Origin: a candidate division FCPU426 bacterium
GTDB lineage: Bacteria; Oederibacteriota; Muellerivitia; Muellerivitales; Muellerivitaceae
Reading direction: 5' to 3'
NCBI GenBank assembly: GCA_023249615.1
Contig: JAHFCG010000001.1
Coordinates: 2,257 to 66,256 of the forward strand
DNA length: 64,000 bases
Shown: positions 1 through 64,000 of the stretch, in pieces
How positions within the stretch are numbered: position 1 is the first letter of the stretch
How the letters are laid out: the number at the start of each line of letters is the position of its first letter
Notes under the pieces: model-generated
Told to the model about the DNA's origin: nothing
The model's input: only the letters and a program-made list of their open reading frames with translations
The model's database searches: none
Translations under genes and position numbers: made by a program

Positions 1-1661
1 TACACCACGGTGGTTCCTGGCGACCCCACCGCAAAATCATCAAAAAAGTTTTGAGAATAGGACACGGTCGCGATGGGAGTGGGGCTGGAGGCCGCCAAGA
101 CATTGCTATAAACGAGGTAATCCACCGGCGACCCGTAAAAACCCGAACCAGCCCCGGACCAAAAAACATGAATCTGGTTGTTGGTCCCAGTCAGAGGGGT
201 TGCCAAAACCGTCGCCACGGGGGTTGGGGCCAAATTTAAATAGGAGGGTGTGGGGGCTTTCCCAATATTTCCGCCCAGATTCAGAAAATCATAAGGTTCC
301 ACCCAATAGCTCCACCCGTGGGCGTTTGAATTTGTCGAATCGACGGCGGCTAGGGTAGGGACAACGGAAGGAACAATTGGAATAATCGTGAAAGGAGTGG
401 GGGTAATGGTGGGGGTTGGACTGCCGGTGAAAGTAGGGGTTCCCGGATAACTCAAGGCCGGCGGGGCCGGGATGCCATTGAGGCTTTTATAAATCCTGTA
501 GCCGTTCAACCCATAGGTCCCGGGATAACCCTGATTCCAAATCACGGTTACGCCCTGTGTAGGGTTGGGAACCACGGTAATGGGGCTGGAGACCGAGGAT
601 TTTGAAAGACTTTCCGAAATACCGCTTGAGCTGGTGTTTCCGTTCGGGCTTTGCGCGATTACGGAGTAGGTTACAGCGGTGGAATTCGAAAAAGGAATAG
701 AGGAATCATCATAAACATAGGTCGGCGTTGCACCGGCAACCGGGATGCTGGTAAGGGTAACCGCGCCCGACAAAACCTGAAATGCCGTTACCCCTTCCGA
801 AACCACGGGGCCGTTCCACATTAAACGGATTCCATAGGTTGGCACGGCCGTGGCCAGAACCATCGCCGAAAGCAACGGCTTGGCGGGAGCCAGCCCTCCA
901 TTTGGAAAAACAGGACCAGTGGCGGTAACGGGCATGGGGCTGGTCACGCCGTTGCTATCCACCGCGTTAACCACATAAAAGGCCCCGGAAGGACCCAGGG
1001 AAACAAATGAGGAATCGGTGAAGGTGGCGCCGAAAACCGTGGCGACCGGTGAAACCATTCCCACCGCCGTATAGGCAAAGGTCGCCTGAATATTGGGAGT
1101 GGTATTGGGCGTCGGGGTATTCGTGGCCCAGGTTCCCGTAGCCGTCGGGGTTGTCGTAAAAACAAAGGCTGACACTTGATAAAAACTGACGGGAAAGGAC
1201 GACAGCGGCGCCCCCCACGAAAGGTCAAGAGCGTTTGAATGGATGGTTTGAATGTTCAAGGGCAGGATAACGTTCGGCGCCGAAAATGGAAAACCAGTGG
1301 TTGAGGAGGGCAAGCCCCTGCCGTTTTGATCCAAGCCCGAAACCTGGTATAGATAGCTTCGTCCGTTGGTCACCTGAAAATCCTGAAAAACAGGTGTTGG
1401 CGCCAGAACCGTGGCAATGGGAACTGGAGTCGGTGTGGGCGTAAGGATTCCGGTGGGTGTGGGTGTCGGTGTGCTGGTTAAATCCTGAAGAATCCGGACG
1501 ATGGAATAGGCGAAGACAGTTGGAACTGGGGAAAGATCTGAATCCCATTGTAAGGTTACGGCCCCATTGCCCCCGGAAGAAGTCAGACCGGCCGGAGGTG
1601 CGGGTTGAGCCAAGGAATTTGAGGCGGACAGCGCCAGCAACCCCATGCTCATCAACCCCAT
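1..1661 (-). CDS. Partial secreted protein with repeated Fn3-like modules joined by Thr/Pro-rich linkers. The N-terminal signal peptide lies at the high-coordinate end and the C-terminus runs off the window start.
   Basis: Manual reverse-complement translation gives one open frame from about 1661 (ATG at 1659-1661; possible TTG at 1689-1691 preceded by TAA) to position 1 with no stops seen. It begins MGLMSMGLLALSASNSLAQ (signal-peptide-like) and contains TPTPTPTG / PTPTITPTP linkers. The ORF track only shows fragments in other frames because the stop lies outside the window. Confidence 0.5.
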   Translation of the reverse strand, partial: MGLMSMGLLALSASNSLAQPAPPAGLTSSGGNGAVTLQWDSDLSPVPTVFAYSIVRILQDLTSTPTPTPTGILTPTPTPVPIATVLAPTPVFQDFQVTNGRSYLYQVSGLDQNGRGLPSSTTGFPFSAPNVILPLNIQTIHSNALDLSWGAPLSSFPVSFYQVSAFVFTTTPTATGTWATNTPTPNTTPNIQATFAYTAVGMVSPVATVFGATFTDSSFVSLGPSGAFYVVNAVDSNGVTSPMPVTATGPVFPNGGLAPAKPLLSAMVLATAVPTYGIRLMWNGPVVSEGVTAFQVLSGAVTLTSIPVAGATPTYVYDDSSIPFSNSTAVTYSVIAQSPNGNTSSSGISESLSKSSVSSPITVVPNPTQGVTVIWNQGYPGTYGLNGYRIYKSLNGIPAPPALSYPGTPTFTGSPTPTITPTPFTIIPIVPSVVPTLAAVDSTNSNAHGWSYWVEPYDFLNLGGNIGKAPTPSYLNLAPTPVATVLATPLTGTNNQIHVFWSGAGSGFYGSPVDYLVYSNVLAASSPTPIATVSYSQNFFDDFAVGSPGTTVV

Positions 1662-1742
1662 GAATAAAATTTTAGGTTTGTTTCTAGTCAATTACGATTC
1701 CCTTCGAATAAAAACACCACTTGTTTTTCATAACCTTTAAAT

Positions 1743-1790
1743 GCCCCTGCCGAAGTCAACCGTTGTAGGGGCAAAGCATGCCTTGCCCCT
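1743..1790. repeat. REP-like palindromic unit of the same family (aggggcaaaGCATGCCttgcccct)
   Basis: Shares the AGGGGC...GCATGCC...GCCCCT core with the unit at 20897-20919. Confidence 0.45.
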
Positions 1791-1882
1791 AGGAAACCTT
1801 ACGACTGCATCTGGCTTCGCCAGACAGGCGCTCTGATGACAGCCCTAAAATAATCAGTTCTTCGTGCCCTCGTGGTTCAAAA

Positions 1883-4800
1883 TCAGAATCTCGCCTCCAC
1901 TGAAATAGTTCCCTGCCAAAGCGTGTAATCAAAAGTATGGTTTTTCTTGGTTTCGTCCGTCGGGTCATACGTCGGGGAAAGCTCATAGGTCGTGTTGGTA
2001 AAATACTCATTGGCGAGTCCAATGCCGACCTTCAGGTTTTTCAGGGCGTTATAGGTGAGATCGATTGTACCACGGTACTTTTGCGTCTTGATCTGGGTGT
2101 AGACGCTGTTGGAATCATTTTCAATGAACTCCATCGAAAAGGTCGACCTAAGTTCGATGGCATCCTGGAGCTTCAACTTCCATTTTGTGAAGGGAATGTG
2201 AATCTCAAGGTTAGGCGCGAATTTTTGGGTGTACTCGATATAACCCAGGTCATCGTGTGGAAGGGTTTCCGTCTGCCGCGTAAGGGTATGGCCCGTGGTT
2301 CTTTGCAGGTGGATATTCCCCTGGGCCTTCGCGTTGATGTCATAAGGGAAGGTAAAGGAATAAAGGTCGGTATAGGACTGCGTGTCGATGATCGGCGGAT
2401 TCGAACTGTCGTATTGGTTGTTTTCGGTCCGGGTATATTGAAACTGGGCGCTGTTCAAGTTGAATTTGATGAAAGGGACCGTGAATATCCGCTTGGTGTA
2501 ATTGGTGGTCAACCCAAGGGTCCTCCCGTCCTGTTTGATGGGATTGGCGCCCCTGGACAGTACGCTCTCCTGCTGGTTCCAGGCTCCGGTCGGCTTGAAT
2601 TCCCAAACATCAAAAAGCCTGAAACTTCCGTTCACCTGTTCAGAGTCGGACTTGTTGCCGGTAAGGGCGAATTTGGAGATTTTTGACCAGGTCGTGTATT
2701 TATCCTCAAAGGTCAAAGCCTCGGTAACCGGCACGGAACCGAAATTGGGGATGGTTTCCGTAAGGTTTTCGGTCCAACCGCCGTAAATCGTGACCCCTAT
2801 TTGCTGTAGAAGCGGAAACCAAATACCCGGGGAAAGATTCACCGAAAGGTTTTGGGAATTGGCGTTGGTGAACCTGGTCCCGTCGGGGAAGGAAACAAAG
2901 TCATATTGATTGCTCCCCGAATAATCCGCCTGGGGGGTTATTCCCGGAATACCCCTGAAAACCATGCCGATCTTGGGCTTGTACCCCTGTTGAAAGGGAA
3001 CAAAGTCGGGAACGGGTGTTCCCTGCACGCCCGGGCTGTTGGTGTTACCCATCGCGTCGATGAGTGAAAGGGAGTATCCGGGGGTAAACACGAGATTCTT
3101 GACCAGCTCGGTCGTGTTGGTCCAGCTATAGTTTTGAAGACGGGTCGTTCGGTCATAGTTGGCAAGTGCCAGGGCCGGGGGGCTGGGGGCGGAAAGGAAT
3201 TCCTGCCGGTCATGGGTCAGGGTAAAGGTCTGGTTAAACTGGTTTGTCCCTATGTTGAGGAAAAAGAGTTTCAACGGCGCGTCGTAGGTACTGTTCAGGT
3301 TTAAAACTTCCTGCCCCTTTCTCGTGTCGCCCTGAACACCCGGCTGGGTTTTATAATCGTCCAAATACTTGTCGGTTTCATAGTTGGTACTCCCCGAAAC
3401 CCGGACGTTGGTCAGGCGCCCAAAACTGGGGCCAAGATCCTTGGTGTACCCGATGCTTCCGGTGGCGTTGTCCACTCTGGTATCGGGAAGGGCTAGGTAA
3501 TAGGGGTTTTGCTTCAAAGCCTCCTCGGTGGTCGTGTCCTGCTGGGTTACGTGAAAATCCGTGGACAAAGGCTGGCCGAAAAGTTTCACCGCGTTGGAGG
3601 AATAGTCGGCGCCCAGCTGCCGTGAATGCTGGAAATGGGTTGAGGTTTGATCCATCTGGGTAAACCCGGAATCCACCTCCCTGTACCGGGTATTGACCGT
3701 GGCGAAGTTGTCTCCCAGGTTAAAGGCGGCATTGACGCGCCGGGCAAGACCGGTTCGGCCAGCCGGACTGACTGTTCTCAGGTTGTTGATCCACAATTCC
3801 CCGGATTGGGCGGAAGGAGCGTTTGGCGAGACAACCCCAAAACTGATCTGGGAGGACCGATTGAGGAAAGGCTTCCCAACCTTAAGGCGGTTCCCCTTGG
3901 ACCCATCCAGGGGAATAACCAGCGTGTTCCAGGTGGAAAGATATTTATCAACCAATTGGATGTTATATTGGTAGAAGTTTTTCTGGTCATTTCCCAGACG
4001 GATAAAAAGTATTTCCCCCGGTTGGTAGGACTTTATTTGTAAATCAAGCCGAAGTTCCTGGAAATCCGTAAAATCAAGTCCCTGGCCGTAAAGACGGGTG
4101 GCGTAATAAATGGGTTTACCGTTGATATTGTTGGCCGGTTCAAAATCCGCCGAGGACAGGTTGTAGGTTATTTTGAGGGACTTTTCCCTGTTCAATATCG
4201 CCGTTTGATCCTGGCCTGTGGCAATCGTCAGGAACCGCAATATACCCTGGTAGCGGTCGGGTTCCTGTTCATGGCTGATGGAGCTGACATCGAATTTACC
4301 GGTATTCACCGTGACGCTTTGATTCGCGTTGGCGTCAGGGTCCACTTCCAACTGCCAAAGGTTTCTTGAAAAACCGATATTCTCAATCCAGAAACCTCCA
4401 GCCACTTCCGCCGGGGTCGTTCCGGTTGTCCAAACCCGGACGGCTTTAACTATTTGGGGATTAGGCGCCCCCACCTGGTGGAAGAAATAGGAAATTCCAT
4501 CCGATGTAAAACTCAACGCGTCCGGCGCGGTGAAATTGATCGGGATTTTGACCTGCTTCCAGGTTTTATACGGCCAATTGACCCTGACTCCATATTCAAA
4601 ATAGGAATTGGCCGTGTCCAGCACCCCGTTTCCGTTCATGTCCTCCGTGATATAGGTCGTATTGGAGCTGAGGTTATTGCTGACCCCTTCCTGGGAAACC
4701 TCCCCTTGATAACCAAGAAACCCCCCCGTGGCCGGGTCAAATTGGGCGCCCGATCCGGGGCTTGAGTTATTCCAGGGGGTTCCAAGCGCGTAAAAGGTTG

Positions 4801-7800
4801 GAATCCCATAACCGGGATTGGAAAGACTCGGGCTTCCCTGATTCGGATCGTGGTCAAGAATGGGCGCGTTCGAGTTGGAATCCTCGTTGATAATCCCAAA
4901 GTCAAACATGACCCATTTATCGATTCCGTCGTTGCAAATCCAGGTTTGAAAATAACGCGTATTGGACAAATCCGTTCCCGTGGCGGTTAAAACCTGCCTT
5001 ACCCCGGCCCAGTTCTGGCTGCTCAAGTGGGAGTAGGGAAATTGTAAAACGCTGACGACATCCTTTCCGTTTTGGGAAGAGGCCCAGGTATGTCCCCCAT
5101 AACCCGGGACACTGGTGTAATCCAGGCCGCCGGTTCCGTTTTGGGTCCCAATCTGCTGGAAATCCATTTGCGTCGCGGGAGCGCTATCATTGTAAAACCT
5201 GACCCTGTTATTGGTGAGGGTTTGGGATCCGTTGGGGGAAAGGCCGGGCAAAAAAGACGGAACGGCGAGTGGCGGGGAGGAAACCAGCCAATTGGTCGGG
5301 TTCATGGCGGGGCTGGTGGAATTATCTATTCCCTCCATGTTATCGATCATGGCCACCCCGCTTTCACCCTCGGCGTCGAAGGTGTTGGGGCTGAAATAAC
5401 TTTGAGCCACCTCACCCGACAATTTGATGTTCAAGGGCGGTTTCCAGTTTTCAAGCCCGGGGATAATTCCCGTTATGGATTGGAGGTCCTCCGGACTTAT
5501 GTCGTATTTGGCGTCCGCGTCCACGACGGCAAGGGAGTTCGGCGTTGACCCGATCTGGGGAACCTCATTGGGTTGTTGGGTGGTGGTGTAAAGGAAGGTG
5601 GAGCCAAGGAAGAAATGGTCCGTGAGGTCATATTCAGCCCTTGCCCCCAAAATATTGTTCTGGCCGAAGGAACCGAAAGGAGCGTACTCATAGGTCACCA
5701 CCACCTGGCTGTCCGGCCGCAAAAGGCTCTTATCCTGGAAATCCAGGAAGCCGGAGTTGTAATCAAAGAAATAATCGGCGTCCCTTTTCAGGCGGTGGCC
5801 GTCCAGGTAAACCGCCTCGCTTCCCCGGATGATGTTGAAGCGGTCGAGCCGGTAAAAATCCAGTTTGGTTTTATATTCCACGTGGATGCGCTTGGCGCTG
5901 GCGGGAGGGGAAGTTTGGCTGTAAACATCCCCCGGACCTGTTCCGGCGGAAGCGTCGATATTCGCGAAGGGCCTTTCCGGAAAATAAGGCGGAGCCGCGA
6001 AGGTCACGCTGGTATTGGTGACCGTTAAAAGATTCAGGTCCTGGTTGACCTGAAAGGCCCAGGGACCCGCGCCGCCGGTTTGAAGGGTGTTGTTGTTCCC
6101 CTGGTCAATGATTTGAAACAGGAATTCCGGGTCCTGCTGGGGCGGGACAATTTTATCCCGGCCCAGGTCAAAGTAATTCAAGAGGTAAAGCGGGCTCACG
6201 ACGGTTGAATTTTTATTGTCCTTGATTAAATAGGCCCGTCCCACATTGGTTACCAGTCCATTGGGATCAACCTGAAGGGTGTCCGGATTCGTCAGATCAA
6301 TTTGACCGCTCGGGTCATAACCGATGGAATTGTTGTTCCGGTCAATAAAGGCCACGGCGATCCGCGAGTTGAGGCTGAGGGCCCGGTTGAAGGTGATCAC
6401 CCCCGTGGAGTAATCGATGGTGTAATCCTTCCCCGGAAGCCAATGCTCGAAAAAACCCCGGAAAATTTTTGGATTGCTTTGATCCGGGAAAATCCCGTTG
6501 GCCGGATCCACCCAAATTTCCTCGCTGTTGCTCTGCGGCAGGGCGTTATTGACGACCTGACTGCCGATGGTGACGGGGCTGGAGGCCCGGGTAATCAAAA
6601 AATACCGGAAACGCATGTATTCAATGTCCTGGATGTCCCTTTTCACCTGGACATAGTTCCCCTTGAAGACCTTGGTTTCGGAAATTCCCTTGGTCTGGGC
6701 GAAAAAGGAGGAAAAGCGGAACCTGTCAAACTTCAATTTCGCCTGGAGGCCGAATAATTTTTTGCTGAAACCGGCGAACTCGGTATTCGGCAGGTAAAGA
6801 TCCAGATCGCCGAAAGCCACTTCCTGGATGGGGCTGTCCTCGTTCCCGTGGTAAACGATGGAAATATTTTGCTTGGTCTGGTCCACTCCCCCCGTCCCGG
6901 TGCCGTTGTTTCGATTCACGTCGCTGTAATCCACGTTGACGTCGACGTTCTTCCCCACCTTCCCCTGCAGGTTCACCACCAATTCCTGGTTGACCTGGGT
7001 ATTGTTGTTGTCGGCGGAAATGGCGGTAATTTTGGGATCACGGTTGAAATGCTGGAAGCTGAAAACCGCCTCAATTTTTTTGTACCCCTGGATCGAAAGC
7101 TGGGTATCCGCCGGCAATTGCAAATTGATGATCTTTTGCTGGGGAACGTCCAAGACCTTCTCTTCTTCCGGGGGCAGGGTGGCCTTGGGTTTGAGGGCTT
7201 CCGCCTTTTCCTCCTCCGTCAGGGGAATTTCCAGTCCCTGGGGAGTCACGGTATTTTCCTCGGAATAGGCGCCGACCGTTCCCTGCGAATCCACGGCGGC
7301 CACCACGTAAAAATAATCCTCACCGTTTTTGGGGGCCGAAAGACTGTTTTGGGCGCCGTCCAGGAAATAAGGGGCCGGCAGGGGTTTTAAATTGACCAAC
7401 TTGTATCCGATTCCAGGAACCGTCGAACGGTAGACGTTATAAGACACCACGTGGGAGGGCACCGGAGCGGAATCCCAGGAAAGATAAACGCCATCCTTGA
7501 GGGTCAGTATTTTGATGCCCGTGGGGACCGGAGGAGGGCCAAAGGAAGTCACGGGAGCCGAGGTGGCCCCGGGAGTGGGGGTGTTCCCAATGTAATCAAT
7601 CCCGTCCAGGACCTGGATTTCTTCCTGGGGGCTTAAGTTCAAATCCTTGGCGGGAGTGGTAATGCTTTTTTGCGACACAGGCCCTGGCGTGGGGGTTTGC
7701 GCGAACGCTGAATTCGACGCTGTTAGGAAAACTATCCCCAAAATGACCAGAAGGATCTTGGTTGGCCCCCCCAAAGAACCTGCCGGGCGGCAGGTTTTCT

Positions 7801-7879
7801 CCTGTCGATGGAACAGGGGAAAAGATTTGACGCCGGAGGGAGATGTAGTAATGGTTGTGGCCTTCCTGGTAAACATCAA
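1883..7879 (-). CDS. Giant (~1998 aa) secreted outer-membrane protein. It has an N-terminal signal peptide plus an Fn3-like module and a C-terminal beta-barrel signature (...EARF terminal Phe). It is possibly a SprA/Sov-like very large beta-barrel.
   Basis: Long ORF with an N-terminal hydrophobic stretch KILLVILGIVFLTASNSAFAQ and an N/T/S/G/Y/Q-rich composition typical of OM barrels, ending in a C-terminal Phe. The SprA assignment is inference only. The true start is probably downstream of the annotated M (possible TTG). Confidence 0.75.
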   Translation of the reverse strand: MMFTRKATTITTSPSGVKSFPLFHRQEKTCRPAGSLGGPTKILLVILGIVFLTASNSAFAQTPTPGPVSQKSITTPAKDLNLSPQEEIQVLDGIDYIGNTPTPGATSAPVTSFGPPPVPTGIKILTLKDGVYLSWDSAPVPSHVVSYNVYRSTVPGIGYKLVNLKPLPAPYFLDGAQNSLSAPKNGEDYFYVVAAVDSQGTVGAYSEENTVTPQGLEIPLTEEEKAEALKPKATLPPEEEKVLDVPQQKIINLQLPADTQLSIQGYKKIEAVFSFQHFNRDPKITAISADNNNTQVNQELVVNLQGKVGKNVDVNVDYSDVNRNNGTGTGGVDQTKQNISIVYHGNEDSPIQEVAFGDLDLYLPNTEFAGFSKKLFGLQAKLKFDRFRFSSFFAQTKGISETKVFKGNYVQVKRDIQDIEYMRFRYFLITRASSPVTIGSQVVNNALPQSNSEEIWVDPANGIFPDQSNPKIFRGFFEHWLPGKDYTIDYSTGVITFNRALSLNSRIAVAFIDRNNNSIGYDPSGQIDLTNPDTLQVDPNGLVTNVGRAYLIKDNKNSTVVSPLYLLNYFDLGRDKIVPPQQDPEFLFQIIDQGNNNTLQTGGAGPWAFQVNQDLNLLTVTNTSVTFAAPPYFPERPFANIDASAGTGPGDVYSQTSPPASAKRIHVEYKTKLDFYRLDRFNIIRGSEAVYLDGHRLKRDADYFFDYNSGFLDFQDKSLLRPDSQVVVTYEYAPFGSFGQNNILGARAEYDLTDHFFLGSTFLYTTTQQPNEVPQIGSTPNSLAVVDADAKYDISPEDLQSITGIIPGLENWKPPLNIKLSGEVAQSYFSPNTFDAEGESGVAMIDNMEGIDNSTSPAMNPTNWLVSSPPLAVPSFLPGLSPNGSQTLTNNRVRFYNDSAPATQMDFQQIGTQNGTGGLDYTSVPGYGGHTWASSQNGKDVVSVLQFPYSHLSSQNWAGVRQVLTATGTDLSNTRYFQTWICNDGIDKWVMFDFGIINEDSNSNAPILDHDPNQGSPSLSNPGYGIPTFYALGTPWNNSSPGSGAQFDPATGGFLGYQGEVSQEGVSNNLSSNTTYITEDMNGNGVLDTANSYFEYGVRVNWPYKTWKQVKIPINFTAPDALSFTSDGISYFFHQVGAPNPQIVKAVRVWTTGTTPAEVAGGFWIENIGFSRNLWQLEVDPDANANQSVTVNTGKFDVSSISHEQEPDRYQGILRFLTIATGQDQTAILNREKSLKITYNLSSADFEPANNINGKPIYYATRLYGQGLDFTDFQELRLDLQIKSYQPGEILFIRLGNDQKNFYQYNIQLVDKYLSTWNTLVIPLDGSKGNRLKVGKPFLNRSSQISFGVVSPNAPSAQSGELWINNLRTVSPAGRTGLARRVNAAFNLGDNFATVNTRYREVDSGFTQMDQTSTHFQHSRQLGADYSSNAVKLFGQPLSTDFHVTQQDTTTEEALKQNPYYLALPDTRVDNATGSIGYTKDLGPSFGRLTNVRVSGSTNYETDKYLDDYKTQPGVQGDTRKGQEVLNLNSTYDAPLKLFFLNIGTNQFNQTFTLTHDRQEFLSAPSPPALALANYDRTTRLQNYSWTNTTELVKNLVFTPGYSLSLIDAMGNTNSPGVQGTPVPDFVPFQQGYKPKIGMVFRGIPGITPQADYSGSNQYDFVSFPDGTRFTNANSQNLSVNLSPGIWFPLLQQIGVTIYGGWTENLTETIPNFGSVPVTEALTFEDKYTTWSKISKFALTGNKSDSEQVNGSFRLFDVWEFKPTGAWNQQESVLSRGANPIKQDGRTLGLTTNYTKRIFTVPFIKFNLNSAQFQYTRTENNQYDSSNPPIIDTQSYTDLYSFTFPYDINAKAQGNIHLQRTTGHTLTRQTETLPHDDLGYIEYTQKFAPNLEIHIPFTKWKLKLQDAIELRSTFSMEFIENDSNSVYTQIKTQKYRGTIDLTYNALKNLKVGIGLANEYFTNTTYELSPTYDPTDETKKNHTFDYTLWQGTISVEARF

Positions 7880-7970
7880 ATTCCGCCTCGTTTAATACTG
7901 TACGGGGAATCGTCCCCGAAAGGAACTTTTCCCAAATTTTAATATAAAATTAAAAGCACCCTCATCCCAA

Positions 7971-8116
7971 CCCTCTCCCCTCAAGGGAGAAGGGGGAAAA
8001 ATGAAACCTAACCCTGCCTTACTGCCTGGTTTTAAAATCCAAGCCGGTTTAAAAAAAATTTAAAACCCTGACAACAACCCCCTCTCCATCAAGGGGAGAG
8101 GGCGGCGCGAAGCGCC
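7971..8116. repeat. Two related hairpins (tctccc-ctcaa-gggaga and ccctctcc-atcaagg-ggagaggg) plus a ggcgcGAAgcgcc hairpin
   Basis: Motif CCCCTCAAGGG(G), shared with 10284-10352. Confidence 0.5.
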
Positions 8117-8143
8117 AGGTGAGGGTGATTCCCAGCGACTTTT

Positions 8144-8893
8144 TCAATCCAACCCCAGGGCTTTTTTCAAATCATCCAAACGTTCCCGGCTTACCGGCAG
8201 GCGTGTTTTGGCCGTGTCGGATAAAACCGCCATGTATTTCCTGTCCCCCTCATGGTCCAACTCCTTCAGGTAATCCAGGTTGATGATGGCGCTCCGGTGG
8301 ATCCTCAGGAATTTTTCGGGATCCAACCGCTGGGCAAGGGCGTCCAGCCGGTCATCCGCCAGAAGCTCCTGGCCTTCCACCAGCAAAAGGGCGTAATGGT
8401 CCTTGGCCACAATGGCGGAAACCTGGGTTGGGTTAAACACCCGGTACTTGGCCCCGCACTTGATGGCCATCCGCCTTTTCGCGTTTCCTTCCTCCATTTT
8501 TTTGAAGAATTCCCTGCGGTCGGTCTGGGTTTTAGGATTTTTTCTTTTCCGGATTCTTTCAATGGTTTCACCCAGTCTTTCGGGTACCACGGGTTTGACA
8601 AGATAATCCACGGCCGAAAGTTCAAATGCCTTCAGCGCGTGTTCGCTGTAGGCCGTGACGAAAACCACCGCTGGTCCTTCCCCGCCCCAGGCCTCGGCAA
8701 CTTCCAGGCCGTTGAGCTCCGGCATCTCGATATCCAAAAAGACCAGATCCGGCTGAAGTGTTTGCGCGACCTGAAGAGCCTCCAAACCATTGGAGGCCTC
8801 GCCGACAACCTTCAGGTCCGAAAAAACCGCCAGCATCCTGGCAAGCCGGGAACGGGCGGGTGCTTCATCATCCACAATCAGGGCCTTAATCAT
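8144..8893 (-). CDS. Response regulator with an N-terminal receiver domain and a C-terminal LytTR DNA-binding domain
   Basis: MIKALIVDDE...DLVFLDIEMPELNGLEV receiver motifs; the C-terminal half is LytTR-like; it overlaps the upstream kinase by 4 nt. Confidence 0.85.
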   Translation of the reverse strand: MIKALIVDDEAPARSRLARMLAVFSDLKVVGEASNGLEALQVAQTLQPDLVFLDIEMPELNGLEVAEAWGGEGPAVVFVTAYSEHALKAFELSAVDYLVKPVVPERLGETIERIRKRKNPKTQTDRREFFKKMEEGNAKRRMAIKCGAKYRVFNPTQVSAIVAKDHYALLLVEGQELLADDRLDALAQRLDPEKFLRIHRSAIINLDYLKELDHEGDRKYMAVLSDTAKTRLPVSRERLDDLKKALGLD

Positions 8894-10236
8894 TTCTCCT
8901 CCTTAACCGAGGGATCGGTGGTTAAAAGCGGCAGGGTCATCAAAACCCTGGTTCCCCCGCCTTCACGACGGGCAATCTCAAGACGGCCTTCTTTTCCAAA
9001 ACTTAAATCAAGGCGTTTTCGGCAATTCTCAAGGGCGGTTCCAGAGCCTGAGTAATTGGAGTTGCCAAAACCAACCCCGTCATCCTCCACCCATAATTCC
9101 AGATTTTCCTTTTTCAATTCCGCCCCCACGGTAAGGTTGCCGCCTGATGCCCGCGAGGAAAGCCCGTGCTTTACCGCGTTTTCCACCAGGGGCTGAAGCA
9201 ACAGAACGGGAACGAATATTTTTCCCGCGTCCAATCCCCTTGCCGGTTTAATCTTCGCCTTCAGGCGGGACCCAAAGCGGACCTGCTCAATTTCAAGGTA
9301 ATCCTTGCAAAAACCCAGTTCCTTCGCAAGAGGATGATAGGATTTTTCACTGGACGCCAACACCCCCTGGTAAAGCGCCGACAGCCTCACCACCACCTTT
9401 TCCGCCTTGGCCGGATCATCGTGGATAAGGGAAGCCACGGTGTTCAGGGTATTGAAAAGAAAGTGGGGATTCATTTGATCCTTTAATTTTGTCAGCAGAG
9501 CCTGGAGCCTTTCCTTTTCCAGTTCTTCCGTTCGCAACTTGCTGGATCTCGCGGCGTCCTTCAGGTCCTGCCAGGACATGAAAAGAAAACAAAGGAGGAG
9601 AAGGGTCCAAACCCAAAAAACCTCCGTCCCGTAATACTGCCAGTGGAACTCGACGGGGATAGGATCCCCGGCGTAATACCAGTTGATTAACGCCAGCTTG
9701 ATATGAAAATCCAGGTACAATCCGGCCGGGGCCACAAAAGCCAATAAAAGCAAAAACCATCCGGTGCCGTGCCGGGGAATGTTTCTTTGGGCGTGAAGCG
9801 CCCAAAATTTTTCCACGGTCAAAAAGACCTTTGTCATCGCCATGCCGAACAATCCGACTAGGGAGGCCTCGAAAAAACTCCAGCCCCAACGGAAAAGAAT
9901 CGAGGAAACCGTGCGGTTTCCTAAAAGGAAACTGACCAAAAGGGTCAAAATCGGGTTCCAAAAAAGGAACAGTTTGAGAAAGGAAACGGCGAACCGGTCC
10001 TCAAAATCCAGGGAAAAAAAAATTTTCCAGTTCCGGCTCATCTTTTCGTTCCTTTGTGTTTCGTTTCCCGGGGCCTCGATCGTTTCCCCGGGGGGACTTT
10101 TTTGAAAAAGCCTGATTAACCCCCGCGAAATGATAGCAACACCCGGAAAAATACCTAGGTTGATTTTTTCATCGGTCATAACCCCTTGTTTCCCTCCGAG
10201 TAAAAAAGACCCGTCGGGGAAAGGCGCCCCGCCCAT
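8890..10236 (-). CDS. LytS/YehU-type sensor histidine kinase (multi-TM N-terminal domain, His_kinase and HATPase_c)
   Basis: Contains ...MNPHFLFNTLNTVASLI (His_kinase H-box) and ...GLSSRASGGNLTVGAEL...DDGVGF (ATPase). The probable real start is at MSRNWKIFF (about 10041), because the upstream extension translates intergenic hairpins. Confidence 0.8.
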   Translation of the reverse strand: MGGAPFPDGSFLLGGKQGVMTDEKINLGIFPGVAIISRGLIRLFQKSPPGETIEAPGNETQRNEKMSRNWKIFFSLDFEDRFAVSFLKLFLFWNPILTLLVSFLLGNRTVSSILFRWGWSFFEASLVGLFGMAMTKVFLTVEKFWALHAQRNIPRHGTGWFLLLLAFVAPAGLYLDFHIKLALINWYYAGDPIPVEFHWQYYGTEVFWVWTLLLLCFLFMSWQDLKDAARSSKLRTEELEKERLQALLTKLKDQMNPHFLFNTLNTVASLIHDDPAKAEKVVVRLSALYQGVLASSEKSYHPLAKELGFCKDYLEIEQVRFGSRLKAKIKPARGLDAGKIFVPVLLLQPLVENAVKHGLSSRASGGNLTVGAELKKENLELWVEDDGVGFGNSNYSGSGTALENCRKRLDLSFGKEGRLEIARREGGGTRVLMTLPLLTTDPSVKEEK

Positions 10237-10283
10237 TCCCCCTTCTTAAAATACCGCAGTAAAAAAAGGGCCTAAAAACGAAT

Positions 10284-10352
10284 CCTTGAGGGGACGGAAA
10301 ATCTCCCCCAGCGGACGGAGTCCCCCATAAGGGGGAGCTCAATTCCCCTCAA
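10284..10352. repeat. TTGAGGGGA ... TCCCCTCAA inverted repeat enclosing the gTCCCCCataaGGGGGAgc hairpin
   Basis: Reverse-complement copy of the CCCCTCAAGG motif found at 7977. Confidence 0.5.
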
Positions 10353-10442
10353 AACCCTGTGATATACTGCCCGTCCCCAATAGTCCCAGGATAAATTCCA
10401 GGTTTAAAACCGTTGTTTTAATGCGACGAAGGGGTAAAGGAA

Positions 10443-11615
10443 TTGGAATTGAAGACCATCTACCGGTACGTTTTAATCGAAATGATGCCGGCTTTTTTAC
10501 TTGGCGTAACCCTTTTAACTTCCCTTTTTATGATCAACAAGGTCGCTCTCCTCCTGGATTTGCTATTGAATAAAAATGTCAATTTGGGGGATACACTCCT
10601 GCTTTTCCTCAGCCTCCTTCCCATGATTCTTTCCCTCACCATTCCCATGTCCATGATGGTGGCAACCTTGCTGGCGTTCGGCCGATTAAGTTCCGACATG
10701 GAGGTGACGGCTTTCAAGACCAGCGGCGTCCACCTTTTCCGCCTGATTGGTCCGGTTTTACTTTTAAGTTTTCTCCTGACCCTTTTCATGATTTTTTTCA
10801 ATGACACGGTATTGCCCGCGGCCAATTCCACCTTCAAGAAGGTTCATTACCGTATCCTTCGTGATCAGGCCCATATCGCCATCAAGGAAAGGGTGTTCAT
10901 CGACAAATTTGAGGGATACCAGTTTTACATTGACCGGCAGGACAGGGAGGGCTTGTTTTCGGACGTGAAAATGTTTTTTCGATGGTCACCCCAGGCCTCG
11001 ATTCAGACGGCGCTTTCCAAAACCGGAAGACTCGAAAACGACCCGTCCACGATGCAGCTTTTTTTCCACATGAACAACGGAACCATCAACTGGGACAACC
11101 AAAACTTCCACACCTACAACCGCCTCTACTTTGAACGATTCACCACCAGGTTGAACCTGGAAAACCAGCTGGCCGGTATGACGGACCAAAAAAAGAATTT
11201 TGAGGAAATGACACTGAAGGAGCTCTCGGGGGAAATAAAAACCGCGCCGGAGCCTTCCCGAAGGTCCTCTTTGAAAAATGAATTTCACAAACGTCTTTCA
11301 CTTCCCGTCGCCTGTCTGGCCTTGACCTGGTTCTGCGCTCCCCTGGGTCTTTGGCTTCGGTTCAAGGGGTTTATCGGGTTCGTAATAAGTCTCGCGATGA
11401 TTTTCATTTACTATCTCATGTTCGACCTTGGACAGGTTTTATGCGAGCGGGGCCTGGTCCAGCCCCTCGTGGGTTTCTGGTGGGCGAACGGAATATTGAT
11501 TCTTGGGGGAACCCTTGTTTATTACCTCCTGATTACCGAGGGAGCGGCGTTTAAAGGCGGAAACGGTTTGACCTCCCCGGGTCTTCCTCGAAAAACAGCG
11601 GGACAGGCGTCATGA
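10443..11615 (+). CDS. lptF: LPS export ABC permease LptF (YjgP/YjgQ family)
   Basis: YjgP/YjgQ-like membrane topology with a large periplasmic loop; followed by a paralog overlapping by 4 nt. Confidence 0.7.
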   Translation: MELKTIYRYVLIEMMPAFLLGVTLLTSLFMINKVALLLDLLLNKNVNLGDTLLLFLSLLPMILSLTIPMSMMVATLLAFGRLSSDMEVTAFKTSGVHLFRLIGPVLLLSFLLTLFMIFFNDTVLPAANSTFKKVHYRILRDQAHIAIKERVFIDKFEGYQFYIDRQDREGLFSDVKMFFRWSPQASIQTALSKTGRLENDPSTMQLFFHMNNGTINWDNQNFHTYNRLYFERFTTRLNLENQLAGMTDQKKNFEEMTLKELSGEIKTAPEPSRRSSLKNEFHKRLSLPVACLALTWFCAPLGLWLRFKGFIGFVISLAMIFIYYLMFDLGQVLCERGLVQPLVGFWWANGILILGGTLVYYLLITEGAAFKGGNGLTSPGLPRKTAGQAS

Positions 11616-12700
11616 AAATACTCACCCGGTACATTCTTTGGGAATTCCTGAAACCCTTCATTTTGTCCCTTGCCGCTTTCAGTGTCATCATCATGATTAT
11701 CCAGGTGTTCAACGACATTCGAATCATCATGGAATTCAAACCGGGGTTCTTTCTGACCCTGAAATATTTCTTCCTCCAGATACCCTTTTTATTGATTCAG
11801 ATCGTCCCGATCGCGGTTTTAATGGCCGTCCTTTTTTCCCTAAGCCACCTGTCTAAAAGCAGCGAATTGATCGCCATGAGGGCCGGCGGGGTTAGTATTT
11901 TCCTTGTCGCGTTTCCACTTTTTGTTTCCGGTTTGGTGATTTGCTGCCTGAGCATTCTCGTGAACGAAACCATCGTCCCCAAAACCACCCGAATGGTCCG
12001 CCATGCCAAGGTGGTTGAAATTCAGAAACAACCCGAAGAAACCTCGAGCCGCAGCCGCCAAAATATTTCGATGATCGGGGCCGGTAACAGGATTTACCAT
12101 ATCGGTTCCTTCGACGGAAACACCAACACCATGACCGATATCCTGATTTTGGAGTTTGACAGGGACACCCATTTAAAATCCCGTGTGGACGCCAAAAGCG
12201 CCATATACGAGGGGGAGAGATGGGTTTTCAACGGCGGTTATCTCCGGTTATTCGGCGGGGATGACGCGGAGGTTTCGGCTCGCGCTTTTGATCATGAGCC
12301 CGTTCCCCTGGAGGAAAAACCCCAGGATTTTCTCAAGGAACAAAAGGAACCCCAGGAATTGAGCCTGATGGAACTGGTCGGTTATGTCCGGCAGTTGAAA
12401 TTAAACGGGTCGGATTACCACAAGGAACTGGTGGAATTGCATACCAAGATCGCCTTTCCTTTCGGCTGCATCATTTTAGCGATCTTGGGAATTCCGTGGG
12501 GTTGGACCATGGGCAAATACAGCGGAGTGGTTTTCAGCTTTGGAGTTTGTCTCTTGGTGGCTTTCTTTTATATCGGCGGGATGCAAATAGGCCACACACT
12601 GGGGGACTCGGGGGTCCTTTCCCCCGCCATTGCCATGTGGTTTATGAATTTCTTTTTTGGGGTTCTGGGTCCGTTGCTGTTGGTACGCAACAACCGCTAA
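11612..12700 (+). CDS. lptG: LPS export ABC permease LptG (YjgP/YjgQ family)
   Basis: Paralogous permease immediately downstream of lptF, which is the typical lptFG pairing. Confidence 0.7.
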   Translation: MKILTRYILWEFLKPFILSLAAFSVIIMIIQVFNDIRIIMEFKPGFFLTLKYFFLQIPFLLIQIVPIAVLMAVLFSLSHLSKSSELIAMRAGGVSIFLVAFPLFVSGLVICCLSILVNETIVPKTTRMVRHAKVVEIQKQPEETSSRSRQNISMIGAGNRIYHIGSFDGNTNTMTDILILEFDRDTHLKSRVDAKSAIYEGERWVFNGGYLRLFGGDDAEVSARAFDHEPVPLEEKPQDFLKEQKEPQELSLMELVGYVRQLKLNGSDYHKELVELHTKIAFPFGCIILAILGIPWGWTMGKYSGVVFSFGVCLLVAFFYIGGMQIGHTLGDSGVLSPAIAMWFMNFFFGVLGPLLLVRNNR

Positions 12701-12735
12701 ACATCAGGCTCAAGGGACAAGTGAGAATTTGAGGG

Positions 12736-12777
12736 TTCAGGACTTGCCCGCGCCTTGACCCTCGCGCCTTGAACCGT
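12736..12777. terminator. Possible bidirectional terminator hairpin between the convergent lptG and lpxI genes
   Basis: ggttcagg...gcccgcgccttgaccctcgcgcc...ttgaacc inverted repeats. Confidence 0.3.
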
Positions 12778-12780
12778 CAG

Positions 12781-13590
12781 TTAGACGGCCAATATAAAAA
12801 TCCCGTGTTTTTTCGCGTAAGCAATGGTTTTTTCACCCTCCAACAAAAAAGTCCGTCCTCCTTCGACCACTAGACCCTTCGACTTCGCGGCGGAAAGACT
12901 TTTCAGGGTTTTCAAACCAATGGCGGGAACATCAAAACGCCAGTCCTGTTTCGGGCTTGCGGCCTTGATGAGAATTGTTCCCACTCCCGCCCATTTTCCG
13001 GCCCTCCGAATGGTTTCATCCGTGCCCTCCATTCCCTCCAGGGAGACCACCGCGTTTTTTTTAATCATGACTGCCTGCCCGAAACCCAACCTGGAAAGGG
13101 CCCTGGCCTGTTTCAACCCGTAAGAAATTTCCCCGGGCCCTGGTTTTCCCGAGCCAGCCTTGGAAACCCATCCCTTCCTAATTAAAACACCCTCCATCAA
13201 AAAACGGCTGTCCAAAACCCGGAGGCCGTTTTTCAGCAATTCGCCCGCGACAGCCCTCAAAAGCGATTCCCCCGACCGGTCTTTTAATTTTGCCCAAAGG
13301 GCCAGGGCCTTCCAATCCAGTTTTAAATTTCGGAACGAAAGGGAATGCTGAATTTTTCCCAGCATCACGATTTTTTTAACGTTGTTTTTTTTAAAATGGG
13401 TTATGAGAGCTCCCAACTGACCCGGGGAAACCCAGAGGATGGCGCCGCCAAGGGAGTTCAAACGTGTGGAGGCGGAACCCCTCACCGCGGCCGTGACAAG
13501 GTCAAACCCTTTCGTTCTGGCCTGGCGGGCGAAAAGAATGGGAAGTTCCCCTGAGCCGGCGATTAAACCTATGACAGTTCGGTTTGCCAC
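12781..13590 (-). CDS. lpxI: UDP-2,3-diacylglucosamine hydrolase LpxI (DUF1009)
   Basis: N-terminal GLIAGSGELP motif, length ~270 aa, located immediately downstream of lpxA as in LpxI-type lipid A clusters. Confidence 0.6.
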   Translation of the reverse strand: MANRTVIGLIAGSGELPILFARQARTKGFDLVTAAVRGSASTRLNSLGGAILWVSPGQLGALITHFKKNNVKKIVMLGKIQHSLSFRNLKLDWKALALWAKLKDRSGESLLRAVAGELLKNGLRVLDSRFLMEGVLIRKGWVSKAGSGKPGPGEISYGLKQARALSRLGFGQAVMIKKNAVVSLEGMEGTDETIRRAGKWAGVGTILIKAASPKQDWRFDVPAIGLKTLKSLSAAKSKGLVVEGGRTFLLEGEKTIAYAKKHGIFILAV

Positions 13591-13593
13591 GGT

Positions 13594-14379
13594 TTAGCGG
13601 ACAATTCCGCGGCTTGAGGTGCTTAAAAACTCGATGAGAATTTTTATTTCTTCCGTTGGCTGAAAATCAGCCGACAAGGCCAGGATCGCCTCTTTAACCG
13701 TCAGGTTATTCCGAAAAATGACCTTATGCGCCTTTTTAAGGAGGTCGATGGTTTCCTTCGGAAATTGGCAGCGTTCCAAACCAACCTGGTTGATCCCGAT
13801 AATCCGAAGAGGCTCGTCCCCGGCGATCATATAGGGAAGAACATCCTGGACCACCCGGAAACCTCCCCCAATCATGGCGTGTTGGCCGATATGGACGAAC
13901 TGATGGACCGGGGTTCCTCCCCCGACGGTGGCGAAATCCTCGATGACAGCGTGTCCTCCCAGCATGACCCCGTTGGCCAACTTGACGTGGTTTTTAATGA
14001 CGCAGTTGTGCCCCACGTGGGTTTGAATCATGAGCCAGTTGTCATTCCCGATAACGGTTTTGGAACCTTCCCCCGTGCCGGGATTAATGGTGACGTACTC
14101 GCGGATAATATTTTCATCGCCGATTTCCAGGAAGGTTTCTTCGCCCGCATATTTCACGTCCTGGGGCTCACTGCCGATGACCGCTCCCGTAAAAATCCTG
14201 TTTCGTCTTCCCAGGAAGGTATTTCCCGTGATGACGCAGTGGGATCCCACATGGGTCCCTTCCCCCAGGGTGACATGGGCGTCCACGACGGAATAAGGGC
14301 CGATGGCCACACCTTCCCCCAAATGAGCCTTGGGGTCCACCAGCGCGGTCGGATGAATTTTTAACGAAGACACCGGCAT
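13594..14379 (-). CDS. lpxA: Acyl-ACP--UDP-GlcNAc O-acyltransferase LpxA
   Basis: Hexapeptide-repeat left-handed beta-helix sequence (IHPTALVDPKAHLGEGVAIGPYSVV...) in a lipid-A gene neighbourhood. Confidence 0.85.
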   Translation of the reverse strand: MPVSSLKIHPTALVDPKAHLGEGVAIGPYSVVDAHVTLGEGTHVGSHCVITGNTFLGRRNRIFTGAVIGSEPQDVKYAGEETFLEIGDENIIREYVTINPGTGEGSKTVIGNDNWLMIQTHVGHNCVIKNHVKLANGVMLGGHAVIEDFATVGGGTPVHQFVHIGQHAMIGGGFRVVQDVLPYMIAGDEPLRIIGINQVGLERCQFPKETIDLLKKAHKVIFRNNLTVKEAILALSADFQPTEEIKILIEFLSTSSRGIVR

Positions 14380-14381
14380 CT

Positions 14382-15716
14382 TTACGATTCCTTTTTAATA
14401 GAGTCCATATCCACGATGGCGCAGGTGATCTCCGCTTCCACGGCGGTCTGCCCGTCAACAATGGCCTTACCCGCGATTTTTCCTATTTTGGACCGGACAA
14501 ACAAAACCTCTATCTCAAACCTGATCTGGTCCCCCGGCATGATGGGTTTACGAAACCGGGCGTTATCCACTCCGGCCAAATACAAAATCTTTCCCTTGTT
14601 CGCGGGTTCACAAAGAAAGGCGATTCCCCCCGCCTGGGCCATGGCTTCAATCACCAGGACCCCCGGCATGATGGGATGCCCCGGAAAGTGCCCCTGAAAA
14701 AAGGGTTCGTTGATGGTGACGTTCTTGACGGCCACCACCTTTTTGTTGGGTTCCAGCTCCAAAATCCTGTCGACCAAAAGAAAAGGGTACCGGTGGGGCA
14801 GTATTTTTTGGATTTCCAAGATGTCTAACATGGGTCTCTCTCCCGATTCTTTTTTTGTTTTTTCCGCGCCATTTCCAAATTTTTCCAGAATGGCTTTCGC
14901 CAGTTCCACGTGATATCGATGCCCCGCCTTTCGGACGGTTACCTTCGCCCAAAGAGGGCGGTTCAAAAGTTTCAGATCCCCCAGTAAATCCAGGGTCTTG
15001 TGGCGGACAATTTCATCCTCATGGCGGAGGGGGCCGTTCACAATCCCCTTTTTTCCCATCACGACCGCGCAGGAAAAATCCCCGCCCTTGATGAGTCCCT
15101 GACGGCGCAATTCCTCGATTTCTTCCTCGAAACAAAAGGTTCGGGCCTGGGCCAACTCCTTTTCAAAACTTCCATCTTTTAATTCAAAAACCCGGTTCTG
15201 GTTTTCCAACCCGGGATAGGGAAAGGAAGTCGTCACATCAAGAAACAAACCCTCCGCCGGCTCGACCTTTAGTGAAACATCTTTGAAATTCACCTCAAAA
15301 GAATCCGTAACCTTCAGGGGTGTGGCGGGTGTTTCCTGATCCAAAATACCGGCTTTGTTAAAATATCCGCAAAAAGGAACAGCGCTTCCATCCAAAATCG
15401 GCATTTCCTCGGCGTCCATCTCCACTTTTAGGTTATCCAAACCAAAACCGTGAACGGTCGCTAAAAAATGTTCCACGGTATGAATACTTGCCTTCTTTTC
15501 CCCTGTCAGCGTGGTTCCCCGGGCCGTGTTGGTGACCGAAAAGGGGGAAAGGGGAATTTTAGCCCCTAAATCGCTCCGGATAAAAAGGATTCCGGAACCC
15601 GGCGGCAGGGGGGAAACCGTGACCTTGCATTTTTTCCCGGTGTGCAACCCTATTCCTTCGAATGAAAAAGGGCTTTTTATTGTTTTTTGGGTCCTAATTC
15701 CCTTTTCACTTTTCAT
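14382..15716 (-). CDS. lpxC/fabZ: Bifunctional LpxC deacetylase / FabZ dehydratase fusion
   Basis: The N-terminal half is LpxC-like ([17 protein letters not shown]...HTVEHFLA) and the C-terminal half is a FabZ hot-dog ([14 protein letters not shown]...[13 protein letters not shown]). Confidence 0.85.
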
Positions 15717-16749
15717 CTTTTTTAATGCCTTGAATTTTTTCCAGGGCCCTTTCCAGGTTTCGAACCCTTTTGATCAATTCCGGTAATTGCCGACTGGCGG
15801 CGACGCGTTTCATTTCGGCGGAAAACTCGCTGGAGGGCGAGCCGAAATAATTCCCTTTTTCCGGAATGTCCTCCATGACTCCCGTCCGGGTATGCAAAAT
15901 GACATTGTCCCCGATCTTGAGATGGCCCGCGATTCCCACTTGGCCTCCCATGATCACCTGGTTTCCGATTTGGGTGGACCCGGAAATTCCGGTCAAGGCC
16001 GCCATGACGGTATTTTCACCTATCACCACGTTATGGCCGATTTGAATCAGGTTATCGAGCTTGGTTCCCTTCCCGATTCTCGTGCTCCCCAATACCGCGC
16101 GGTCCACGCAGGTGTTGGAGCCAAGTTCAACGTCATCCTCAAGGACCGCGTTGCCCACCTGGGGGATTTTCACGTATTTCTCCCCATCCCGGGCGAAACC
16201 AAAACCATCGGAACCGACCACAGCCCCGGGTTGAAGAATAACCCGGTTGCCCAGGACGCAATTTTCACGAACGGTCGTGTTGGAATAAAGAAGGCAATCC
16301 TCTCCGATGGACGCGTTTTCCCCGATAAAGACTCCCGGAAAAAGGATGGATCGGGGACCGATTACCGCCCCGGCCGACACAAAAGCCCCCGGGGAAATAC
16401 TGGCATGAGGATGAACTTTTGCGGTTGCATCCACGAAGGAACCCGTTTTGGCCCCTTGCGATGGAACCGCGGAGGGGTAAAAAAGACCTATGATCTTGGC
16501 GAGAGCCAGATAGGGATTCGAGGTCAACAAACAGGGCTTGGAGAACCCGGGGATTTCCTTTTCCGTCAAAAGAACGGAGGCCCCCGTGGTAGCGGCCTTT
16601 TTGGCATAACGGGGATTGGTCAGGAAGGTTAAATCACCCTTTCCAGCCGACTCCAGGGAAGCCACCCCGGTCAGAAGGAAAGTTCCATCTCCCCGTACGG
16701 TTCCGCCGACCTCTGCCGCCAAACGTTCCAAAGAAAAAGAATTTTTCAT
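15706..16749 (-). CDS. lpxD: UDP-3-O-acylglucosamine N-acyltransferase LpxD
   Basis: Hexapeptide repeats throughout, ~347 aa, positioned between skp and lpxC/fabZ. Confidence 0.85.
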
Positions 16750-16773
16750 AACAACCGCTTTTCAAGGCTGAGA

Positions 16774-17307
16774 CTATTTCTTCTTTGTTCCGGTGTCATC
16801 AGAAGAATCCGAATCAGACTTTTTATAGCTTTTTAAAATCGCGTCGGTTAAATCAATTCCACCGTTCAAATAAACGATTTTTTCGCTGTCCAATACCAGA
16901 TCAACGCCCTTATCCTTGGCCATGGAAGCCACAATGGCCTTGAGTTCCTCAAGAATGGACTGTGTCATTTCGTTTTCCTTTGCCGCAAGCTCCATTTTGA
17001 TTTGGTTTTCCTGCTGCAAATAGGTGTTCTGTTTAGCATCCAGCTCATTTTGCTTTTGTCTTTTTTGTTTCGCCGACAAAACCGAGTCGGAACTTCTTAA
17101 TTCAGTAGCAAAATCCTTCAAGTCCTCCTGGGCCTCCTTGAGATCCGCCGCTTTTTTCTTCGCCATAGCGTTGAATTTTTTCTGGGCTTTGACGGTTCCA
17201 GGATATTCCTTGAAAAGTTTTTGTAAATCAACGGTTCCAACCTTCATGTCCTTGGCTGAAACAAAAGAGGCTATAAAAAAACAGCACAACATGGTGATAA
17301 AACGCAT
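16774..17307 (-). CDS. skp: Periplasmic chaperone Skp/OmpH
   Basis: Signal peptide followed by a lysine-rich coiled coil (KKFNAMAKKKAADLKEAQEDLK...), classically placed upstream of lpxD. Confidence 0.8.
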   Translation of the reverse strand: MRFITMLCCFFIASFVSAKDMKVGTVDLQKLFKEYPGTVKAQKKFNAMAKKKAADLKEAQEDLKDFATELRSSDSVLSAKQKRQKQNELDAKQNTYLQQENQIKMELAAKENEMTQSILEELKAIVASMAKDKGVDLVLDSEKIVYLNGGIDLTDAILKSYKKSDSDSSDDTGTKKK

Positions 17308-17549
17308 GACTTCTCCTTAAATTGGAGCCTCTGGGACAAACCCGGCGGCTTATTTTTTTTACCCGGCTCCGCCAATACTTTGCCGGGCTTACCCCACCCT
17401 TATGGCGGTTGACAACGCGTCTTAATCAAAAACTTAATCCGCGGATTAACCGCGAAAGAAATCCCGACGAAGGCGAAATTTTACACGATTCGTTACGGGA
17501 GAACAACGGAAGGTTTAAAATCGCGAGGGAAAAACCTGTTTTCCTGGCT

Positions 17550-17930
17550 TTAACCGCCCGCCAATTTCAGGAATTTTTCCAAAACTTCCCGGAAATGCGG
17601 GTGCATCGTGAGAAAGCGGAGTCCGTATTCATACCGGCCCAAATTCGGGAAATTTTGATGATTAGCACGGACAACCTCGGCCTCTGCCCTGACCATTTCC
17701 CGGAATTCCTCAAGCGGAAACTCAACCTCAATGGCTGATTGAACTTCCAGAAAATTTTTGGTGGTTAAAAAAAAACCGGTCCGGCTGATGTTGGACATGG
17801 TGTTGTTTCCATTGTGAAGCTCCGGCTCTGGGGACTCCCCAACCGGGGATTTGAGAAGGCGAAAACGCATGTGAATGCGGACAGGAAACCTTTGGGCGAT
17901 TCGGTTATCCGCTGGAAAAGGTCCGGCCAT
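17550..17930 (-). CDS. PilZ-domain protein (partly degenerate c-di-GMP motifs)
   Basis: QRFPVRIHMRF and NISRTGFFL sit at the PilZ RxxxR / DxSxxG positions; the protein ends ...LAGG. Confidence 0.6.
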   Translation of the reverse strand: MAGPFPADNRIAQRFPVRIHMRFRLLKSPVGESPEPELHNGNNTMSNISRTGFFLTTKNFLEVQSAIEVEFPLEEFREMVRAEAEVVRANHQNFPNLGRYEYGLRFLTMHPHFREVLEKFLKLAGG

Positions 17931-17932
17931 CC

Positions 17933-18322
17933 TTACCCACCCGTCTTAAAATAATCGTTCAACTTCTTTAGGTCTTCCTCATAAACCGGGATGAACTGAA
18001 TTCCCGAATTAAATTCCCCCTTTGAACTTCCCTCCCGGGGGCGGCACCAAATGACCTTCGCGACCGTTCGGATCAAACCAACCTTGGGAATATCAACTTC
18101 CAATTCGAGGACACTTCCACTTTGAAAAGGTTTATCGGAAACCACCTGCAACCCCCCCAGGCTTAAATCCTGGATCTCGGCCTTTAAACCTAGGGTTGGA
18201 TCCTTGACATCCTTTTCCAGGTTTTCAATCTGAAAAATCTTATATCGGACCGGGACTGATAAATTTACGCGGTTGTCTCTTCGATTCTCCAGTTGCATGG
18301 GGCAAACTTCCGAAAAAAACAT
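17933..18322 (-). CDS. PilZ-domain c-di-GMP receptor
   Basis: RRDNRVNLSVPVRY (RRxxxR) and DLSLGGLQV (DxSxxG) motifs; the protein ends ...KTGG. Confidence 0.7.
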   Translation of the reverse strand: MFFSEVCPMQLENRRDNRVNLSVPVRYKIFQIENLEKDVKDPTLGLKAEIQDLSLGGLQVVSDKPFQSGSVLELEVDIPKVGLIRTVAKVIWCRPREGSSKGEFNSGIQFIPVYEEDLKKLNDYFKTGG

Positions 18323-18411
18323 TAAAGTCTAGAGGTATTATGCAACAAGATGGGAAAGACCAAGGGGGAAAAAAACAAAACCTATTAAAGGCTTTATTTT
18401 TTAAAGAATTA

Positions 18412-19443
18412 TTAAAGAAAGAGAAGAACCGCGGTAACCACGGCGGTGGCCCCAACAGCCAAAATCTTAACCGCACTCGATGGTTTTTTCTTATCGTTGT
18501 CAACATTGCTCATTTTCATGGCGTCAAAAGGACGTCCGTAACCCCAAAATTCCTCTTCCTGAACCTTTGGCTTTTCAACCGAGGTATTGGCCGGAACCGC
18601 GGCGACGGCCTGTTGGGTTTGTCCCGCCGGCATTCCGGCGTAAGGCATGAAATTGAATCTTCCCAAGGTCGCGTTGAAAGCTCCGTCATAAATGGTTCTC
18701 ATGATTTGTTGGGCGTCCAGGGAATGAAAATCGTTGTTGGGGGCGGAAAGGGGCTTCGCCGAATAATGAAGGACATTAAATTTGAGGTTGGTGTAAATCT
18801 TGTTTCCGGAAATATTGGGTGTTCCAAACTCCCTCAAATAAAAACCGTAAGTATTATTGTAAATTTCATTACTGGTAATGACCGGGCTGGCCGTATCGGC
18901 CATCAGGACAACTCCATATCCATTGGCGGTGATCTTGTTTCCAATAATTTGGGGTTGTGAATTCGCGAAAACCTCTATTCCACTCTTGGCACCGTAAATG
19001 GCGGATTGGGTAATGGTAGGGGAGGAACCGCTGCAAACAATCCGCCCGCCCTTGATTAAACATCCCTGGATGACGGAATTCAACGGATCACTGTTGGAAA
19101 AGAAAATAGCGCCCCAAAGTGAACCCGCGACAGCGGGTGAAAAAGAAATGGGGGAAGTTGAATTCCCAACAGCCTTTAACCCGCCCTGAATCTGCAAATT
19201 GGGCCCCGAGCCGGGTTTTCCTCCAGTAGGAACCGCGAAACGGACCTCCACCCCGGGATCAATTGTTAAAACCGCGCCTTTCAAAACGGTAATATCATTT
19301 TGAAGGACATAAGGGCTGTTGTCCTTGGTCCAATTTGTTGAAACGGAAATGGAATCCTTGACGTAAGTGGGACCCACAGCCTGCGCAGTTTCAATATTCA
19401 GCAAAAGAATCAAAGCGGCCAGGCCGGAGATGAAATATTTCAT
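18412..19443 (-). CDS. Secreted right-handed parallel beta-helix (NosD/pectin-lyase-like) repeat protein with a C-terminal hydrophobic anchor
   Basis: Signal peptide MKYFISGLAALILLLNIETAQA, repeated SGNKIY/ITSNEIYNN beta-helix turns, and a C-terminal ILAVGATAVVTAVLLFL. Confidence 0.6.
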   Translation of the reverse strand: MKYFISGLAALILLLNIETAQAVGPTYVKDSISVSTNWTKDNSPYVLQNDITVLKGAVLTIDPGVEVRFAVPTGGKPGSGPNLQIQGGLKAVGNSTSPISFSPAVAGSLWGAIFFSNSDPLNSVIQGCLIKGGRIVCSGSSPTITQSAIYGAKSGIEVFANSQPQIIGNKITANGYGVVLMADTASPVITSNEIYNNTYGFYLREFGTPNISGNKIYTNLKFNVLHYSAKPLSAPNNDFHSLDAQQIMRTIYDGAFNATLGRFNFMPYAGMPAGQTQQAVAAVPANTSVEKPKVQEEEFWGYGRPFDAMKMSNVDNDKKKPSSAVKILAVGATAVVTAVLLFL

Positions 19444-19690
19444 GGAGGATAACCTCTTTTAAACAAGGGTGGGAAAACGTTGAGTAGTTTAACAAAAGGC
19501 CTAATCTTTGCAAAGTTTAAATTGGTCGAACAAACATTGAGAAAAACCAACCATTGCATTAAAGCAAACCGGTTTCATTTAAACCTGCTAACGACTTTGG
19601 GCGCCAAAACTTTAATAAACCCCGGCACGCTTAAAACGTTAAAGCCTTAACGGCCGATTAAACACCTTTCTTTTTTCGCTTTCATGCTTT

Positions 19691-19807
19691 CTACCATTTC
19701 TTGAAGACAAAAAATACCGCCCCGGCCATCAATGAAAAACCGACCAAATAATTCCATTTGAATTCTTCCTTAAGGCAAAGGATCGAAAACGCGCAAAACA
19801 CAAGCAA
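19691..19807 (-). CDS. Possible small (38 aa) two-TM membrane peptide, TTG start, loosely PLDc_N-like
   Basis: Manual translation gives LLVFCAFSILCLKEEFKWNYLVGFSLMAGAVFFVFKKW*. There is no ATG start, so this is speculative. Confidence 0.2.
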   Translation of the reverse strand: MLVFCAFSILCLKEEFKWNYLVGFSLMAGAVFFVFKKW

Positions 19808-20029
19808 TGTAATAACTTCCTGGATGGTTTTGAGCCGCGCCGTGGTGAACTGGTAGCTTCCGATTCGATTGGCGGGAACCTGAAAACAATATTCAAAAAA
19901 AGCGATGAACCAACTCGCGGTGATCGCGATTCACAGGGGGGAGGAGCGGTATTTCAGATGGCCGTACCAGTAAATTTGGCCAGGGCGCAGAAGGCTTCGT
20001 AAAATAAAAACATAAATAAAATTTCCAAA

Positions 20030-20061
20030 TAAAAAATTGGCTTGCCAACCGAAGCTGGCAA
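20030..20061 (-). terminator. Intrinsic terminator downstream of ssrA
   Basis: Minus-strand hairpin TTGCCAGCTTCGGTTGGCAA followed by a T-run; two further GC hairpins lie between it and the tmRNA 3' CCA. Confidence 0.4.
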
Positions 20062-20140
20062 AATCAACGCGCGTCCTCCTTCGCCAAGGCTTCGGAGGAC
20101 AACCTTCGCTAACTTCAACAACGTTAAAGGTAGCGAAGGT

Positions 20141-20483
20141 TGGTGGAGGTGGTGGGAATCGAACCCACGTCCTGAAAAACATCCGTAATGGGCACTACGT
20201 GCGTAGCTCCGGAATGAGTCTCGCTCTCCGCTCGCTCCCGAGCGGCCGGCGAAGAGCCAGTCCCTTTGGTTCTCGTCCGCTCATCGGTGGAACAACCCTG
20301 TTGCGGACCAGCCTACTACTTACGTCCCGTTCCCTTAATAGGCATCAAGGACAAGACGCTAACCGCTTTAAGCGGCCAGAGCTAACTGATTGTCGGCAGT
20401 TAAACCGTTGCCATGTTTGACGAGCGATGGCGCCTCGACACGCACCCAAAAGTTCAGCTTCCCAGTCGAAACCGGTCACCCCC
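20141..20483 (-). ncRNA. ssrA: tmRNA (SsrA), one-piece
   Basis: The minus-strand 5' end is GGGGGTGACCGGTTTCGACTGGG and the 3' end is GGTTCGATTCCCACCACCTCCACCA (tRNA-Ala-like T-arm/acceptor + CCA). The internal tag ORF GCC GAC AAT CAG TTA GCT CTG GCC GCT TAA encodes ADNQLALAA* (20368-20397). Confidence 0.9.
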
Positions 20484-20520
20484 ACATTCTCTATATTTCA
20501 ATTATGTTCAAACCCAACGG
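20484..20520 (-). promoter_or_regulatory. Candidate sigma70-like promoter of ssrA
   Basis: The minus strand reads TTGGGT-N16-TATAGA-N6 and then the GGGGG 5' end of tmRNA. Confidence 0.25.
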
Positions 20521-20527
20521 CGTTACT

Positions 20528-20953
20528 TTACGGCTTAATCCCCAGTTTCTCAAGGACGGCCGGAATATCCCTTATTTCCACATGACTGAGCCAAATGTTA
20601 TCAGGAAAAATCATCACATTCGCGCCTTCTTCGCAGACATCAAGGCACTTTGATTTGGAAACCCTTATCTTTTCCACCTGACCAGCCGCCTTAACGGCCT
20701 CCTTAAGCTTCTCCGAAAGTTCCTTGCCGCAAAATGTCGCGCCGCAAGAAACCCGTTCCCCGGGCGCCCGTTCATTCACGCAGACAAATACATATTTTTC
20801 AAATTTGGGTTCAGATTGTTCCATGTCCGCTCTTTCTTTTCGAGGCTGACGCAGGGGCGGGTCTAAGACCCGCCCCTTCAAAATCAACACCCAACCAAGG
20901 GCGAGGCATGCCTCGCCCCTACAACAACACCCACCGCGATAATTCCTTTCCAA
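20528..20953 (-). CDS. Thioredoxin-like [2Fe-2S] ferredoxin (NuoE/24 kDa-like)
   Basis: Contains CVNERAPGERVSCGA...CLDVCEEGANVMIF. The probable real start is MEQSEPKF at about 20824, because the upstream 43 codons translate GC hairpins. Confidence 0.65.
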   Translation of the reverse strand: MERNYRGGCCCRGEACLALGWVLILKGRVLDPPLRQPRKERADMEQSEPKFEKYVFVCVNERAPGERVSCGATFCGKELSEKLKEAVKAAGQVEKIRVSKSKCLDVCEEGANVMIFPDNIWLSHVEIRDIPAVLEKLGIKP

Positions 20954-20982
20954 ATCGTAGGGGCGGCACGGGGGCCTGCCCC
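20852..20982. repeat. Cluster of three tandem GC-rich palindromic units (AGGGGCG...CGCCCCT), REP/BIME-like
   Basis: aggggcgggtctaagacccgcccct; agggcgaggcatgcctcgcccct; aggggcggcacgggggcctgcccct. Confidence 0.55.
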
Positions 20983-20995
20983 TATAGAACCAAAT

Positions 20996-21415
20996 TCATT
21001 CACCCATGACCTTTAAAATAACTCTCTTTTTCCTTTTTCCGTCAAACTCAGCATAGTAAATCTGCTGCCAGGTTCCAAAATCTAGTTTCCCTTCCGTAAC
21101 CGGAACAACCACTTCATGGTGGACCAAGATGCTTTTCAAGTGTGAATCACCGTTATCTTCCCCCGTCTGATGATGCCGGTAATTTTCCTTAAAGGGCGCC
21201 AGCTTTTCCAGCCACTCATCAATATCTGCGATCAATCCGTTTTCCGCGTCATTGATATAGACACCCGCAGTTATGTGCATTGCCGAAACCAGGACCATTC
21301 CTTCCTTGATTCCGCTTTTCCTGACGGCTTTTTCCACATCGTTGGTGATATTAATATATTCCCGGTGGTTTTTTGTGTTAAACCAAAGATATTCCGTTAA
21401 GAATTTCATTTCCAA
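20996..21415 (-). CDS. YjbQ/UPF0047 family protein (secondary thiamine-phosphate synthase-like)
   Basis: ~139 aa; ...[23 protein letters not shown]...[15 protein letters not shown] is characteristic of YjbQ. Confidence 0.7.
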
Positions 21416-21421
21416 CTCCTT

Positions 21422-22237
21422 TTATTTCCAAACCACCAACACAAGCCCCCCAAGAATTAGAAAAGCCCCAAAACCCCGGGATTTCCAACCCTGTTTTTCA
21501 CCCAATAGAAAATAACTTAAAACAAACCCGACTACCAGATTGAAGCGAACCAATGGACTAACCTGGCTTAAGGGTGCCATTTGAAGGGCCGCGTAAAAAA
21601 CAACGGTTGAAACGGCCGAGAACAAAATCAGAAGCCAATTCACTCCGAGGTTTCGAACAACCGCTTTGACTGAAGTCGTCCTTCCTTTTAAACCCCCAAG
21701 GGTTAAAAGTACGGCGCCGATCAAAAAAGCAAAACAGGAGTGAAGTAAAAATCCGCTTTCGGGAAGGGCCAATTTGCTGAATACCCCGCTTAAGGAACCG
21801 ATCAACGCGGCGCCAAGCCCCCACCAGGACCAATGACCCCGGTAGTAAAGCCAAATGGCCCCCGCCACCACCAAAAAAACTCCCAACCAGAGGCTTGGGC
21901 TGATCGTTTCCCTTAAAAACAGCAAAGCCCAAAAGGCGCTGAAGAAGGGTGTCACATTGCTTAAAGCGTAGGTGGAATAATAATCCCTCCTGGCCCCGCG
22001 GGTAAGCGCCCAAAGGCTCGCGCATTCCATGGTTCCGCTCATCGTGGTAAAAATCCACCACTTCAGCGATAAAGTTTTGAGGGAAAATAACGCGAAGGGC
22101 ATGAGGGCCAAAGCAACTCCCCATCTCATGCTGACGGTGAAGGTTAGGGCTCCTTCTTTTTGAACCCGCCCCTTGATCTGGGAGCTCCAGACAGCGTTCA
22201 AAACCGCGGAGGTTAGTGTGAGCCAGACCCAGGTCAT
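21422..22237 (-). CDS. EamA/DMT-family transporter (10 TM)
   Basis: Hydrophobic duplicated 5-TM architecture, ~271 aa. Confidence 0.7.
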   Translation of the reverse strand: MTWVWLTLTSAVLNAVWSSQIKGRVQKEGALTFTVSMRWGVALALMPFALFSLKTLSLKWWIFTTMSGTMECASLWALTRGARRDYYSTYALSNVTPFFSAFWALLFLRETISPSLWLGVFLVVAGAIWLYYRGHWSWWGLGAALIGSLSGVFSKLALPESGFLLHSCFAFLIGAVLLTLGGLKGRTTSVKAVVRNLGVNWLLILFSAVSTVVFYAALQMAPLSQVSPLVRFNLVVGFVLSYFLLGEKQGWKSRGFGAFLILGGLVLVVWK

Positions 22238-22318
22238 ATATTATCCTCTTGGTCATTATTTAGGGGCGCGATTCATCATGCCCTTGGCGCCTTAAAAGCC
22301 GCGCCCACAGGATGGAAT

Positions 22319-23143
22319 TCACCCGATCGCGACCAAAAACAATCCCGTTAATATCAATCCCCCGCCCAGCGCCTTTTGCTTCCAACCTGTTCTTTCTTTC
22401 AACAAAAAGTAACTAAAAAAGAACCCAAAAAGAAGATTAGCCCGTACCAAGGGATTAATCTTGGACGCGGGTGAGTGGCTTAAAGCGACATAGAATAAAA
22501 CTGAAGCGAGGAAGGACCAAAAAGCCGGAGCAAGGATTTTTTTCCATTCCTTTACCATGATCTTGGGCCGCAAACGGGAGTTCGCCAGACTTTCCAATGG
22601 GACGAGGAACAATGCACCAATCCCGAAAGACCAAAAAGCGAAAAACATCGGAGGTGAATCAGCCAAAGCCATTTTATTCACGATAACACCCGCCGTGGAA
22701 AAAACAGCTCCCCATAGACCTCCCCAGGACCATCCGCCCATCCGGTGAAAAATAAAAGCTCCCATGGCGATAAGAATTCCCCCGGCGACCAGGGATCCTG
22801 ATTGGGCCTCACCTAAAATAATTGGCGCGGCCAGTACCGTAAAAAAGGGCGTAAGATTATAAAAGGCGTAGGTGGTGTAATAATCTTTTTGCACCCCCCT
22901 GACCAGCATCCAGGTTCTCAATCCCTCAAAAAAACCAGCGAGAAGGGTTAATCCCCACCATTTTAAGGAAAGGGGCCAAGTCCACTGAAACAAGGCCAAG
23001 GGAAGGAGCATCAGGGCCGTCAAAAGACGAAAGACCAGGGTGAACTCTCGGGGAGAAACCCGATGTAAAATTTTCTTGGAAAGGGCCGTCCAAAGGGCGT
23101 TAAAGAAGCCGGCCACCACCGCCATCCCGAGCCACAGCATCAA
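22319..23143 (-). CDS. EamA/DMT-family transporter, tandem paralog
   Basis: Same architecture and similar local motifs as the neighbouring transporter. Confidence 0.7.
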   Translation of the reverse strand: MMLWLGMAVVAGFFNALWTALSKKILHRVSPREFTLVFRLLTALMLLPLALFQWTWPLSLKWWGLTLLAGFFEGLRTWMLVRGVQKDYYTTYAFYNLTPFFTVLAAPIILGEAQSGSLVAGGILIAMGAFIFHRMGGWSWGGLWGAVFSTAGVIVNKMALADSPPMFFAFWSFGIGALFLVPLESLANSRLRPKIMVKEWKKILAPAFWSFLASVLFYVALSHSPASKINPLVRANLLFGFFFSYFLLKERTGWKQKALGGGLILTGLFLVAIG

Positions 23144-23157
23144 AGCACGACCCTTTT

Positions 23158-23255
23158 AGCCACCGATGAATGGGATGAATACGGATACCCAAAAGGGAAT
23201 TTCCTGTTTTTCAAAAAAAGATTTAAAGCCATCTGTGTTTATCGGTGTTCATCGG
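23158..23255. repeat. Related element: GCCACCGATGAA ... TTATCGGtgttcATCGGTGGC (phased ATCGG repeats, outer 12-bp inverted repeat)
   Basis: ATCGG at 23241 and 23251; the inverse arm is at 23158-23169. Confidence 0.5.
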
Positions 23256-23259
23256 TGGC

Positions 23260-23685
23260 TCAATGGCTTGCGATTGGTTCTTCGTCGAACTGTTCCTTGT
23301 CATTCAATACCCATGATTTCATAGAGGTGAACTTACCCTTTTGGATGGACATGATGACGTAGGAAAAACCAGGCCAAGCCGCCTGTCGGTCTGTTTCCGA
23401 GGCTTTATCAGTGTGATCAGGATGGGAATGGAATATCCCCAGAACATCCAATCCCTTTTGCCGGGCGAGGGCTTCCCCCTTCATATAATCTTTAGGATCC
23501 ATGTCATATCGGGTTTCGGGCTTGAGTTTATTCAGGTTGCCGCATTCAAAAACTTCCGTGACGACACGGGGTTCCCCCGCCTTTCCAAACATAAACCCGC
23601 AAATCTCATAGGGATATCCCTTTTCGGCAATAGCGATCATGACTTTCTTCGCCTGTTCATTTTTAAAAGAAATCATTATTCCCAC
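23260..23685 (-). CDS. JAMM/MPN+ (Mov34) metalloprotease, Mec+/QbsD-like
   Basis: EICGFMFGK...FHSHPDHTDKASETD fits the JAMM ExnHxHx7Sx2D motif. It overlaps the upstream cysteine synthase by 10 nt. Confidence 0.8.
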   Translation of the reverse strand: MGIMISFKNEQAKKVMIAIAEKGYPYEICGFMFGKAGEPRVVTEVFECGNLNKLKPETRYDMDPKDYMKGEALARQKGLDVLGIFHSHPDHTDKASETDRQAAWPGFSYVIMSIQKGKFTSMKSWVLNDKEQFDEEPIASH

Positions 23686-24626
23686 ACTCTTGTCGATAAA
23701 TATTTATCTCCAGAGTCCGGGAAAATGGTGACGATGCAACCCTTTTTAATCTCCTTCGCCAATTGAACGCAGCCCGCCATCGCGCCTCCGGAAGAAAGAC
23801 CCGCCAGGATTCCCTCTTTGCGGGCCAAGACCTTCACCCATTCGTAACTTTCATCCGTATCAATATCAATATGCTGGTCATAGGAATTCTTGTCATAAAT
23901 CCCAGGCACGATGGAGGAGGCCATGTGTTTCAGCCCTTCCAACCCATGGAAAGGCTGGGACGGTTCCATGGCCACTACCTTAATAGATGGTTTCATTTCC
24001 TTTAGGCGCTTTCCTGTTCCGATGAGGGTTCCGCTGGTTCCAATTCCCGCCGCGAAATGAGTGATCCTATCTCCCAACAATTCCATGATTTCCTCGGCGG
24101 TCGTGAGCGTATGCGCTTTTGGATTTTCGGGATTGTTGTATTGGTCGGGGACAAAATATTTTTCAGGGTCTTTTTTATAAAGTTCTCGCGCCAAAAGAAT
24201 GGCGCCGTCCGACCCTTCCATCTCGCTGGAAAAGTGGACTTCGGCGTTAAAAGACTTCAAGATTCGTTTGCGTTCATCACTGACGTTGGCAGGAAGAGCC
24301 AAAACCACCCTGTAACCAAGGGCCGCCCCGATCATGGCGTAAGCGATACCGGTATTACCCGAGGTCGCGTCAAGGATGGCTTTGTCCTTCGTGAGCTTCC
24401 CGTTTTTGAGACCTTCCTGAATCATTCGCAGGGCGGGACGGTCCTTGACGGATCCGCCGGGGTTGAAGGACTCGAGCTTGGCGAAAATTTCAACACCAGG
24501 CACATTATGGGAATGGATCTGAACCATGGGGGTGCGGCCGACTAATTCCGTGACGCTTTCGAAGATTCTGGGTGGATTGGAAATGGAAACAGCCACGGAA
24601 ACCTCCTTAGGCACATCTAGCACCAA
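23676..24626 (-). CDS. cysM: PLP-dependent cysteine synthase (CysM/CysK family)
   Basis: ...GRTPMVQ...KLESFNPGGSVKDRPA...TSGNTGIAYAMIGAALGY. The probable true start is a GTG at about 24596, preceded by an AAGGAGGT Shine-Dalgarno. Confidence 0.85.
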   Translation of the reverse strand: MVLDVPKEVSVAVSISNPPRIFESVTELVGRTPMVQIHSHNVPGVEIFAKLESFNPGGSVKDRPALRMIQEGLKNGKLTKDKAILDATSGNTGIAYAMIGAALGYRVVLALPANVSDERKRILKSFNAEVHFSSEMEGSDGAILLARELYKKDPEKYFVPDQYNNPENPKAHTLTTAEEIMELLGDRITHFAAGIGTSGTLIGTGKRLKEMKPSIKVVAMEPSQPFHGLEGLKHMASSIVPGIYDKNSYDQHIDIDTDESYEWVKVLARKEGILAGLSSGGAMAGCVQLAKEIKKGCIVTIFPDSGDKYLSTRVWE

Positions 24627-24716
24627 GACTCCAAGCCACCAAGAAAATATTTTATTTCAGGAGCCTGTTTCCAATCCAATTTTCAAAATCTTGGCGTCTT
24701 GGAGTCTTGGAGCTAG
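24617..24716. repeat. Inverted-repeat element with CCAAGACNCCAAG arms around an AT-rich core (family copy 1)
   Basis: Left arm ctagcaccaagactccaagccaccaagaaa; right arm aatcttggcgtcttggagtcttggagctag. Confidence 0.6.
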
Positions 24717-24724
24717 ACTTGGTG

Positions 24725-26044
<1,320 letters not shown>

Positions 26045-26241
26045 TTAAATGAGGGTTGATTCTACCCTTGGGGCTGGAGAACGGCAAGACTTTCAGGGAA
26101 ACCGCGCCCCCTTTTCTGAAAAACCTCCGAAATTAAAACCAACATCCCGAAAGAAAATAAGTTTTTAAAAGTTTACCGAACCCATTTGAAATATAATCCC
26201 TAAAACAAATTTCACTCGGGTCAAAAACTGGACGAAGGCGG

Positions 26242-27798
26242 TTGTTCATGCACACTCCCCTGCCAAAACTCAACCCGCGTTACGGCCTTTCGGCCTTTCT
26301 CGCGGGCGCCGTCGTTCTTTTTATCGAGCTGGCCGGGACAAGGCTTCTCGCCGCCGTTTTCGGCTCAAGCCTTTACGTTTGGTCCGCGCTTATTACCGTC
26401 ACACTTCTTTCCCTCGCGGCGGGGGCCTGGTGGGGCGGTTGGTTCGCCGACCAATGGGAAAGTCCTAAGGTTCTTTCTCTTCTCTGGTTTTGTTCCGCCC
26501 TAACGATGGGTATGGTGGTTCCCCTGAGGGGACTCATCTTTCCCCTCGCCGACCAGGTTGATTTGAGAATCGGGGTCCTTCTTTGCTCCCTTCTTCTTTT
26601 TTTCATGCCCTTGGCTTTTCTCGCCGCGGTCCCACCCGTCCTCATCAAATTAATGAATCCCGATCACCGGCATTTGGGCCGGGTGGTGGGAAAAATTTCA
26701 GCCCTCGGCACCGCGGGCAGTTGTTTCGGGGCAATTGCCACAGGATTTTATCTGGTCCCCAGCTTTCCCCTTACCAAACTTTTCCTTTATTTGTCACTCC
26801 TCCTTTTCCTGGCCGGAATAATCTCCTCATGGAAAACGGGAAATAAATTAACTAAAGTTCTTCTCCTTTTTTCCTGGATAGGTTGTTTGCTTTTATTCTC
26901 CCCCGAAAGAAATCTTTCCCTTATAGGAAACCGCGCGACATCGGCCGACCTTGAAATAAACCAAAGTCTATACGGACAGCTTCAGGTAATGGAGGAGGAA
27001 TCCAAACGTCTATTATTCCTGGACGGAATTTTTCAAGGTGGAATGAAGTACCCCTCAGGAGTTTCCCTGACACAATACACGGCCACCATGGAAATCCTGG
27101 GATTATCCGCCGTCCCGAACCCGGGGAACATTCTGGTTATCGGCCTCGGATCGGGTGTTATCCCATCCGACTTTCATAAAAAAGGGCTAAACGTTGAGGC
27201 GGTGGAAATAAATCCCCAGGTCGTTGATCTTTGCCGAAACTGGTTTGATTTGCCGTTGCCCATTGAAAAAATTCACCGGATGGATGGCCGGCAATACTTG
27301 AAGGGTTCACGGGAAGCTTTTGATTTGATTTTTTTGGACGCGTTCGCGGGGGAGGAAATGCCGGCCAATCTTCTGACCCTCGAGGCGTTTCAATCGGCTC
27401 GAAATCATCTGTCAGACCAGGGAGCGCTTTTATTGAATTATGTCGGTTTTTCCCAACCGCCTTCTTCTCGGGTTTTATCGACGATTACCGCCACCTTGAA
27501 AAAGGTTTTCCCATCCGTTGGCATTTTTAGGGCGGGAGACAAGGAAAGTATCGCCAATTTTATCGTTGTCGCACGGGTTAAAGAGGGGCCTTGGAGTCCC
27601 ACTCCGGATATCCCCTGGGGGAACAATGAAACCGCCAGTCTTTCAAAAATTCTGGGGAACCTTGTCCAGCCGGACGAACCCTACCCCTTTCTCATTCGTG
27701 ATGATTATTCCCCGCTGGAATGGCTGGATAGGAAAACAAGATTTGCCTGGCGGGAAAAATGCGTGGGTTTGATGCAGTTAGCACAAACGGGGCTTTAA
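26242..27798 (+). CDS. Fused polytopic membrane domain + spermidine-synthase-like (aminopropyltransferase fold) protein
   Basis: ~7-8 N-terminal TM segments followed by ...ILVIGLGSGV...FDLIFLDAF, a SpeE-like Rossmann motif. Confidence 0.65.
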   Translation: MFMHTPLPKLNPRYGLSAFLAGAVVLFIELAGTRLLAAVFGSSLYVWSALITVTLLSLAAGAWWGGWFADQWESPKVLSLLWFCSALTMGMVVPLRGLIFPLADQVDLRIGVLLCSLLLFFMPLAFLAAVPPVLIKLMNPDHRHLGRVVGKISALGTAGSCFGAIATGFYLVPSFPLTKLFLYLSLLLFLAGIISSWKTGNKLTKVLLLFSWIGCLLLFSPERNLSLIGNRATSADLEINQSLYGQLQVMEEESKRLLFLDGIFQGGMKYPSGVSLTQYTATMEILGLSAVPNPGNILVIGLGSGVIPSDFHKKGLNVEAVEINPQVVDLCRNWFDLPLPIEKIHRMDGRQYLKGSREAFDLIFLDAFAGEEMPANLLTLEAFQSARNHLSDQGALLLNYVGFSQPPSSRVLSTITATLKKVFPSVGIFRAGDKESIANFIVVARVKEGPWSPTPDIPWGNNETASLSKILGNLVQPDEPYPFLIRDDYSPLEWLDRKTRFAWREKCVGLMQLAQTGL

Positions 27799-27818
27799 CA
27801 TCCCGTTGTCCCAAAAAA

Positions 27819-29126
27819 TCAAAATGAATCCAGGTTGTTGAAAACCAAACCTGTTACCAGCTTGGGAAAAAAATAGGTGGACTTCTGGGGCATACGCTCC
27901 TGCTTCATTGCAATCTCCCTCAATTGTTCAATTCGGGTTGGATTTAAAAAGAATGTCGCGGCGAATTCCCTCTTTTTCAAACGTTTCACTGCTTCATCCG
28001 CTTTGCTCGTAAAGGATATTTCGTGTTCCACCTTTTCCTTGGTAATTCCGAAGAAAGGTTCCAGAATCAGCCGGTGAAGAAGAGTAACGTCGAGTTTTTT
28101 CTGGGGGTCTGAAACGTCGCTCAACAAGGGGGAATGGACGACCGATTTGGCGAATTGAAGGGCATAGAGTTTTTTCCCGTCAAAGGAAAGACCAATGGCG
28201 GGTTCTTTTTTCCCCAGCTTTTCCATCCATTTCCAGGGAGCGAGCCCCGCGATGGTTTTGGGGTATTCATGAAGCTCTCCCAGGGAAGACAACCGGCTCA
28301 ATAACAACCTGGGGGAGGTAATCAACCGCTGGGGAAGCATGCGGTGGGTAGGCAAAATAACCAAACCCGGATCCTCCATGGCGACAAACATCATCATCAC
28401 ATAATCAATCGCCCTCGTCCCCATCCTGCCTTTGTCGTTTTTATTTCGGAAAGCCTGATATGCCAGCGCTGTTTCGTAGCGGTGATGTCCATCGGCGATG
28501 AAAAGGGTCGCGTTTTTAATTTTCCGTTGGACTTCCCTTATGACCTTCGGGTCCGAAACCTTCCAAACACGGTTTTGAATTTCGCTCGGGTAATTCACGG
28601 TGATATCGGCTTTTTTCGAAGTGATCTTTTTCAAGAGCTTCCCCACCCCGCCCTTGTCGGGATAAAGGGAAAAAATCGAACTGAAGTTGGAATGACAAGC
28701 CTTCATCAGTTTCAACCTGTCGGCCTTGGGTCCGCTTAAGGTGTGTTCATGGGCGAGGATTCCGCCTTTTTTTTTGCCGAAAGGGGTCAGCTGGGACAAG
28801 GCGATAAAACCCGTCCTTTGGTAGGTTTTCCCTTGAACCTTGAAACCCTGTTGGTAAACATAAAGCAACGGGCCTGCGTCCTGCCGCAAAATATTTCTTT
28901 TTCTCCAATCGGAGAAAAACTTTTGCGCGCTTTTGTAGTCGGAAGCGGCGTGCTTTTCATGGCTGGGGTTTCCAATAATCAGCCGAATAACATTTAAGGG
29001 GCTCGAGCCCTTCAATTGCTTTTTTTGCTGGGTGGAAATGACATCGTAAGGAGGAGCCAAAACCCTGCTTAATTTGGGGGAGGTTTCCTGGTAACGGATG
29101 CCCCGAAAAGGAATAATATTCGCCAT
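27819..29126 (-). CDS. DUF1015 family protein
   Basis: MANIIPFRGIRY...APPYDVIS...ADGHHRYETALAY, motifs I associate with DUF1015. Confidence 0.55.
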   Translation of the reverse strand: MANIIPFRGIRYQETSPKLSRVLAPPYDVISTQQKKQLKGSSPLNVIRLIIGNPSHEKHAASDYKSAQKFFSDWRKRNILRQDAGPLLYVYQQGFKVQGKTYQRTGFIALSQLTPFGKKKGGILAHEHTLSGPKADRLKLMKACHSNFSSIFSLYPDKGGVGKLLKKITSKKADITVNYPSEIQNRVWKVSDPKVIREVQRKIKNATLFIADGHHRYETALAYQAFRNKNDKGRMGTRAIDYVMMMFVAMEDPGLVILPTHRMLPQRLITSPRLLLSRLSSLGELHEYPKTIAGLAPWKWMEKLGKKEPAIGLSFDGKKLYALQFAKSVVHSPLLSDVSDPQKKLDVTLLHRLILEPFFGITKEKVEHEISFTSKADEAVKRLKKREFAATFFLNPTRIEQLREIAMKQERMPQKSTYFFPKLVTGLVFNNLDSF

Positions 29127-29239
29127 AAAAAACCTTTCACCACAAATTACACAAGGTTCACAAAACCTTAAACAATGGAAATTATAAAAGTCATACTTCG
29201 TGAACTTTGTGATCTTCGCGGTTCAATTTTTGATTGATC

Positions 29240-29782
29240 TCAGGTTTTGCGGGCCAGCAGTCTTTTGACCTCATCACTAAAGGCGTTGATGTCCTTGAAT
29301 TGGCGGTAAACGCTGGCAAAGCGGACATAAGCCACATCATCGAGATCCTGGAGCCGCTTAATGACCATTTCCCCGACCTCGGTTGAATTAATTTCTTTCG
29401 CGGCTCTTTCCATCAAGGCCGTTTCAATGTCGTCGACCAGGGCTTCAATTTTTTCCGAGGACACAGGACGTTTTTCCACGGCTTTGCGGACACCCGCAAC
29501 AATCTTCAAACGGTCAAAAGGCTCACGCCGGCCGTCCCGCTTGACGACCATGGGAAGAATTTCCTCGATCTGTTCATAGGTCGTAAAACGCTTCTCGCAT
29601 TTAAGGCATTCGCGGCGTCGGCGGATCGCCGAACCGCCCTTACTCGGCCTTGAGTCCATGACCTTGTCTTCCTGATGTCCACAAAAGGGGCACTTCATCC
29701 ACAACTCCTCAACCGGTAGTGGCATAACAACAACGGGCCGAATTATACCATAGGTGGGTGGAATTGATAAAACATCTATCAA
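29240..29782 (-). CDS. nrdR: Transcriptional repressor NrdR
   Basis: Internal MKCPFCGH...[12 protein letters not shown] zinc ribbon followed by an ATP-cone. The likely real start is at about 29698; the upstream 28 codons are probably not translated. Confidence 0.85.
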
Positions 29783-29847
29783 CCACTTGAGTGAGGCGGG
29801 AAATCAAAGGGGTTTAAAGGTATTTTTCAAAACCCGGGCGGGTCAAT

Positions 29848-30711
29848 TCAGGGAATGATTTCGGTTCCAACACCCTGGGGAGTAAAAATCTCCAAAAGGA
29901 GGGCGTGGGGCAGTGTCCCGTCAATAATGTGGGTTTTATGGACCCCGCCCTTAATCGCTGTCAGGCAGGCCTCAATTTTAGGAATCATTCCCCCGGAAAT
30001 GACCCCCGCTCTCAGAAGTTTGGGAACATCTTTTACCCGGACAGTTGAAAGAAGAGTCTTGGGGTCGTCTTTTCTTTTGCAAATTCCAGGCACGTCGGTA
30101 AGGAAAACCAATTTTTCCGCTTTAAGGGCGCCGGCAATCGACCCTGCCGCCTCGTCCGCGTTTACGTTATAGGTATGGCCGTCCAAACCAAGACCCAGCG
30201 GCGCGATCACGGGAATAAATTGTTCCCGATCAAGACTTTGAAGCACTGCCGTGTTTACCTTTGAAACTTTCCCGACGAATCCGATATTTTTTCCTGATTT
30301 GGATTTCATCCGCGAGGCCTGAAGCATGGCCCCATCCTTGCCGGTTAAGCCGACCGCCCTCCCCCCCAATTGATGAATGAGGCTGACCAGTTGCTTGTTG
30401 ATCTTCCCACCCAAAACCCTTTCAACCACCTTCATAGTTGGGATGTCCGTGACCCGTAATCCATCCACAAACCGGGAACGAATTCCGAGTCTTTCGGTGG
30501 CTTTGGTAATGTCCTTGCCGCCGCCATGAACCACCAACGGCCTCATTCCGACGAATTTCATCAGAACTATGTCTTGAAGGGTATTTTTTAAGTCGGCTTC
30601 CCCGGAACGTGTGCTTCCACCATACTTGACCACCACCGTCCGGCCAAACCATTGCTTGATGTAGGGAAAGGCCTCGATTAGAATTTTAGCTTTTTCGATG
30701 GATTCCTTCAT
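29848..30711 (-). CDS. argB: Acetylglutamate kinase
   Basis: VVKYGGS...HGGG...typical AAK-family ArgB. Confidence 0.85.
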   Translation of the reverse strand: MKESIEKAKILIEAFPYIKQWFGRTVVVKYGGSTRSGEADLKNTLQDIVLMKFVGMRPLVVHGGGKDITKATERLGIRSRFVDGLRVTDIPTMKVVERVLGGKINKQLVSLIHQLGGRAVGLTGKDGAMLQASRMKSKSGKNIGFVGKVSKVNTAVLQSLDREQFIPVIAPLGLGLDGHTYNVNADEAAGSIAGALKAEKLVFLTDVPGICKRKDDPKTLLSTVRVKDVPKLLRAGVISGGMIPKIEACLTAIKGGVHKTHIIDGTLPHALLLEIFTPQGVGTEIIP

Positions 30712-30730
30712 TTTTCAAAACCCCAATAAG

Positions 30731-30840
30731 AACCGCCAAGACGCCAAGGGCGCCAAGAACGGCAAATTCAAAAGCACACACATTTTAAACCCTTTTGTTT
30801 AAAGGGAATTTTTTTCTTGGCGCCCTTGGCGTCTTGGCCG
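30731..30840. repeat. Inverted-repeat element of the CCAAGACGCCAAG family (copy 2), with a 27-bp near-perfect stem
   Basis: accgccaagacgccaagggcgccaagaa ... ttcttggcgcccttggcgtcttggccg. Confidence 0.65.
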
Positions 30841-30848
30841 TGGAATGA

Positions 30849-33296
30849 TTACGTGGCCGGAGCGGCCTCTGTTACGGCGGATTCCGACTTGGGAAATTCC
30901 TTGTAATCACATTCCTTATTGGGACAGGAAATATGGGGGCCAAGGGTTTTGGTGTACTTGTCCACCAAAAAGGGATTGGCGCATTGGGGGCAGGCCCTTG
31001 GCACCGGCTTGTTCCAGGAAACAAATTTACAATCGGGATACTTATTGCAGCCGTAGAAAATTCCCCTTCTTGAGCCCCTGGAAACCACATCCCCCCCGCA
31101 ACCCAACGGGCAGGCGATCCCCAATGAAATAGGTTTTGCGGTTTTGCACTCCGGGTATTTTGAACAAGCCAGGAATTTTCCGAACCGGCCCATTTTCACA
31201 ACCATTTCCGAACTGCACTTCGGGCACTTTTCGTCGGTTTTGGTATCGGTGTCCAATTGGATGGAGCCGTCGGAGGTTTCCTTGAGGCCCTTGGCGCTTT
31301 TGCATTCGGGGTATTTGGAACAGGCAAGGAATTTTCCGTGCCTTCCCCACTTTACGATCATCATCTGTCCGCATTTATCACAGGGAATATCGGTGACCTG
31401 TTCGATTTTGCTCTTTTCGGTGCCGATATGCTTGTCCGCTTCGTCAAGGGATGCCTTAAAGGGAACGTAAAACTCCTGAATAACCGAACGCCACTCCTGC
31501 TCCCCCGATTCAACCTGGTCCAGCTCCGTCTCCATTTTCGCCGTAAAAGCATAATCCAGAATCACCGGGAAATGCTTGATCAGGAGTTCATAAACCAGAT
31601 TTCCGAGCTCCGCCAGGAAAAACCTTCCGTTTTCTTTCTTAACGTAAAGACGGGTTTGGATGGTTTCCAAAGTCGGCGCGTATGTGGAGGGGCGGCCAAT
31701 CCCCATTTCCTCGAGGGTTTTAATCATGGAGGCGTCCGTGAAACGCGGTAATGGCTGTGTGAAATGTTGTTCCGGAATAGGAACCTGCCAAATCATTTTT
31801 TGCTTTTCCTCAATTCCCGATAATTTATTCGGGTTCACTTCCTCAGTGGCCTCAGTCCCCGCGTCAACTTCCTTTTTGTCCTCATCCGCGGCCTCCTCAT
31901 AAACTTTGGTATATCCCTCAAAGAGGGTTTCGGTCCCGCTGGCCCGAAAAACCGCGTCAGATCCGCTAATTTCAACACTGGTCTCCCGATAGAGGGCGTT
32001 GCTCATTTGGCTGGCGAGGAAATCCTCCCAAATCAGCTGGTAAAGCTTGAACTGCTCGGGAGTCAGGAAGTCCTTCATCTGGTCCGGAGTGCGGAAGGCC
32101 GAAGTTGGGCGGATGGCCTCATGAGCGTCCTGAATTTTTCCCTTGGAGGCCGTATCCCTGTCGCCGGGCCCGAGGTACTTGTCCCCATAGGTCTGGGCGA
32201 TGAATTTGGAAGCCTCGATTTTGGCGTCCGGGGAAATCCTCTTGGAATCCGTTCTCATATAAGTAATCAACCCAACAGGGGCTGATTCACCGATTTCAAT
32301 ACCTTCATATAAACCCTGGGCGATGGACATAGTCTTGCGGGCCCCAAACCTCAATTGTTTATAGGCTTCCTGTTGTAACTTGGAAGTAGTGAAAGGCATG
32401 GGGGGTTTTTTGGACTTTTCACGGTGAAGGACCGCCGATACGCTGAAATCAGCCCCTTTGAGCCGTTCAATCAGGGCCTGGGTTTCCACCTGGGTTTTCA
32501 AGTCGGGTTTCTCACCCTTCAGTTTGGCCAGTTTGGTCCGGACGATTCGCTTATCCTCGGTTAAAAAGTCGGCTTCAAGAGACCAATATTCAACGGGTTT
32601 AAAACCCTCAATTTCCTTTTCACGCTCATAAATTAACCGAAGTGCCACCGACTGGACACGGCCGGCGGAAAGTCCACGCCTTATGCTCTGGTGAAGGAAG
32701 GGGGAAATTTTATACCCCACCAACCTGTCCAAAACACGCCTCGCTTGCTGGGCATTGACCATGTTCAGGTCCACCTCGCTCGGGGACTTGATGGCCTCTT
32801 CAATGGCGGTTTTGGTGATTTCATTTAAACGAAGGCGGAAGATTGTCGGAACTTTTTCCATGGCGGTCAGAAAATTCTTGATGTGCCAGCCAATAGCCTC
32901 CCCCTCGCGGTCGGGGTCAGCGGCCAGGTAAACGGATTCGGCCTTCAGGGCGGCCTTTTTCAGTTCCTTAATAATGGATGCTTTCCCGCGGATAGGGCGG
33001 TAGGTGGGTTCAAAATTGTTGTCCACGTCCACGCTTAATTTGCTCTTGGGAAGGTCGATTAAATGGCCTTTGGAGGCCAGAACAAGATAATCAGAACCTA
33101 GGTATTTATTGATGGTTTTCGCTTTGGAGGGGGACTCAACAATAACCAATTTCTTCGCCGGTTCTTCTTTTTTCTTCCCTTTGGGTTTCTTGACCTTCAC
33201 GGCCTCGGCGGGCTTTGGGGTTTCGTCGCTGGAAGCTGGATCGGTTGCGAGGGATTCTTCACCATCGGTGATATCGGCGTTGGCTTTTTTTGCCAC
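30849..33296 (-). CDS. topA: DNA topoisomerase I with C-terminal zinc ribbons and an N-terminal Lys-rich extension
   Basis: LVIVESPSKAK Toprim, TopA core, and multiple C4 zinc-ribbon repeats (CDKCG...CSKYPECK). Confidence 0.95.
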   Translation of the reverse strand: MAKKANADITDGEESLATDPASSDETPKPAEAVKVKKPKGKKKEEPAKKLVIVESPSKAKTINKYLGSDYLVLASKGHLIDLPKSKLSVDVDNNFEPTYRPIRGKASIIKELKKAALKAESVYLAADPDREGEAIGWHIKNFLTAMEKVPTIFRLRLNEITKTAIEEAIKSPSEVDLNMVNAQQARRVLDRLVGYKISPFLHQSIRRGLSAGRVQSVALRLIYEREKEIEGFKPVEYWSLEADFLTEDKRIVRTKLAKLKGEKPDLKTQVETQALIERLKGADFSVSAVLHREKSKKPPMPFTTSKLQQEAYKQLRFGARKTMSIAQGLYEGIEIGESAPVGLITYMRTDSKRISPDAKIEASKFIAQTYGDKYLGPGDRDTASKGKIQDAHEAIRPTSAFRTPDQMKDFLTPEQFKLYQLIWEDFLASQMSNALYRETSVEISGSDAVFRASGTETLFEGYTKVYEEAADEDKKEVDAGTEATEEVNPNKLSGIEEKQKMIWQVPIPEQHFTQPLPRFTDASMIKTLEEMGIGRPSTYAPTLETIQTRLYVKKENGRFFLAELGNLVYELLIKHFPVILDYAFTAKMETELDQVESGEQEWRSVIQEFYVPFKASLDEADKHIGTEKSKIEQVTDIPCDKCGQMMIVKWGRHGKFLACSKYPECKSAKGLKETSDGSIQLDTDTKTDEKCPKCSSEMVVKMGRFGKFLACSKYPECKTAKPISLGIACPLGCGGDVVSRGSRRGIFYGCNKYPDCKFVSWNKPVPRACPQCANPFLVDKYTKTLGPHISCPNKECDYKEFPKSESAVTEAAPAT

Positions 33297-33534
33297 GATG
33301 ACTCCAGGGGAAAAATTTTAGAATGTCCGCCAAAACAACCGGCTGACTCAGGCGCAAGGATAGGCAGGTCCCAGGGGATTGTCAAGTTTTCCCCTTTTTC
33401 GCGGAGGAGAACCCAAAAACAAAAACTTCACCAAACCCTTTGAAATACTTTAAAACCACAAGCACGGAAGGATAAAAATATTCCATGGGCCGACGATGAT
33501 TGAGGGGGGAAATCAAAATGAAATACGATTCGAA

Positions 33535-34737
33535 TTAAATTTTAAAATAGCAATGGCCTGGAGCCTGTTCCACCAGACCCTTCATTTCAAGGTTCAACAG
33601 AAGCTCGTTTAAGCGCCTCAAAACCATCCGGGTTTCCCGCAGTAAAACATCCACATGGACGGGTGAATAAGTCAATTTTTCAAGAATTCCCTTTTCTTCC
33701 TCGGTCAAATTTTCGATTTCGGAAATGGTGGCTTGTCTGGTTCTTCGGGTCCGAAAAACGGTTTCGGCGCTCATGTCCTGGAGTTCGTGAAATATGTCCT
33801 CCACCCCCATTACCAGCTTGGCCCCTTCCTGGATCAAGGCATGAGCCCCTTCTGATTCGGCGTGGGTAATGGGTCCCGGCACGGCGAAAACGGGTTTGCC
33901 CTGGTCATTGGCGTGGTCTACCGTGATAAAGGAACCACTGTCCTTCTTCGCCTCGACCACCAAAACGCCGCGGGATGCGCCGCTAATCAAACGGTTTCGC
34001 TGTGGGAAATGCATCGCCAAAGGTTTTGCCATCAGCGGGTATTCGCTAAAAACCGCTCCCCTTTCGGTAATTTCCCGGGCAAGCCTGTTGTTTTCAGGTG
34101 GATAAAGGTTTAAGAGGCCGCTGCCCAAAAAGGCTATAGTTCGGCCGCGGGGGTAACGGAGGGCTCCCTGGTGGGCGAGCGAATCAACCCCCCGCGCCAA
34201 ACCCGAGATGACGGTATATCCCGCCCTGGCGACATCCTCCGAAAGACGAAGCGCGGCGGTCTTGCCATAGGCGCTGGGCCGCCTGCACCCGATGACCGCG
34301 ATGGACTTTTCATCCTCGGGCAAATAACTTCCTTTTCTCCATAAAACAAAAGGGGGGTCATAAAGATTCGCAAAAACACCCGGAAAATCCGGGTTTCCAT
34401 CCACCAAAACCGTTATCCCCTGCGTTTCGGCCCTTTCAAGTTCCTGGGCGACCCTTTCCAAGGGGTCTTTAAATGAAAGAACCTTTTGGGTCGAGGAAAC
34501 ATTCCAGTCCTCAAGACGTGAAAGCACCTCCTCGGAAGACCCAAAAATATCTGAAATTTCGGGAAAATATTCCCGGGCGGATTTTAATCTGCGGGGACCC
34601 ACCACATTGGTCAGGTGCAGGGCAAGCAAGGCCTCAAAATTGGTCAAATTCCTACCCCTTGGGAAAAACGGGAGCACGGGTAAAACCCGTCCAATGAATA
34701 AAAGACGATTGGAGGCTGGAAAAAGTTGCGGAATCAA
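33535..34737 (-). CDS. dprA: DNA processing protein DprA (Smf)
   Basis: ...VIGCRRPSAYGKTAALRLSEDVARAGYTVISGLARGVDSLAHQGAL... Rossmann core. Confidence 0.85.
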   Translation of the reverse strand: MIPQLFPASNRLLFIGRVLPVLPFFPRGRNLTNFEALLALHLTNVVGPRRLKSAREYFPEISDIFGSSEEVLSRLEDWNVSSTQKVLSFKDPLERVAQELERAETQGITVLVDGNPDFPGVFANLYDPPFVLWRKGSYLPEDEKSIAVIGCRRPSAYGKTAALRLSEDVARAGYTVISGLARGVDSLAHQGALRYPRGRTIAFLGSGLLNLYPPENNRLAREITERGAVFSEYPLMAKPLAMHFPQRNRLISGASRGVLVVEAKKDSGSFITVDHANDQGKPVFAVPGPITHAESEGAHALIQEGAKLVMGVEDIFHELQDMSAETVFRTRRTRQATISEIENLTEEEKGILEKLTYSPVHVDVLLRETRMVLRRLNELLLNLEMKGLVEQAPGHCYFKI

Positions 34738-34754
34738 GGGAAATAATGGAGGCG

Positions 34755-35873
34755 CTACTCGGGGAGAACCGCCTTATTGGGTCCCACTTCCTGGGCCTGT
34801 TGCAAAAGTTTTTCAGCGTTTTCAAAAAGTAAAAGGTGGTTGCCCGCGTGTTTGGGATAGGTGGAGGCGCTGATATTTAAAAATACGGGCGGGCCATCCC
34901 CCATGATTTGCTTGTAAAACTTGAAAATTCTTTTTGCGATGATCCCGTAGGTCTGGTTGTCCGTATCCGGAAGGATGATGCCGTACCTGTTTTTATCCAG
35001 CCTGCAAATGATGTCAACCCGCCTCAGACTTTTATACAAGATATCCGCGACCTGGGTGGCGGTAGTGTTTTCAATCAGTTTTGCGGTCACGGGATCAATG
35101 GGTGTAACGCTTAAAAACAACAAACTGACGTGGCGGGAATAACGCTTGGCCCGTTCCACCTCGATGGCGAGGCACTCCTCGAAATAGTCCTTGTTAAATA
35201 ACCGGGTGACTTCGTCCACCAAAACCACCGGCCTTTTGTGATCATTGTCCTCTTTCTCCGGCCTGACGGTTGTGACGGGCGCGGAGACGGGTGGGTTTTC
35301 AGCTTTATTTTTGGGCCTTTCCTCAAAAGCAGGGGGAATTCCAGCCGGGATTCCTGCTTTCGGGTCCTCCACCTTCCCGGATTTTTTGATCAAATGGACC
35401 GCTTTTAATAAACTTTCCTGCCATGGTTTCCAAATATTGGTTAAATCAGTCAATAGTTCCTGTTCATAGGGACGTGAATCCTGGTGGGCGCAGCCCAGTA
35501 AAAGAAAATCCTGTTTGGGAAGATTAAAAACAAGGAAAATCCCGCTGAAGGGTTTTTGAATCCGCAGGGATCCTGACTTGTTGAAAACGGGTTTTCCGGT
35601 CATATCCAGAAAAACTTTTAACGGAAGTTTCGAAAGGGTAACCCGTTCCTCTACCCCCAACCGGTAAAAACATGTATCCATGATTTCTTCTTTACCCTCA
35701 AAGGCTAGCGGAGCGGGGGATTCTTCCGGCGTATTGGAACAGGCGATAAAAACACAATCAAATTTGAAGTTTTGAAGGATTTCCTTGCAACAAGCCGCAA
35801 GGGAGGCCTGGGTGGGGCGGCTTTGCCTGCATTGGTCGATTAATTTTTGAATGAGAAGAGTTTCGGAAATCAC
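34755..35873 (-). CDS. Sensor-domain (GAF-like) protein with a degenerate GGDEF domain, probably catalytically inactive
   Basis: The C-terminal half aligns with the GGDEF fold (DEVTRLFNKDYFEECLAIEVERAKRY...), but the signature is NRYGI instead of GG(D/E)EF. Confidence 0.6.
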   Translation of the reverse strand: MISETLLIQKLIDQCRQSRPTQASLAACCKEILQNFKFDCVFIACSNTPEESPAPLAFEGKEEIMDTCFYRLGVEERVTLSKLPLKVFLDMTGKPVFNKSGSLRIQKPFSGIFLVFNLPKQDFLLLGCAHQDSRPYEQELLTDLTNIWKPWQESLLKAVHLIKKSGKVEDPKAGIPAGIPPAFEERPKNKAENPPVSAPVTTVRPEKEDNDHKRPVVLVDEVTRLFNKDYFEECLAIEVERAKRYSRHVSLLFLSVTPIDPVTAKLIENTTATQVADILYKSLRRVDIICRLDKNRYGIILPDTDNQTYGIIAKRIFKFYKQIMGDGPPVFLNISASTYPKHAGNHLLLFENAEKLLQQAQEVGPNKAVLPE

Positions 35874-36038
35874 AAAAAACCTTTCAGGGTTTCTTTTTCA
35901 ACACGAGGCCTCGAGGGGCCCGGTTAATCTTCAACCAACAAGAATGTTCCGGCTGGGTTTAAAAAACACTTGATTACTTTTATCCCGGCTTTCCCATCGC
36001 GCCCGGGTGGTTCAAACGCGGTTTGTGGATTATATCTT

Positions 36039-36653
36039 TTACTTGACCTTTATCGCCTGAAAAATGGCCCTTAACGAAACCGCGTCCGGTACCAGCAGAA
36101 AGTAACCCCCAATAACCTCATGAGCGTCAATGAATTTGGTTTCTATGCAAATTACCTTGGTGTCGTCATCCATCCCCTGGGTTAGGGAGGTCAATAGGGC
36201 CCCCGCCATGTCAAAAACCAGGGTTGGAACTGAAATAAGAAGAAGCATTCCGAGAAATTCATTCAAGGCGCTTAAATAGGCGCCGGTCAAAATATTCCCA
36301 GCCTCTTTAATGGCCGAATGACCCATCTCGGTAAGAATCTTGCTGGTTCCGACTTCCTGTTTAAGAAGCATATCCGCCAGGTGAAGGGCCGAATCCCGGG
36401 GAAAAAGCAAAACGATTTTTCCGGTTGCGTCGCCAAGGATGGCCAAGGTCAACCCGGCTACCAACGTGTTGGGGTCGCCCACAAGACGTGGAACCTCCGA
36501 AAGGGAAAGAATATTGGCCTTGGGAACAGTAATATGGATTTTTTTTCCGAGAAGCTGGGACAAAGCCGTGGCGCCATGGCCGGCGCCGATGTTGCCCACT
36601 TCCTTCAGGGCATCCAATTGGCTGGGCGTCAACTGGTCGAGATTAAGAAGCAT
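36039..36653 (-). CDS. cheC: CheC/CheX-family CheY-P phosphatase
   Basis: LDALKEVGNIGAGHGATALSQLLGKKI... duplicated CheC repeats. Confidence 0.8.
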   Translation of the reverse strand: MLLNLDQLTPSQLDALKEVGNIGAGHGATALSQLLGKKIHITVPKANILSLSEVPRLVGDPNTLVAGLTLAILGDATGKIVLLFPRDSALHLADMLLKQEVGTSKILTEMGHSAIKEAGNILTGAYLSALNEFLGMLLLISVPTLVFDMAGALLTSLTQGMDDDTKVICIETKFIDAHEVIGGYFLLVPDAVSLRAIFQAIKVK

Positions 36654-36677
36654 TCGAAAAATCCTTTTTCCAAAATC

Positions 36678-38894
36678 CTATAAACCCTCATGGGTCCCCA
36701 GGGGTATGATCCCCTGGTGCTCTTCCTGGAAACGTCTTTCCTTTAAATCCTCAATCAAACTATTGACGTCCAGAATCAACGCTATCTTACCACTCCCAAG
36801 GATGGTTGCGCCCGAAAAACCTCGGATGCCCTTCAGAAGCCTGTCGAGGGATTTTATGGCGATTTCCTGCTGGCCGATCACTTCGTCCACCAAAATTCCA
36901 ACACGAGACTCCCCCACTTCCGCCACCAGGACCGTCTCCAAACCCGTTTCAAGGGCCGGCCCGGGGGGAATAGCCATCTCAAGAAGTTCCTGAAGATGGT
37001 AAAGCGGAATGACTTCATCCCGCAAAATAAAAGTCTCCTGTTGTTGAATAATCCTTTTCTCATCCGTGTGGATATCCACGGTTTCAATGATGTTGACCAC
37101 GGGGATAACAAAAACCTCCTCGTTACATTTGACCAGGAGTCCCTTGATGATGGCGAGGGTCAAGGGAAAACGTAAAATAAAGGTGGTTCCTAATCCCTTC
37201 CGGCTTTGAATCCGGAAAGTTCCGCCAAGCGCCTCCACCTTCGTTTTGGCGACGTCCACTCCAACCCCCCGGCCTGAAACCTCGGTCGCGTTATCAATGG
37301 TGGAAAAACCCGGCAAGGCAATCAGGCGGACGGCCTCCTCGTCGGTTAATCGTATGGCTTCCTCGCGCGTAATCAGACCTTTCATAACCGCCTTCTTTCG
37401 GACCAATTCAGGATCAACTCCCCTTCCGTTGTCGATTACCGACAGGATAACGAAATGTCTTTCCCTCTTGGCCTGAAGCCGGATGGTTCCCGCGGGGTCC
37501 TTCCCTTCCTTTTCCCGTTCCTCCGGGATTTCAATCCCGTGGTCAATCGCGTTTCGGAGCAAATGAACCAGTGGCTCACTCATTTCCTCGATAACCGTCC
37601 TGTCCAATTCCACCTCAGCCCCGTCCATTTCAAGGTCCACCTGTTTATGAAGTGATTTTGCCAGGTCCCTGACCATCCGGGGAAAACGGTCAAAAATTTG
37701 CTTAACAGGCATGAGGCGGACCTTCATGATTTCGTCCTGAAGTTCATCGGTAATGTGATGAAGTTGAAAAAGGGGATCCAACAATTCCTTTAATTCTTTC
37801 TGGTGTACCACCTGTTCAAATCGGATTTTTGAGATGACCAATTCCTGAACCAAGGCCATTAACTTGTCGAGTTTAGAAGTGTGAACACGAACCGTGGGCA
37901 GGATAAAAGTCCTTTCGTCGGACCCCGTGGTTCTGGAAACCTGGGTTGAACCCTTTGAATCCGTCGGTTCCTCGGATTCCGCGTCGGTTTCCGTTTTGCC
38001 GAAATCCGACTCACGGCGGCCGGGACTCCGTTCGGGCAATACCTTAAAAGGATTTGATTTTGGAGTTTCCGATTCCTTCTTTTTAAAAACAGCCTCATGG
38101 TCCTCGTCGGGGCTAAAGGAATCGATTTGAACTTTTTCAACCTCGCTTATCCCCGTCAAGGTCTTTTTGATTTTTTCCTCAGGACTGTCGGTAACGACGA
38201 CCAGAAAAAAGCCCCTCTCGAAATGCCCCTTTTCTATTTCCTGCGGCGCCGGGTGGCTCTTTACGATTTCGCCAAGTTCATTAATGGCTTTTAAAATCAT
38301 GAAGGAGCGGACCTCCTTAAAGGCGCAATCCCTTTCCAATTCCACCATGATTTTGAATACCGAAAAACCGTTCATACGGGCCTGGGAAATCACATCCCTT
38401 TCCTCGTCCGTAAAGGGCAGGGCCACTTCCTGAACCACCTCCACCACGGGCTCCACAGGCGAAGCCGCTCCCCGGAGGGCCTCCGAGGCCTCCTGAAGGC
38501 TGGTGAGGGTGGCTTTTAAATCATCTTCCTCCAGCGAGTCATTGGACGAAAGGATGTTGACCCACTTCTCCAGTTGGTCCAGACAAATGAAAAGAGCGTC
38601 AACCAGTTGGGGCGTCAGGGGTTTGACCCCTGAACGAATGGGTTCCAGCACCGTTTCCATTTGGTGGGTGAGCTGTGCCATGGGTTCATATCCCATGGTG
38701 GCCGACATGCCCTTGATGGTGTGCGCGGCGCGGAATATCTCGTTGATGGACTCCCCGTGTCCCGGATCTTTTTCAAGAACCACGAGGGAATTGTTGAGGT
38801 TCGCGAGGTATTCCCTCGCCTCAGTCAGGAAAATTTCCTTATAGTCACTGCTTTTCACGATGGCTCCAGGGAAAAGGGAAAATGGCAATGGCAT
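36678..38894 (-). CDS. cheA: Chemotaxis histidine kinase CheA (HPt, dimerisation, HATPase and CheW-like domains)
   Basis: HTIKGMSATMGYE HPt motif, HATPase_c G-boxes, and a C-terminal CheW-like domain. Confidence 0.9.
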   Translation of the reverse strand: MPLPFSLFPGAIVKSSDYKEIFLTEAREYLANLNNSLVVLEKDPGHGESINEIFRAAHTIKGMSATMGYEPMAQLTHQMETVLEPIRSGVKPLTPQLVDALFICLDQLEKWVNILSSNDSLEEDDLKATLTSLQEASEALRGAASPVEPVVEVVQEVALPFTDEERDVISQARMNGFSVFKIMVELERDCAFKEVRSFMILKAINELGEIVKSHPAPQEIEKGHFERGFFLVVVTDSPEEKIKKTLTGISEVEKVQIDSFSPDEDHEAVFKKKESETPKSNPFKVLPERSPGRRESDFGKTETDAESEEPTDSKGSTQVSRTTGSDERTFILPTVRVHTSKLDKLMALVQELVISKIRFEQVVHQKELKELLDPLFQLHHITDELQDEIMKVRLMPVKQIFDRFPRMVRDLAKSLHKQVDLEMDGAEVELDRTVIEEMSEPLVHLLRNAIDHGIEIPEEREKEGKDPAGTIRLQAKRERHFVILSVIDNGRGVDPELVRKKAVMKGLITREEAIRLTDEEAVRLIALPGFSTIDNATEVSGRGVGVDVAKTKVEALGGTFRIQSRKGLGTTFILRFPLTLAIIKGLLVKCNEEVFVIPVVNIIETVDIHTDEKRIIQQQETFILRDEVIPLYHLQELLEMAIPPGPALETGLETVLVAEVGESRVGILVDEVIGQQEIAIKSLDRLLKGIRGFSGATILGSGKIALILDVNSLIEDLKERRFQEEHQGIIPLGTHEGL

Positions 38895-38953
38895 TTTAAC
38901 CTAATTTGGGGAAAATTGATTTGGTTGGATGTTTAAAGCGGTGTTTGTGATTA

Positions 38954-40048
38954 CTATCGGCGGTTTAAAAGCGCGTTTATTTCCTGGGCCATTTGGGACA
39001 GGGGTACCTGCCGGTCCACCATTCCCGAATCCACCGCGGCCTTGGGCATCCCGTAAACCACGCAGCTGCCGGCGTCCTGGGCGAACGTTTTTCCCCCCAC
39101 GGCATGAATATCCTTCAAACCCGCGGTTCCGTCCCTGCCCATTCCGGTCAGGATAACTCCCATGCATTGCTTGCCCGCTGTTTTGGCTACAGAGCTCATC
39201 ATGATATCGGCGGAGGGTTTTACGCCCAGCCTTGGGGGGTGATCATTAAAACCAAACTTGTAATGCCCGGCACCTCCCTCAAGAACCAGGTGAAGGCCCG
39301 CCGGGGCGACATAAGCGTGGCCCCCCATGAGATACTCTCCATCCTCCGCCTCTGAAACCTCCAGGCGGCTGACCTCACCCAGGCGCCTGGCCAGGGCTTT
39401 CGTGAAACCCACCGAAATATGCTGAACAATCACGAAAGCGACGCTCGAACTCCGGTTTAAATTGGAAAACAATTCATTGAGCGCCCTGGGCCCTCCGGTT
39501 GAGGAGGCCACCGCCACGATAAAAGTGGCCGGTTTATCCCTTTCAACCGTTTCTGGTTCGGCAGGCTTGACATTTTTTTTTACCGTGGATTCGGCGGAGA
39601 CTCCTTCCAATTCCTTGTTTCGGCGGGGCTTGCAAAGGGAGGCCATTTTTATTTTCTCGACCAATTCTCCCTGGATTGCCTTGGCGTTTTCCAAAACGCG
39701 CCCTGCCGGTTTACCGATACAATCGATGGCTCCCAGTTCGAGGGCCCTGATGGTTGTTTCGGTTCCCTTGCCTGTATGGCTGGAGATCATGACAACGGGA
39801 GTTGGCGAATCCTTCATTATTTTTTCGAGGGCGGCCAACCCGTCCATCTTGGGCATTTCCACGTCGAGCGTGATGACGTCCGGTTTCAACTTTTTGGCTT
39901 TTTCGACCGCCTCGAGCCCGTTCTGGGCGGTGTCCAAGACGGTGATTTCCCCATTGGTGGTATTCAGGATTTCAGACAGGATTTTTCTCATGAAAAAAGA
40001 ATCGTCGACGATAAGAACACGGATGGTTTTGGATTTTTCAGCCGTCAT
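38954..40048 (-). CDS. cheB: Chemotaxis methylesterase CheB (REC + CheB_methylest)
   Basis: IRVLIVDDSFFMRK receiver followed by a methylesterase domain (GASTGG...). Confidence 0.9.
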   Translation of the reverse strand: MTAEKSKTIRVLIVDDSFFMRKILSEILNTTNGEITVLDTAQNGLEAVEKAKKLKPDVITLDVEMPKMDGLAALEKIMKDSPTPVVMISSHTGKGTETTIRALELGAIDCIGKPAGRVLENAKAIQGELVEKIKMASLCKPRRNKELEGVSAESTVKKNVKPAEPETVERDKPATFIVAVASSTGGPRALNELFSNLNRSSSVAFVIVQHISVGFTKALARRLGEVSRLEVSEAEDGEYLMGGHAYVAPAGLHLVLEGGAGHYKFGFNDHPPRLGVKPSADIMMSSVAKTAGKQCMGVILTGMGRDGTAGLKDIHAVGGKTFAQDAGSCVVYGMPKAAVDSGMVDRQVPLSQMAQEINALLNRR

Positions 40049-40104
40049 GGAGGTTCCCGGTCAAATTACGGTTTGTCTTAAAAAGCTCAAAACGACTTTT
40101 GCCG

Positions 40105-40184
40105 CCGATCAAATCCGATACACGCCGATAAATCAAAATTATTTTTTACAGTTTGTAGTAATCGGCGTCCATCGGAAGTTATCG
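40105..40184. repeat. Palindromic element made of three 10-bp-phased CCGAT units, an AT-rich spacer, and three 10-bp-phased ATCGG units
   Basis: gCCGCCGATcaaaTCCGATacacGCCGATaaatc...gtaATCGGcgtccATCGGaagttATCGGCGGttg. Confidence 0.6.
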
Positions 40185-40207
40185 GCGGTTGCTTTTTTTC
40201 TTAACTT

Positions 40208-40618
40208 TCAAGCCCCGACGACCCGCTTCAAGGCTTCCTGGACGCGGGGCGGCTGGAAAGGTTTGATGATAAAGTCCCGAGCACCGGCCTGAATGGAATC
40301 AATAACCATGCTTTGCTGGCCCATGGCGCTTACCATGACGATTTTAGCCTCCGGGTCAAAGGCCCTGATTTCCCTAACGGCTTCAATGCCGTCCAATTCC
40401 GGCATGACAATATCCATGGTGACCAAATCAGGTTTTAATTTTTTATATAATTCCACGGCTTCCCGACCATTGGAAGCTTCCCCTGCCAATTCATAGGGTT
40501 CCCTTAAAATAATCCCCTTTAAGATGGTCCTCATGAAGGAGGAGTCGTCGCAAAATAAAACTTTGATGGCCAAGGCTTTTTCCTTATTTGGGGATTGCGG
40601 CTTCCGAATCCACGACAA
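40208..40618 (-). CDS. cheY: CheY-like single-domain response regulator
   Basis: VLFCDDSSFMR...DLVTMDIVMPELDGIEA. Confidence 0.85.
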   Translation of the reverse strand: MSWIRKPQSPNKEKALAIKVLFCDDSSFMRTILKGIILREPYELAGEASNGREAVELYKKLKPDLVTMDIVMPELDGIEAVREIRAFDPEAKIVMVSAMGQQSMVIDSIQAGARDFIIKPFQPPRVQEALKRVVGA

Positions 40619-41105
40619 CCCTTAGTCCCTCAAGATTAAAGGTCTTTTCCATGTTAAACAAAATAATTAACCGGTCCCGTACCGTCAATAACCCCTTCAC
40701 GAAATCAAGGGTGATATTCAGGACGGGCTGGGTGGCCTTCTCGATCGCGGTGGGGGAAACCCGTAAAACCTCCACCACCTTGTCCACGAGGAGCCCAAGC
40801 ATTTGGTCCTTGGTTTCCACGACCAGGATCCGGGTTTCCGGGGTCCTTTCCACCAAAGGCATTTCAAACCGTTTTTTAAGGTCCAAAACCGGAAAAATGC
40901 GGCCCCGGAGGTTGATTATCCCCTCCAGGTATTTTGGCGCCTTCGGCATGAGCGTAATTTCTGAAACCCGGATAATTTCCCGCACTTCCTGGATTTCCAG
41001 GGCAAGTTCACAACCCGAAAGGGTAAAAACCACAAGTTGAATCTCGGCCTTGTCCTTTGCCTGGGAGTTAAAAATTTCGGCAGTCGAAACGCTCATTCCA
41101 TTCAC
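40584..41105 (-). CDS. cheW: CheW coupling protein
   Basis: VVFTLSGCELALEIQEVREI... CheW fold, ~170 aa. Confidence 0.85.
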   Translation of the reverse strand: MNGMSVSTAEIFNSQAKDKAEIQLVVFTLSGCELALEIQEVREIIRVSEITLMPKAPKYLEGIINLRGRIFPVLDLKKRFEMPLVERTPETRILVVETKDQMLGLLVDKVVEVLRVSPTAIEKATQPVLNITLDFVKGLLTVRDRLIILFNMEKTFNLEGLRVVVDSEAAIPK

Positions 41106-41117
41106 CTCTTGGGTCGC

Positions 41118-41603
41118 TTAAATCACCAGATTGGGTTGATTCAATTTTCTTATTTCCACCTTTCCATCCGAAAGGGAGAAAAACATCGTCCTGCCCTGGG
41201 ACCCGCCAACCTCTTCACCTTTTATCCGAATCCCCTTTTCCCGCAGTATTTCCCGAATGGCCGAGGCATTCCTCATACCGATCGGAACAGCCTGCTGGGC
41301 GATGGAAACAAACATATTGGCCCCGCCGACCAATTTGGCCTCCACGGAGGTAAAATCGGCCCCTTCTTTCTTCATCCCGGCAAAAAGCGCGATCATGGCG
41401 GTGTCAGCGTACTTTCCAGGCACTGAAACCTGGGAATGCATTCGGCTGGAAGGTAGCATGATATGGGCAAGCCCGCCGATTTTTTTTACCCGGTCATAGA
41501 GGGTCACCGCTACGCAGGAACCAAGTCCGTAAGCCGCCAATCTTCCAGGATCCGTCGCCGTTTTGATTTCCGCGATTCCCACCACAAAATCATTTTCAGC
41601 CAT
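41118..41603 (-). CDS. cheD: Chemoreceptor glutamine deamidase CheD
   Basis: AYGLGSCVAVTLYDRVKKIGGLAHIMLP... conserved CheD catalytic region. Confidence 0.85.
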   Translation of the reverse strand: MAENDFVVGIAEIKTATDPGRLAAYGLGSCVAVTLYDRVKKIGGLAHIMLPSSRMHSQVSVPGKYADTAMIALFAGMKKEGADFTSVEAKLVGGANMFVSIAQQAVPIGMRNASAIREILREKGIRIKGEEVGGSQGRTMFFSLSDGKVEIRKLNQPNLVI

Positions 41604-42234
41604 CGCTGGGAAGTCCCAGTGATTTTGAGAATGCCGCGAAAAACTTTTTCAGGGAATCCGCCTCCGGCAAAAGGAAAAAACTGCCGGTCAATTGCTTGTC
41701 ATCCTCCAAAAACTGGGTTTCGATCACGATGGCCACTTCCTCCCGTTGCTCGAGTTCCACCAGGACTGTATCCAAAATCGCCTGGGCCATGTCAATCGCA
41801 AGGCTCGGAACCCCGTGAATGAGCTGAAGGTTGATAAAACGGAAGAGGGCGCTCAAGTAAGAGCCGGTCAGAATGCTTCCCAACTCCTTGATGGCTGATT
41901 GGCCCAGCTCGGAAAGGTTATTGGGATCTTCTTCCTTCCTGCCGATCAGCATCGCGGAAAGCTCCGGCAGTCGTTCCAGGGGAAAAAAAATGAGGGCAAT
42001 GCCGAGCATCTCCCCATAAACCGGCATATGAACCGCGGCGACATTTTTCTCAATTCCACCCAAGAAACCGGCGATGGCGTCAGCGGGAAGGACAAGCACC
42101 TTCGTGACCGACATATCAACTCTTTTGCCCACCATTTGGGATAGGGCGGTCGCGGCGTTTCCGGCCCCGATATTTCCGATTTCCCTCAGGGCGTCCAGCT
42201 GAAATTCGGTAAAGGGTTTTGAATCATTGGCCAT
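41596..42234 (-). CDS. cheC: Second CheC-family phosphatase
   Basis: LDALREIGNIGAGNAATALSQMVGKRV... Confidence 0.8.
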   Translation of the reverse strand: MANDSKPFTEFQLDALREIGNIGAGNAATALSQMVGKRVDMSVTKVLVLPADAIAGFLGGIEKNVAAVHMPVYGEMLGIALIFFPLERLPELSAMLIGRKEEDPNNLSELGQSAIKELGSILTGSYLSALFRFINLQLIHGVPSLAIDMAQAILDTVLVELEQREEVAIVIETQFLEDDKQLTGSFFLLPEADSLKKFFAAFSKSLGLPSDG

Positions 42235-42301
42235 AGGATCTGCCTTTCGGGGTTCCGTGTTCGGGTCGAGACGATTGAAGACTGATCAACACTGGGGGGG
42301 T

Positions 42302-42664
42302 TCAGCCCAGAACTTTTTTAACGGCCTCAAGAACATTGGAGGGTTGAAAGGGTTTTACGATGAAATCTTTCGCTCCCGCCTGGATGGCTTCAACCACCAG
42401 GGATTGCTGGCCCATGGAACTGCACATCAAAATTTTGGCGGCAGGATTCCCCTTCACAATTTCACGGACGGCGTCAATACCGCCCATTTCAGGCATGATA
42501 ATGTCCATGATCACGAGGTCGGGCTTCAGGGTTTTATACTGCTCAACGGCTTTGGCCCCGTTTTCGGCCTCCCCGATCACCTCATAACCCGAACCCACCA
42601 GAATGTTTTTCAACATCATCCGCATGAATGAAGCGTCATCCACCAGCATTACGCGATGAGCCAC
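42302..42664 (-). CDS. cheY: CheY-like response regulator
   Basis: VMLVDDASFMR...DLVIMDIIMPEMGGIDA. Confidence 0.85.
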   Translation of the reverse strand: MAHRVMLVDDASFMRMMLKNILVGSGYEVIGEAENGAKAVEQYKTLKPDLVIMDIIMPEMGGIDAVREIVKGNPAAKILMCSSMGQQSLVVEAIQAGAKDFIVKPFQPSNVLEAVKKVLG

Positions 42665-42758
42665 GACTTCCTCCCCAAACTAAATTTTGAATTTTTAATT
42701 CTTAATTTTTAACAGGCGACCCAATCAAGAATTTAAAATTAAACATTAACAATAGCTT

Positions 42759-43097
42759 TTATAAGGCGTTCTCACCCCGCTCGCCAGTTCGGACCCGGAT
42801 CGCGTCCTCCAGGGGCATTATAAAAAATTTCCCGTCGCCCACCCGCCCCGTACGGACGGTTTCCAGCAAAAGCTCCACCACCTTTTCAATCTCATCGTCG
42901 GGAAGGGCGATTTCAAGGCGTGTTCTCGGCTGGTATTGTACCTTATAATCGGCGCCCTTCACCGCCTCCACCTGGACTTTCTGATACCCGTAGCCGGAAC
43001 CATCCGAAATGGTCACGCCCCGAACACCCGCCTCCCACAGTACTTTTTTAACCTGATCTATTTTTTTGGGGGTAATCACGCAGACAAGAAGTTTCAT
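42759..43097 (-). CDS. PII (GlnB/GlnK-like) signal-transduction protein
   Basis: 112 aa; MKLLVCVITPKK...GYGYQKV...KGADY (T-loop with Tyr)...GRVGDGKFFIMPLEDAIRVRTGE matches the PII fold end to end. Confidence 0.75.
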   Translation of the reverse strand: MKLLVCVITPKKIDQVKKVLWEAGVRGVTISDGSGYGYQKVQVEAVKGADYKVQYQPRTRLEIALPDDEIEKVVELLLETVRTGRVGDGKFFIMPLEDAIRVRTGERGENAL

Positions 43098-43104
43098 GGA
43101 ATTC

Positions 43105-45357
43105 CTATTTAATCAGTTTGGATTGGCTCGCGCTCGGGGAAATCTGAAGTTCTTTTTTCCAGGCCTGAATCTGCTGGATCACATCCACCGCCTGAAGAGC
43201 CTTTTCCTCGTCGGGATTCGGGGAATCCAGGTATTTTTGGAATTCCTTGATTGCCTCATCCCACCAGCTTTTATACCTGTAAACCTGGGCTAGATGGAAA
43301 TGAATTTCATTTAAATTTGGCTCCAGTTCCTGACTTTTTTTCAGTTCTACCAGGGCCTCGTCCCACCATTGACGGCTGATATAAACCCTTCCTAATTGAA
43401 GGTGAGCCTCGGGATAAAGGGGATCGCACGAGACGGCCCTTGCCAGGACCTTTACCGCGTCGTCCAGGGACTGGGTAAGAAGATAAACCTCGCCCAACCG
43501 GGTAAGCGCCTCCCTGTTTTTGGGGCTGAGACGGATGGCTTCCTGGAATTCCTGGATTGCTTCGGGGAATTGGCCCGTGCTTTTATAAAGGTTGCCCAGG
43601 TTAAAATGGAGGCTTGGGTTTTCCGGATCCGCCATGATTTGTTTGATCAGGACTTCCGAGGCCTCGGACAGGACATTTTTTTTCTTTAAAGCGACGGCAA
43701 GGTTGTTTTGGGCCGTCTTATAGTCCGGTTCGATATCAACGGCTTTTTTGAAGGCCTCAATCGCCTTTTCGTATTGGCTTTGTTTGAAATAAACAACCCC
43801 CAGGTTGTTGTAAGCCTTGGCGTATTTGGGATTAAGTTGAATGGCCTGTTGATAATGTTGAATCGCCTCCGGAACCAACCCCGCGTTTTTGTAGGCGACC
43901 CCGAGGCTGTTATGGATAATCGGGTTTTTGGGGTCAAATTCCATTGCCTTTTTGTATTCCGCGATGGCTTCCTCAAACCGGCCCTTGTCGGCGAAGGCAA
44001 GGCCCAAATAAGTCAGCGCCTCGGCGCTGGAGGCGATGGAGACATTCAATTCGATGGCCTGGGAAATTTCACGAATGGCTTCGTCGTAAAGGTTGACCTT
44101 GTAATAGTAAACCCCCAGGTAGTAATGGGCCTCGGCGTTTTGGGGATCAATTTCCAGGGCCTGCCGAACCTCCCTGGTCGCCTTTTCACTTTCCCCCATT
44201 TTGAAATAAGTGACCCCCAATTCAAAATGGGCCATGCTGGACCCGGGGACCAGTTCAATGGCCTTTGTAAATTGGACGGCGGCCTGATCGGTTCGATTAA
44301 GCTCACGCAGGGCGATTCCGGCCTGAATATAATTTTCGACGTGCCCGGGAGCCAATTCAATGGCTTTCCGGGAGGCGGCCAAAGCGTCCTCGAACATCCC
44401 CTTCAACAGATACAGCTCGCCCACCGCGCGAAAAAGCTTTTCCTCGTTCGGCATGGCCTCAATGGCCCTCCGGTATTCCCGGAGAGCCTCCTCAAGCAGG
44501 CCTTTTCCCTTGTAAGCTGCGGCCAAACTCAGATAAGTTTCCGCGTTGGAAGTTCCGGCTGGTTGAGCCGCGACCTTTTCGGCCACCTTTTCTTCCATGG
44601 TTTTCGGCCGTTCGATCGCCAAAAGCGCCTGGGCCCCCTGGCCGAAATTGGGGTTTAAATCGACCGCCTTTTTGAATTCCCTCTCGGCTTCCTCCAGCAT
44701 GTTTTTATCCCCATAAACGAAACTCAAATTGTAATGGGCAATGGCATAATCCGGGTTCAGGGAAATGGCCTTTTTAAATTCGATCAACGCCTCATTGATC
44801 ATGGCCTTTTTGTAATAAACCTCGCCAAGATTGTTGTGGAGGTCGGCGAAATAGGGATTTTTGTCAATGGCCTTTCGAAACTCGACCATAGCTTGGTCAA
44901 AATTTCCCATGGCCTTGTGGGCTATCCCCAGGTAATTTCGGGCGAAGGGATGGTCCTGATTCAGCAGGAGGGTTTTCTGGTATTCCTCCACTGCCTTTTC
45001 GTATTGCCCGGTGTAACGATACGCGTTGGCCAGGTTATAAAAGGCCTCGGCATCCTGGGGAAACATCTGGACTGATTTTTTGTAGGCCTCGATGGAACGG
45101 TCATAAAGCCCCGTGTGACGGTTGACGGATTTCAGGTTTTCCTGTGCCTGGGCGTTTTCCGGCTCGACTTCCAGGGCCGTCTTGAATTCCTTGATGGCCT
45201 CCGCGTACATTCCCTTGGAATAATAAAAAACCCCAAGGTTGTTATGGGTGGAGGCATCGCCCTGGTCCGAGCCGTGGGCCATTTCACGGATGGTTTTCGT
45301 TTCAGGGCGGGAAGGCATAATCAACCTCGGAGGAAGGCAATGATAGGGTTTTTTCAT
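43105..45357 (-). CDS. Large TPR-repeat protein (~750 aa)
   Basis: About 20 consecutive 34-residue TPR units (AxxxYxxAlxlxP pattern). Confidence 0.8.
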   Translation of the reverse strand: MKKPYHCLPPRLIMPSRPETKTIREMAHGSDQGDASTHNNLGVFYYSKGMYAEAIKEFKTALEVEPENAQAQENLKSVNRHTGLYDRSIEAYKKSVQMFPQDAEAFYNLANAYRYTGQYEKAVEEYQKTLLLNQDHPFARNYLGIAHKAMGNFDQAMVEFRKAIDKNPYFADLHNNLGEVYYKKAMINEALIEFKKAISLNPDYAIAHYNLSFVYGDKNMLEEAEREFKKAVDLNPNFGQGAQALLAIERPKTMEEKVAEKVAAQPAGTSNAETYLSLAAAYKGKGLLEEALREYRRAIEAMPNEEKLFRAVGELYLLKGMFEDALAASRKAIELAPGHVENYIQAGIALRELNRTDQAAVQFTKAIELVPGSSMAHFELGVTYFKMGESEKATREVRQALEIDPQNAEAHYYLGVYYYKVNLYDEAIREISQAIELNVSIASSAEALTYLGLAFADKGRFEEAIAEYKKAMEFDPKNPIIHNSLGVAYKNAGLVPEAIQHYQQAIQLNPKYAKAYNNLGVVYFKQSQYEKAIEAFKKAVDIEPDYKTAQNNLAVALKKKNVLSEASEVLIKQIMADPENPSLHFNLGNLYKSTGQFPEAIQEFQEAIRLSPKNREALTRLGEVYLLTQSLDDAVKVLARAVSCDPLYPEAHLQLGRVYISRQWWDEALVELKKSQELEPNLNEIHFHLAQVYRYKSWWDEAIKEFQKYLDSPNPDEEKALQAVDVIQQIQAWKKELQISPSASQSKLIK

Positions 45358-45940
45358 CCACTAGCTTATCCGGGTTCAAAACGGAGTAAATATCCTCCTT
45401 GATTTTTCCGAGACAATAATACAAATCGTTCTTTTTCCCGAAGAGGTAGGGGGGGCAGGGCTCAATCTGGTCAATCTTCAAACGGGCCACCTCCCTGACC
45501 TGGTCCACCCACAAAATAAAGGGAAGCCCCTTTTTTTCCAGGACGATAAACCAAGTTCCCTTGCTCGCGGGGACGGCTCCCAACCCAAGGAATTTCCGGA
45601 AGGATAAAACCGGAAAAACTTTTCCCCTTAAAATCAACTCACCCTCCCAAAAATCCTGGGGCTGGGCCAGGGGACGCAAAATGGAATGTTTCAAAACCTC
45701 CCGAACCCGGTAGGTTTCGATTCCATAAAGCTCATTTTCCACCTGAAAGGTCAAAACCATCATTCCCTGCATCACCTGGAGGATATCCCGTTCCTCCACA
45801 AAACCGAGGCGCACGAGAACCTTGCCAATGGGCTCGTGGTTTTTTTTCTGCTCCCCCAAGGCCACCTGTATCTGGCGCGAGGTTATTTTTCCAGCCTGGC
45901 GGAGAAGTTCTCCCAGGGATTTTTCCTGCGGTTTCATCAT
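45302..45940 (-). CDS. MshEN (T2SSE_N-like c-di-GMP-binding) domain fused to a CheW-like domain
   Basis: N-terminal SLGELLRQAGKITSRQIQVALGEQ fits the MshEN 24-mer RLGxxLLxxGLLxxxxLxxxLxxQ. The C-terminal half is CheW-like (LTFQVENELYGIETYRVREV). Confidence 0.6.
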   Translation of the reverse strand: MMKPQEKSLGELLRQAGKITSRQIQVALGEQKKNHEPIGKVLVRLGFVEERDILQVMQGMMVLTFQVENELYGIETYRVREVLKHSILRPLAQPQDFWEGELILRGKVFPVLSFRKFLGLGAVPASKGTWFIVLEKKGLPFILWVDQVREVARLKIDQIEPCPPYLFGKKNDLYYCLGKIKEDIYSVLNPDKLVDEKTLSLPSSEVDYAFPP

Positions 45941-47121
45941 ACGACGGTGCTCCCCTTCATGATTTTAAGGTTGTTTTTCAAAATTTCATTGGTCGGGTCC
46001 AAGGCCAGGGACTTTTCCCAATGGTCAAGGGCCATTTGTTTTTCACCCTTTTTCATATATATATTTCCCAATTTTGAATGGGCGTCCGCGTGGGTCGGAT
46101 TAAGGCTTAACAGTTTTTCATATTCCACGATCGCCTCATCAAAGTGGCCCAATTTGTAGTTCAGGTTTCCCAAATTATCCAGGATCAGGACATCGTTTGG
46201 GTTGATTAATTTCGCTGCCTTATATTCCTCCAGGGCCTTTTGAATGTCCCCTTGTTTATCATAAATATAACCCAAAACGTTGTGAACGCTGGCGTCATTT
46301 GGGTTAATTTCCATCACTTTTCGGTACATCTTGATCGCGTCCTCATGAAGTCCGCGGCCCGCGTAAATCATCCCCAGCTTGAGATAAACCTCGGCGTTGT
46401 TGGGATTTTTTTCGCGGGCCTGCTTTAAAACCTCGATCGCCTTGTCATATTGCCCCAGTGACATAAAGGCGTGTCCCATTTTCAAATGGGCTTCCGGTTC
46501 ATGGGGGTTGAGTTTCAGCGCCTGCTGGTATTGAACCAGGGCTTCCGGGTACATCCCGCGTTTGGAATAGGCGTTCCCCAGAATGGCGTAAACGGCCGCA
46601 TGCCTCGGGTTGGCGATTAGGGCCTTTTCGTAGGCTGAGATGGCCTCGTCCAAATGACCGGATTGTTCGCAGGCATATCCCATCTTGAAATAGATTTCCG
46701 CGTTGCTCGGATTTATGGCGGTGTAATTCTTGTATTGTTCAACGGCCTCCTGGTAGGCCCCCATTTTCGCGTAAACATTCCCCAGGTTGTTAAAGAGGCC
46801 GGCGTCGCCCGGATTAAGTTCGATTGATTTTTTGAATTCCAAAACAGCATCGGGGTATTTCCCCTGAATCTCCAAAAGGAGCCCCAATTTACAATGCGCG
46901 TTAAGGTTCATGGGGTTTATTTCGAGGGACTTCCGGTAATAGGATTCCGCTTCGGGATAATTTCCCATATTGGTGCAAAGGGCTCCCAAATGAAACAATA
47001 TTTCTCCGTCATTGGGGGTTAATTCGAGGGCTTTTTTAAACTCAACCAGCGCGTCCTCATACCGCTTGGAAAGCGTAAAAGCCGTCCCGAGATTGATATG
47101 ATCCTGCGCCTTATCCATCAC
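45937..47121 (-). CDS. TPR-repeat protein (~394 aa)
   Basis: About 11 TPR units. Confidence 0.8.
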   Translation of the reverse strand: MMDKAQDHINLGTAFTLSKRYEDALVEFKKALELTPNDGEILFHLGALCTNMGNYPEAESYYRKSLEINPMNLNAHCKLGLLLEIQGKYPDAVLEFKKSIELNPGDAGLFNNLGNVYAKMGAYQEAVEQYKNYTAINPSNAEIYFKMGYACEQSGHLDEAISAYEKALIANPRHAAVYAILGNAYSKRGMYPEALVQYQQALKLNPHEPEAHLKMGHAFMSLGQYDKAIEVLKQAREKNPNNAEVYLKLGMIYAGRGLHEDAIKMYRKVMEINPNDASVHNVLGYIYDKQGDIQKALEEYKAAKLINPNDVLILDNLGNLNYKLGHFDEAIVEYEKLLSLNPTHADAHSKLGNIYMKKGEKQMALDHWEKSLALDPTNEILKNNLKIMKGSTVV

Positions 47122-47980
47122 TCACCTTTTCCTCTTTGTTTGTTTCCCAAAAATTTTCGGTTTTTTCCAAAAGTCTGTAAATTCTGTTCCGAACATCAAC
47201 ACATTCATAAAATTTTCTGGAAGGTCCCAATAATGTTTCCGTCAAACCCAAAATCAAAAACCCTCCCGCGGCCAAGGCGCCGGCGAAATTTTTATAGATT
47301 TTTTGCTGCAGGGGCGCCGTCAGATAGATCAAAAGGTTCCGGCAAAAAATCAACTGAAACCCGGACAACTCATCCACCCATTCCGACAACAAATCGTGGG
47401 CCCTGAAATGAACATGCTTTTTAAGATCCGCGACAACCCTGGCTCTGGAACCCTCCACGTAAAACCAGCGGGTGACCTGAGCCTTGGAAAGCTTTTTGAG
47501 CGCCTCGACCGGATATTCACCTTTTTCAGCCGTTCGAATGCTGGCCATGTCAATATCCGTGGCGAAAATCTCAAAATCAAATCCAGGCTGGGAAAAGGAG
47601 CACTCCTTCAAAATCATGGCTACGGAATAGGGTTCCTCCCCCGTACTGCACCCCGCGCACCAAATTTTCAGTTTAATCCCGGGATTCACGGGAAAACCCG
47701 GTAAAATATTTTGCTTAATCGCCTGGTAAACATTTGGGTCACGAAAAAATTCTGTGACGTGGATGGTCAGCCGATCCAATAGAAGCGCGGGTTCCTGCCT
47801 GTTATTTTGCAAAACCCGAAGATAATCAAGGTAAGTTTTTGTTTCCATGGCCCGCATCCGGACAGCGACACGGCGTTTGATGTAATTTGGCTTATACTGA
47901 TGGCCGTCAAAACCCTTTGTCTTCAAAAGAAGGGCCAGGATTTTTTGAAAATTCGGATCCTCTTCTTTCCCAGCGTTCAT
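47111..47980 (-). CDS. cheR: Chemotaxis methyltransferase CheR
   Basis: ...FFRDPNVYQ...IWCAGCSTGEEPYSVAMIL... SAM-binding core. Confidence 0.85.
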   Translation of the reverse strand: MNAGKEEDPNFQKILALLLKTKGFDGHQYKPNYIKRRVAVRMRAMETKTYLDYLRVLQNNRQEPALLLDRLTIHVTEFFRDPNVYQAIKQNILPGFPVNPGIKLKIWCAGCSTGEEPYSVAMILKECSFSQPGFDFEIFATDIDMASIRTAEKGEYPVEALKKLSKAQVTRWFYVEGSRARVVADLKKHVHFRAHDLLSEWVDELSGFQLIFCRNLLIYLTAPLQQKIYKNFAGALAAGGFLILGLTETLLGPSRKFYECVDVRNRIYRLLEKTENFWETNKEEKVSDG

Positions 47981-48010
47981 GAAAGGTCCTTGTCCGTTTG
48001 TAGCGCTCCC

Positions 48011-48985
48011 TCAAGGCTGGTAAATCGCCTCAAACCCTTTCTGAATTGGGAAATTATTGGTAATGATTTGGGCCAATGAATATTCCGGTCCTGTGTAAAA
48101 AACCTGGGCGATTCCCCTTTCCACAAGGATGGGAGGGTCCCAAAGTCCCGCCGGTTTAACTTCCCTCAGCTGGAATTTTTGTCCTTCCACCACACCTTTT
48201 TTGCTGCCGGCCGTGATAAAAATAAATTCAGGCTGGTTGAAATTATCCATATTGGGGTACCCCCCAGCCACGTAACATTTAACCGGGTGGTCCGGAAGGG
48301 TCTTTTTAACCTGCGCCTGTTTCCAGCGTTTTAATTCATCATCATAAAACCTTACCTGGTCACCCGCCTCAAAGGGGTAAAAGGTTTTTTTAACCTCCAC
48401 CTGACACCGCCGCTTTTCCACCGAAAGGACCTTCACGATTCCTAAATTCCTGACGTAGAGTCCCGAAAAACCCGATTGGGATTCCCTAACATTGTAAATG
48501 GTATTATAAACAATCAGCAGGTCCCCCGGCTTGACGCCATATTTGGTTGACGAAACCTCAATGTATGTTTTTTTCCCCGTGCTGTAAGAAACCTGGTTAT
48601 CAAAAGAACCAACAACATGGCCAACCGAGGAAACCTTTGATTCCTCCGGTACCAAAAAACCAGAACTGACAAAATAATAAAACCCGATTTTATCGTTGAT
48701 CCGGACCCTGGCCATTTTGGACCCGGGCTTGTCCTCCACGGGCTTATCCTGTTTCAGGGTAATTTCCGACTTGGGGGGTTCTTCCCGTGCTTTTGAATCT
48801 TCCCGCCTCGTATTTTCGGACCTGGGTGCTGGGACGGTGGGGGTCGGTGGGGCATCCATGTCAGCCTCATCCTCCTCAACCTCAATCGTCGCCGAAACCG
48901 CAAGGACCGGACGAAGAAAAGAAACAATGAGGACGGAAATCAAAATTAAGGAAAACGCCGAAACTTTCAATTTCTTAATGGGCAT
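48011..48985 (-). CDS. Hypothetical secreted/anchored protein with an acidic Pro-rich linker and a C-terminal beta-rich domain
   Basis: N-terminal TM/signal FSLILISVLIVSFLRPVLA; no recognisable family. Confidence 0.5.
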   Translation of the reverse strand: MPIKKLKVSAFSLILISVLIVSFLRPVLAVSATIEVEEDEADMDAPPTPTVPAPRSENTRREDSKAREEPPKSEITLKQDKPVEDKPGSKMARVRINDKIGFYYFVSSGFLVPEESKVSSVGHVVGSFDNQVSYSTGKKTYIEVSSTKYGVKPGDLLIVYNTIYNVRESQSGFSGLYVRNLGIVKVLSVEKRRCQVEVKKTFYPFEAGDQVRFYDDELKRWKQAQVKKTLPDHPVKCYVAGGYPNMDNFNQPEFIFITAGSKKGVVEGQKFQLREVKPAGLWDPPILVERGIAQVFYTGPEYSLAQIITNNFPIQKGFEAIYQP

Positions 48986-49382
48986 AATTTACCTCGTCAT
49001 AAAGTTTTTTTGCTTTGGAACGCCACTCCTCCTGAGAGGCGTATTGGGTCGTGATAATGTCAATGTAAGGCAGCGCCTGTTTCCGAAGCGCCACTATGTT
49101 TGAGGCGTTCGCCTTAATTTCAGCGCTATGGAAAAGGGCCTCGGCGCACAAATCCGATTTTTCGGGATAATCCGAGTATAATTTTCCATAAATTTCAACG
49201 GCGTGGTCCCCGTTCCCCATCAAATCGCACCAACGGCCGGCCCGAAAAAGAACCAACGGGGCGTCAGGATCCTTGGGGTTGGCTTTTACCCAGTCCACCG
49301 CCTGGTCGGCGAGTATCGAACTATTCAAAAGCAAAATAGTGACAACAATCAGGCCAATCGCTCCATAAATCAACTTTTTCAA
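48975..49382 (-). CDS. Small signal-peptide protein with TPR-like helical repeats (YbgF/BamD-like fold)
   Basis: Signal peptide MKKLIYGAIGLIVVTILLL; helical repeats. Confidence 0.5.
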   Translation of the reverse strand: MKKLIYGAIGLIVVTILLLNSSILADQAVDWVKANPKDPDAPLVLFRAGRWCDLMGNGDHAVEIYGKLYSDYPEKSDLCAEALFHSAEIKANASNIVALRKQALPYIDIITTQYASQEEWRSKAKKLYDEVNYAH

Positions 49383-49413
49383 GTCAATCCCCTTTCAAGG
49401 ACGAATTTTTTCT

Positions 49414-51717
49414 TTAACTTATCTTTGAAAATATCCCCGTGAGGGTGTTCTTTTTAATTTTGGCTTCCTCTATTTTCTTTTGCGCGCGTTCATTCGCCGG
49501 ATCGATTTCCAGAATTTTGCTCCAGAGCCTGATGGCCTGGTCCATGTCATTTTGATCAAAGAATGTTTTTCCCTCGGCGTAATACTTTTCGGATTCCTGT
49601 TGAATGACAGCCTTCAGGGCCCCCAGTTGGCGGACGACTTCAGGATGCCCCGGTGAAAGCCGCAGCACCTTCGTGTATTCCTTTTGGGCGGTCGAGAGAT
49701 CGCCGGACTGGTGGGCGTTCCAACCCTCCTGAAAAATTTCATTAATCTGAAGTTCGTGCATTTGTGTTGTTTTCTGAAGATAGGCGTTCAGGTAGGCATT
49801 GCCATCCGCCTTCGATATGGCCTTTTTAAAAAACTCCATCGCGGTTTGAAAATCGCTTCGGACATAACTCCGGACCCCTTGTTCAAAAAGATTTAAAATG
49901 GGTTCCTTTTCCGGATTGGCTTCCAAACCCTCGACCCCGAAGGAAAGTAGCTTGGCGATGCCCTGTTGCAGGTAACGGGAAACATCCTCCAAGTCGGAAT
50001 TTAAATCATAAGCCTTGTTCCAGGCCACGAGGGCCCCCAATAAATCCCCAGCCTTGTACAACTCGATGGCGGACTGGTTCAAGGAATCGGCCCTGACTTT
50101 TGCCTGTTCTTTTTGGATCGCGGTTTTAAGATCCCTCTGTAAAACCCGGGCCTGTTCGTTTTGGGGATCAAGGGTAAGGGCCTGGTTGACCTGCGCGAGG
50201 GCGTTGGCAAGGTCCGACTGCTGCTGATAGGTTACGGCGTTTTGATAAAACTCCCGGGCCTTGGTCCGGTTATCCAGTTCTTCCTGAATCGCCTTGATGT
50301 AGGCTTTCGCCTGTTTGTTCTCGGGATCCGTTTCCAGTGTTTTTTGGAACTCTAGAATCGCGGCCTGGTGTTTTCCTTCCCGATACATTTGAAGGGCGGT
50401 TTTAATACCCGAGGAGGCATCCTTCTTCTTTTCCGTTTTATCGTCCATTTCCCGCAACCGGGCCATGAGGGTGTTAGCCTCTTTGTGATCCGGGATTTCC
50501 TGCAATACCCGTTTCAATTCACCCCGCGCGTCATCGAAGCGGTTTTTCGCGTAATATTCCTGCGCGCGTTTCATCCACCCCGAGACCCGGTCTTTTTGTT
50601 GCGCGTTTTCCATTTGGGAAATGAGGGATTGCGCCGAGGCCCGGGAGGTGGAAATTCCCTTGAGGCCAAGGTCAATTTCACTTGGCGAAGTCGCTTGTTC
50701 CATGGCGCTTTCCTTCGTGATAAAACCGCCCCGAACCAGTTGAATAAGGGATTGGTCGAAGGTTTGCATCCCGTATTGGCTTTGTCCTTCAGCGATAAAC
50801 CCCCGAATATGGCTAATTTTTCCCTCGGCGATAAGCGATTTGATGGTGGGGGTCGCGATCATGATTTCCGCCGCCGGAACCACCCCGACACCGTCAGCCT
50901 TGCTGACAAGGCGTTGGGAAATGACCGCCCGGATGGTGTTGGACAACTGGATCCGGATCTGGTTTTGTTGGGCCGGGGGGAAAAAATCAAGAATACGCTC
51001 CATGGTTTGAACGGTATCCATCGTATGGAGGGTTGATAAAACCAGATGCCCTGTTTCGGCCGCGGAGATGGCCGCGGAAACCGTTTCGACATCCCGCATT
51101 TCACCAATAAGAATAATGTCAGGATCCTGGCGAAGAACGTATTTAAGGGCGGACCTGAAACTTTCAGTATCAAGCCCCACCTCCCGCTGGGTAACACTGG
51201 ATTTTTTATCCTTGTGCACAAACTCAATGGGATCTTCAACGGTAACAATGTGAGCCGCCCGGTTGAGATTCATTTCATTGATCAGGGCGGCCAGGGTGGT
51301 GGATTTACCGGAGCCGGTGATTCCCGTGACCAGGATCAGACCCCGCTGTTCCATCGCGATTTGTTTCAAAACCGCGGTGGGCATGTTGATGTCCTCAATC
51401 CGGGGAATGTTTTGGGGAATCTGCCTCATGATGATTTCCGGCAATCCCCTTTGCCACATGGCGTTGGTCCGGAACCGGGCCAAACCCTCAACGGCGTAGG
51501 CCAGGTCAACCTCGCGGTGTTCCTCAAAAAAAATTCTTTGTTGTTTTTCGTCCATCAGGTAGGAAGCCACTTCGGCCAATTCCTGGGGAGAAAGGGGGGT
51601 TTCGCCTTGCGGGGTCAAATCACCGTCAATTCGAAACAGGGGGGGAGCGCCGGCCTTCATATGAACGTCGGAGGCCTTTTTTTCAACCATGGAACTGAGA
51701 ATTTGTTGAAGGTCCAT
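49414..51717 (-). CDS. pilT: PilT-family type IV pilus retraction-type ATPase fused to a ~420 aa C-terminal TPR region
   Basis: N-terminal MDLQQILSSMVEKKASDVHMKAGAPPLFRIDGDL (PilT N-terminus), Walker A LILVTGITGSGKSTTLAALI, followed by TPR repeats to the C-terminus. Confidence 0.75.
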   Translation of the reverse strand: MDLQQILSSMVEKKASDVHMKAGAPPLFRIDGDLTPQGETPLSPQELAEVASYLMDEKQQRIFFEEHREVDLAYAVEGLARFRTNAMWQRGLPEIIMRQIPQNIPRIEDINMPTAVLKQIAMEQRGLILVTGITGSGKSTTLAALINEMNLNRAAHIVTVEDPIEFVHKDKKSSVTQREVGLDTESFRSALKYVLRQDPDIILIGEMRDVETVSAAISAAETGHLVLSTLHTMDTVQTMERILDFFPPAQQNQIRIQLSNTIRAVISQRLVSKADGVGVVPAAEIMIATPTIKSLIAEGKISHIRGFIAEGQSQYGMQTFDQSLIQLVRGGFITKESAMEQATSPSEIDLGLKGISTSRASAQSLISQMENAQQKDRVSGWMKRAQEYYAKNRFDDARGELKRVLQEIPDHKEANTLMARLREMDDKTEKKKDASSGIKTALQMYREGKHQAAILEFQKTLETDPENKQAKAYIKAIQEELDNRTKAREFYQNAVTYQQQSDLANALAQVNQALTLDPQNEQARVLQRDLKTAIQKEQAKVRADSLNQSAIELYKAGDLLGALVAWNKAYDLNSDLEDVSRYLQQGIAKLLSFGVEGLEANPEKEPILNLFEQGVRSYVRSDFQTAMEFFKKAISKADGNAYLNAYLQKTTQMHELQINEIFQEGWNAHQSGDLSTAQKEYTKVLRLSPGHPEVVRQLGALKAVIQQESEKYYAEGKTFFDQNDMDQAIRLWSKILEIDPANERAQKKIEEAKIKKNTLTGIFSKIS

Positions 51718-51803
51718 CCAGGCTCCTAAAAATGACCCAAGGTGTGGAAATCGGTGTTTATTATAGCAATTCCCCGGCTGGAAAAACTCTCTATTTTAAG
51801 GTT

Positions 51804-53993
51804 TTACGGGGCCTCCGGAAGCATCCCTGTTGAGGTTTTAAAGGCCGCCGCCGCCAAAAAGAAGAGGCCGTTCTTTTTAAAATTCTCACCTAAAACCTCA
51901 TATTCGGTTTTGGTTCTATGAATTCCGGGGATCTTCTTTCCGGAAGCCAGGATTAGTTCTATCCCCTTGATCCTTTCCTCCAGACCTTTGGAATTCCCGG
52001 ACGAACGTTCGGTTTTCCTAAGGATATCGGCGGCTTGAATCAGGTTCCCTTCCATTTCAAAAGCCTTTGCCGTGTTGATGGCACCCGGTAAATAAGAAGG
52101 ATCGATTTGAAACGCGAGCCCGCATAAAAAACGCGCGAGCTCCGGATAACCCCTTTTCCCCATGAGAACCGCCAAATCGTTCAAAGCGCCGGCCTCTTTT
52201 TTAAAAGTCAAACCTCTTTCAAAAAGAAGAAGGGCCTGTTCCTCGCGGCCCCGGCCCAGCAATTCCCTTGCCGGCAAGAAATATTGGTCGCCGTAATATT
52301 GGAAAATTTCTCCCGAGGAAAAATCCAGTCCGGGGAAAAAGTGGAATTCCTCAAGCCCCCTCAGGCGTTGCCCCTTTACCGACTCAAGGGTTCTTTGAAG
52401 GAGGGTTTCGGGTTTTTCCGGCCGCGGATTCCATTTCAAAACCAGTCCATTGGGGTCCCAATTCCCCGGAAAGGAATGAAGGACAGGCCAAAGTTTCTGG
52501 GTTTGAAGGGAATAAAAAAATCCACCCGAAGATCCCGCCCCAGCGATTCCTTCCAGACGGTCCCCGAAAGCATGGGTTTCCTTTAAAACCCTTTCAATGA
52601 AAAGGTTTTGCCTGCCCCATTGTGTCCATCCCCAATCATGAAGTAAAAAAACGGAGGGCTCAAAGGCAATATCCCTCCTGATTTCCTGTGCTTCCCGTTG
52701 ATAAAAAATCGGAAAAACATAATGATCCCCCTCCGCCAGAAAAATCGAGCCACGGGGGATGTTTCTCAGGCTGTTTTTTCCAAAATCCTCCGCGAGGAAA
52801 TAGCGGCTTTTGTTTTCCCACCCGTCGACTTTTAACAACCAAAAAAGCGAGCCAAGGAAAAATATCGGGATGATCCAACCCTGGGTGGGTTTATGGGTCC
52901 TCAGGTGATTGGCGCCGTAAAAAACAAAAATCAAAACCAGCCCCGAGGTGGAAACAAAATAAACATTAACCAAATAGAGGCGGTTTTGCTCATAGAGGGC
53001 GAAAAGGAGTATGGACAAAAAAACAGGGGCGAACAGTAGAAGGAGGGAAACGGCAAGCTCCCTTCGTTTTTTCCACATAAAATAGAAACCGGCGCACGCC
53101 ACAAGGAATAAACCCGGAAGCCAATTGAAAATAAAAATCCACGCGACTTCCAACAGGCGGGCCCCCGACAACGGTCCACCCCCGGTTCCAAATTCCCCGC
53201 CGGCGGCGAGTCTTCGCGAAACGACCCAGAGAAACCCCTTCCAGTGAACGGGGTTTCCCCAGCAAATTCCGGGATGCAGCGCCGCCCGCATCGGAAGATA
53301 AAGGTAAATGGAAAACCCAGTTAAGGTTATAGACGCCGTCAAAAATAAATTTTTCAGGCTCCAATTTTCCCGAAAATGAAAACCCCAGACGAGGAGAAAA
53401 GGAAGCCATAAAATTTGGGTTTGCCAGTGGTTTCCCATCCCGACCGCCCATAAATAAAAGGCGGTAATGACAAGAAACTTTTCATCCGAATTGTTTTCGC
53501 CCTGAATTTTTAAGGCCGCCAAAAGGACGCAAAACAGGAGGGTCAAGGTGTAAACCGCCCCTTTCGCGGTTAAACTTTGCGCGAAAAGACTCCTGTAGGA
53601 AATAAAAACTATTCCCAGAACCATTAACAATATTTCCTGACCAAGGCCTCGAAAGGCAACCGTTACACGCCGGCAGGATTGAAAAATAATCCCAAGGGAG
53701 GCCAGGGCAAGGGTTTGGGAAAAAAGATTCAGGCGGAAGGCGGGTGTGCCCACGGGAATCCAGGTAAAGCAATGAGCCGCAAGGTTAAAAAGAGGATAAC
53801 CGGGAGGATGAGGAAGGCCCAAACCAAAGGCGGCGGCGGTCATTTCCCCGCTGTCATCGGACATCAGCCCTGGGTTTTGCGCCCTTAAAAGTATTTGCCA
53901 GAGGATAAGAAAATAGGACAGCCAAACCCACCAGGGCAGGGGCGTATTGAATCCGCCGGTTTCTAATTTTACCGATCTTGCGGTTTTTCCCAA
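51804..53993 (-). CDS. DUF2723 / GT-C-fold (O-mannosyltransferase-like) polytopic membrane protein with a C-terminal TPR region
   Basis: N-terminal DSGEMTAAAFGLGLPHPPGYPLF motif, about 11 TM segments, and a C-terminal soluble TPR-like region. Confidence 0.6.
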   Translation of the reverse strand: MGKTARSVKLETGGFNTPLPWWVWLSYFLILWQILLRAQNPGLMSDDSGEMTAAAFGLGLPHPPGYPLFNLAAHCFTWIPVGTPAFRLNLFSQTLALASLGIIFQSCRRVTVAFRGLGQEILLMVLGIVFISYRSLFAQSLTAKGAVYTLTLLFCVLLAALKIQGENNSDEKFLVITAFYLWAVGMGNHWQTQILWLPFLLVWGFHFRENWSLKNLFLTASITLTGFSIYLYLPMRAALHPGICWGNPVHWKGFLWVVSRRLAAGGEFGTGGGPLSGARLLEVAWIFIFNWLPGLFLVACAGFYFMWKKRRELAVSLLLLFAPVFLSILLFALYEQNRLYLVNVYFVSTSGLVLIFVFYGANHLRTHKPTQGWIIPIFFLGSLFWLLKVDGWENKSRYFLAEDFGKNSLRNIPRGSIFLAEGDHYVFPIFYQREAQEIRRDIAFEPSVFLLHDWGWTQWGRQNLFIERVLKETHAFGDRLEGIAGAGSSGGFFYSLQTQKLWPVLHSFPGNWDPNGLVLKWNPRPEKPETLLQRTLESVKGQRLRGLEEFHFFPGLDFSSGEIFQYYGDQYFLPARELLGRGREEQALLLFERGLTFKKEAGALNDLAVLMGKRGYPELARFLCGLAFQIDPSYLPGAINTAKAFEMEGNLIQAADILRKTERSSGNSKGLEERIKGIELILASGKKIPGIHRTKTEYEVLGENFKKNGLFFLAAAAFKTSTGMLPEAP

Positions 53994-54023
53994 ATAAACC
54001 CACCCTTCACGCTTCGCTTCCCT

Positions 54024-56471
54024 TTATTTGTTCAGGAGCTTCCATAATTCAACCTGGGCTTCCTTGTTTTCGGGGTTAATTCCAAGTACCGCCCGATAGG
54101 CTTCCTCGGCCTTGATCCGGCTCCCCATCCGCGCCATCAAACGTCCCATGGTCAACTGGGCCTCAATCTGTTTCGGATTTAACCGGACGGAGGATTCAAG
54201 AAGCGCTTTTGCTTCCTGGGCCCGTCCCTCGCGGTTGAAAATGATGGAAAGCTGGTATTGGGCATCGGCTAATTCCGTGTTCAGGCGGATCATTTCATCA
54301 AGCAATGTTACGCTTTTGACCTCGTTTTTTTCTTTTTGCGCTTCCTCAAGTTCCCCGATCAACTGGTTCAAACGGGCGGGTTTTGTTCTTATCGTTTTTT
54401 CAAACTCAAGCTGGGCCGCCTCTAGGATATTCTGTTGTGAATACATTTTCGAAAGAAGCGCTTGGGGTTCGGTGTAACCAGGATCTAGCTTTAAGGCCCG
54501 ATCCAGGGCGTGAATGGATGCAAGATAAAGACCCTTCTCCATGAGATTCTTTCCCAGTTCATTAAAACCGGAAATATAACGGTAAAAATATTCCTTTGTC
54601 GGGCCATTCGTTTTCTCTTCCGGCCTTGGAAGCGCCGATAAATCCAGTCGGTATTGGATGTTTTCCAACGAGGCCCCCGTTGGCCCGCTCCCGCCGAATA
54701 CCCTCGTCAAAACCGCGGGATAACCGGAATCCTCCTTCCATTCGGGGAGGGGGGTTGAAAGGGACCGGTGTATTTCCCAATAATTCCTGTTATTCAAAAG
54801 TAAATTTTTGAACAAATCCTCCTCGGACCCCAGAAGGGAGGAAAACAACAACTCCGGCTCCCTTTGAATCAACTGGTTGAGGTACCACCTTTGGGCCAGG
54901 TATCTTTTTTCAAGAATGACCGCCGAAAGGGAAACCGGCTCAATCAGGCGGGCCTCCCGGCAGGCGTACGCCTCAAATTCATCATCACAAACCAAAACTT
55001 TTTTTGGATTCGGTGTTTCAGCGGGGAATCCCGGGGTCGCGGGGGACGGTTCATCCGTATTGACCTTGTTGGAGCTTGAAAGTATTTGAAGGAGGTTCAG
55101 GGCGTGTTGTTGGGGGAAAAATATTCCGCTTCGATAAAAATGCTGGCCCGGCAGCAGCGACAGCCACGAACCGACGAAAAGAAATAATCCCGCGGTGATC
55201 AAAAGCCGGGAACCGGAAAAATAACCCGTTTGCCTTCTTTCCATGCCCTTTTCGAGAAGTTTAAGGAACATTTCCCCCAGCCCCAGCGGGATCAAAAGAG
55301 CCGTCGTTCCCAGGGCTTCGGAGGAAAAAGAAAAAAACAAAATCCCACCCATGAAAGCGAGAACCCATAACCAAAGGTCCAGGGTTGGATAAAGGGATTT
55401 GTTGCCGGTTTTCCACTTGAAAAAATAAAGGCTTGCAAGCAAAAAAACAACGCCGAAGAGAAAAACCGTCCCCCAACCCCAGGCCTCCAGGGCCGACAGC
55501 AGGGACCATTTCCGGTCGGAATAAAACAAAAACAGGGATTTCCAGTTGATAACCATCTCCCAAAAAGGCCGAGGCCCTCCCCAGGAGGGAAAACTTTTTT
55601 CAGTCCTGAAAATAACCCAGGCAAAGGGAGTCAGACCCAAAAAAAAAGGAAATAAATAATCCCTCCAGCTCCATCTCCTGAAATCAAGTGAACCTAAAAG
55701 TTTGATGGAGCCCAAAAAACCCCAAAGGGGGTGGATGGCCCAAAGAAGGCCCAGGTTCAATCCGAGGGCCCTGCCCGGTTTTTCCTCAAGATCCAGTAAA
55801 TATTTCTGGAAAAGAAAAAGAAGGAGGCCGAGGGATCCGATTAAACCCATCGCGGTTGTGGCTGTGTTCCAAAAAGGGAGGGTTAGCGCCGAAAACCAGG
55901 AAACCGCCGGCACCAGGAACAAATTGGAAAGGGTTTTGTTTTTTATGCCGTGGGTGAAACCCATTACGAAAAAAAACAGGGCAAGGGCCAAAACGAAACC
56001 GGAAAGTTCCGGTAGAAGTGTAAATTGTCTTTGGGGAAGCAGAAAACAGGCGGCCTGGGCCAAAAGGTAGCTCAACGGCGACCAGGGGGGCTCCGCCACG
56101 GCACCCGCGTGGATGGAAAGCCAGAAGGCGGGATCTTTGCCCCAAAAAAAACCGGGCAGCCGGTTTGCTTCAAAAAGGATCCACGGAACTCCGGCCCCGG
56201 CCAGACCCAAAAAAAAGGCTAAAAATGAGAATTGAAAAAAACGGAACAAATCCCAGCAAAAACCGAAAATCAAAAGCGATGTGATTACCATCAGGGATCC
56301 CTTTCCCATTTGTCCCTGGTAAAACAAAAACCATCCCCATGGCAATAATCCCGACGCGGTCGTCAACAGGAATTTTTGAAGTCTGGACCTTACAACGTCC
56401 CGGATTCTCGCGTTTTCCTCAGCGGCGATTTCCTCGATATTACGCACGGTTTTTTTCCCGAAGGATGGCAA
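54024..56471 (-). CDS. Second DUF2723-like polytopic membrane protein with C-terminal TPR (paralog)
   Basis: Same architecture, with ...EANRLPGFFWGKDP...AEPPWSPL at the equivalent position, and C-terminal TPR. Confidence 0.5.
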   Translation of the reverse strand: MPSFGKKTVRNIEEIAAEENARIRDVVRSRLQKFLLTTASGLLPWGWFLFYQGQMGKGSLMVITSLLIFGFCWDLFRFFQFSFLAFFLGLAGAGVPWILFEANRLPGFFWGKDPAFWLSIHAGAVAEPPWSPLSYLLAQAACFLLPQRQFTLLPELSGFVLALALFFFVMGFTHGIKNKTLSNLFLVPAVSWFSALTLPFWNTATTAMGLIGSLGLLLFLFQKYLLDLEEKPGRALGLNLGLLWAIHPLWGFLGSIKLLGSLDFRRWSWRDYLFPFFLGLTPFAWVIFRTEKSFPSWGGPRPFWEMVINWKSLFLFYSDRKWSLLSALEAWGWGTVFLFGVVFLLASLYFFKWKTGNKSLYPTLDLWLWVLAFMGGILFFSFSSEALGTTALLIPLGLGEMFLKLLEKGMERRQTGYFSGSRLLITAGLFLFVGSWLSLLPGQHFYRSGIFFPQQHALNLLQILSSSNKVNTDEPSPATPGFPAETPNPKKVLVCDDEFEAYACREARLIEPVSLSAVILEKRYLAQRWYLNQLIQREPELLFSSLLGSEEDLFKNLLLNNRNYWEIHRSLSTPLPEWKEDSGYPAVLTRVFGGSGPTGASLENIQYRLDLSALPRPEEKTNGPTKEYFYRYISGFNELGKNLMEKGLYLASIHALDRALKLDPGYTEPQALLSKMYSQQNILEAAQLEFEKTIRTKPARLNQLIGELEEAQKEKNEVKSVTLLDEMIRLNTELADAQYQLSIIFNREGRAQEAKALLESSVRLNPKQIEAQLTMGRLMARMGSRIKAEEAYRAVLGINPENKEAQVELWKLLNK

Positions 56472-57189
56472 GGCCGGTCAAAGTCAAATTCGGATCCACC
56501 CTTTTGAATAACCCGGTCTTTCTGAAAACCTCCGACCAACCGCCGGTGGCGATGGCGGGAGCCCGGGTCCCCAACTCCTTCCGGATTCCGGCCAGAAGTT
56601 CCCGGGTAGTTCCCACGGCCCCGTGGTAAACCCCGGAACGAACCGCCTCTTCCGTGGTTCGTCCGATCGAGTTTTTAACCGGCTCAAATTTCACCCGGGG
56701 TATTTTGGCTGTAAATTCATGGAGGGCCTGAAGGGAAATTCCCAAGCCGGGCAAAATGGCCCCCCCGCAATAGGCTCCCTGACGGTTTACCACGTCGAAC
56801 GTGGTGCCTGTTCCGTAATCCACCACGATCACCGGGGCTCCATAAAGCTCCTTGGCGGCCACCGCGTTCGCCAAGCGGTCAGCGCCCACTTGGCCGGGTT
56901 TTTTCACCCGGACGGCTATTCCCAGTTTTTTTCCGATTTTCACGAATTCAGGGGTTAAGTTAAAAGCGTCCATGAGGCCGCGGCGCAAAAGCGGGTCCAC
57001 GGCGGGAACCACACTAGCGACCATCAGCCCCTCAGCCTCGGAGGTTTTCCAAATGCGCGTTGCCCAGACCCTCGCGTTCCGGAGGTTTCGAAGGGAATCC
57101 GTGGGAACAACCATTCTCCGAATAACCTTCCGCCCCTCCATAAGCGCGGAAACGGTTCTTGTGTTGCCAACCAGAACGGCCCAAATCAT
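56440..57189 (-). CDS. coaX: Type III pantothenate kinase
   Basis: MIWAVLVGNTRT...VDYGTGTTFDVV, Bvg accessory factor family. Confidence 0.85.
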   Translation of the reverse strand: MIWAVLVGNTRTVSALMEGRKVIRRMVVPTDSLRNLRNARVWATRIWKTSEAEGLMVASVVPAVDPLLRRGLMDAFNLTPEFVKIGKKLGIAVRVKKPGQVGADRLANAVAAKELYGAPVIVVDYGTGTTFDVVNRQGAYCGGAILPGLGISLQALHEFTAKIPRVKFEPVKNSIGRTTEEAVRSGVYHGAVGTTRELLAGIRKELGTRAPAIATGGWSEVFRKTGLFKRVDPNLTLTGLAILREKNRA

Positions 57190-58031
57190 GAACGCCTCTT
57201 TCTCTTCCTCAACCGGAGAATCTCAACATCCCCTGAGGTGATTCTCTCAACCACCCCGACATCCGTGCGGATTAGAAGGGCACCTTTCTCATCCAAATCC
57301 ACCGCCTGACCGTAAAAATCCCTGTGGGCCTGGGAAACCCTCACCTGACTGCCAAGGGTGACATTCCTTTTTTTCCATTCTCCCAGCACCTTGGGGAACT
57401 TTCTTTCGGTTACCTTCCGGTAGGTATCTTCCAAATTCAAAAGAAGCCTCTGAAAAAAGACGGCCCGATTAATTTTTTTCCTGGAGAAGATCCGGAGGCT
57501 TGTGGCGTTTTCCCTCAGATCTTTTGGAAAATCCCCCGGCACCTGGTTTAGGTTGATCCCAATCCCAAGAATCACCGGGGATATTTTATCTTTTTTAGCG
57601 CCCAATTCCGTCAAAATGCCGCAAACTTTCTTCCCCTCCAAAAGCAAATCATTGGGCCATTTGATTTTGGGGTGAATCCGGTAGGCTTCCAGGGTCCACG
57701 CGACAGCCACCGCGGCCGCCAGGGTTATCTCGGAAATTTCATCGAGGGGAAGTTTGGGCTTTAGAATTATTGAAAAGGCGAGGGATTTTCCCTGTTTCAC
57801 CACCCATCGTCTTCCCTGCCGGCCCCGGCCATTGGTTTGAACCTCGGCCGTTACCACGGCCCCCTCGGGTGCCCCTTCCTGGGCCAAAAGAAGAGCCGTA
57901 TCGTTTGTGGAAGATACACTTTCCAGGCAAAGAGTGGGACGACCGAAGGTTTTTGTTCCAAGACCCCGGAGGATAATTTCCTGGGAAAAGGGCTCCGTGT
58001 TTTTGGGGGGGCGCGGGGTTGAATTCTTCAA
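57186..58031 (-). CDS. birA: Biotin--[acetyl-CoA-carboxylase] ligase BirA (catalytic domain)
   Basis: ...GRGRQGRRW...; birA-coaX adjacency. Confidence 0.8.
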   Translation of the reverse strand: MKNSTPRPPKNTEPFSQEIILRGLGTKTFGRPTLCLESVSSTNDTALLLAQEGAPEGAVVTAEVQTNGRGRQGRRWVVKQGKSLAFSIILKPKLPLDEISEITLAAAVAVAWTLEAYRIHPKIKWPNDLLLEGKKVCGILTELGAKKDKISPVILGIGINLNQVPGDFPKDLRENATSLRIFSRKKINRAVFFQRLLLNLEDTYRKVTERKFPKVLGEWKKRNVTLGSQVRVSQAHRDFYGQAVDLDEKGALLIRTDVGVVERITSGDVEILRLRKRKRRS

Positions 58032-58873
58032 CTTGGAAATAACTCCACAGAAAAATCAACCGAGGGGGCGGAATGGGTGAGCGCCCCCGAGGAAAACCGG
58101 TCAACGGGAATTCGGGAATACTTTTTTATGTTTTTTAAAGTCAGTCCTCCGGAAATTTCAACCTGCATTTTTCTCCGGACAAGTTTCAGGATTTTATCAA
58201 AGATTTGAGGAGGCGCGTTATCGACCAAAATAATATCGGCGCCGGCCCGCAGGGCTTCAGACGCCTGGTTGAAGTTTTCCACCTCCACCTCAATGAACTC
58301 ATCACGGCCGTATTTTCGGCGGGCCGCCTGAACGCAGGGGTAAACCCCCCCGCCCAATTTCAAATGGTTATCTTTGATGAGGACATGCCCCGAGAGATTG
58401 AATCGGTGGTTCATTCCTCCTCCCACCCGAACGGCGTACCTTTCAAGTGATCGTAAAAGAGGGGTGGTTTTTCGGGTGTCGTAAAGGCGGGAACCCTTGA
58501 TCCTTCCGGCAAATCGCCGGGTGAGTGTCGCGATTCCCGAGAGATGGCTCAGGAGATTCAATGCCACTCTTTCCCCAGAAAGAAGGGCTTGGGCCGGCCC
58601 CTCCAAGCCCGCGACCTTCATTCCGCTCCGTACCCTGGAACCCTCCTTTTTCAAAACCCGAAACCTGCATTTTTTGTCCAGTATTTTAAAAACCTCCGCC
58701 GCCAAGGGCAAACCCGCGAGAATCCCATCCGATTTAGCCAGAATCGCGCCTTTTGCCATTTGGCCGGAGGGTATGACCCCCCGGGTGGTCCTGTCATTCC
58801 AGGCCCCATCCTCCTTCAACGCCTGGCGAAGAAAAGGGCGAAGAGCACGGTTATCAAGTTTTTGCACTTTCAT
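58028..58873 (-). CDS. nadC: Nicotinate-nucleotide pyrophosphorylase (quinolinate phosphoribosyltransferase)
   Basis: Type II PRTase fold motifs; ~281 aa. Confidence 0.85.
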   Translation of the reverse strand: MKVQKLDNRALRPFLRQALKEDGAWNDRTTRGVIPSGQMAKGAILAKSDGILAGLPLAAEVFKILDKKCRFRVLKKEGSRVRSGMKVAGLEGPAQALLSGERVALNLLSHLSGIATLTRRFAGRIKGSRLYDTRKTTPLLRSLERYAVRVGGGMNHRFNLSGHVLIKDNHLKLGGGVYPCVQAARRKYGRDEFIEVEVENFNQASEALRAGADIILVDNAPPQIFDKILKLVRRKMQVEISGGLTLKNIKKYSRIPVDRFSSGALTHSAPSVDFSVELFPS

Positions 58874-58903
58874 TAAATCTCCAGAACTAAAAAGCTAAAA
58901 GAT

Positions 58904-59018
58904 GTCATTGCGAGGAGACCGTAATACGGTCGAGGAAGCAATCAGAAGCTAACAAAAAAATTCAGTTTTTTGTTGCATTGGATTGCCACGTCGGTCCGCA
59001 GGACCTCCTCGCAATGAC
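58904..59018. repeat. Structured intergenic element with a 14-bp outer inverted repeat (GTCATTGCGAGGAG / CTCCTCGCAATGAC) enclosing three small hairpins
   Basis: Hairpins gaccgtaatacggtc, caaaaaaattcagttttttg and ggtccgcaggacc. Confidence 0.5.
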
Positions 59019-59037
59019 AACAACCTTTTGTCTCACC

Positions 59038-61587
59038 CTATTCCGTAGGTGGCATCTGTTCGAAAATTTTATACATTTCTTCGTTACTTTTTAATTTTGC
59101 CCGCTCTTCCAAGATTTTATTTTTTTCAACTTCAACCATTGTTGCGGGCGCCTTCTTCAAAAATTCTTGGTTTGAAAGTCTCCCCTTCTTCGACTCGATT
59201 GATTTTTCCAATCTTTCCATTTCTTTTTTCAGTCTATTCATTTCAACGTTCTTGTTAATAAAACCCTCAACATGAAAACACAATTCACCGCCGCCAATCG
59301 GGACAGCGACCGCCAATGGAGAACGACCGATCAAATGTTCAAAATCCCGTTCATTAATGCGGGCTAAAAGTTTTAGGATTTTTACGTTTTCCTTCAACTG
59401 AAGGAATACACTTCTTTCCCCAACAAAAGTGATTTTTATCTCGGCACCAGGCAGAACACTCAGTTCACCGCGAATAACGCGAATTGCAGTTATAGCCTCT
59501 TTTAGCAACTCAAAGTCCTTGACGGCTTTTTCATCCGCCGGATAATCCCCCGGCAGGGGCCAAGAGGATTTCATGATGCTTTCCGAACGCCCCGGCAGTT
59601 TGAACCACAATTCCTCGGTCACGAACGGAATCACGGGATGAAGAAGACGCAAAACTCCCTCCAGAACCGCGATAACAACGGACGCGGCAAGTTTCTTTTC
59701 CGGAGAGTCGGGCTCCAGATAAAGCCTGGGCTTCAACGCCTCCAGGTACCAGTCGCAAACTTCGTTCCACAAAAAGCGGTAGAGGGTTTGGGAAAACTCG
59801 GCCACCCGGTATTTTTCGTAGTCGGAAGTAACCTCCGCGGTGACTTGGGAAAGGCGGGTCAGGATCCACCTGTCCTCAAGCTTCAAATTCTCCCAGTCTG
59901 GTTTTTCCAAGGGTTTCACTTCAGTACCATCCGCCAACCCCATCAAAACAAACCTTGTCGCGTTATAAAGTTTATTGACGAAATTCCGGCAGGATTCCAG
60001 CTTTTGGGGCGTCAAAGCGACATAACGCTGTTTGGTCTCGATGGAGGTCAGGGTAAACCGTAGGGCATCGGTTCCGTACTTATCGATCAAATCCAGTGGA
60101 TCGACCACATTCCCTTTCGACTTGCTCATCTTCTTGCCTTCGGCGTCCGCCACCAGGGAATACATGTAAACTTCCCGAAAAGGAACGTCGCCCATGAATT
60201 TCATTCCCATCATCATCATTCGCGCGACCCAGAAAAATATTATGTCCCAGCTCGTCACCAAAACAGTGGTGGGATAAAAAAGTTGGAGGTCATTTGTTTT
60301 TTCAGGCCAACCCAGCGTGGAAAAAGGCCACAACCCGGAAGAAAACCAGGTGTCCAGAACATCCGGATCCTGTTCAAACTTGGCTCCCTTGCACTTGGAA
60401 CATGTTTTCGGCTGGGTTTCAGACGCGGTCTGAATTCCACAATCCTGGCAGGTATAAACGGGGATTCGGTGCCCCCACCAAAGCTGGCGGCTGATGCACC
60501 AATCGTGGATGTTCGTCAGCCATTTTTCAAATTCACCCCGCCAGGCCTCCGGGACGAATTTGGTTTTTCCCTCGGCCACGGCCTTCAGCGCCAAATCCGC
60601 CAAAGGTTTCATTTTCACGAACCATTGCTTGGAATAGTAGGGCTCCACCACCGTCCCGCAGCGGGAACAATGACCGACATTGTGTTCATGCGGCTCCACC
60701 TTGATAAGGGTTCCCAGCGCCTCCAGATCCGCCACGATTTTTTTGCGGGCGTCCAACACCCGCATCCCTTTGTAGATGCCGGCGTTTTCGTTCAGGGTCC
60801 CGTCGGGGTTCAGGATGTTGACCCGGGGGAGCTGATGCCGGTTCCCCATGGCGAAGTCGTTGAAATCATGGGCGGGAGTGATCTTGACGACGCCGGTTCC
60901 GAATTCCTTGTCCACCGAATCGTCCTGGATAATGGGAATCCGCCGGTTGACCAGGGGAAGGTTCACCGATTTTCCCACCAATCCGGCGTAGCGGTAATCT
61001 TCCGGGTGAACGGCGACCGCGGTATCGCCCAAAAGCGTCTCGGGTCTTGTGGTGGCCACTTCCAGACCGTCGGCGGTGTCATGAACAAAGGAATAGCGGA
61101 GATGGTAAAAATTTCCTTGGATGGTTTTGTGTTCCACCTCGATATCCGAAAGCGCCGTTTGGCACCTGGGGCACCAGCTGATGAGGTAGTAATCCTGGTA
61201 AATCAATTTTTCGTTGAAAAGATCGATAAAAACTTTTTGAACCGCGCGGGACAATCCATCGTCCATCGTGAAACGCTCGCGGGTCCAGTCGCAGGAAGCC
61301 CCCAGTTTTCGCAGTTGGCCCATGATGGTAGCGCCGTACTTCTCCTTCCATTCCCAGGTCCGTTTAATAAACGCCTCCCGGCCCAGATCATGACGGGACT
61401 TCCCTTCTTTTTTAAGCTCCCTCTCAACAACGTTTTGGGTGGCGATTCCCGCGTGGTCGCAGCCCGGAAGCCAAAGTACATTGAACCCATTCATGCGCTT
61501 GTACCGGGCGATCAGGTCCTGAAGCGTGACATTGAGGGCGTGGCCGATATGGAGGCTTCCCGTGACATTGGGAGGAGGAATCACCAT
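59038..61587 (-). CDS. valS: Valine--tRNA ligase, main frame. The N-terminal ~33 codons appear to lie in another frame (see findings), with the probable real start at about 61688.
   Basis: MVIPPPNVTGSLHIGHALN (HIGH region)...KMSKSKGNV, anticodon-binding domain and C-terminal coiled coil. Confidence 0.9.
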   Translation of the reverse strand: MVIPPPNVTGSLHIGHALNVTLQDLIARYKRMNGFNVLWLPGCDHAGIATQNVVERELKKEGKSRHDLGREAFIKRTWEWKEKYGATIMGQLRKLGASCDWTRERFTMDDGLSRAVQKVFIDLFNEKLIYQDYYLISWCPRCQTALSDIEVEHKTIQGNFYHLRYSFVHDTADGLEVATTRPETLLGDTAVAVHPEDYRYAGLVGKSVNLPLVNRRIPIIQDDSVDKEFGTGVVKITPAHDFNDFAMGNRHQLPRVNILNPDGTLNENAGIYKGMRVLDARKKIVADLEALGTLIKVEPHEHNVGHCSRCGTVVEPYYSKQWFVKMKPLADLALKAVAEGKTKFVPEAWRGEFEKWLTNIHDWCISRQLWWGHRIPVYTCQDCGIQTASETQPKTCSKCKGAKFEQDPDVLDTWFSSGLWPFSTLGWPEKTNDLQLFYPTTVLVTSWDIIFFWVARMMMMGMKFMGDVPFREVYMYSLVADAEGKKMSKSKGNVVDPLDLIDKYGTDALRFTLTSIETKQRYVALTPQKLESCRNFVNKLYNATRFVLMGLADGTEVKPLEKPDWENLKLEDRWILTRLSQVTAEVTSDYEKYRVAEFSQTLYRFLWNEVCDWYLEALKPRLYLEPDSPEKKLAASVVIAVLEGVLRLLHPVIPFVTEELWFKLPGRSESIMKSSWPLPGDYPADEKAVKDFELLKEAITAIRVIRGELSVLPGAEIKITFVGERSVFLQLKENVKILKLLARINERDFEHLIGRSPLAVAVPIGGGELCFHVEGFINKNVEMNRLKKEMERLEKSIESKKGRLSNQEFLKKAPATMVEVEKNKILEERAKLKSNEEMYKIFEQMPPTE

Positions 61588-61710
61588 GCTAAAATTGGGT
61601 TTTTGGGAAACCCGTGAAGCGGTAAAGACCCCTCAACTTCCTTGGGCTCATAGGCTGGGGGAAGGTTTATATTCTGGTTTTCTTGCATTATTTTTCTCGT
61701 TTAAATTTTT

Positions 61711-62082
61711 TTACGCAGATAACGGCCGGTAAAGACCGATGGGTTCAAAAAGGGTTAACCAGTCTCCGAATTTCCATTTTTTTCTTCCAAAGTTCAGCAA
61801 AAGACAAACCTTAAGCTTGGTTGCTTTCAAATAGTTGTAACACTGGGCGACGTGAGCCGGATCCAAAATTTTAACCGCTTTTAACTCAACCAATACGCAT
61901 ACCTCAACCAACAAATCCGCGATATGTTCACCGACAAAAACCCCGTCGTACATTACCCGAATGGCAAACTGCTGTTTGACTTCATGTCCTTCTTTCCGCA
62001 ATTCGTGAGCCAAGGCATTTTCATAAATCTTTTCAAAAAAAACCCGCGCCCAATTCACCACCAACTTTAAAAGCATGCCCAA
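61711..62082 (-). CDS. GxxExxY family protein (PD-(D/E)XK-like)
   Basis: YENALAHELRKEGHEVKQQ...DLLVE..VLVELKAV...YNYLKATKLKVCLLLNFG matches the family pattern. Confidence 0.7.
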   Translation of the reverse strand: MGMLLKLVVNWARVFFEKIYENALAHELRKEGHEVKQQFAIRVMYDGVFVGEHIADLLVEVCVLVELKAVKILDPAHVAQCYNYLKATKLKVCLLLNFGRKKWKFGDWLTLFEPIGLYRPLSA

Positions 62083-62148
62083 TCACTTTTTCGGTTATGG
62101 CGTCCAACTCACCCGCGAATTTATTGGGCATTATTTCCCCACTTCGTT

Positions 62149-62173
62149 ATCGGCCTTTATCGGTCTTGTCGGC
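62149..62173. repeat. Related half-element: TTATCGGcctTTATCGGtcttgTCGGCG (10-bp phased)
   Basis: ATCGG at 62149 and 62159, and TCGG at 62169. Confidence 0.4.
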
Positions 62174-62184
62174 GTACAAAGGAA

Positions 62185-62775
62185 TTAATTCTTTATCTTT
62201 TCAGGCATCGGAACGGAAACAGACACATCGGCCGTCCCCAGCGCGTAGTGGCCGGCAATAGTCGGGGCATCCTGCCCATCCACCAGAATTTTAACCTGCT
62301 TGATCTCAAAAAAATTCCGGCTCAGGACCTCAATGATTCCCCTGACGAATACGGTTTCCTCAAAAAAACCAAAGCTTTCCTTTTTCATCTGGGTGGTCGA
62401 CAAATCCACCACCGCTAGGCCCTGGGGCGTGAAATAAAATTCATTCAGCGACAACCCCTCCGGAACAGGAACCTGAAATTTACCCGAACGGGGTCCCTGA
62501 ATAAAGGCCAAAACCGCCTGTTTCATCTGGTTAAAACGACTTTTACTCTGACGAATGGTCGTGGTGATGTTATAGGGTCTTCCCGTTTCCAGCTCCACCG
62601 CCTTCAGGAAAATGGTCACGGATTTGTCATGAGGCTCAAAAAGCGGCGATTGGTTTTGACGTTGAACCAGCCCCATCTTTTCAGGTGTTTGTTTTTTAAA
62701 TTTCCAAGCCGCGAAAATAACCATCCCGATGAAAAGAACGGATAGGGTTATTTTGAGGGTGCCTTTCTTTTTCAA
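62185..62775 (-). CDS. GerMN-domain lipoprotein/membrane-anchored protein
   Basis: N-terminal anchor followed by a GerMN-like domain, located directly downstream of an Amidase_3 gene. Confidence 0.55.
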   Translation of the reverse strand: MKKKGTLKITLSVLFIGMVIFAAWKFKKQTPEKMGLVQRQNQSPLFEPHDKSVTIFLKAVELETGRPYNITTTIRQSKSRFNQMKQAVLAFIQGPRSGKFQVPVPEGLSLNEFYFTPQGLAVVDLSTTQMKKESFGFFEETVFVRGIIEVLSRNFFEIKQVKILVDGQDAPTIAGHYALGTADVSVSVPMPEKIKN

Positions 62776-62785
62776 AACGGTTTCC

Positions 62786-63532
62786 TTATTGGGAAATTTG
62801 TAAAAATTCGGAGGTGGCGCTTACAACCTTGTCGGAAAAATCGGTCAAATTCCCGGAACTGGAATATTTTTTGATGTCGGAGGTGGAGGATAAAAACAGC
62901 GGGGTTAATACCACGGAGGGAAGGGTAAGGAACCTCAAACTTTGATGGGGGAGGCAAAAAACCTTTCCTTCGGGAGAGGTGGGCTCACCGGCAAGACCGC
63001 GGGTGTCGGAAAGATTTGAAAACTCGGTGTTTACACCGAGTTTTTGCCCGATGGCCCTGGCCAATTTCAGGCTGGAATGGTATAGGGCGGGGGAAACGAA
63101 ACCCCATTTTTGGATTTCGAGGGAATCACCGGCTTCGGGCCTGGTAGGAGGTTCCGCGACAAGATAGGGGCCCCTTTGGGCGCCGGTCCATTCTCGGTCG
63201 ACGTGAAGAATGATGACGGCGGAAGCCTGCGAGGTGTTAATCAATTCAATTCTTTTTTCGGGGGTAATGACACTGTCGCCCTTCCGGATCATGACAACCT
63301 CAAACCCGGCTCCCTCGAAGGCTTTTTGAAGGGCTTGGGCAATTTTGTAATTCCAATCCTTCTCAACCTCGGACTTGAACTTGACCCCGGGATCATTTCC
63401 CCCGTGAGCGGCGTCCAGAACCACCCGCGGCTTGGCCATGGCCGGGGCCGAGGCCATTAACCATAAAACCGCCAAGCCGGCGCCAAGACGCCAAGACGCC
63501 AAGAAAAAATATTTTTTAAATTTTGAAGCCAT
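62786..63532 (-). CDS. N-acetylmuramoyl-L-alanine amidase (Amidase_3, AmiC-like)
   Basis: Signal peptide followed by VVLDAAHGGNDPG, the zinc-amidase signature. Confidence 0.85.
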   Translation of the reverse strand: MASKFKKYFFLASWRLGAGLAVLWLMASAPAMAKPRVVLDAAHGGNDPGVKFKSEVEKDWNYKIAQALQKAFEGAGFEVVMIRKGDSVITPEKRIELINTSQASAVIILHVDREWTGAQRGPYLVAEPPTRPEAGDSLEIQKWGFVSPALYHSSLKLARAIGQKLGVNTEFSNLSDTRGLAGEPTSPEGKVFCLPHQSLRFLTLPSVVLTPLFLSSTSDIKKYSSSGNLTDFSDKVVSATSEFLQISQ

Positions 63533-63609
63533 AAAAAATTCACCTTTATAAAAAAAATTTCTTGTTATGAAGACGTTTAGGAAGGCAAACTTGGCGTCTT
63601 GGAGTCTCG
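63469..63609. repeat. Inverted-repeat element of the CCAAGACGCCAAG family (copy 3); it spans the amidase start codon
   Basis: gccaagccggcgccaagacgccaagacgccaagaaaaaat ... aaacttggcgtcttggagtctcg. Confidence 0.55.
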
Positions 63610-63655
63610 TTTACGCCCTCAGCCAAAGGCTGACGGGTGGTGCTGGACGTGATAT

Positions 63656-64000
63656 TTACTTTTCCTGAAATACTCCCATGGCCCTGAACTTCTCATACCG
63701 TTGGGCTTCCAGGGCGGTCGGGGACAACTCCAACAACGGCCCAAGTGTTTTGATGAGCGCTTTTTTTAAATTCTGTGCGGCCTGATCGTGGTCAAGATGG
63801 GCCCCGCCCTCGGGTTCAGGAACAATGTCATCCACAATCTTGAACGAAAGTAAATCAGGGGCCGTCAATCGGAGCACATCGGAGGCCTGCTGGATCATTT
63901 CCCTGTCATTCCAAAGAATCGCGGCGCATCCCTCGGGGGAAATCACGGAGTAAATCGAGTTTTCCATCATGAGCACCTTGTTCGCCACGCCGATTCCCAA
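63656..64000 (-). CDS. accA: Acetyl-CoA carboxylase carboxyltransferase alpha subunit, C-terminal part (the N-terminus lies beyond the window end)
   Basis: ...SVISPEGCAAILW...EAQRYEKFRAMG. Confidence 0.85.
   Translation of the reverse strand: MGIGVANKVLMMENSIYSVISPEGCAAILWNDREMIQQASDVLRLTAPDLLSFKIVDDIVPEPEGGAHLDHDQAAQNLKKALIKTLGPLLELSPTALEAQRYEKFRAMGVFQEK

Follow-up and report, generated by a model that had tools for sequence, protein, structure and literature searches.

Can the CheW adaptor of a chemosensory array itself be a receptor for c-di-GMP? The question is raised by a minus-strand gene located in a stretch of 64,000 nucleotides (the window) from a bacterium of candidate division FCPU426, whose product combines a small N-terminal domain of the MshEN type with a CheW domain. 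c-di-GMP is the sessile-versus-motile messenger, and it is known to reach chemosensory arrays in only a handful of indirect ways: through PilZ proteins, whose targets are CheR, CheX, the motor or a receptor, and, in one further case, through the MshEN_N domain of a CheA, which has been characterised biochemically and not functionally. If it exists, a sensor-bearing CheW would bring the messenger into the structural core of the array, to the rings by which the cooperativity of the kinase is set.

Architecture of the fusion protein

The gene and the parts of its product are the following.

45302..45940, minus strand: MshEN_N–CheW fusion gene, 212 aa, from the list of open reading frames (stop codon included)
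45761..45928, minus strand: MshEN_N four-helix domain, residues 5-60 (NF053729, 5HTL alignment, AF2, Foldseek, conservation)
45848..45919, minus strand: motif 1, residues 8-31, SLGELLRQAGKITSRQIQVALGEQ (translation)
45761..45832, minus strand: motif 2, residues 37-60, PIGKVLVRLGFVEERDILQVMQGM (translation)
45353..45757, minus strand: CheW domain, residues 62-196 (PF01584, Foldseek, E. coli CheW alignment)
45305..45352, minus strand: C-terminal tail, residues 197-212, ending EVDYAFPP (pLDDT and conservation)

The reading frame opens with an ATG, 9 nt downstream of the Shine-Dalgarno-like AAGGGGAG, and this start overlaps the stop codon of the upstream TPR gene in an ATGA; a 100% identical protein (P0001) is encoded on a 72.5-kb public contig. 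A preliminary description of the locus had assigned all that follows the N-terminal 60 residues to a CheW-like domain, and this is borne out by PF01584, which matches residues 62-196 with an E-value of 4.6e-21 and 75.3 bits against a gathering threshold of 23.5, over model positions 2-136 of 138. With Foldseek, CheW structures were retrieved at E-values of about 1e-13 to 1e-9 and target-normalised TM-scores of 0.68-0.87; for 2QDL, 6S1K_C, 8C5V_E and 2CH4 the E-values were 1e-13 to 1e-10 and the target-normalised TM-scores 0.80-0.87, with an rmsd of about 2-3 Å. The alignment of the CheW domain to E. coli CheW contains no gaps and places E81, R105, G100 and G106 on E38, R62, G57 and G63, the E38/R62 pair and the two glycines being conserved scaffold residues. 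E81 and G100 are invariant in the fusion family and R105 is at least 90% conserved; the fusion keeps an intact CheW scaffold signature. Beyond the CheW domain, the pLDDT of the last ten residues (203-212) falls below 50, and the C-terminal pattern E-V-x-[HY]-A-x-P-x is found in 68/116 full-length family members.

For the N-terminal part, the preliminary description had recognised one 24-residue MshEN motif within the first 60 residues. This motif is real (residues 8-31), its fit to the consensus is imperfect, and a second motif, residues 37-60, had been missed. The two tandem 24-residue motifs and a spacer of exactly 5 residues, KKNHE, make up the full 53-residue MshEN_N unit (residues 8-60). 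The NCBIfam model NF053729, whose cutoff is 38, gives 55.5 bits (E=3.5e-15) with the full fusion protein and 59.8 bits with the 53-aa peptide alone, and the family profile matches 5HTL at E=1.5e-6, so that the resemblance to MshEN_N is not due to chance. It was NF053729 that provided the significant MshEN-type match on which the preliminary description had made its case depend; the profile that it had proposed for this purpose, Pfam PF05157 (T2SSE_N), gives no match with the fusion even at E≤10, because the MshEN_C/T2SSE_N1 part, which that model mostly covers, is missing. The N-domain of the fusion thus belongs to the MshEN_N-only class.

The predicted structure leads to the same assignment. 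AF2 places helices at residues 9-15, 21-34, 38-45 and 50-58 with a pLDDT of about 89-94, and the N-terminus is thus a confident four-helix bundle (pLDDT about 90) and not the disordered segment that would have spoken against the preliminary description. The alignment to VcMshE (5HTL), residues 7-59, runs without gaps at 32-35% identity, and in Foldseek the predicted bundle superposes on c-di-GMP-bound 5HTL with an rmsd of 1.6-1.7 Å over 52-56 columns and on 8PDK (PilF GSPII-B) with an rmsd of 1.1 Å at 40% identity. The first CheW strand, β1, starts at residue 60 in the AF2 model, straight after helix 4. Profile, sequence and predicted structure together confirm that the protein combines a complete MshEN_N domain with a canonical CheW domain, no linker lying between them. 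A weak DUF2949 match in the fusion (E=0.014, under the cutoff) was dismissed, and a search of all six frames of the window with an HMM of the N-domain revealed no second copy.

Conservation within the fusion family

Public data contain about 200 MshEN_N–CheW fusions of equal length and architecture, all annotated as plain CheW and all from uncultured bacteria of candidate division FCPU426 and its relatives. The best 150 matches of an exhaustive profile search are mostly multi-CheW proteins, and more divergent fusions, cultured hosts included, could rank below these 150. The pairwise identity among the fusions is 0.81 in the N-domain versus 0.55 in the CheW domain, which places the N-domain under more constraint than CheW and makes it the best-conserved part of the protein. 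Q5, K7, E11, Q15, K18, Q23, K40, D52 and Q55 are invariant surface polar residues of the family, and both glycines and the six hydrophobic ligand contacts described below are kept even in relatives that are only 30-40% identical.

The precomputed Pfam and public annotations of these proteins give CheW only, as would be expected of an ordinary CheW whose N-terminal extension is a chance resemblance or the product of a mis-called start. This explanation is effectively refuted by the E-value of the NF053729 match, by a start codon with a good Shine-Dalgarno sequence and the ATGA overlap, by the conservation of the N-terminal 60 residues across the ~200 homologs, and by their confident predicted fold in the fusion.

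The che cluster and its neighbours

The fusion gene lies in a large che cluster.

47111..47980, minus strand: CheR methyltransferase (PF01739 and PF03705; 29/29 loci)
45937..47121, minus strand: upstream partner, a 394-aa all-TPR protein (Pfam TPR families; directly upstream in 29/29 related loci)
43105..45357, minus strand: downstream partner, an all-TPR protein of about 740-750 aa (Pfam TPR families)
36039..43097, minus strand: rest of the che cluster, namely P-II, CheY, CheC, CheD, CheW, REC, CheB, CheA and CheC/CheX (Pfam; order conserved)
40584-41105, minus strand: canonical CheW (Pfam)
36678-38894, minus strand: CheA (Pfam)
34755..35873, minus strand: degenerate GGDEF protein with an I-site, at the 3' end of the FCPU426 cluster (PF00990)

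The order CheR–TPR–fusion–TPR–P-II–CheY–CheC–CheD–CheW–REC–CheB–CheA is syntenic in 29 loci. The CheR gene overlaps the start of the 394-aa TPR gene. At its 3' end the fusion gene overlaps the downstream TPR gene, whose likely true start is the ATG at 45318 and which directly follows it wherever the contig extends, distant relatives included. A canonical CheW is encoded in the same cluster; we consider the fusion to be a second, specialised CheW scaffold protein, serving a chemosensory-like pathway that is conserved in candidate division FCPU426.

No MCP gene was found in the window by Pfam and inspection of the unannotated proteins; two of these, of 135 and 324 aa, were set aside as membrane-anchored or secreted and not MCP-like. 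The linker between P2 and P3 of the cluster's CheA is of low complexity and contains no MshEN motif. A T2SSE gene was considered as a PilB that had lost its N-domain, which its PilT-type N-terminus rules out.

The GGDEF protein carries DKNRY in place of GGDEF and, five residues upstream, RRVD. In 77 orthologs the I-site (RxxD) residues R284 and D287 are invariant and the GGDEF pentapeptide is degenerate in all; this protein is a probable c-di-GMP receptor. In a distant relative, two intact GGEEF cyclases together with an HD-GYP phosphodiesterase border the cluster. The gene context ties the cluster to c-di-GMP.

Does the N-domain bind c-di-GMP?

In the alignment to VcMshE, residues S8, L9, G10, I24, L28 and Q31 of motif 1 correspond to R9, L10, G11, L25, L29 and Q32, and residues P37, I38, G39, I53, M57 and M60 of motif 2 to R38, L39, G40, L54, L58 and Q61. 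Polar contacts are altered at 3 of these 12 ligand-contact positions (R9→S, R38→P and Q61→M); two of the three alterations are common to all the fusions found, and nearly all of these have the third. Conservation was counted over 123 aligned fusions. The glycine at position 3 is present in both motifs throughout (G10 in 121/121, G39 in 123/123), and G59 and G46 are found in 123/123 and 119/123, respectively. The hydrophobic platform at positions 2, 17 and 21 (L9, I24 and L28 in motif 1; I38, I53 and M57 in motif 2) is always made of L/I/V/F/M; L9, G10 and L28 are invariant and the position of I24 is occupied by I/L/V. The glutamine at position 24 of motif 1, Q31, is kept in 122/123 fusions; its counterpart in motif 2 is M/L/V/I and never Q. 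Position 1 of motif 1 is S/T/A in 121-123/123 fusions, preceded at position 0 by K/R, and that of motif 2 is P in 117/123, so S8 and P37 stand where an arginine is expected, or R/K/L in the extended consensus. Motif 1 departs from the strict consensus at positions 1 (S for the expected R), 7 (R) and 11 (K), and motif 2 at positions 1 (P) and 24 (M for the expected Q); the relaxed search pattern of Wang et al. fits neither of them.

The meaning of these changes can be read from the domains already characterised. The position-1 arginine of MshEN stacks on guanine and the position-24 glutamine hydrogen-bonds the ribose and the phosphate. Guanine specificity results from the backbone at the two conserved glycine positions, whose NH groups contact guanine O6/N7; in VcMshE, G11L and G40I abolish binding, mutants of the glycine and hydrophobic contacts lose more than 10-fold in affinity or no longer bind, and substitutions of R9, D12 and Q32 cost no more than 5-fold (PMC5013675). 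MshEN_N alone (VcMshE 1-65) suffices for binding, with a KD of 0.35 µM (PMC5013675). PilF GSPII-B, with K and L at position 1, binds at 6 nM, and GSPII-C, whose motif II opens with P and whose motif I has K at position 11, binds approximately like MshE (PMC11731258). Judged by these precedents, R9→S, R38→P and Q61→M would fall in the class of changes known to be tolerated or mild. No small residue occurs at position 1 of motif 1 in any tested binder, and one guanine would thus be left without its usual stacking lid. The R and K at positions 7 and 11 of motif 1, both core positions, likewise count against binding, as do the hydrophobic residue in place of the motif-2 glutamine and the misfit of both motifs to the relaxed pattern.

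The NF053729 score was rejected as evidence of ligand binding: the non-binder PilF GSPII-A, used as a control, reaches 54.6 bits, near the 59.8 of the fusion and the scores of true binders, and the match therefore signifies homology only and cannot separate binders from non-binders. That such a non-binder clears the cutoff gives some weight to another explanation, which we regard as less likely: the bundle would derive from MshEN_N, have lost nucleotide binding, as in the XpsE/GspE N-domains or PilF GSPII-A, and now serve as a protein-protein interaction module, the gene being a CheW paralog with a recruitment domain, which might for example dock the protein to the pair of co-translated TPR proteins or to some other component of the array. 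The position-1 arginines of both motifs and the terminal glutamine of motif 2 are missing in all 123 fusions, and the non-binder XpsE is listed with eight changes, among them that of R38 and the loss equivalent to Q61. The gene always lies between two TPR genes with overlapping reading frames, and the many invariant surface polar residues would also suit a protein interface. However, the changes that abolish binding in tested proteins (Gly→bulky, Leu→charged, Ala at the motif-II Gly of GSPII-A) are all absent from the fusion, pure docking would not need the exact ligand-contact pattern to be retained, and the c-di-GMP proteins beside the cluster fit a nucleotide sensor better.

The three altered positions contact the base face and the ribose-phosphate through their side chains, and their near-uniform alteration across the fusions suggests selection for a modified site. 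They might define a subclass of MshEN_N devoted to another cyclic dinucleotide (3'3'-cGAMP, for example) or to another stoichiometry; the fold can accommodate cGAMP, since VcMshEN binds it weakly (PMC5013675). We consider this very improbable: the glycine backbone-NH positions are unchanged in both halves, which argues for two guanines, the neighbours are of the c-di-GMP type (GGDEF I-site, GGEEF, HD-GYP), and we saw no cGAS/DncV-like gene in the window. The N-terminal bundle of the fusion most likely binds one molecule of c-di-GMP.

Proposed model

The model that we favour, and to which we give slightly better than an even chance as a whole, is that of a c-di-GMP-sensing CheW scaffold that tunes the output of the kinase; what we infer is the sensing, the mechanism of its coupling and the direction in which it acts. 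Each of the tandem motifs would hold one guanine of c-di-GMP, with the edge of the base bound where the helices start, by the backbone NH groups of G10/E11 and G39/K40, its face resting on the hydrophobic platform formed by L9, I24, L28, I38, I53 and M57, and the ribose-phosphate contacted by Q31. Helix 4 runs linker-free into the first CheW β-strand and, as no linker separates the bundle from CheW, a rearrangement induced by the ligand is expected to pass rigidly to the CheW domain. The rearranged CheW domain would then alter its engagement with CheA-P5, with the canonical CheW, with the receptors or with the TPR proteins on either side, and the output of the kinase would be set by the cellular level of c-di-GMP.

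A wider reading, which we hold to be speculative and improbable, would make of the conserved CheR–TPR–(MshEN_N·CheW)–TPR–P-II module a receptor-independent input. c-di-GMP itself would be the signal, and the CheW paralog its sensor instead of a passive adaptor; an MCP scaffold would be replaced by the two TPR proteins, possibly by their gripping the conserved C-terminal E-V-x-[HY]-A-x-P peptide; the invariant signature K/R-S-L-G, Pro and no Gln would mark a new subclass of MshEN_N that binds its ligand in a modified way; and the output would be directed to two proteins, the PilT-like ATPase–TPR protein, which is co-conserved, and the I-site-only GGDEF protein.

The fusion is a small soluble protein that is easily expressed and assayed in vitro, and it offers a first functional handle on signalling in FCPU426, a widespread uncultured phylum of soil and peat. 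About 200 public proteins labelled just "CheW" contain a second-messenger domain overlooked by Pfam-based annotation. Should binding fail, the family would be a natural example of MshEN positions that are dispensable for the fold and required for the ligand.

Comparison with known systems

In Wsp systems, which are chemosensory systems of the alternative-cellular-function type, the active REC-GGDEF protein WspR makes c-di-GMP and an MCP of their own, WspA, is encoded. The FCPU426 cluster resembles them by its two CheW paralogs, its TPR-associated CheR, its CheB and CheA and the GGDEF protein at its end, and differs from them in that this GGDEF protein is degenerate and retains the I-site only, no MCP is present in the cluster, and c-di-GMP is apparently an input. 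Inputs of c-di-GMP to chemotaxis are otherwise provided by PilZ proteins such as MapZ, which acts on CheR1, the PilZ-containing receptor Tlp1, and YcgR. The PlzC–CheX pair of V. cholerae is another such input (PMC12799141). In all of these, as in our model, the level of the second messenger modulates the chemosensory output; unlike the fusion, they rely on the PilZ fold, mostly in a separate effector, and target the methyltransferase, the phosphatase, the motor or a receptor, and not CheW.

The fusion shares with the MshEN_N domain of VcMshE (5HTL; PMC5013675) the tandem motifs, the 5-residue spacer, the four-helix bundle and the glycine and hydrophobic contacts, but lacks MshEN_C/T2SSE_N1 and the ATPase, its bundle being joined directly to CheW. 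PilF's domains GSPII-B and GSPII-C (PMC11731258) show that the position-1 arginine is dispensable, and GSPII-C has the same K at motif-I position 11; GSPII-B has a motif II shorter by one residue. Unlike the fusion, the PilF domains are parts of a pilus ATPase with a C-terminal subdomain that reinforces the ligand contacts, and none of them combines with its motifs a small motif-I position-1 residue or the loss of the motif-II glutamine as in the fusion family.

Within chemotaxis proteins, insertions of MshEN_N in CheA and CheX were reported in 2016, and a CheW fusion was not (PMC5013675); the literature that we searched, a survey of CheW architectures included and subscription journals lying outside its coverage, contains no description of an MshEN_N–CheW fusion. 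The (MshEN_N)2–CheX protein of Geobacter lovleyi, Glov_2742 (PMC5013675), also has an MshEN_N-only module N-terminal to a small chemotaxis protein, with two copies attached to a CheY-P phosphatase where the fusion has one attached to a scaffold. A biochemical precedent is the CheA of Aeromonas veronii (EKB11881; PMC5013675), in which MshEN_N is likewise built into a protein at the core of the chemosensory kinase complex; its motif 1 also lacks the position-1 arginine, starting with M-L-G, and it binds with a KD of 2.6 µM. It is plausible that the state of c-di-GMP is fed into the CheA complex by the fusion, and such an input is, given this precedent, less novel than the preliminary description had implied. 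In Aeromonas the domain lies between P2 and P3 of the kinase; in FCPU426 it is carried by the adaptor CheW.

Domain composition and fold of the fusion protein

The fusion is encoded by an open reading frame of 212 codons that coincides exactly, in the ORF list, with the segment first delimited, 45302..45940 (-); AAGGGGAG lies nine bases 5' of its ATG, and, within the sequence ATGA, this start codon overlaps the preceding gene's stop codon. The sole Pfam domain recognised in the product is CheW (residues 62-196, E=4.6e-21), and the C-terminal part of the modelled protein is superposed by Foldseek on CheW structures with E values down to 9e-14, which confirms the CheW domain proposed in the preliminary description. 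T2SSE_N, the profile suggested there for checking the N-terminal part, gave no match in the Pfam search. NF053729, the NCBIfam profile for MshEN_N, matches residues 9-57 with 55.5 bits (E=3.5e-15; curated cutoff 38 bits). The peptide quoted in the first reading is motif 1 (residues 8-31), and a second motif, PIGKVLVRLGFVEERDILQVMQGM, occupies residues 37-60, exactly five residues (KKNHE) further on. The fusion therefore holds the complete 53-residue two-motif MshEN_N unit described by Wang et al. 2016 (PMC5013675), and the second motif makes the claim of an MshEN-like N-terminal 60 residues stronger than originally worded.

In a phmmer comparison with PDB sequences, the N-terminal 64 residues align without gaps to residues 7-59 of the c-di-GMP-bound Vibrio cholerae MshE (VcMshE, 5HTL), and they align as well with each of the three Thermus PilF GSPII domains; with the family profile, 5HTL is hit with E=1.5e-6. 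Judged from these alignments, the register between the fusion and VcMshE is unambiguous.

Equivalent positions (fusion, VcMshE)
S8, R9
L9, L10
G10, G11
I24, L25
L28, L29
Q31, Q32
P37, R38
I38, L39
G39, G40
I53, L54
M57, L58
M60, Q61

The AlphaFold2 model, for which 43 family sequences were aligned (mean pLDDT 84.8, pTM 0.77), predicts four helices at residues 9-15, 21-34, 38-45 and 50-58 (pLDDT about 89-94) and argues clearly against a disordered N-terminus, the prediction that the first reading had named as refuting its claim. The first CheW β-strand starts at residue 60 of the model, with no linker after helix 4. By Foldseek, the N-terminal part superposes on c-di-GMP-bound MshE with an rmsd of 1.6-1.7 Å over 52-56 columns, and on PilF GSPII-B with 1.1 Å over 48 columns at 40% identity.

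Evidence on possible c-di-GMP binding

As a control of the profile, peptides of equal length were scored against NF053729.

NF053729 scores of equal-length peptides
VcMshE, binder: 84.1 bits
PilF GSPII-B, binder (6 nM): 55.9 bits
PilF GSPII-C, binder: 51.9 bits
PilF GSPII-A, non-binder (PMC11731258): 54.6 bits
Fusion peptide, predicted MshEN_N: 59.8 bits

Since the non-binder GSPII-A scores among the binders, the match is proof of homology, not of function. In VcMshE, mutation of each hydrophobic contact costs more than 10-fold in affinity and G11L and G40I abolish c-di-GMP binding, while substitutions of R9, D12 and Q32 change the affinity by no more than five-fold (PMC5013675). The fusion retains all six hydrophobic contacts and both glycines, and these positions are invariant or conservatively substituted in 123 full-length fusions. 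None of the destructive changes of the non-binders, which are an alanine at the motif-II glycine in the GSPII-A alignment and, among others, G11V, G40L, L29R and L54H in XpsE, occurs in the family.

Position 1 of motif 1 is Ser in the fusion and S/T/A in 121 of the 123 fusions, never R/K/L, with K or R before it in almost every case. Motif 2 opens with Pro, as in 117/123, and has Met at position 24, where the fusions carry Met, Leu, Val or Ile and never Gln. Several of these features have parallels in characterised proteins: GSPII-B likewise carries no Arg at position 1 (K and L there), motif II of GSPII-C also begins with P, M occupies position 1 in the insert of Aeromonas CheA (KD 2.6 µM), and GSPII-C provides a precedent for the Lys of the fusion at core position 11. 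A small residue at motif-1 position 1 is without precedent among the tested MshEN_N-type proteins, and loss of the second Gln is common to the fusion family and the non-binder XpsE. The residue-level case for binding is favourable, not clean. The main alternative, in which the bundle would be a ligand-dead MshEN_N serving as a docking domain, perhaps for TPR partners, has the Gln loss shared with XpsE on its side and the retained glycines and hydrophobic contacts against it, and we regard it as rather unlikely. An altered nucleotide specificity, a minor alternative, seems very improbable.

Ser/Thr and Pro classically occupy the N-cap and N1 positions of helices, and helices 1 and 3 of the model start exactly where the two motifs do; one reading is that the subfamily fixes its helix starts, so that free backbone NH groups would be pre-formed for the guanine edge. 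Because the MshEN_N of VcMshE on its own still binds with a KD of 0.35 µM (PMC5013675), the absence of the MshEN_C subdomain is no obstacle to binding. Taken together, we give binding of c-di-GMP by the fusion a somewhat better than even chance.

Gene neighbourhood

From 34.7 to 56.5 kb of the window, every gene lies on the minus strand.

Gene order around the fusion
1. 51804-56471 (-), two TMEM260-like (DUF2723) TPR membrane proteins
2. 49414-51717 (-), PilT-type ATPase with a long C-terminal TPR region
3. (-), two small envelope proteins, no assigned function
4. 47111-47980 (-), CheR
5. 45937-47121 (-), 394-aa TPR protein
6. 45302..45940 (-), fusion
7. (-), TPR protein of about 750 aa
8. 42759-43097 (-), P-II
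9-12. (-), CheY, CheC, CheD, canonical CheW (40584-41105)
13-16. (-), REC, CheB, CheA, CheC/CheX
17. 34755-35873 (-), GGDEF-domain protein

The CheR–TPR–fusion–TPR block was found by tblastn in 29/29 related loci, and the remaining che genes keep the same order wherever the contig reaches, three distant loci included. The CheW domain of the fusion shares no more than 28% identity with the canonical CheW nearby, but it looks like a working scaffold paralog because it retains the equivalents of E. coli E38, R62, G57 and G63. The tail (residues 197-212; 45305-45352 (-)), modelled with low confidence over its last ten residues, has the ending E-V-x-[HY]-A-x-P-x (EVDYAFPP in the window) in 68 of the 116 full-length proteins of the family. 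TPR domains often bind C-terminal peptides and two TPR genes flank the fusion, so this tail could, speculatively, be a tether to TPR partners.

No MCP gene is present in the cluster (36000-56500) or elsewhere in the 64-kb window, and CheR, CheB and CheD, all receptor modifiers, are present without one. The P-II gene (PF00543) directly follows the large TPR gene, a position kept in 27/27 loci that are long enough; a nucleotide- or 2-oxoglutarate-binding regulator within a chemosensory operon is unusual. CheR overlaps the start of the 394-aa all-TPR gene by 11 nt; CheR–TPR fusions occur in WspC and FrzF-type systems, which this pair presumably resembles in split form. With its start as called mechanically (45357), the 750-aa TPR ORF would share 56 nt with the fusion gene, and the in-frame ATG at 45318, which gives the same 17-nt overlap as in two related loci (L001 and L003), is probably the real start.

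The PilT-type ATPase carries a TPR/coiled-coil region of about 420 aa at its C-terminus and no MshEN or GSPII domain at its N-terminus; synteny of its gene with the che cluster extends over 19 loci, the distant relative L029 included, and its product may be an output or partner of the pathway. Upstream of it lie the two adjacent large membrane proteins, of which one in the window is TMEM260-like/DUF2723 (a putative protein O-mannosyltransferase) and the other has TPR repeats only, TMEM260-like and TPR matches occurring in varying combination at the same positions of related loci. These neighbours hint that the pathway may be connected with envelope glycosylation.

The terminal GGDEF protein has DKNRY aligned to GGDEF, with the metal-site region lost, and is catalytically degenerate. 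RxxD is kept exactly five residues upstream of DKNRY, and its R284 and D287 are common to all of 77 orthologs, whose pentapeptides differ; on its sequence the protein fits the pattern of I-site-only c-di-GMP receptors and is probably such a receptor. Its N-terminal domain of about 215 aa has no assigned type, and some public records label its orthologs diguanylate cyclases. In L028, a distant relative (about 35% identity), the genes bordering the cluster encode two intact GAF-GGEEF cyclases and one REC-GAF-HD-GYP phosphodiesterase (L028 1-2919, 18191-19690); CheB is not followed by a CheA on this stretch of 20 kb. As annotated, the degenerate GGDEF protein and the L028 flanking genes connect the system with c-di-GMP even when the fusion itself is set aside.

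Family and distribution

A search of 5.8 billion clustered proteins gave 110 clusters with 50-100% identity to the fusion, nearly all of 209-214 aa and named, where named at all, CheW or chemotaxis signal transduction protein. Conservation is highest in the N-domain: across the 43 aligned sequences its mean pairwise identity is 0.81, compared with 0.55 in the CheW domain and 0.27 in the tail. When 1.84 billion representatives were searched exhaustively with HMMER, the best 150 matches added five more single-stretch full-length fusions with 30-38% identity, and the profile extended by these recovers 199 fusions in total at E≤1e-20. Among GTDB species-representative genomes, the named hosts are candidate division FCPU426 MAGs, other matches being "bacterium" bins and three bins labelled proteobacterial; one low-GC sister lineage, represented by L027, carries the fusion, and no cultured organism occurs among the matches listed, which for the exhaustive search are the best 150.

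Elsewhere in the window, a single ORF (14382-15716 (-)) joins LpxC to a FabA/FabZ-like dehydratase domain, a lipid A/fatty-acid fusion; its presence together with LptF/LptG (10443-12700) indicates a diderm envelope. A 1998-aa ORF (1883-7879 (-)) has no Pfam match at E≤1e-5.

Proposed mechanism and comparison with known systems

In the model we propose, the fusion most likely serves as a CheW paralog that responds to c-di-GMP. Its four-helix bundle would bind the ligand in an MshE-like manner and, since helix 4 runs straight into CheW strand β1, the ligand-induced rearrangement, which in MshE and PilF unwinds a helical turn and reorients the subdomains (PMC5013675, PMC11731258), would be passed rigidly to the CheW domain. 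This would alter how the fusion engages CheA-P5, the canonical CheW of the array rings or the two TPR proteins to which it is coupled in translation, and would thereby raise or lower the kinase output.

The MshEN and MshEN_N architectures catalogued by Wang et al. 2016 include HPT–P2–MshEN_N–dimerisation–HATPase–CheW, the Aeromonas CheA whose binding was measured, and (MshEN_N)2–CheX from Geobacter (PMC5013675). Owing to these precedents, the entry of c-di-GMP into the chemotaxis core via an MshEN_N module is already established biochemically, and an MshEN_N–CheW protein, an easily testable and worthwhile prediction, would be no great surprise to the specialist. The combination is absent from that architecture list (PMC5013675), is unmentioned in a survey of CheW-like domain architectures, and no description of it was found in full-text literature searches. 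What is new is the distinct, strictly conserved motif signature of its MshEN_N, the conserved and unusual gene neighbourhood in an unstudied phylum and the partner domain: the module is carried by the kinase in Aeromonas CheA and by the phosphatase in Geobacter CheX, whereas here it is joined to the CheW scaffold.

Follow-up and report, generated by a model that had tools for sequence, protein, structure and literature searches.

A candidate TMEM260-type protein O-glycosyltransferase and its highly diverged paralog in a bacterium of candidate phylum FCPU426

Two neighbouring genes of an uncultured soil/peat bacterium of candidate phylum FCPU426 encode large polytopic membrane proteins. The question they raise is whether both are protein O-glycosyltransferases, as an initial annotation of this DNA proposed, and whether they act together with the PilT-TPR ATPase and che genes that lie beside them. 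The window (the whole 64,000-nucleotide stretch that was analysed) contains lpxA, lpxC, lpxD, lpxI, lptF and lptG, indicating that the organism is diderm. Both open reading frames were found on the minus strand where they had been placed, and the start of the second was moved to a GTG codon at 56447:

51804..53993, minus strand: protein 1, 729 aa, TTG start; a canonical TMEM260-like/DUF2723 GT-C glycosyltransferase, whose transmembrane bundle is followed by a periplasmic Rossmann-like domain and then by a short TPR-like tail
54024..56471, minus strand: protein 2, open reading frame as called, 815 aa, TTG start
54024..56447, minus strand: protein 2, likely true form, 807 aa from the GTG at 56447; a highly diverged TMEM260-like paralog, in which two additional N-terminal helices precede the GT-C transmembrane bundle and a long TPR tail follows the Rossmann-like domain

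The gap between the two genes is 30 nt. All 28 protein 2 homologs begin with MRNIEE, which matches the GTG at 56447 here, and the true product is therefore most likely 807 aa; this start overlaps the coaX stop codon by 8 nt (GTGCGTAA, 56440-56447). The database gene call for protein 1 (P0001, 686 aa) begins at M44, so that transmembrane helix 1 is missing from it. Because protein 1 homologs have this helix, we prefer the 729-aa reading frame.

Protein 1 could be assigned directly. A Pfam search matched its residues 47-208 to PF11028 with an E-value of 2.7e-19 and 70.1 bits (the gathering score is 24.2 bits), and phmmer with the single sequence matched residues 40-456 to human TMEM260 (9rql_A, PDB 9RQL) at E 1.1e-14. 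A total of 149 homologs were found, and the family profile matched the solved human protein at E 1.3e-56. The DUF2723 similarity that had been suggested by a motif in the first protein is thus borne out by profile search, and the motif itself, of the DSGE...HPPGYP type, is present at residues 46-69 (DDSGEMTAAAFGLGLPHPPGYPLF). The likeness to the GT39/PMT families that had also been raised was not seen at this level: neither protein matched PF02366 (PMT), PF13231 (PMT_2) or MIR in Pfam at E<=1, and both resemble PMT/POMT (GT39) at the fold level only. The parts of protein 1 discussed below are as follows:

53787..53873, minus strand: sugar-recognition motif in the first periplasmic loop, PGLMSDDSGEMTAAAFGLGLPHPPGYPLF, from the alignment to 9rql_A
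53190..53261, minus strand: donor-loading-loop region, WGNPVHWKGFLWVVSRRLAAGGEF
52671..52745, minus strand: first strand and loop of the Rossmann-like domain, IFLAEGDHYVFPIFY...RRD
51825..52322, minus strand: C-terminal TPR-like helical tail, residues 558-723, ten helices in a helical-hairpin array (AlphaFold)

According to the part of the structural report cited here, six residues of human TMEM260 were tested by mutation (D52, H67, R264, Y267, R355 and D441); D52 and H67 contact the donor sugar, R264 binds phosphate, and mutating either H67 or R264 abolishes activity (bioRxiv 10.64898/2026.03.17.711096). Protein 1 keeps the equivalents of four of the six, D52, H67, R264 and D441. In an alignment of 34 family sequences, D47 (human D52) and H62 (human H67) are each found in all 34, R260 (human R264, the phosphate contact) in 32 and D423 (human D441, the proposed catalytic base) in 33; around D423 the AlphaFold model has a strand (417-420) and then a helix. 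Together with D46, D47 forms an acidic pair in the first extracytoplasmic loop, of the kind looked for in GT-C enzymes. The equivalents of Y267 and R355 are not conserved among the 34 sequences when aligned to 9rql_A, and the bacterial family has invariant residues of its own, R236, R439 and D441 in protein 1 numbering (the last two 34/34 each), suggesting that donor and chemistry may differ from O-mannosylation.

The AlphaFold model of protein 1 (pLDDT 90.7, pTM 0.90) shows ~11 membrane helices, then an alpha/beta domain of five strands and, after it, helical repeats; the strands of this Rossmann-like domain lie across residues 417-522 and are followed by helical hairpins. Protein 2 was modelled with good confidence, with five strands across 490-592 and helical hairpins after them. 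The ~11 membrane helices claimed for both proteins hold for protein 1, but protein 2 has ~13, the two extra ones at its N-terminus. These counts are taken from AlphaFold secondary structure; Kyte-Doolittle counting under-called helices. The C-terminal TPR regions claimed for both likewise stand in part, since Pfam TPRs are found in protein 2 only. The protein 1 tail consists of helical hairpins, matched no Pfam TPR model at E<=1 and aligns with the protein 2 TPRs in hhalign. It is absent from 38 of 99 close protein 1 homologs (~40%), which end just before the tail region and keep the catalytic motifs. Where tail-less homologs were seen in fetched loci, they adjoin protein 2. Given the conserved equivalents of D52, H67, R264 and D441, the name 'candidate protein O-glycosyltransferase' is reasonable for protein 1.

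Whether protein 2 is related to protein 1 at all is not evident from pairwise comparison, in which BLASTP was not significant (E 0.37). We rejected this as an argument against homology because profile methods agree on relatedness. Alignment of the two family alignments with hhalign gave a probability of 99.8% and E 2.3e-27 in local mode, and 99.96%, E 1.1e-38 and 13% identity in global mode; it covered ~625 columns, with the motifs PG, D, PPxxP, H, R, WGxP, N, D and W collinear. In an exhaustive search, a protein 2 profile without the TPRs reached genuine members of PF11028 at E 1e-13, in alignments that cover nearly their full length. By these profile comparisons protein 2 is a true remote paralog of protein 1, and the earlier term 'paralogs' holds at the profile level but not at the BLASTP level. 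Both are polytopic membrane proteins with a GT-C fold. At E<=1 PF11028 did not match protein 2, for which Pfam and NCBIfam returned TPR matches only, and it did not match the deep relatives P0161, P0162 and P0204 either; against PDB sequences, neither the TPR-free N-terminal profile nor the single sequence gave a match at E<=10. The O-glycosyltransferase function proposed for both proteins is therefore kept as a candidate role for protein 1, whereas protein 2, although homologous and of GT-C fold, fails PF11028 and lacks the H67 and R264 equivalents, so that calling it a second O-mannosyltransferase is unjustified.

The protein 2 family is very small, ~35 representatives among 1.84 billion, and its members were seen in FCPU426 and deep relatives only. 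Conservation was read from an alignment of 29 sequences (28 homologs and the window protein) that are 34-58% identical overall. The following parts of protein 2 were distinguished:

56409..56447, minus strand: N-terminal peptide (M)RNIEEIAAEE, predicted to be cytoplasmic, its start overlapping the coaX stop
56064..56156, minus strand: rewritten first periplasmic loop, PGFFWGKDPAFWLSIHAGAVAEPPWSPLSYL, hhalign counterpart of DDSGE...HPPGYP
55005..55079, minus strand: Pro/Thr-rich insertion, SSSNKVNTDEPSPATPGFPAETPNP, between the last membrane helix and the Rossmann-like domain
54969..55004, minus strand: first strand and loop of the Rossmann-like domain, KKVLVCDDEFEA, with the strand at 490-495 (AlphaFold)
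54027..54605, minus strand: C-terminal TPR domain, residues 623-815, with helices at 623-814 (AlphaFold)

The first periplasmic loop, rewritten to GxDPxFW...EPxWSP, is the most conserved part of protein 2, with ten positions invariant in 29/29 sequences (P106, F108, G111, D113, P114, W117, G123, P128, W130 and P132). Ten such positions in a family of this divergence would argue for a retained binding site, and their invariance suggests that the motif is constrained rather than decayed. The residues that mark TMEM260 enzymes are replaced. In the human D52 column stands K112, which is variable, one position before D113; this D113 (29/29) is a single invariant Asp in the first loop and is one position off the column of protein 1 D47. 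The H67 column has E127 in 26 of 29 sequences and S or P in P0161, P0162 and P0204, and the R264 column has S312, which is variable (S in 6, T in 5, G in 4, D in 3, others), so that protein 2 has no phosphate-binding Arg. Nor does its family conserve an equivalent of Y267. In the Rossmann-like domain, 27/29 sequences have D497, and E or D stands at position 500 in 29/29. Protein 1 D423 pairs with D497 in the local hhalign alignment and with position 498 in the global one, leaving the register uncertain by one residue; D497 is, on this alignment, the likely counterpart of the catalytic-base Asp. D113, R289, H247, N459 and D497 are invariant or nearly so, and are collinear with conserved positions of the active family.

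Outside these regions, I12 and E19 of the N-terminal peptide are invariant and E13 and A16 are at least 90% conserved (n = 29). The Pro/Thr-rich insertion is found in the window's protein 2 only, being absent from 28/28 aligned homologs (columns 474-497), and residues 468-485 have a pLDDT <50 in the AlphaFold model. Every aligned member has the TPR tail, in which Pfam recognised TPR_2, TPR_19, TPR_14 and TPR_8 at E ~1e-8 over residues 636-806, and which ends in a near-invariant DPxNKEAQVELWKLLNK with N802, K803, A805, Q806, W810, L812 and N814 invariant.

We then asked what the gene neighbourhood says about function. The region from valS to cheA (~15 kb), which includes valS-nadC-birA-coaX upstream of the pair, is collinear in ~20 FCPU426 genomes, and the adjacency of the GT-C pair to PilT-TPR and che therefore carries little information. 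In most loci the genes for proteins 1 and 2 are direct neighbours. Three loci (L014, L032 and L033) have protein 2 beside coaX and PilT-TPR but lack a neighbouring protein 1. In every locus found, protein 2 is directly upstream of PilT-TPR or has only protein 1 between, with a few kb of inserted sequence also between them in two loci, and this proximity holds even for deep relatives that are 27-30% identical. L002, L016 and L017 have no che block, and in another lineage a PilT-TPR at 42-43% identity, followed by CheR-TPR-CheW, lies after prmC with no GT-C gene. The che genes were rejected as part of the unit on these two grounds. The 86-nt gap between protein 1 and PilT-TPR contains a promoter-like element:

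51760..51768, minus strand: extended -10 promoter-like box, TGCTATAAT

This predicted box was found by eye from its consensus match, and its conservation was then checked: TATAAT lies ~50 nt upstream of the PilT-TPR ATG in 19/21 FCPU426 loci and 81 and 108 nt upstream in the other two, and the extended form TGnTATAAT is present in 19/21. A consensus promoter and terminator scan of 51500-59200 found sites no more often than in shuffled sequence, and it overlooked TGCTATAAT because its -35 element is weak. The box is a likely downstream boundary, as predicted from sequence, of the unit in which the GT-C pair is transcribed. The overlap of protein 2 with coaX recurs in L001, L002, L026, L032 and L033, and the pair is probably transcribed with birA-coaX and not with the downstream PilT-TPR/che module.

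The acceptor was also sought nearby. The Fn3/giant protein at 1-7879, which had been suggested as a target, lies 44 kb away and is without a Pfam match, the giant open reading frame at 1883-7879 having no Pfam domain, and we found no tie between it and the pair. Among the Pfam-scanned open reading frames next to the pair no pilin gene was seen, and among the window proteins scanned there was no polyprenyl-phosphate sugar synthase (GT2 type), flippase or IPT/TIG domain. Two genes after PilT-TPR, at 48011-48985, is a secreted protein with a hypervariable Ser/Thr/Pro-rich linker. FCPU426 genomes also carry further DUF2723/PMT_2 paralogs in unrelated contexts (L025, L027, L028 and L029).

We consider it fairly probable that the locus encodes a periplasmic protein O-glycosyltransferase together with a neo-functionalised or accessory paralog. 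This reading starts from the homology, fold, residue conservation and synteny described above. The two homologous TMEM260-type GT-C proteins would sit in the inner membrane, with a predicted topology in which their Rossmann-like and TPR domains face the periplasm. Protein 1 would most likely be the active enzyme. Its membrane bundle may bind a sugar donor, putatively polyprenyl-phosphate-linked, through D47, H62 and R260, while an extended polypeptide, the presumed acceptor, would be held in the lobe formed by the TPR and Rossmann-like domains. D423 would be the base that deprotonates a Ser/Thr hydroxyl, giving transfer with inversion, which is the mechanism proposed for human TMEM260. A glycan or lipid could take the place of protein as acceptor. 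Protein 2 would be an old, fast-evolving paralog that has kept the three-domain plan. Because its loop is rewritten yet invariant and the phosphate-binding Arg is gone, it may use a different lipid-linked donor or acceptor, or else act as a non-catalytic substrate-binding partner. In the literature searched we found no biochemistry of bacterial PF11028 proteins, and DUF2723 was named only in the human TMEM260 study.

These two roles for protein 2 lead to different accounts of the pair. That they are two independent enzymes, protein 2 being an active GT-C transferase with another polyprenyl-linked donor and acceptor and the adjacency a relic of tandem duplication or insertion, is a serious possibility, if short of an even chance. 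The complete three-domain architecture of protein 2, its good model confidence, its five near-invariant polar residues collinear with the active family, its occurrence alone in three lineages and the extra paralogs, which fit a family diversifying by specificity, all favour this account, but protein 2 has lost both the phosphate-contacting Arg and the motif His, either of which is indispensable in the human enzyme, its loop-1 Asp is shifted by one position, and the rewritten motif has no precedent in a characterised enzyme. Somewhat more doubtful is a heteromeric enzyme in which protein 1 would be the sole catalytic subunit and protein 2 a pseudo-glycosyltransferase that binds lipid or peptide and supplies a TPR arm recruiting the acceptor. 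Mutations in the TPR Asn-ladder reduce human TMEM260 activity to ~10% in the part of the report cited here (bioRxiv 10.64898/2026.03.17.711096), so that a tail-less enzyme plausibly needs help, and the tail-less protein 1 homologs in fetched loci are indeed beside a TPR-bearing protein 2, which itself is without equivalents of H67, R264 and the R439/D441 pair and fails PF11028. However, an invariant loop-1 Asp and a conserved Asp in the Rossmann-like loop would be needless in a pure scaffold, the cited part of the TMEM260 cryo-EM account describes no dimer, and the loci in which protein 2 has no neighbouring protein 1 argue against an obligate heterodimer. The obligate heterodimer was downgraded as leading explanation for this last reason. 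The tail-less homologs beside protein 2 and the frequent gene adjacency count toward a possible partnership.

The proposal that the two proteins glycosylate some motility or surface substrate, and are functionally joined to PilT-TPR and che by analogy with TfpW, now seems quite unlikely. The constant proximity of protein 2 to PilT-TPR, deep relatives included, the precedent of TfpW, a GT-C protein of 11 helices whose TPR domain is periplasmic and whose substrate is a type IV pilin, and the nearby linker protein at 48011-48985 are consistent with it. Against this, valS-nadC-birA-coaX is conserved in the same loci, so that the synteny is genome-wide collinearity; PilT-TPR has a conserved promoter-like box of its own; its module occurs after prmC without a GT-C gene; che is missing in three loci; and the scanned neighbours include no pilin. 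More speculative still, and very improbable in our view, is that protein 2 founds a new GT-C subfamily with PilT-TPR as its constant partner, the acidic, near-invariant peptide MRNIEEIAAEE docking on the ATPase TPR and coupling the ATP-driven motor to the periplasmic module. The ATPase is described as cytoplasmic and is very highly conserved, and the secreted protein at 48011-48985 might be a client; the adjacency down to 27% identity is also explained by regional collinearity.

Returning to our preferred reading of an active protein 1 with a diverged paralog, its interest lies in what it adds to a recently defined family. It was not until 2023 that TMEM260 was identified as a protein O-mannosyltransferase, its structure followed in 2026, and the cited part of the 2026 work mentions bacterial homologs but does not study them (bioRxiv 10.64898/2026.03.17.711096). 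Protein 1 shows that both the D52/H67/R264/D441 catalytic set and the "hand" architecture of three domains are older than eukaryotes. Protein 2 is a natural experiment, in which a shared scaffold carries a sugar-recognition loop that has been completely rewritten but is strongly constrained across a whole candidate phylum. On one reading its GT-C fold would have gained a new specificity, for donor or acceptor; on the other it would be a GT-C pseudo-enzyme from bacteria. In ~35 representatives labelled "TPR repeat protein" or "hypothetical", the N-terminal 600 residues can now be assigned to the GT-C/TMEM260 clan.

Among known systems, the closest is human TMEM260, described in the cited part of its structural report as a protein O-mannosyltransferase for IPT domains (PDB 9RQL/9RQM/9RQN; bioRxiv 10.64898/2026.03.17.711096). 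Protein 1 has the domain order given there, an 11-helix GT-C bundle, a Rossmann-like domain and TPRs, and matches TMEM260 directly in sequence with four tested residues kept. Protein 2 shares the order, the GT-C fold and profile-level homology, but differs in the lost H67 and R264, the shifted loop-1 Asp, the two added helices and the failure against PF11028. The acceptor sequon of TMEM260 sits in IPT domains, which are not among the scanned window proteins. The bacterial pair is expected to lie in the inner membrane facing the periplasm, where the lipid carrier cannot be dolichol and is presumably undecaprenyl phosphate. C-terminal TPRs are also borne by the O-mannosyltransferases TMTC1-4. 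The PMT/POMT enzymes of fungi and animals (GT39) have luminal MIR domains, in place of which the window pair has Rossmann-like and TPR domains; that PMTs are obligate dimers, as stated in the part of the source cited, is a precedent for paired paralogs (PMC12705809). TfpW of Pseudomonas aeruginosa, a pilin D-arabinofuranosyl transferase with a DDx motif in a periplasmic loop and a protein acceptor, is alike in architecture by its description (GT-C with periplasmic TPR). However, tfpW directly follows pilA, whereas here no pilin is found among the scanned neighbours and the neighbouring ATPase module is independent. PIGU/GAB1 is a GT-C-fold, non-catalytic subunit of GPI transamidase, and protein 2 may be likened to it by analogy. 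PIGU is without a Rossmann-like or TPR lobe, whereas protein 2 has both and retains acidic residues at both candidate catalytic positions.

Proteins 1 and 2 are encoded on the minus strand between coaX and the gene for a PilT-type ATPase with TPR repeats (PilT-TPR), in the following setting.

Genes of the region, in order of transcription
59038-61587 (-), valS
58028-58873 (-), nadC
57186-58031 (-), birA
56440-57189 (-), coaX
54024-56471 (-), protein 2, ORF of 815 aa
51804-53993 (-), protein 1, ORF of 729 aa
49414-51717 (-), PilT-TPR, 767 aa
48975-49382 and 48011-48985 (-), two small genes with exported or membrane-anchored products (orf135 and orf324)
36039-47980 (-), chemotaxis block: CheR, TPR protein, CheW, TPR protein, CheC, CheB, CheA, CheC/X, GGDEF protein
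3' of the chemotaxis block (-), dprA and topA

The window also contains lpxA/C/D/I and lptF/G, and the organism is therefore diderm, with a periplasm. All 28 protein 2 homologs begin with MRNIEE, whose counterpart in the window is a GTG at 56447, eight codons into the ORF, so that the real product is most likely 807 aa long. The GTG start and the coaX stop share an 8-nt overlap (GTGCGTAA). Protein 1 starts at TTG 53993, the first in-frame start codon past the protein 2 stop, 30 nt downstream and behind a purine-rich stretch; this long form contains transmembrane helix 1, which is also found in homologs. The public gene calls appear to truncate both N-termini: the protein 1 call (P0001) begins only at M44, without transmembrane helix 1 (53862-53993), and the protein 2 call (P0121) begins at M55, so that the conserved MRNIEE peptide and one helix are left out (56309-56471). 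The two proteins share a reading frame and are separated only by a TAA stop and ten sense codons (53994-54026, -). The shared frame could be due to chance, which is one in three, and would allow a read-through fusion.

The initial annotation had assigned the pair to GT-C/DUF2723 proteins, and protein 1 confirmed this assignment. It matched PF11028, the DUF2723 family of Pfam, with an E-value of 2.7e-19 and 70.1 bits (cutoff 24.2). In a single-sequence HMMER search, residues 40-456 aligned with chain 9rql_A of the solved human TMEM260 structure (E 1.1e-14), and the protein 1 family profile matched the same chain at E 1.3e-56. The cryo-EM report on human TMEM260 describes D52 and H67 as the sugar-recognition motif, R264 and Y267 as part of the donor-loading loop and R355 as a residue of helix 10, and assigns the role of catalytic base to D441 of the Rossmann-like domain (bioRxiv 10.64898/2026.03.17.711096). 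The HMMER alignment to 9rql_A placed human D52, H67, R264 and D441 at D47, H62, R260 and D423 of protein 1, which are conserved in 34/34, 34/34, 32/34 and 33/34 family members, respectively. The equivalents of Y267 and R355 showed no conservation among these 34 members; R236, R439 and D441 (protein 1 numbering) are invariant in the bacterial family. In the AlphaFold model (pLDDT 90.7, pTM 0.90), about 11 membrane helices precede an alpha/beta domain of five strands (417-522), which is followed by ten helices arranged in hairpins (558-723); human TMEM260 (9RQL) is described as having this architecture. No Pfam TPR model matched the tail at E<=1, and 38 of 99 close homologs end just before it and keep DDSGE and HPPGYP. 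Protein 1 is a new member of the known family PF11028, for which the searched literature yielded no characterised bacterial protein.

Protein 2 is harder to place. In Pfam and NCBIfam it matched only TPRs (residues 636-806), BLASTP against protein 1 was not significant, and neither its sequence nor the TPR-free family profile matched any PDB sequence. Comparison of the two family alignments with hhalign gave a probability of 99.8% (E 2.3e-27) in local mode and 99.96% (E 1.1e-38) in global mode, over about 625 columns at 13% identity that covered the membrane, Rossmann-like and TPR parts. We also searched 1.84 billion representatives exhaustively by HMMER, using a protein 2 family profile that was limited to the N-terminal ~570-600 residues and left out the TPR part. 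The family itself came first, after which the score dropped from 303 to 66 bits; below this gap came near end-to-end alignments at E 2.7e-13 to 1e-8, and all seven of the proteins checked there carried PF11028 (E 1e-25 to 1e-37). These independent lines agree and show that protein 2 is homologous to protein 1 and has the GT-C fold, despite being missed by standard searches. Thus, the two neighbors are paralogs as first annotated, but protein 2 is a remodelled paralog rather than a plain duplicate, which makes it more interesting than first thought. Its model has two added N-terminal helices (12-51, 55-72) before the counterpart of helix 1; after that counterpart come a domain of five strands (490-592) and an extended array of TPRs (623-814). 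Descent and fold place protein 2 in the same clan, but it does not match the PF11028 model and lacks two of the four conserved functional residues. It is most aptly called a new, lineage-restricted variant.

Residues were mapped by the hhalign alignment and family column counts. DDSGE...HPPGYP of protein 1 became (L)P-S-F-x-W-G-x-D-P-x-F-W ... G-A-V-x-E-P-x-W-S-P-L in protein 2. At the D47 column, protein 2 has a variable residue (K112), followed directly by an invariant aspartate (D113, 29/29); H62 corresponds to E127 (26/29), replaced by S or P in deep relatives; the R260 column holds the variable S312; and the R439/D441 pair is lost. P106, G111, P128 and P132 are retained and invariant or nearly so, as are H247 (H189 in protein 1), R289 (R236), W297-G298 (W245-G246), N459 (N407) and W529 (W454). 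D497 (27/29) is likewise retained; it falls in the loop that carries the catalytic base in TMEM260, in a register that differs by one residue between hhalign runs. Because the rewritten loop is the best-conserved stretch of a family whose members are only 34-58% identical, it is a constrained rather than a decaying site. Two further stretches are near-invariant, the N-terminal peptide MRNIEEIAAEE, predicted to be cytoplasmic, and the C-terminal DPxNKEAQVELWKLLNK. The window copy carries a Pro/Thr-rich insertion of 25 residues (SSSNKVNTDEPSPATPGFPAETPNP; 55005-55079, -) between the membrane and Rossmann-like domains, which is absent from 28/28 aligned homologs and lies in a low-confidence region of the model.

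The protein 2 family is very small: of the 1.84 billion representatives searched, about 35 matched at E<1e-10, fragments included, and 185,579 species genomes yielded 22 loci. Fourteen of the 22 loci have an informative taxon label, in every case FCPU426; the others are labelled uncultured bacterium or (pro)teobacterium. The order valS-nadC-birA-coaX-protein 2-protein 1-PilT/TPR-orf135-orf324-CheR-TPR-CheW is collinear across loci. Identity to the window is 34-57% for protein 2, falling to 27-30% in two deep relatives (L032, L033), and 35-48% for protein 1. At the collinear loci PilT-TPR is 73-92% and valS 59-84% identical to the window; taken over FCPU426, PilT-TPR is better conserved (66-92%) than valS (57-84%, with 57% in L033). 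In L014, L032 and L033 there is no protein 1 gene between those of protein 2 and PilT-TPR, so that protein 2 rather than protein 1 is the constant gene of the site. In L011 and L024, the two GT-C genes have insertions between them. FCPU426-type assemblies have further PF11028/PMT_2 paralogs elsewhere: one PF11028 paralog beside two PMT_2-like GT-C genes and the undecaprenyl-diphosphatase gene bacA (L025:5865-14932), others beside NHL-repeat proteins (L027 and L028, around 8001-15700), and one more at L029:5921-8134. Taken together, the paralogs point to expansion of GT-C/TPR proteins in the FCPU426 lineage.

The placement of the pair next to PilT-TPR and the che genes had been taken as a hint of glycosylation of a surface or motility substrate, a link that the comparison did not support. 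The upstream genes valS-nadC-birA-coaX are equally syntenic; collinearity is therefore general, and adjacency to PilT-TPR lends no support to a link. The 86-nt gap ahead of PilT-TPR holds TGCTATAAT at 51760-51768 (-). A TATAAT box occurs upstream of the PilT-TPR start in 21/21 loci, at a distance of about 50 nt in 19 of them, and the extended form TGnTATAAT, found in 19/21 amid an otherwise diverged spacer, is promoter-like. An element AAAATA..GGGTTTTTCC is conserved before the TGnTATAAT box in the otherwise variable spacer (loci L001-L024). Because of this box, the overlap of protein 2 with coaX and the 30-nt spacing of protein 1, the transcription unit is likely birA-coaX-protein 2-protein 1. 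In another lineage, a PilT-TPR protein of the same length (42-43% identical; L030:10001-12301, L031:8713-11013) has prfA-prmC as its 5' neighbors and no GT-C gene; two small genes lie 3' of it, with CheR-TPR-CheW or dprA-topA beyond them. Hence the GT-C genes can be separated from the ATPase module. The che block is missing from L002, L016 and L017, and in L002 (= L016) the orf324 homolog is followed by dprA-topA. Its presence or absence as a unit (window versus L002, L016, L017, L031) suggests that the block, from CheR to CheC/X and the GGDEF gene, was gained or lost as a cassette between the orf324 homolog and dprA-topA. PilT-TPR and its neighbors look like a conserved ATPase/chemosensory module. 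In PilT-TPR of the window (49414-51717), the PilT/T2SSE ATPase domain spans residues 3-274 of 767, followed by a long TPR region. The 135-aa protein (48975-49382, -) had no Pfam match, and its N-terminus is a membrane anchor or signal sequence; in FCPU426 it always follows PilT-TPR (27-71% identity).

The product of the second small gene (48011-48985, -) is secreted and had no Pfam match; it has a signal peptide, and both its acidic TxEVE motif and its C-terminal domain (RVRIxDxxGFYYF...) are conserved. Its Ser/Thr/Pro/Ala-rich linker is hypervariable, differing widely in length and sequence between genomes, and the homologs range from 292 to 442 aa. Ser/Thr/Pro-rich linkers are frequently modified by O-glycosyltransferases. 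This protein is, speculatively, a candidate O-glycosylation client; it travels with the ATPase module, and we saw no specific tie to the GT-C genes. The 1998-aa ORF at 1883-7879 (-) had no Pfam match at E<=0.001.

The organisms are uncultured, and we infer the function of the pair from homology only. For protein 1, a TMEM260-type mechanism is the best-supported reading. By analogy, the membrane bundle would bind a polyprenyl-phosphate sugar via D47, H62 and R260, the periplasmic lobe would hold an extended polypeptide, and D423 would act as the base for inverting transfer onto Ser/Thr. Homology, fold and residue conservation are established here; the topology, the donor class and a protein acceptor are what the analogy predicts from them. 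For protein 2, two readings appear about equally likely. It may be an active enzyme whose donor or acceptor pocket differs, as its complete architecture, the invariant acidic residues in both key loops and its standing alone in three lineages would suggest. It may equally be a non-catalytic partner that supplies a TPR arm: it has lost the histidine and the phosphate-binding arginine, both described as essential in TMEM260, and the TPR tail is absent from about 40% of protein 1 homologs, of which those in the loci examined adjoin protein 2. PIGU is a precedent for a pseudo-enzyme with the GT-C fold. The closest bacterial analogue, by architecture, is TfpW of P. aeruginosa, which has 11 helices and a TPR domain in the periplasm and modifies a pilin; TfpW differs from the window pair in its genomic logic.

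Follow-up and report, generated by a model that had tools for sequence, protein, structure and literature searches.

The valS locus

The window, by which we mean the whole stretch of 64,000 nt analysed here, carries on its minus strand the gene for a valine--tRNA ligase (ValRS), valS, the main open reading frame (ORF) of which (59038–61587, 849 aa) was recognised from the ORF list, a profile match, and a match to the orthologue P0002 (80% identity, in one frame). The initial annotation noted that this ORF starts abruptly at MVIPPPNVTG, with a stop 16 codons upstream in the same frame; both observations hold, the stop being a TGA at 61633–61635, 16 codons upstream of the internal ATG. The ORF is otherwise intact. 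It contains both the HIGH (SLHIGH) and KMSKS motifs and scores 1160 bits against NF004349 (cut-off 704) and 1083 bits against a second ValRS profile (cut-off 612; the profiles named for this assignment are NF004349 and TIGR00422), and these curated cut-offs and motifs place it among the valine--tRNA ligases. What it does not contain is the N-terminal Y-x-P...E-x-(K/R)-W-Y-x-x-W-E segment that precedes PPPNVTG in a full-length enzyme. Because its coverage of NF004349 begins at position 34 (34–856 of 860) and close orthologues are 884–890 aa long, the window valS is without an N-terminus.

The pieces of that N-terminus lie just upstream, in two frames. Directly after the TGA and upstream of the ATG, 15 codons on the minus strand (GVFTASRVSQKPNFS, 61588–61632) are genuine, in-frame valS codons, collinear with orthologue residues 32–46 (GVFTAAQDSQKPAFS), with the tblastn match beginning at 61632. 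The genuine valS start and codons 1–20 (MQENQNINLPPAYEPKEVEG, 61629–61688, minus strand) are found in the other frame by ORF, tblastn, and profile evidence, with orthologue residues 5–22 placed by tblastn at 61682–61629 (frame -3). They open a listed 35-aa ORF (61581–61688, minus strand; MQENQNINLPPAYEPKEVEGSLPLHGFPKNPILAW) that had been read as a genuine ValRS N-terminus. This is correct for the start and codons 1–20, but the remainder, down to 61581, is out-of-frame read-through, and the stop of the ORF overlaps the internal valS ATG as ATGgTGA (61581–61587). In a profile test, the upstream peptide aligns from ValRS profile position 3 only once 10 missing residues are restored. There is no decay elsewhere in valS, and the first 20 codons are still conserved.

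Between valS and a Germane-domain gene lies a PDDEXK_3 (GxxExxY-type) pseudogene (61745–62131, minus strand), recognised by a match to PF13366 that scores 107 bits (profile positions 15–108) as it stands and 131 bits (positions 2–116 of 117) when repaired. Its two breaks, a +1 shift at a minus-strand T8 (plus-strand 62035–62042) and a -1 shift at a minus-strand A7 (plus-strand 61777–61783), both recur in an ENA contig. The insertion is absent in relatives and has a lower GC content (0.41–0.43); it is context and no part of the valS lesion. A repeat search additionally found an exact 11-mer (GGTCTTTACCG) on the minus strand at 61620–61630, adjoining the point at which the valS frames part, with a second copy at 61727–61737. 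There are eight such repeats in the 64 kb; judged post hoc, the probability that a repeat end lies no more than 2 nt from that point is about 0.0025. No mechanism could be tied to this repeat, or to the inverted repeat of 9 nt that surrounds the PDDEXK_3 gene.

A 31-nt gap in valS

DNA alignment with five relatives places one contiguous gap of 31 nt in the window valS at GTTGA|GGGGTC, a minus-strand GGGG run (61629–61632) that is 31 nt short relative to all of them and is marked independently by contig termini. All valS sequence downstream of the gap is in register with the relatives. The gap removes the conserved (A/G)RWYxxWEKS segment, where orthologue proteins read ...EPKDVEARWYEIWEKSGVFTA..., and tblastn found no match to this segment (residues 23–31) anywhere in the window, on which ground an inversion or an intervening sequence holding the missing residues was rejected.

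Comparison of orthologous valS 5' ends, proposed as a check in the initial annotation, finds the upstream conserved peptide present. Of the 117 homologues with a placeable PPPN motif, 115 are unsplit, and 111 of these 115 keep a W-x3-W motif at a fixed distance of 26–27 residues before PPPN. The sole other 'truncated' homologue is likewise a broken gene. In one relative (P0009/L005), on a contig of 4.3 kb from a metagenome-assembled genome (MAG), a single nucleotide is missing within CCCTTT(T)GC. This break is at a different site and is a different kind of lesion, and it was rejected as a recurrence that might hint at biology.

The frames had been thought to part at a plus-strand T5 run (61600–61604; A5 on the coding strand). 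The run is indeed there, and adding one A is arithmetically enough to fuse the two frames, but the frames part at the G run, the gap lying 25 nt upstream of the A5 run. In the DNA alignment, the A5 run is in register with the orthologue (CCCAAAAACC) and is read correctly as S-Q-K-P. Register is not lost at the run, nor does a 1-nt change there restore a full-length protein. The repaired product (...EVEGSLPLHGFPKKPNFS) includes SLPLHGFPK out of frame and is still without RWYxxWEKS, and residue 29 is the first of its fused N-terminus to align with ValRS profiles, which does not restore the usual ValRS arrangement. With an A6 run, the N-terminus of valS would read ...GSLPLHGFPKKPNFS.

Contigs that end at the gap

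Other assemblies break at the same place. In ENA assembly ERZ27286489, contig k141_2164961 (contig A) ends ...GAAGTTGAGGGG (...GAGGGG) at window position 61629; over 2,372 nt it matches the window at 100% identity. A second ENA contig, k141_11923951 (39.6 kb; contig B), begins GGGTCTTTACCG / GGGTCTTT at window position 61631, and this start is shared by the Logan contig SRR14366763_278112; the two match the window without gaps at 99.97% and 99.93% identity, respectively. The window junction, GAGGGGTC, is the exact maximal suffix-prefix merge of these termini, GAGGGG + GGGTC over GGG (61629–61631); the sequence across it is GAAGTTGAGGGGTCTTTACCG (junction GAGGGGTCTTT). The lesion thus lies at contig termini that were reached independently in other assemblies of the same population. 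The junction consists of the merged termini with the relatives' intervening sequence missing. With about two contig boundaries in 64 kb, one would fall within 2 nt of the lesion by chance with a probability of about 1e-4; the other boundary (about 22.0–22.3 kb) is spanned gap-free by a Logan contig. The sample contains closely related strains, with 4 SNPs per 5–14 kb between assemblies.

Among the contigs retrieved by exact-protein look-up, none spans the junction, and exact look-ups placed neither the 35-aa ORF across the junction nor the 849-aa ORF and a 274-aa ORF on record. Searches for an intact valS of the same species returned no protein between 80% and 100% identity, no match in two metagenome DNA scans, and only relatives (at most 69% identity) in a genome contig scan.

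Pervasive homopolymer or indel error was rejected as an explanation. Ten syntenic neighbour genes are in a single frame relative to L001, and the nine small adjacent genes checked have full-length domain matches or none, with no gene split. Open ORFs contain 71 of the 84 homopolymers of at least 7 nt in the window, and runs of 7–9 nt are read in frame throughout.

Origin of the gap

We consider the valS break to be, in all likelihood, an assembly stitching error, because the hole coincides exactly with the meeting point of two contigs that were assembled separately. About 28 nt would have gone unassembled, and a trivial overlap would have served to join the two contig ends. The source contig would have been built across a short stretch left unassembled by the reads, and the two ends would have been merged on their longest end overlap, GGG. 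One end would stop after valS codon 22 (...GAAGTTGAGGGG) and the other would open with base 2 of codon 32 (GGGTCTTTACC...); because one contig ends after codon 22 and the other begins in codon 32, about 28 nt of valS, namely codons 23–31 (RWYxxWEKS) plus one base, would have been left out. A further 3 nt would be lost in the overlap, and the resulting 31-nt (3n+1) hole would shift the frame, create the TGA, and cause gene callers to take the conserved Met of ...FSMVIPPPNVTG as a new start. The junction would then be without read support, and the real valS would be intact at about 888 aa.

The source NCBI record (72,547 nt) is probably a MAG, and scaffold joins with an unsupported consensus are a documented class of error in such genomes (Chen, Anantharaman, Shaiber, Eren and Banfield 2020, Genome Res 30:315; PMC7111523). 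Several points count against a join: the end points of the NCBI contig differ from those of the ENA contigs, which implies that the NCBI contig came from another assembly run; strain-level indel polymorphism could have broken the assembly graphs at the valS junction; and common scaffolders generally use minimum overlaps larger than 3 nt. As to the suggestion that a homopolymer sequencing or assembly indel was responsible, it was right in spirit in pointing to an artefact, but not in mechanism, site, or size, the loss being 31 nt at a contig junction and not 1 nt.

Alternative explanations

A real 31-nt deletion, produced by replication slippage between GGGG repeats and carried by part of the population beside an intact allele, is unlikely. 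Such an indel polymorphism would stop other assemblers on both sides, with the NCBI assembly taking the deleted path, and strain microdiversity is visible between the assemblies. With GGG as codon 22, the codon that L005, P0011-13, and P0020 have there, and GGG-G at codon 32, the spacing of the repeats would be exactly 31 nt; these candidate flanking repeats derive from the sequences of the relatives L005 (GAGGGG) and L006 (CCGGGG). A missing stretch that begins GGG-C and ends GGG-G would also leave what a real slipped-strand deletion leaves, and contig A ends at exactly the last base that would be common to both alleles. However, a two-allele branch predicts that contig B starts with GGGG, and GGG was observed with both assemblers, so that two alleles would fit only if codon 32 of the intact one does not encode Gly. 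Moreover, assemblers usually pop a bubble of this size instead of stopping in two dead ends, no contig with either allele path was found, and the deletion allele would leave an essential enzyme disabled or truncated.

It is very unlikely that the deletion is a genuine allele and that the cell lives on a ValRS started at MVIPPPNVTG by reinitiation at ATGgTGA, without the N-terminal 45 residues. If it were true, this ValRS would lack the W-x3-W segment, which is near-universal among class Ia synthetases. Also very unlikely is a fixed, genuine truncation, in which termination-reinitiation after the 35-codon ORF would start ValRS at the internal ATG (61587), again without those 45 residues. The overlap of the upstream stop with the ATG (ATGgTGA) would suit such coupling, and the remainder of valS is intact with all motifs present; yet a fixed deletion would have read coverage and would not produce facing contig ends at its borders in two other assemblies. 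No Shine-Dalgarno sequence precedes the internal ATG, and independent initiation there was rejected for want of any SD-like sequence. The fixed spacing of W-x3-W in 111 of 115 full-length homologues, the broken state of the only other truncated one, and the undecayed first 20 codons also argue against a fixed truncation.

Programmed -1 ribosomal frameshifting, for example by a tRNA-Gly slip on G_GGG at the junction that would join the frames in vivo, has a negligible probability. After a -1 slip on GAG GGG T, the tRNA-Gly would again be perfectly paired and the protein would read ...EVEGVFTAS..., but the product would still miss the conserved 10 residues, and the junction is already accounted for by the contig termini. 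Inspection of the 16-codon overlap (61581–61635; zero-frame codons GGG TCT TTA CCG CTT CAC GGG TTT CCC AAA AAC CCA ATT TTA GCA TGG) found no X_XXY_YYZ heptamer, and Rfam gave no match at E values up to 1 over 58.5–64 kb; a programmed frameshift or RNA element was rejected on these grounds. Nor is the split conserved in orthologues, as it occurs in no relative, the L005 break differing in site and kind. The authentic frameshift offered as the second option in the initial annotation is unsupported, with nearly all homologues unsplit, no slippery heptamer, and the missing residues nowhere in the window.

Equally negligible is a one-base undercount of the A5/T5 run (61600–61604), by sequencing error or real slippage, for which the arithmetic joining of both ORFs by one A speaks: the run lies inside S-Q-K-P-N-F, aligned base for base with orthologue S-Q-K-P-A-F in the main frame, the repair gains 8 bits against the profile versus 38 bits when the G-run junction and 10 residues are restored, its product is still about 10 residues short, and longer runs (7–9 nt) are in frame throughout the window, and the repair is refuted by the orthologue alignment and the profile scores.

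Implications and comparison with known systems

Since valS is almost certainly normal in the organism itself, the break has little biological weight. Its consequences are for databases: public protein collections already contain two items from the source record, a truncated 849-aa 'ValRS' (P0001) and a 35-aa ORF that is spurious. For curation, 61629–61632 would be better replaced by a gap or closed from reads. The case also indicates that a stitched contig join can be recognised without reads, from a lesion exactly at the facing contig ends of other assemblies from the same population and missing bases that are conserved in every relative.

The closest parallel is with the MAG errors described in PMC7111523, which share a join consensus that no independent contig contains, the loss of tens of bases, and a wrong coding sequence made public (here the 849-aa P0001). 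That class is defined by lack of support at read level, whereas the basis here is contig termini in other assemblies. Homopolymer-length errors (of the 454, Ion Torrent, and nanopore type) similarly leave two overlapping ORFs for one gene of a draft assembly, but the valS lesion is 31 nt at a contig-end G4 run and not 1 nt in A5. Slipped-strand (microhomology) deletions resemble it in that the valS hole could be bounded by GGGG...GGGG 31 nt apart; they differ in that the valS borders coincide with assembly dead ends, the repeats here being candidates taken from relatives.

Programmed frameshifts occur in essential bacterial genes such as dnaX (-1) and prfB (+1), which, like valS in the window, are read in two overlapping frames. 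Unlike them, valS has no slippery site, stimulator, or conserved split, and part of the protein is not encoded at all. The alpha/beta LeuRS of Aquifex aeolicus is a naturally split class Ia synthetase, both pieces of which are large, conserved, and complete. It shares with the window valS the distribution of an aminoacyl-tRNA synthetase over two ORFs, but only 20 codons of the upstream valS piece are genuine, and the two pieces together lack 10 conserved residues.

The valS reading frames

The gene valS (valyl-tRNA synthetase) lies on the minus strand as two open reading frames (ORFs): a main ORF of 849 aa (59038-61587) with the first residues MVIPPPNVTG, and a small upstream ORF of 35 aa (61581-61688) that encodes MQENQNINLPPAYEPKEVEGSLPLHGFPKNPILAW and overlaps the main ORF by 7 nt. 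A main-frame TGA (61633-61635) stands 16 codons upstream of the valS ATG. The 849-aa ORF is unambiguously a valine--tRNA ligase, scoring 1160 bits on the NF004349 profile (cut-off 704). The initial annotation described these ORFs correctly, and the N-terminus must be judged missing: the alignment to the profile does not start before position 34 of 860, and close orthologues, at 70-80% identity, have lengths of 884-890 aa.

Site and size of the lesion

Some forty close orthologues share the pattern M...LPPAYEPKDVE-ARWYEIWEKS-GVFTAAQDSQKPAFSMVIPPPNVTG. In the window, upstream-frame homology stops at ...EPKEVEG (tblastn: residues 5-22 on 61682-61629), and the 15 main-frame codons from TGA to ATG encode GVFTASRVSQKPNFS, collinear with orthologue residues 32-46; a tblastn match with an orthologous protein (P0002) begins exactly at 61632, the first codon past the TGA. 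The initial annotation had placed the split at the A5 run (plus-strand T5, 61600-61604), but that run codes for Q-K-P in S-Q-K-P-N-F, is correctly read and in register, and the frames part instead at the G-run 61629-61632. When the DNA was aligned with that of five relatives (loci L001, L086, L087, L005, and L006), the window showed a single contiguous gap of 31 columns, flanked by GTTGA and GGGGTC, and stayed perfectly in register through CCCAAAAACC; therefore, the lesion consists of 31 nt (3n+1) lost at the G-run. The segment removed is (A/G)RWYxxWEKS, of which the W-x3-W, 26-27 residues before PPPN, is kept in 111 of the 115 full-length homologues with a placeable PPPN. A tblastn search of the whole window found residues 23-31 encoded nowhere else.

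Alternative N-termini were scored on NF004349 over the first ~140 residues. The truncated ORF reached 194.1 bits (alignment starting at profile position 34), the repair at the A5 run 201.9 bits (aligned from residue 29 only), and a junction put at the G-run 206.9 bits (aligned from residue 17). Adding ten orthologue residues to the last construct gave 231.8 bits, and the upstream peptide then matched the profile from position 3 onward; as this construct holds borrowed sequence, its score shows placement and is not proof.

Contig ends in other assemblies

Two other assemblies of the same population were located through exact-protein look-ups of neighbouring genes. On the upstream side, ENA contig k141_2164961 (ERZ27286489; 16,812 nt), which carries accA, the amidase gene, the Germane gene, the PDDEXK_3 gene, and 20 valS codons and matches the window at 100% identity across 2,372 nt, terminates in ...GAAGTTGAGGGG at 61629. 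On the downstream side, ENA contig k141_11923951 (39,610 nt; 99.97% identity) and Logan contig SRR14366763_278112 (5,463 nt; 99.93% identity), both gap-free, begin with GGGTCTTTACCGCTTCACGGG... at 61631. Merging the two termini over their longest suffix-prefix overlap (GGG, 61629-61631) yields exactly the window junction, GAGGGGTCTTT. The 64 kb contain about two contig boundaries, which puts the probability that one lies by chance no more than 2 nt from the lesion at ~1e-4. No contig among those retrieved by these look-ups spans the junction.

A Logan contig (window 23257-20306) runs without gaps across the second boundary (~22.0-22.3 kb), and ENA contigs k141_11923951 (predicted end ~22022) and k141_5067956 (terminus 22324) appear to overlap there by ~300 nt. 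Over window positions 61631-48028 and 23257-15421, the ENA, Logan, and window versions are the same DNA with few, partly shared SNPs (4 in 13.6 kb and 4 in 5.5 kb); one intergenic C4/C5 length difference occurs at ~18364. These differences indicate closely related strains in the sample, from which assemblers chose different alleles.

Assembly quality and the neighbouring PDDEXK_3 gene

The assembly is not generally error-prone. Ten syntenic genes flanking valS (accA, amidase, Germane-domain gene, nadC, birA, coaX, TPR, TMEM260-like, T2SSE, and a 139-aa gene) match relative L001, each in a single frame, and no split domains were seen in the suspicious small adjacent ORFs checked. Domain matches are full-length in the CheY-like, two CheW, CheD, and UPF0047 genes, and likewise in all small genes of the chemotaxis cluster (40208-47121, minus strand; CheY-like receiver, two CheW, CheD, CheC, and larger ORFs). 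The coding fraction of the window is 92%, and 71 of the 84 homopolymers of at least 7 nt lie inside long open ORFs, A9 and T9 runs among them. An unusually large ORF (1,998 aa; 1883-7879, minus strand) and a topoisomerase I gene (30849-33296) were also observed.

The exception to these intact neighbours is a PDDEXK_3 / GxxExxY-type gene (PF13366; 61745-62131, minus strand) inserted between the Germane-domain gene and valS, immediately upstream of the latter, which holds two of the 71 homopolymers. It has two compensating homopolymer frameshifts, +1 at T8 and -1 at A7 of the minus strand (plus-strand A8, 62035-62042, and T7, 61777-61783), such that the N-terminal 32 and last 10 codons share one frame and the middle lies in another. 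With both shifts repaired, the PF13366 score goes up from 107 to 131 bits, and the aligned part of the 117-position profile grows from 15-108 to 2-116. The gene has a lower GC content (0.41-0.43), and none of the relatives has it. Because both shifts recur in the independent ENA contig k141_2164961, it is probably a real pseudogene rather than an error.

Origin of the split

The valS split is real in the file, yet it is very probably no biological feature. Very probably, about 28 nt were left unassembled and two contig ends were then joined. That stretch (codons 23-31 and one base) may have been missed because two or more reads failed to cover it at modest depth, or because it was locally unresolvable; every assembler would have halted at identical last solid bases, and the pipeline of the NCBI contig would have merged the ends over a trivial GGG overlap, costing 3 more bases. 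That the ends were joined in this way, and that the organism's own gene is intact, are inferences. This would be an ordinary stitching error, of low significance outside curation.

It is improbable that the deletion is a real allele that is polymorphic within the population. The sample is microdiverse, with assemblies that differ from one another by 4 SNPs per 5-14 kb. A slipped-strand deletion would need repeats spaced by 31 nt, and two GGGG runs would have exactly this spacing if the missing stretch opened with GGG-C and closed with GGG-G. However, a two-allele branch predicts that the downstream contigs start with GGGG, and GGG was observed; moreover, assemblers normally pop small bubbles, and neither path was found on any contig retrieved. 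A fixed deletion is disfavoured because reads would cover it, assembly would run through it, and no facing dead ends would be left at its borders. A gene fixed in its truncated form, with translation reinitiating at the ATGgTGA overlap, is accordingly most unlikely: the contig dead ends contradict it, the internal ATG is without SD, and the lost segment is near-universally conserved. Programmed -1 frameshifting is scarcely credible, with slippery heptamer and RNA element absent, the split not conserved, and unencoded residues that a frame change cannot supply; equally so is a one-base indel in the A5 run, as the initial annotation proposed, which the orthologue alignments rule out.

Comparison with other repeats and breaks

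The minus-strand 11-mer GGTCTTTACCG occurs twice as an exact direct repeat: one copy abuts the valS junction (61620-61630), the other lies 107 nt upstream, just past the PDDEXK_3 stop (61727-61737), and the two bracket the valS 5'UTR and codons 1-19. Only 8 repeats of at least 11 nt with spacing of at most 200 nt occur in the window, so that one of them should end no more than 2 nt from the junction has a post hoc probability of ~0.0025. Neither copy has recombinant flanks, and no mechanism tying the repeat to the 31-nt hole was found.

A homologous protein, P0009 (73% identity; locus L005, GCA_025980505.1, JAICXI010000218.1), is likewise called from MVIPPPN, with a 46-aa ORF upstream (split region L005:1145-1290). 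N-terminal breaks are over-represented among near-full-length matches because such breaks leave a long ORF. The L005 split is probably another draft-assembly error, since it lies on a 4.3-kb MAG contig. Its upstream ORF holds a complete N-terminus (...EGRWYPEWEKSGIFTASQDPGKPPFAW*), and the break is a single T absent from CCCTTT(T)GCATGG; it is thus a different lesion from that of the window valS, at a different site.
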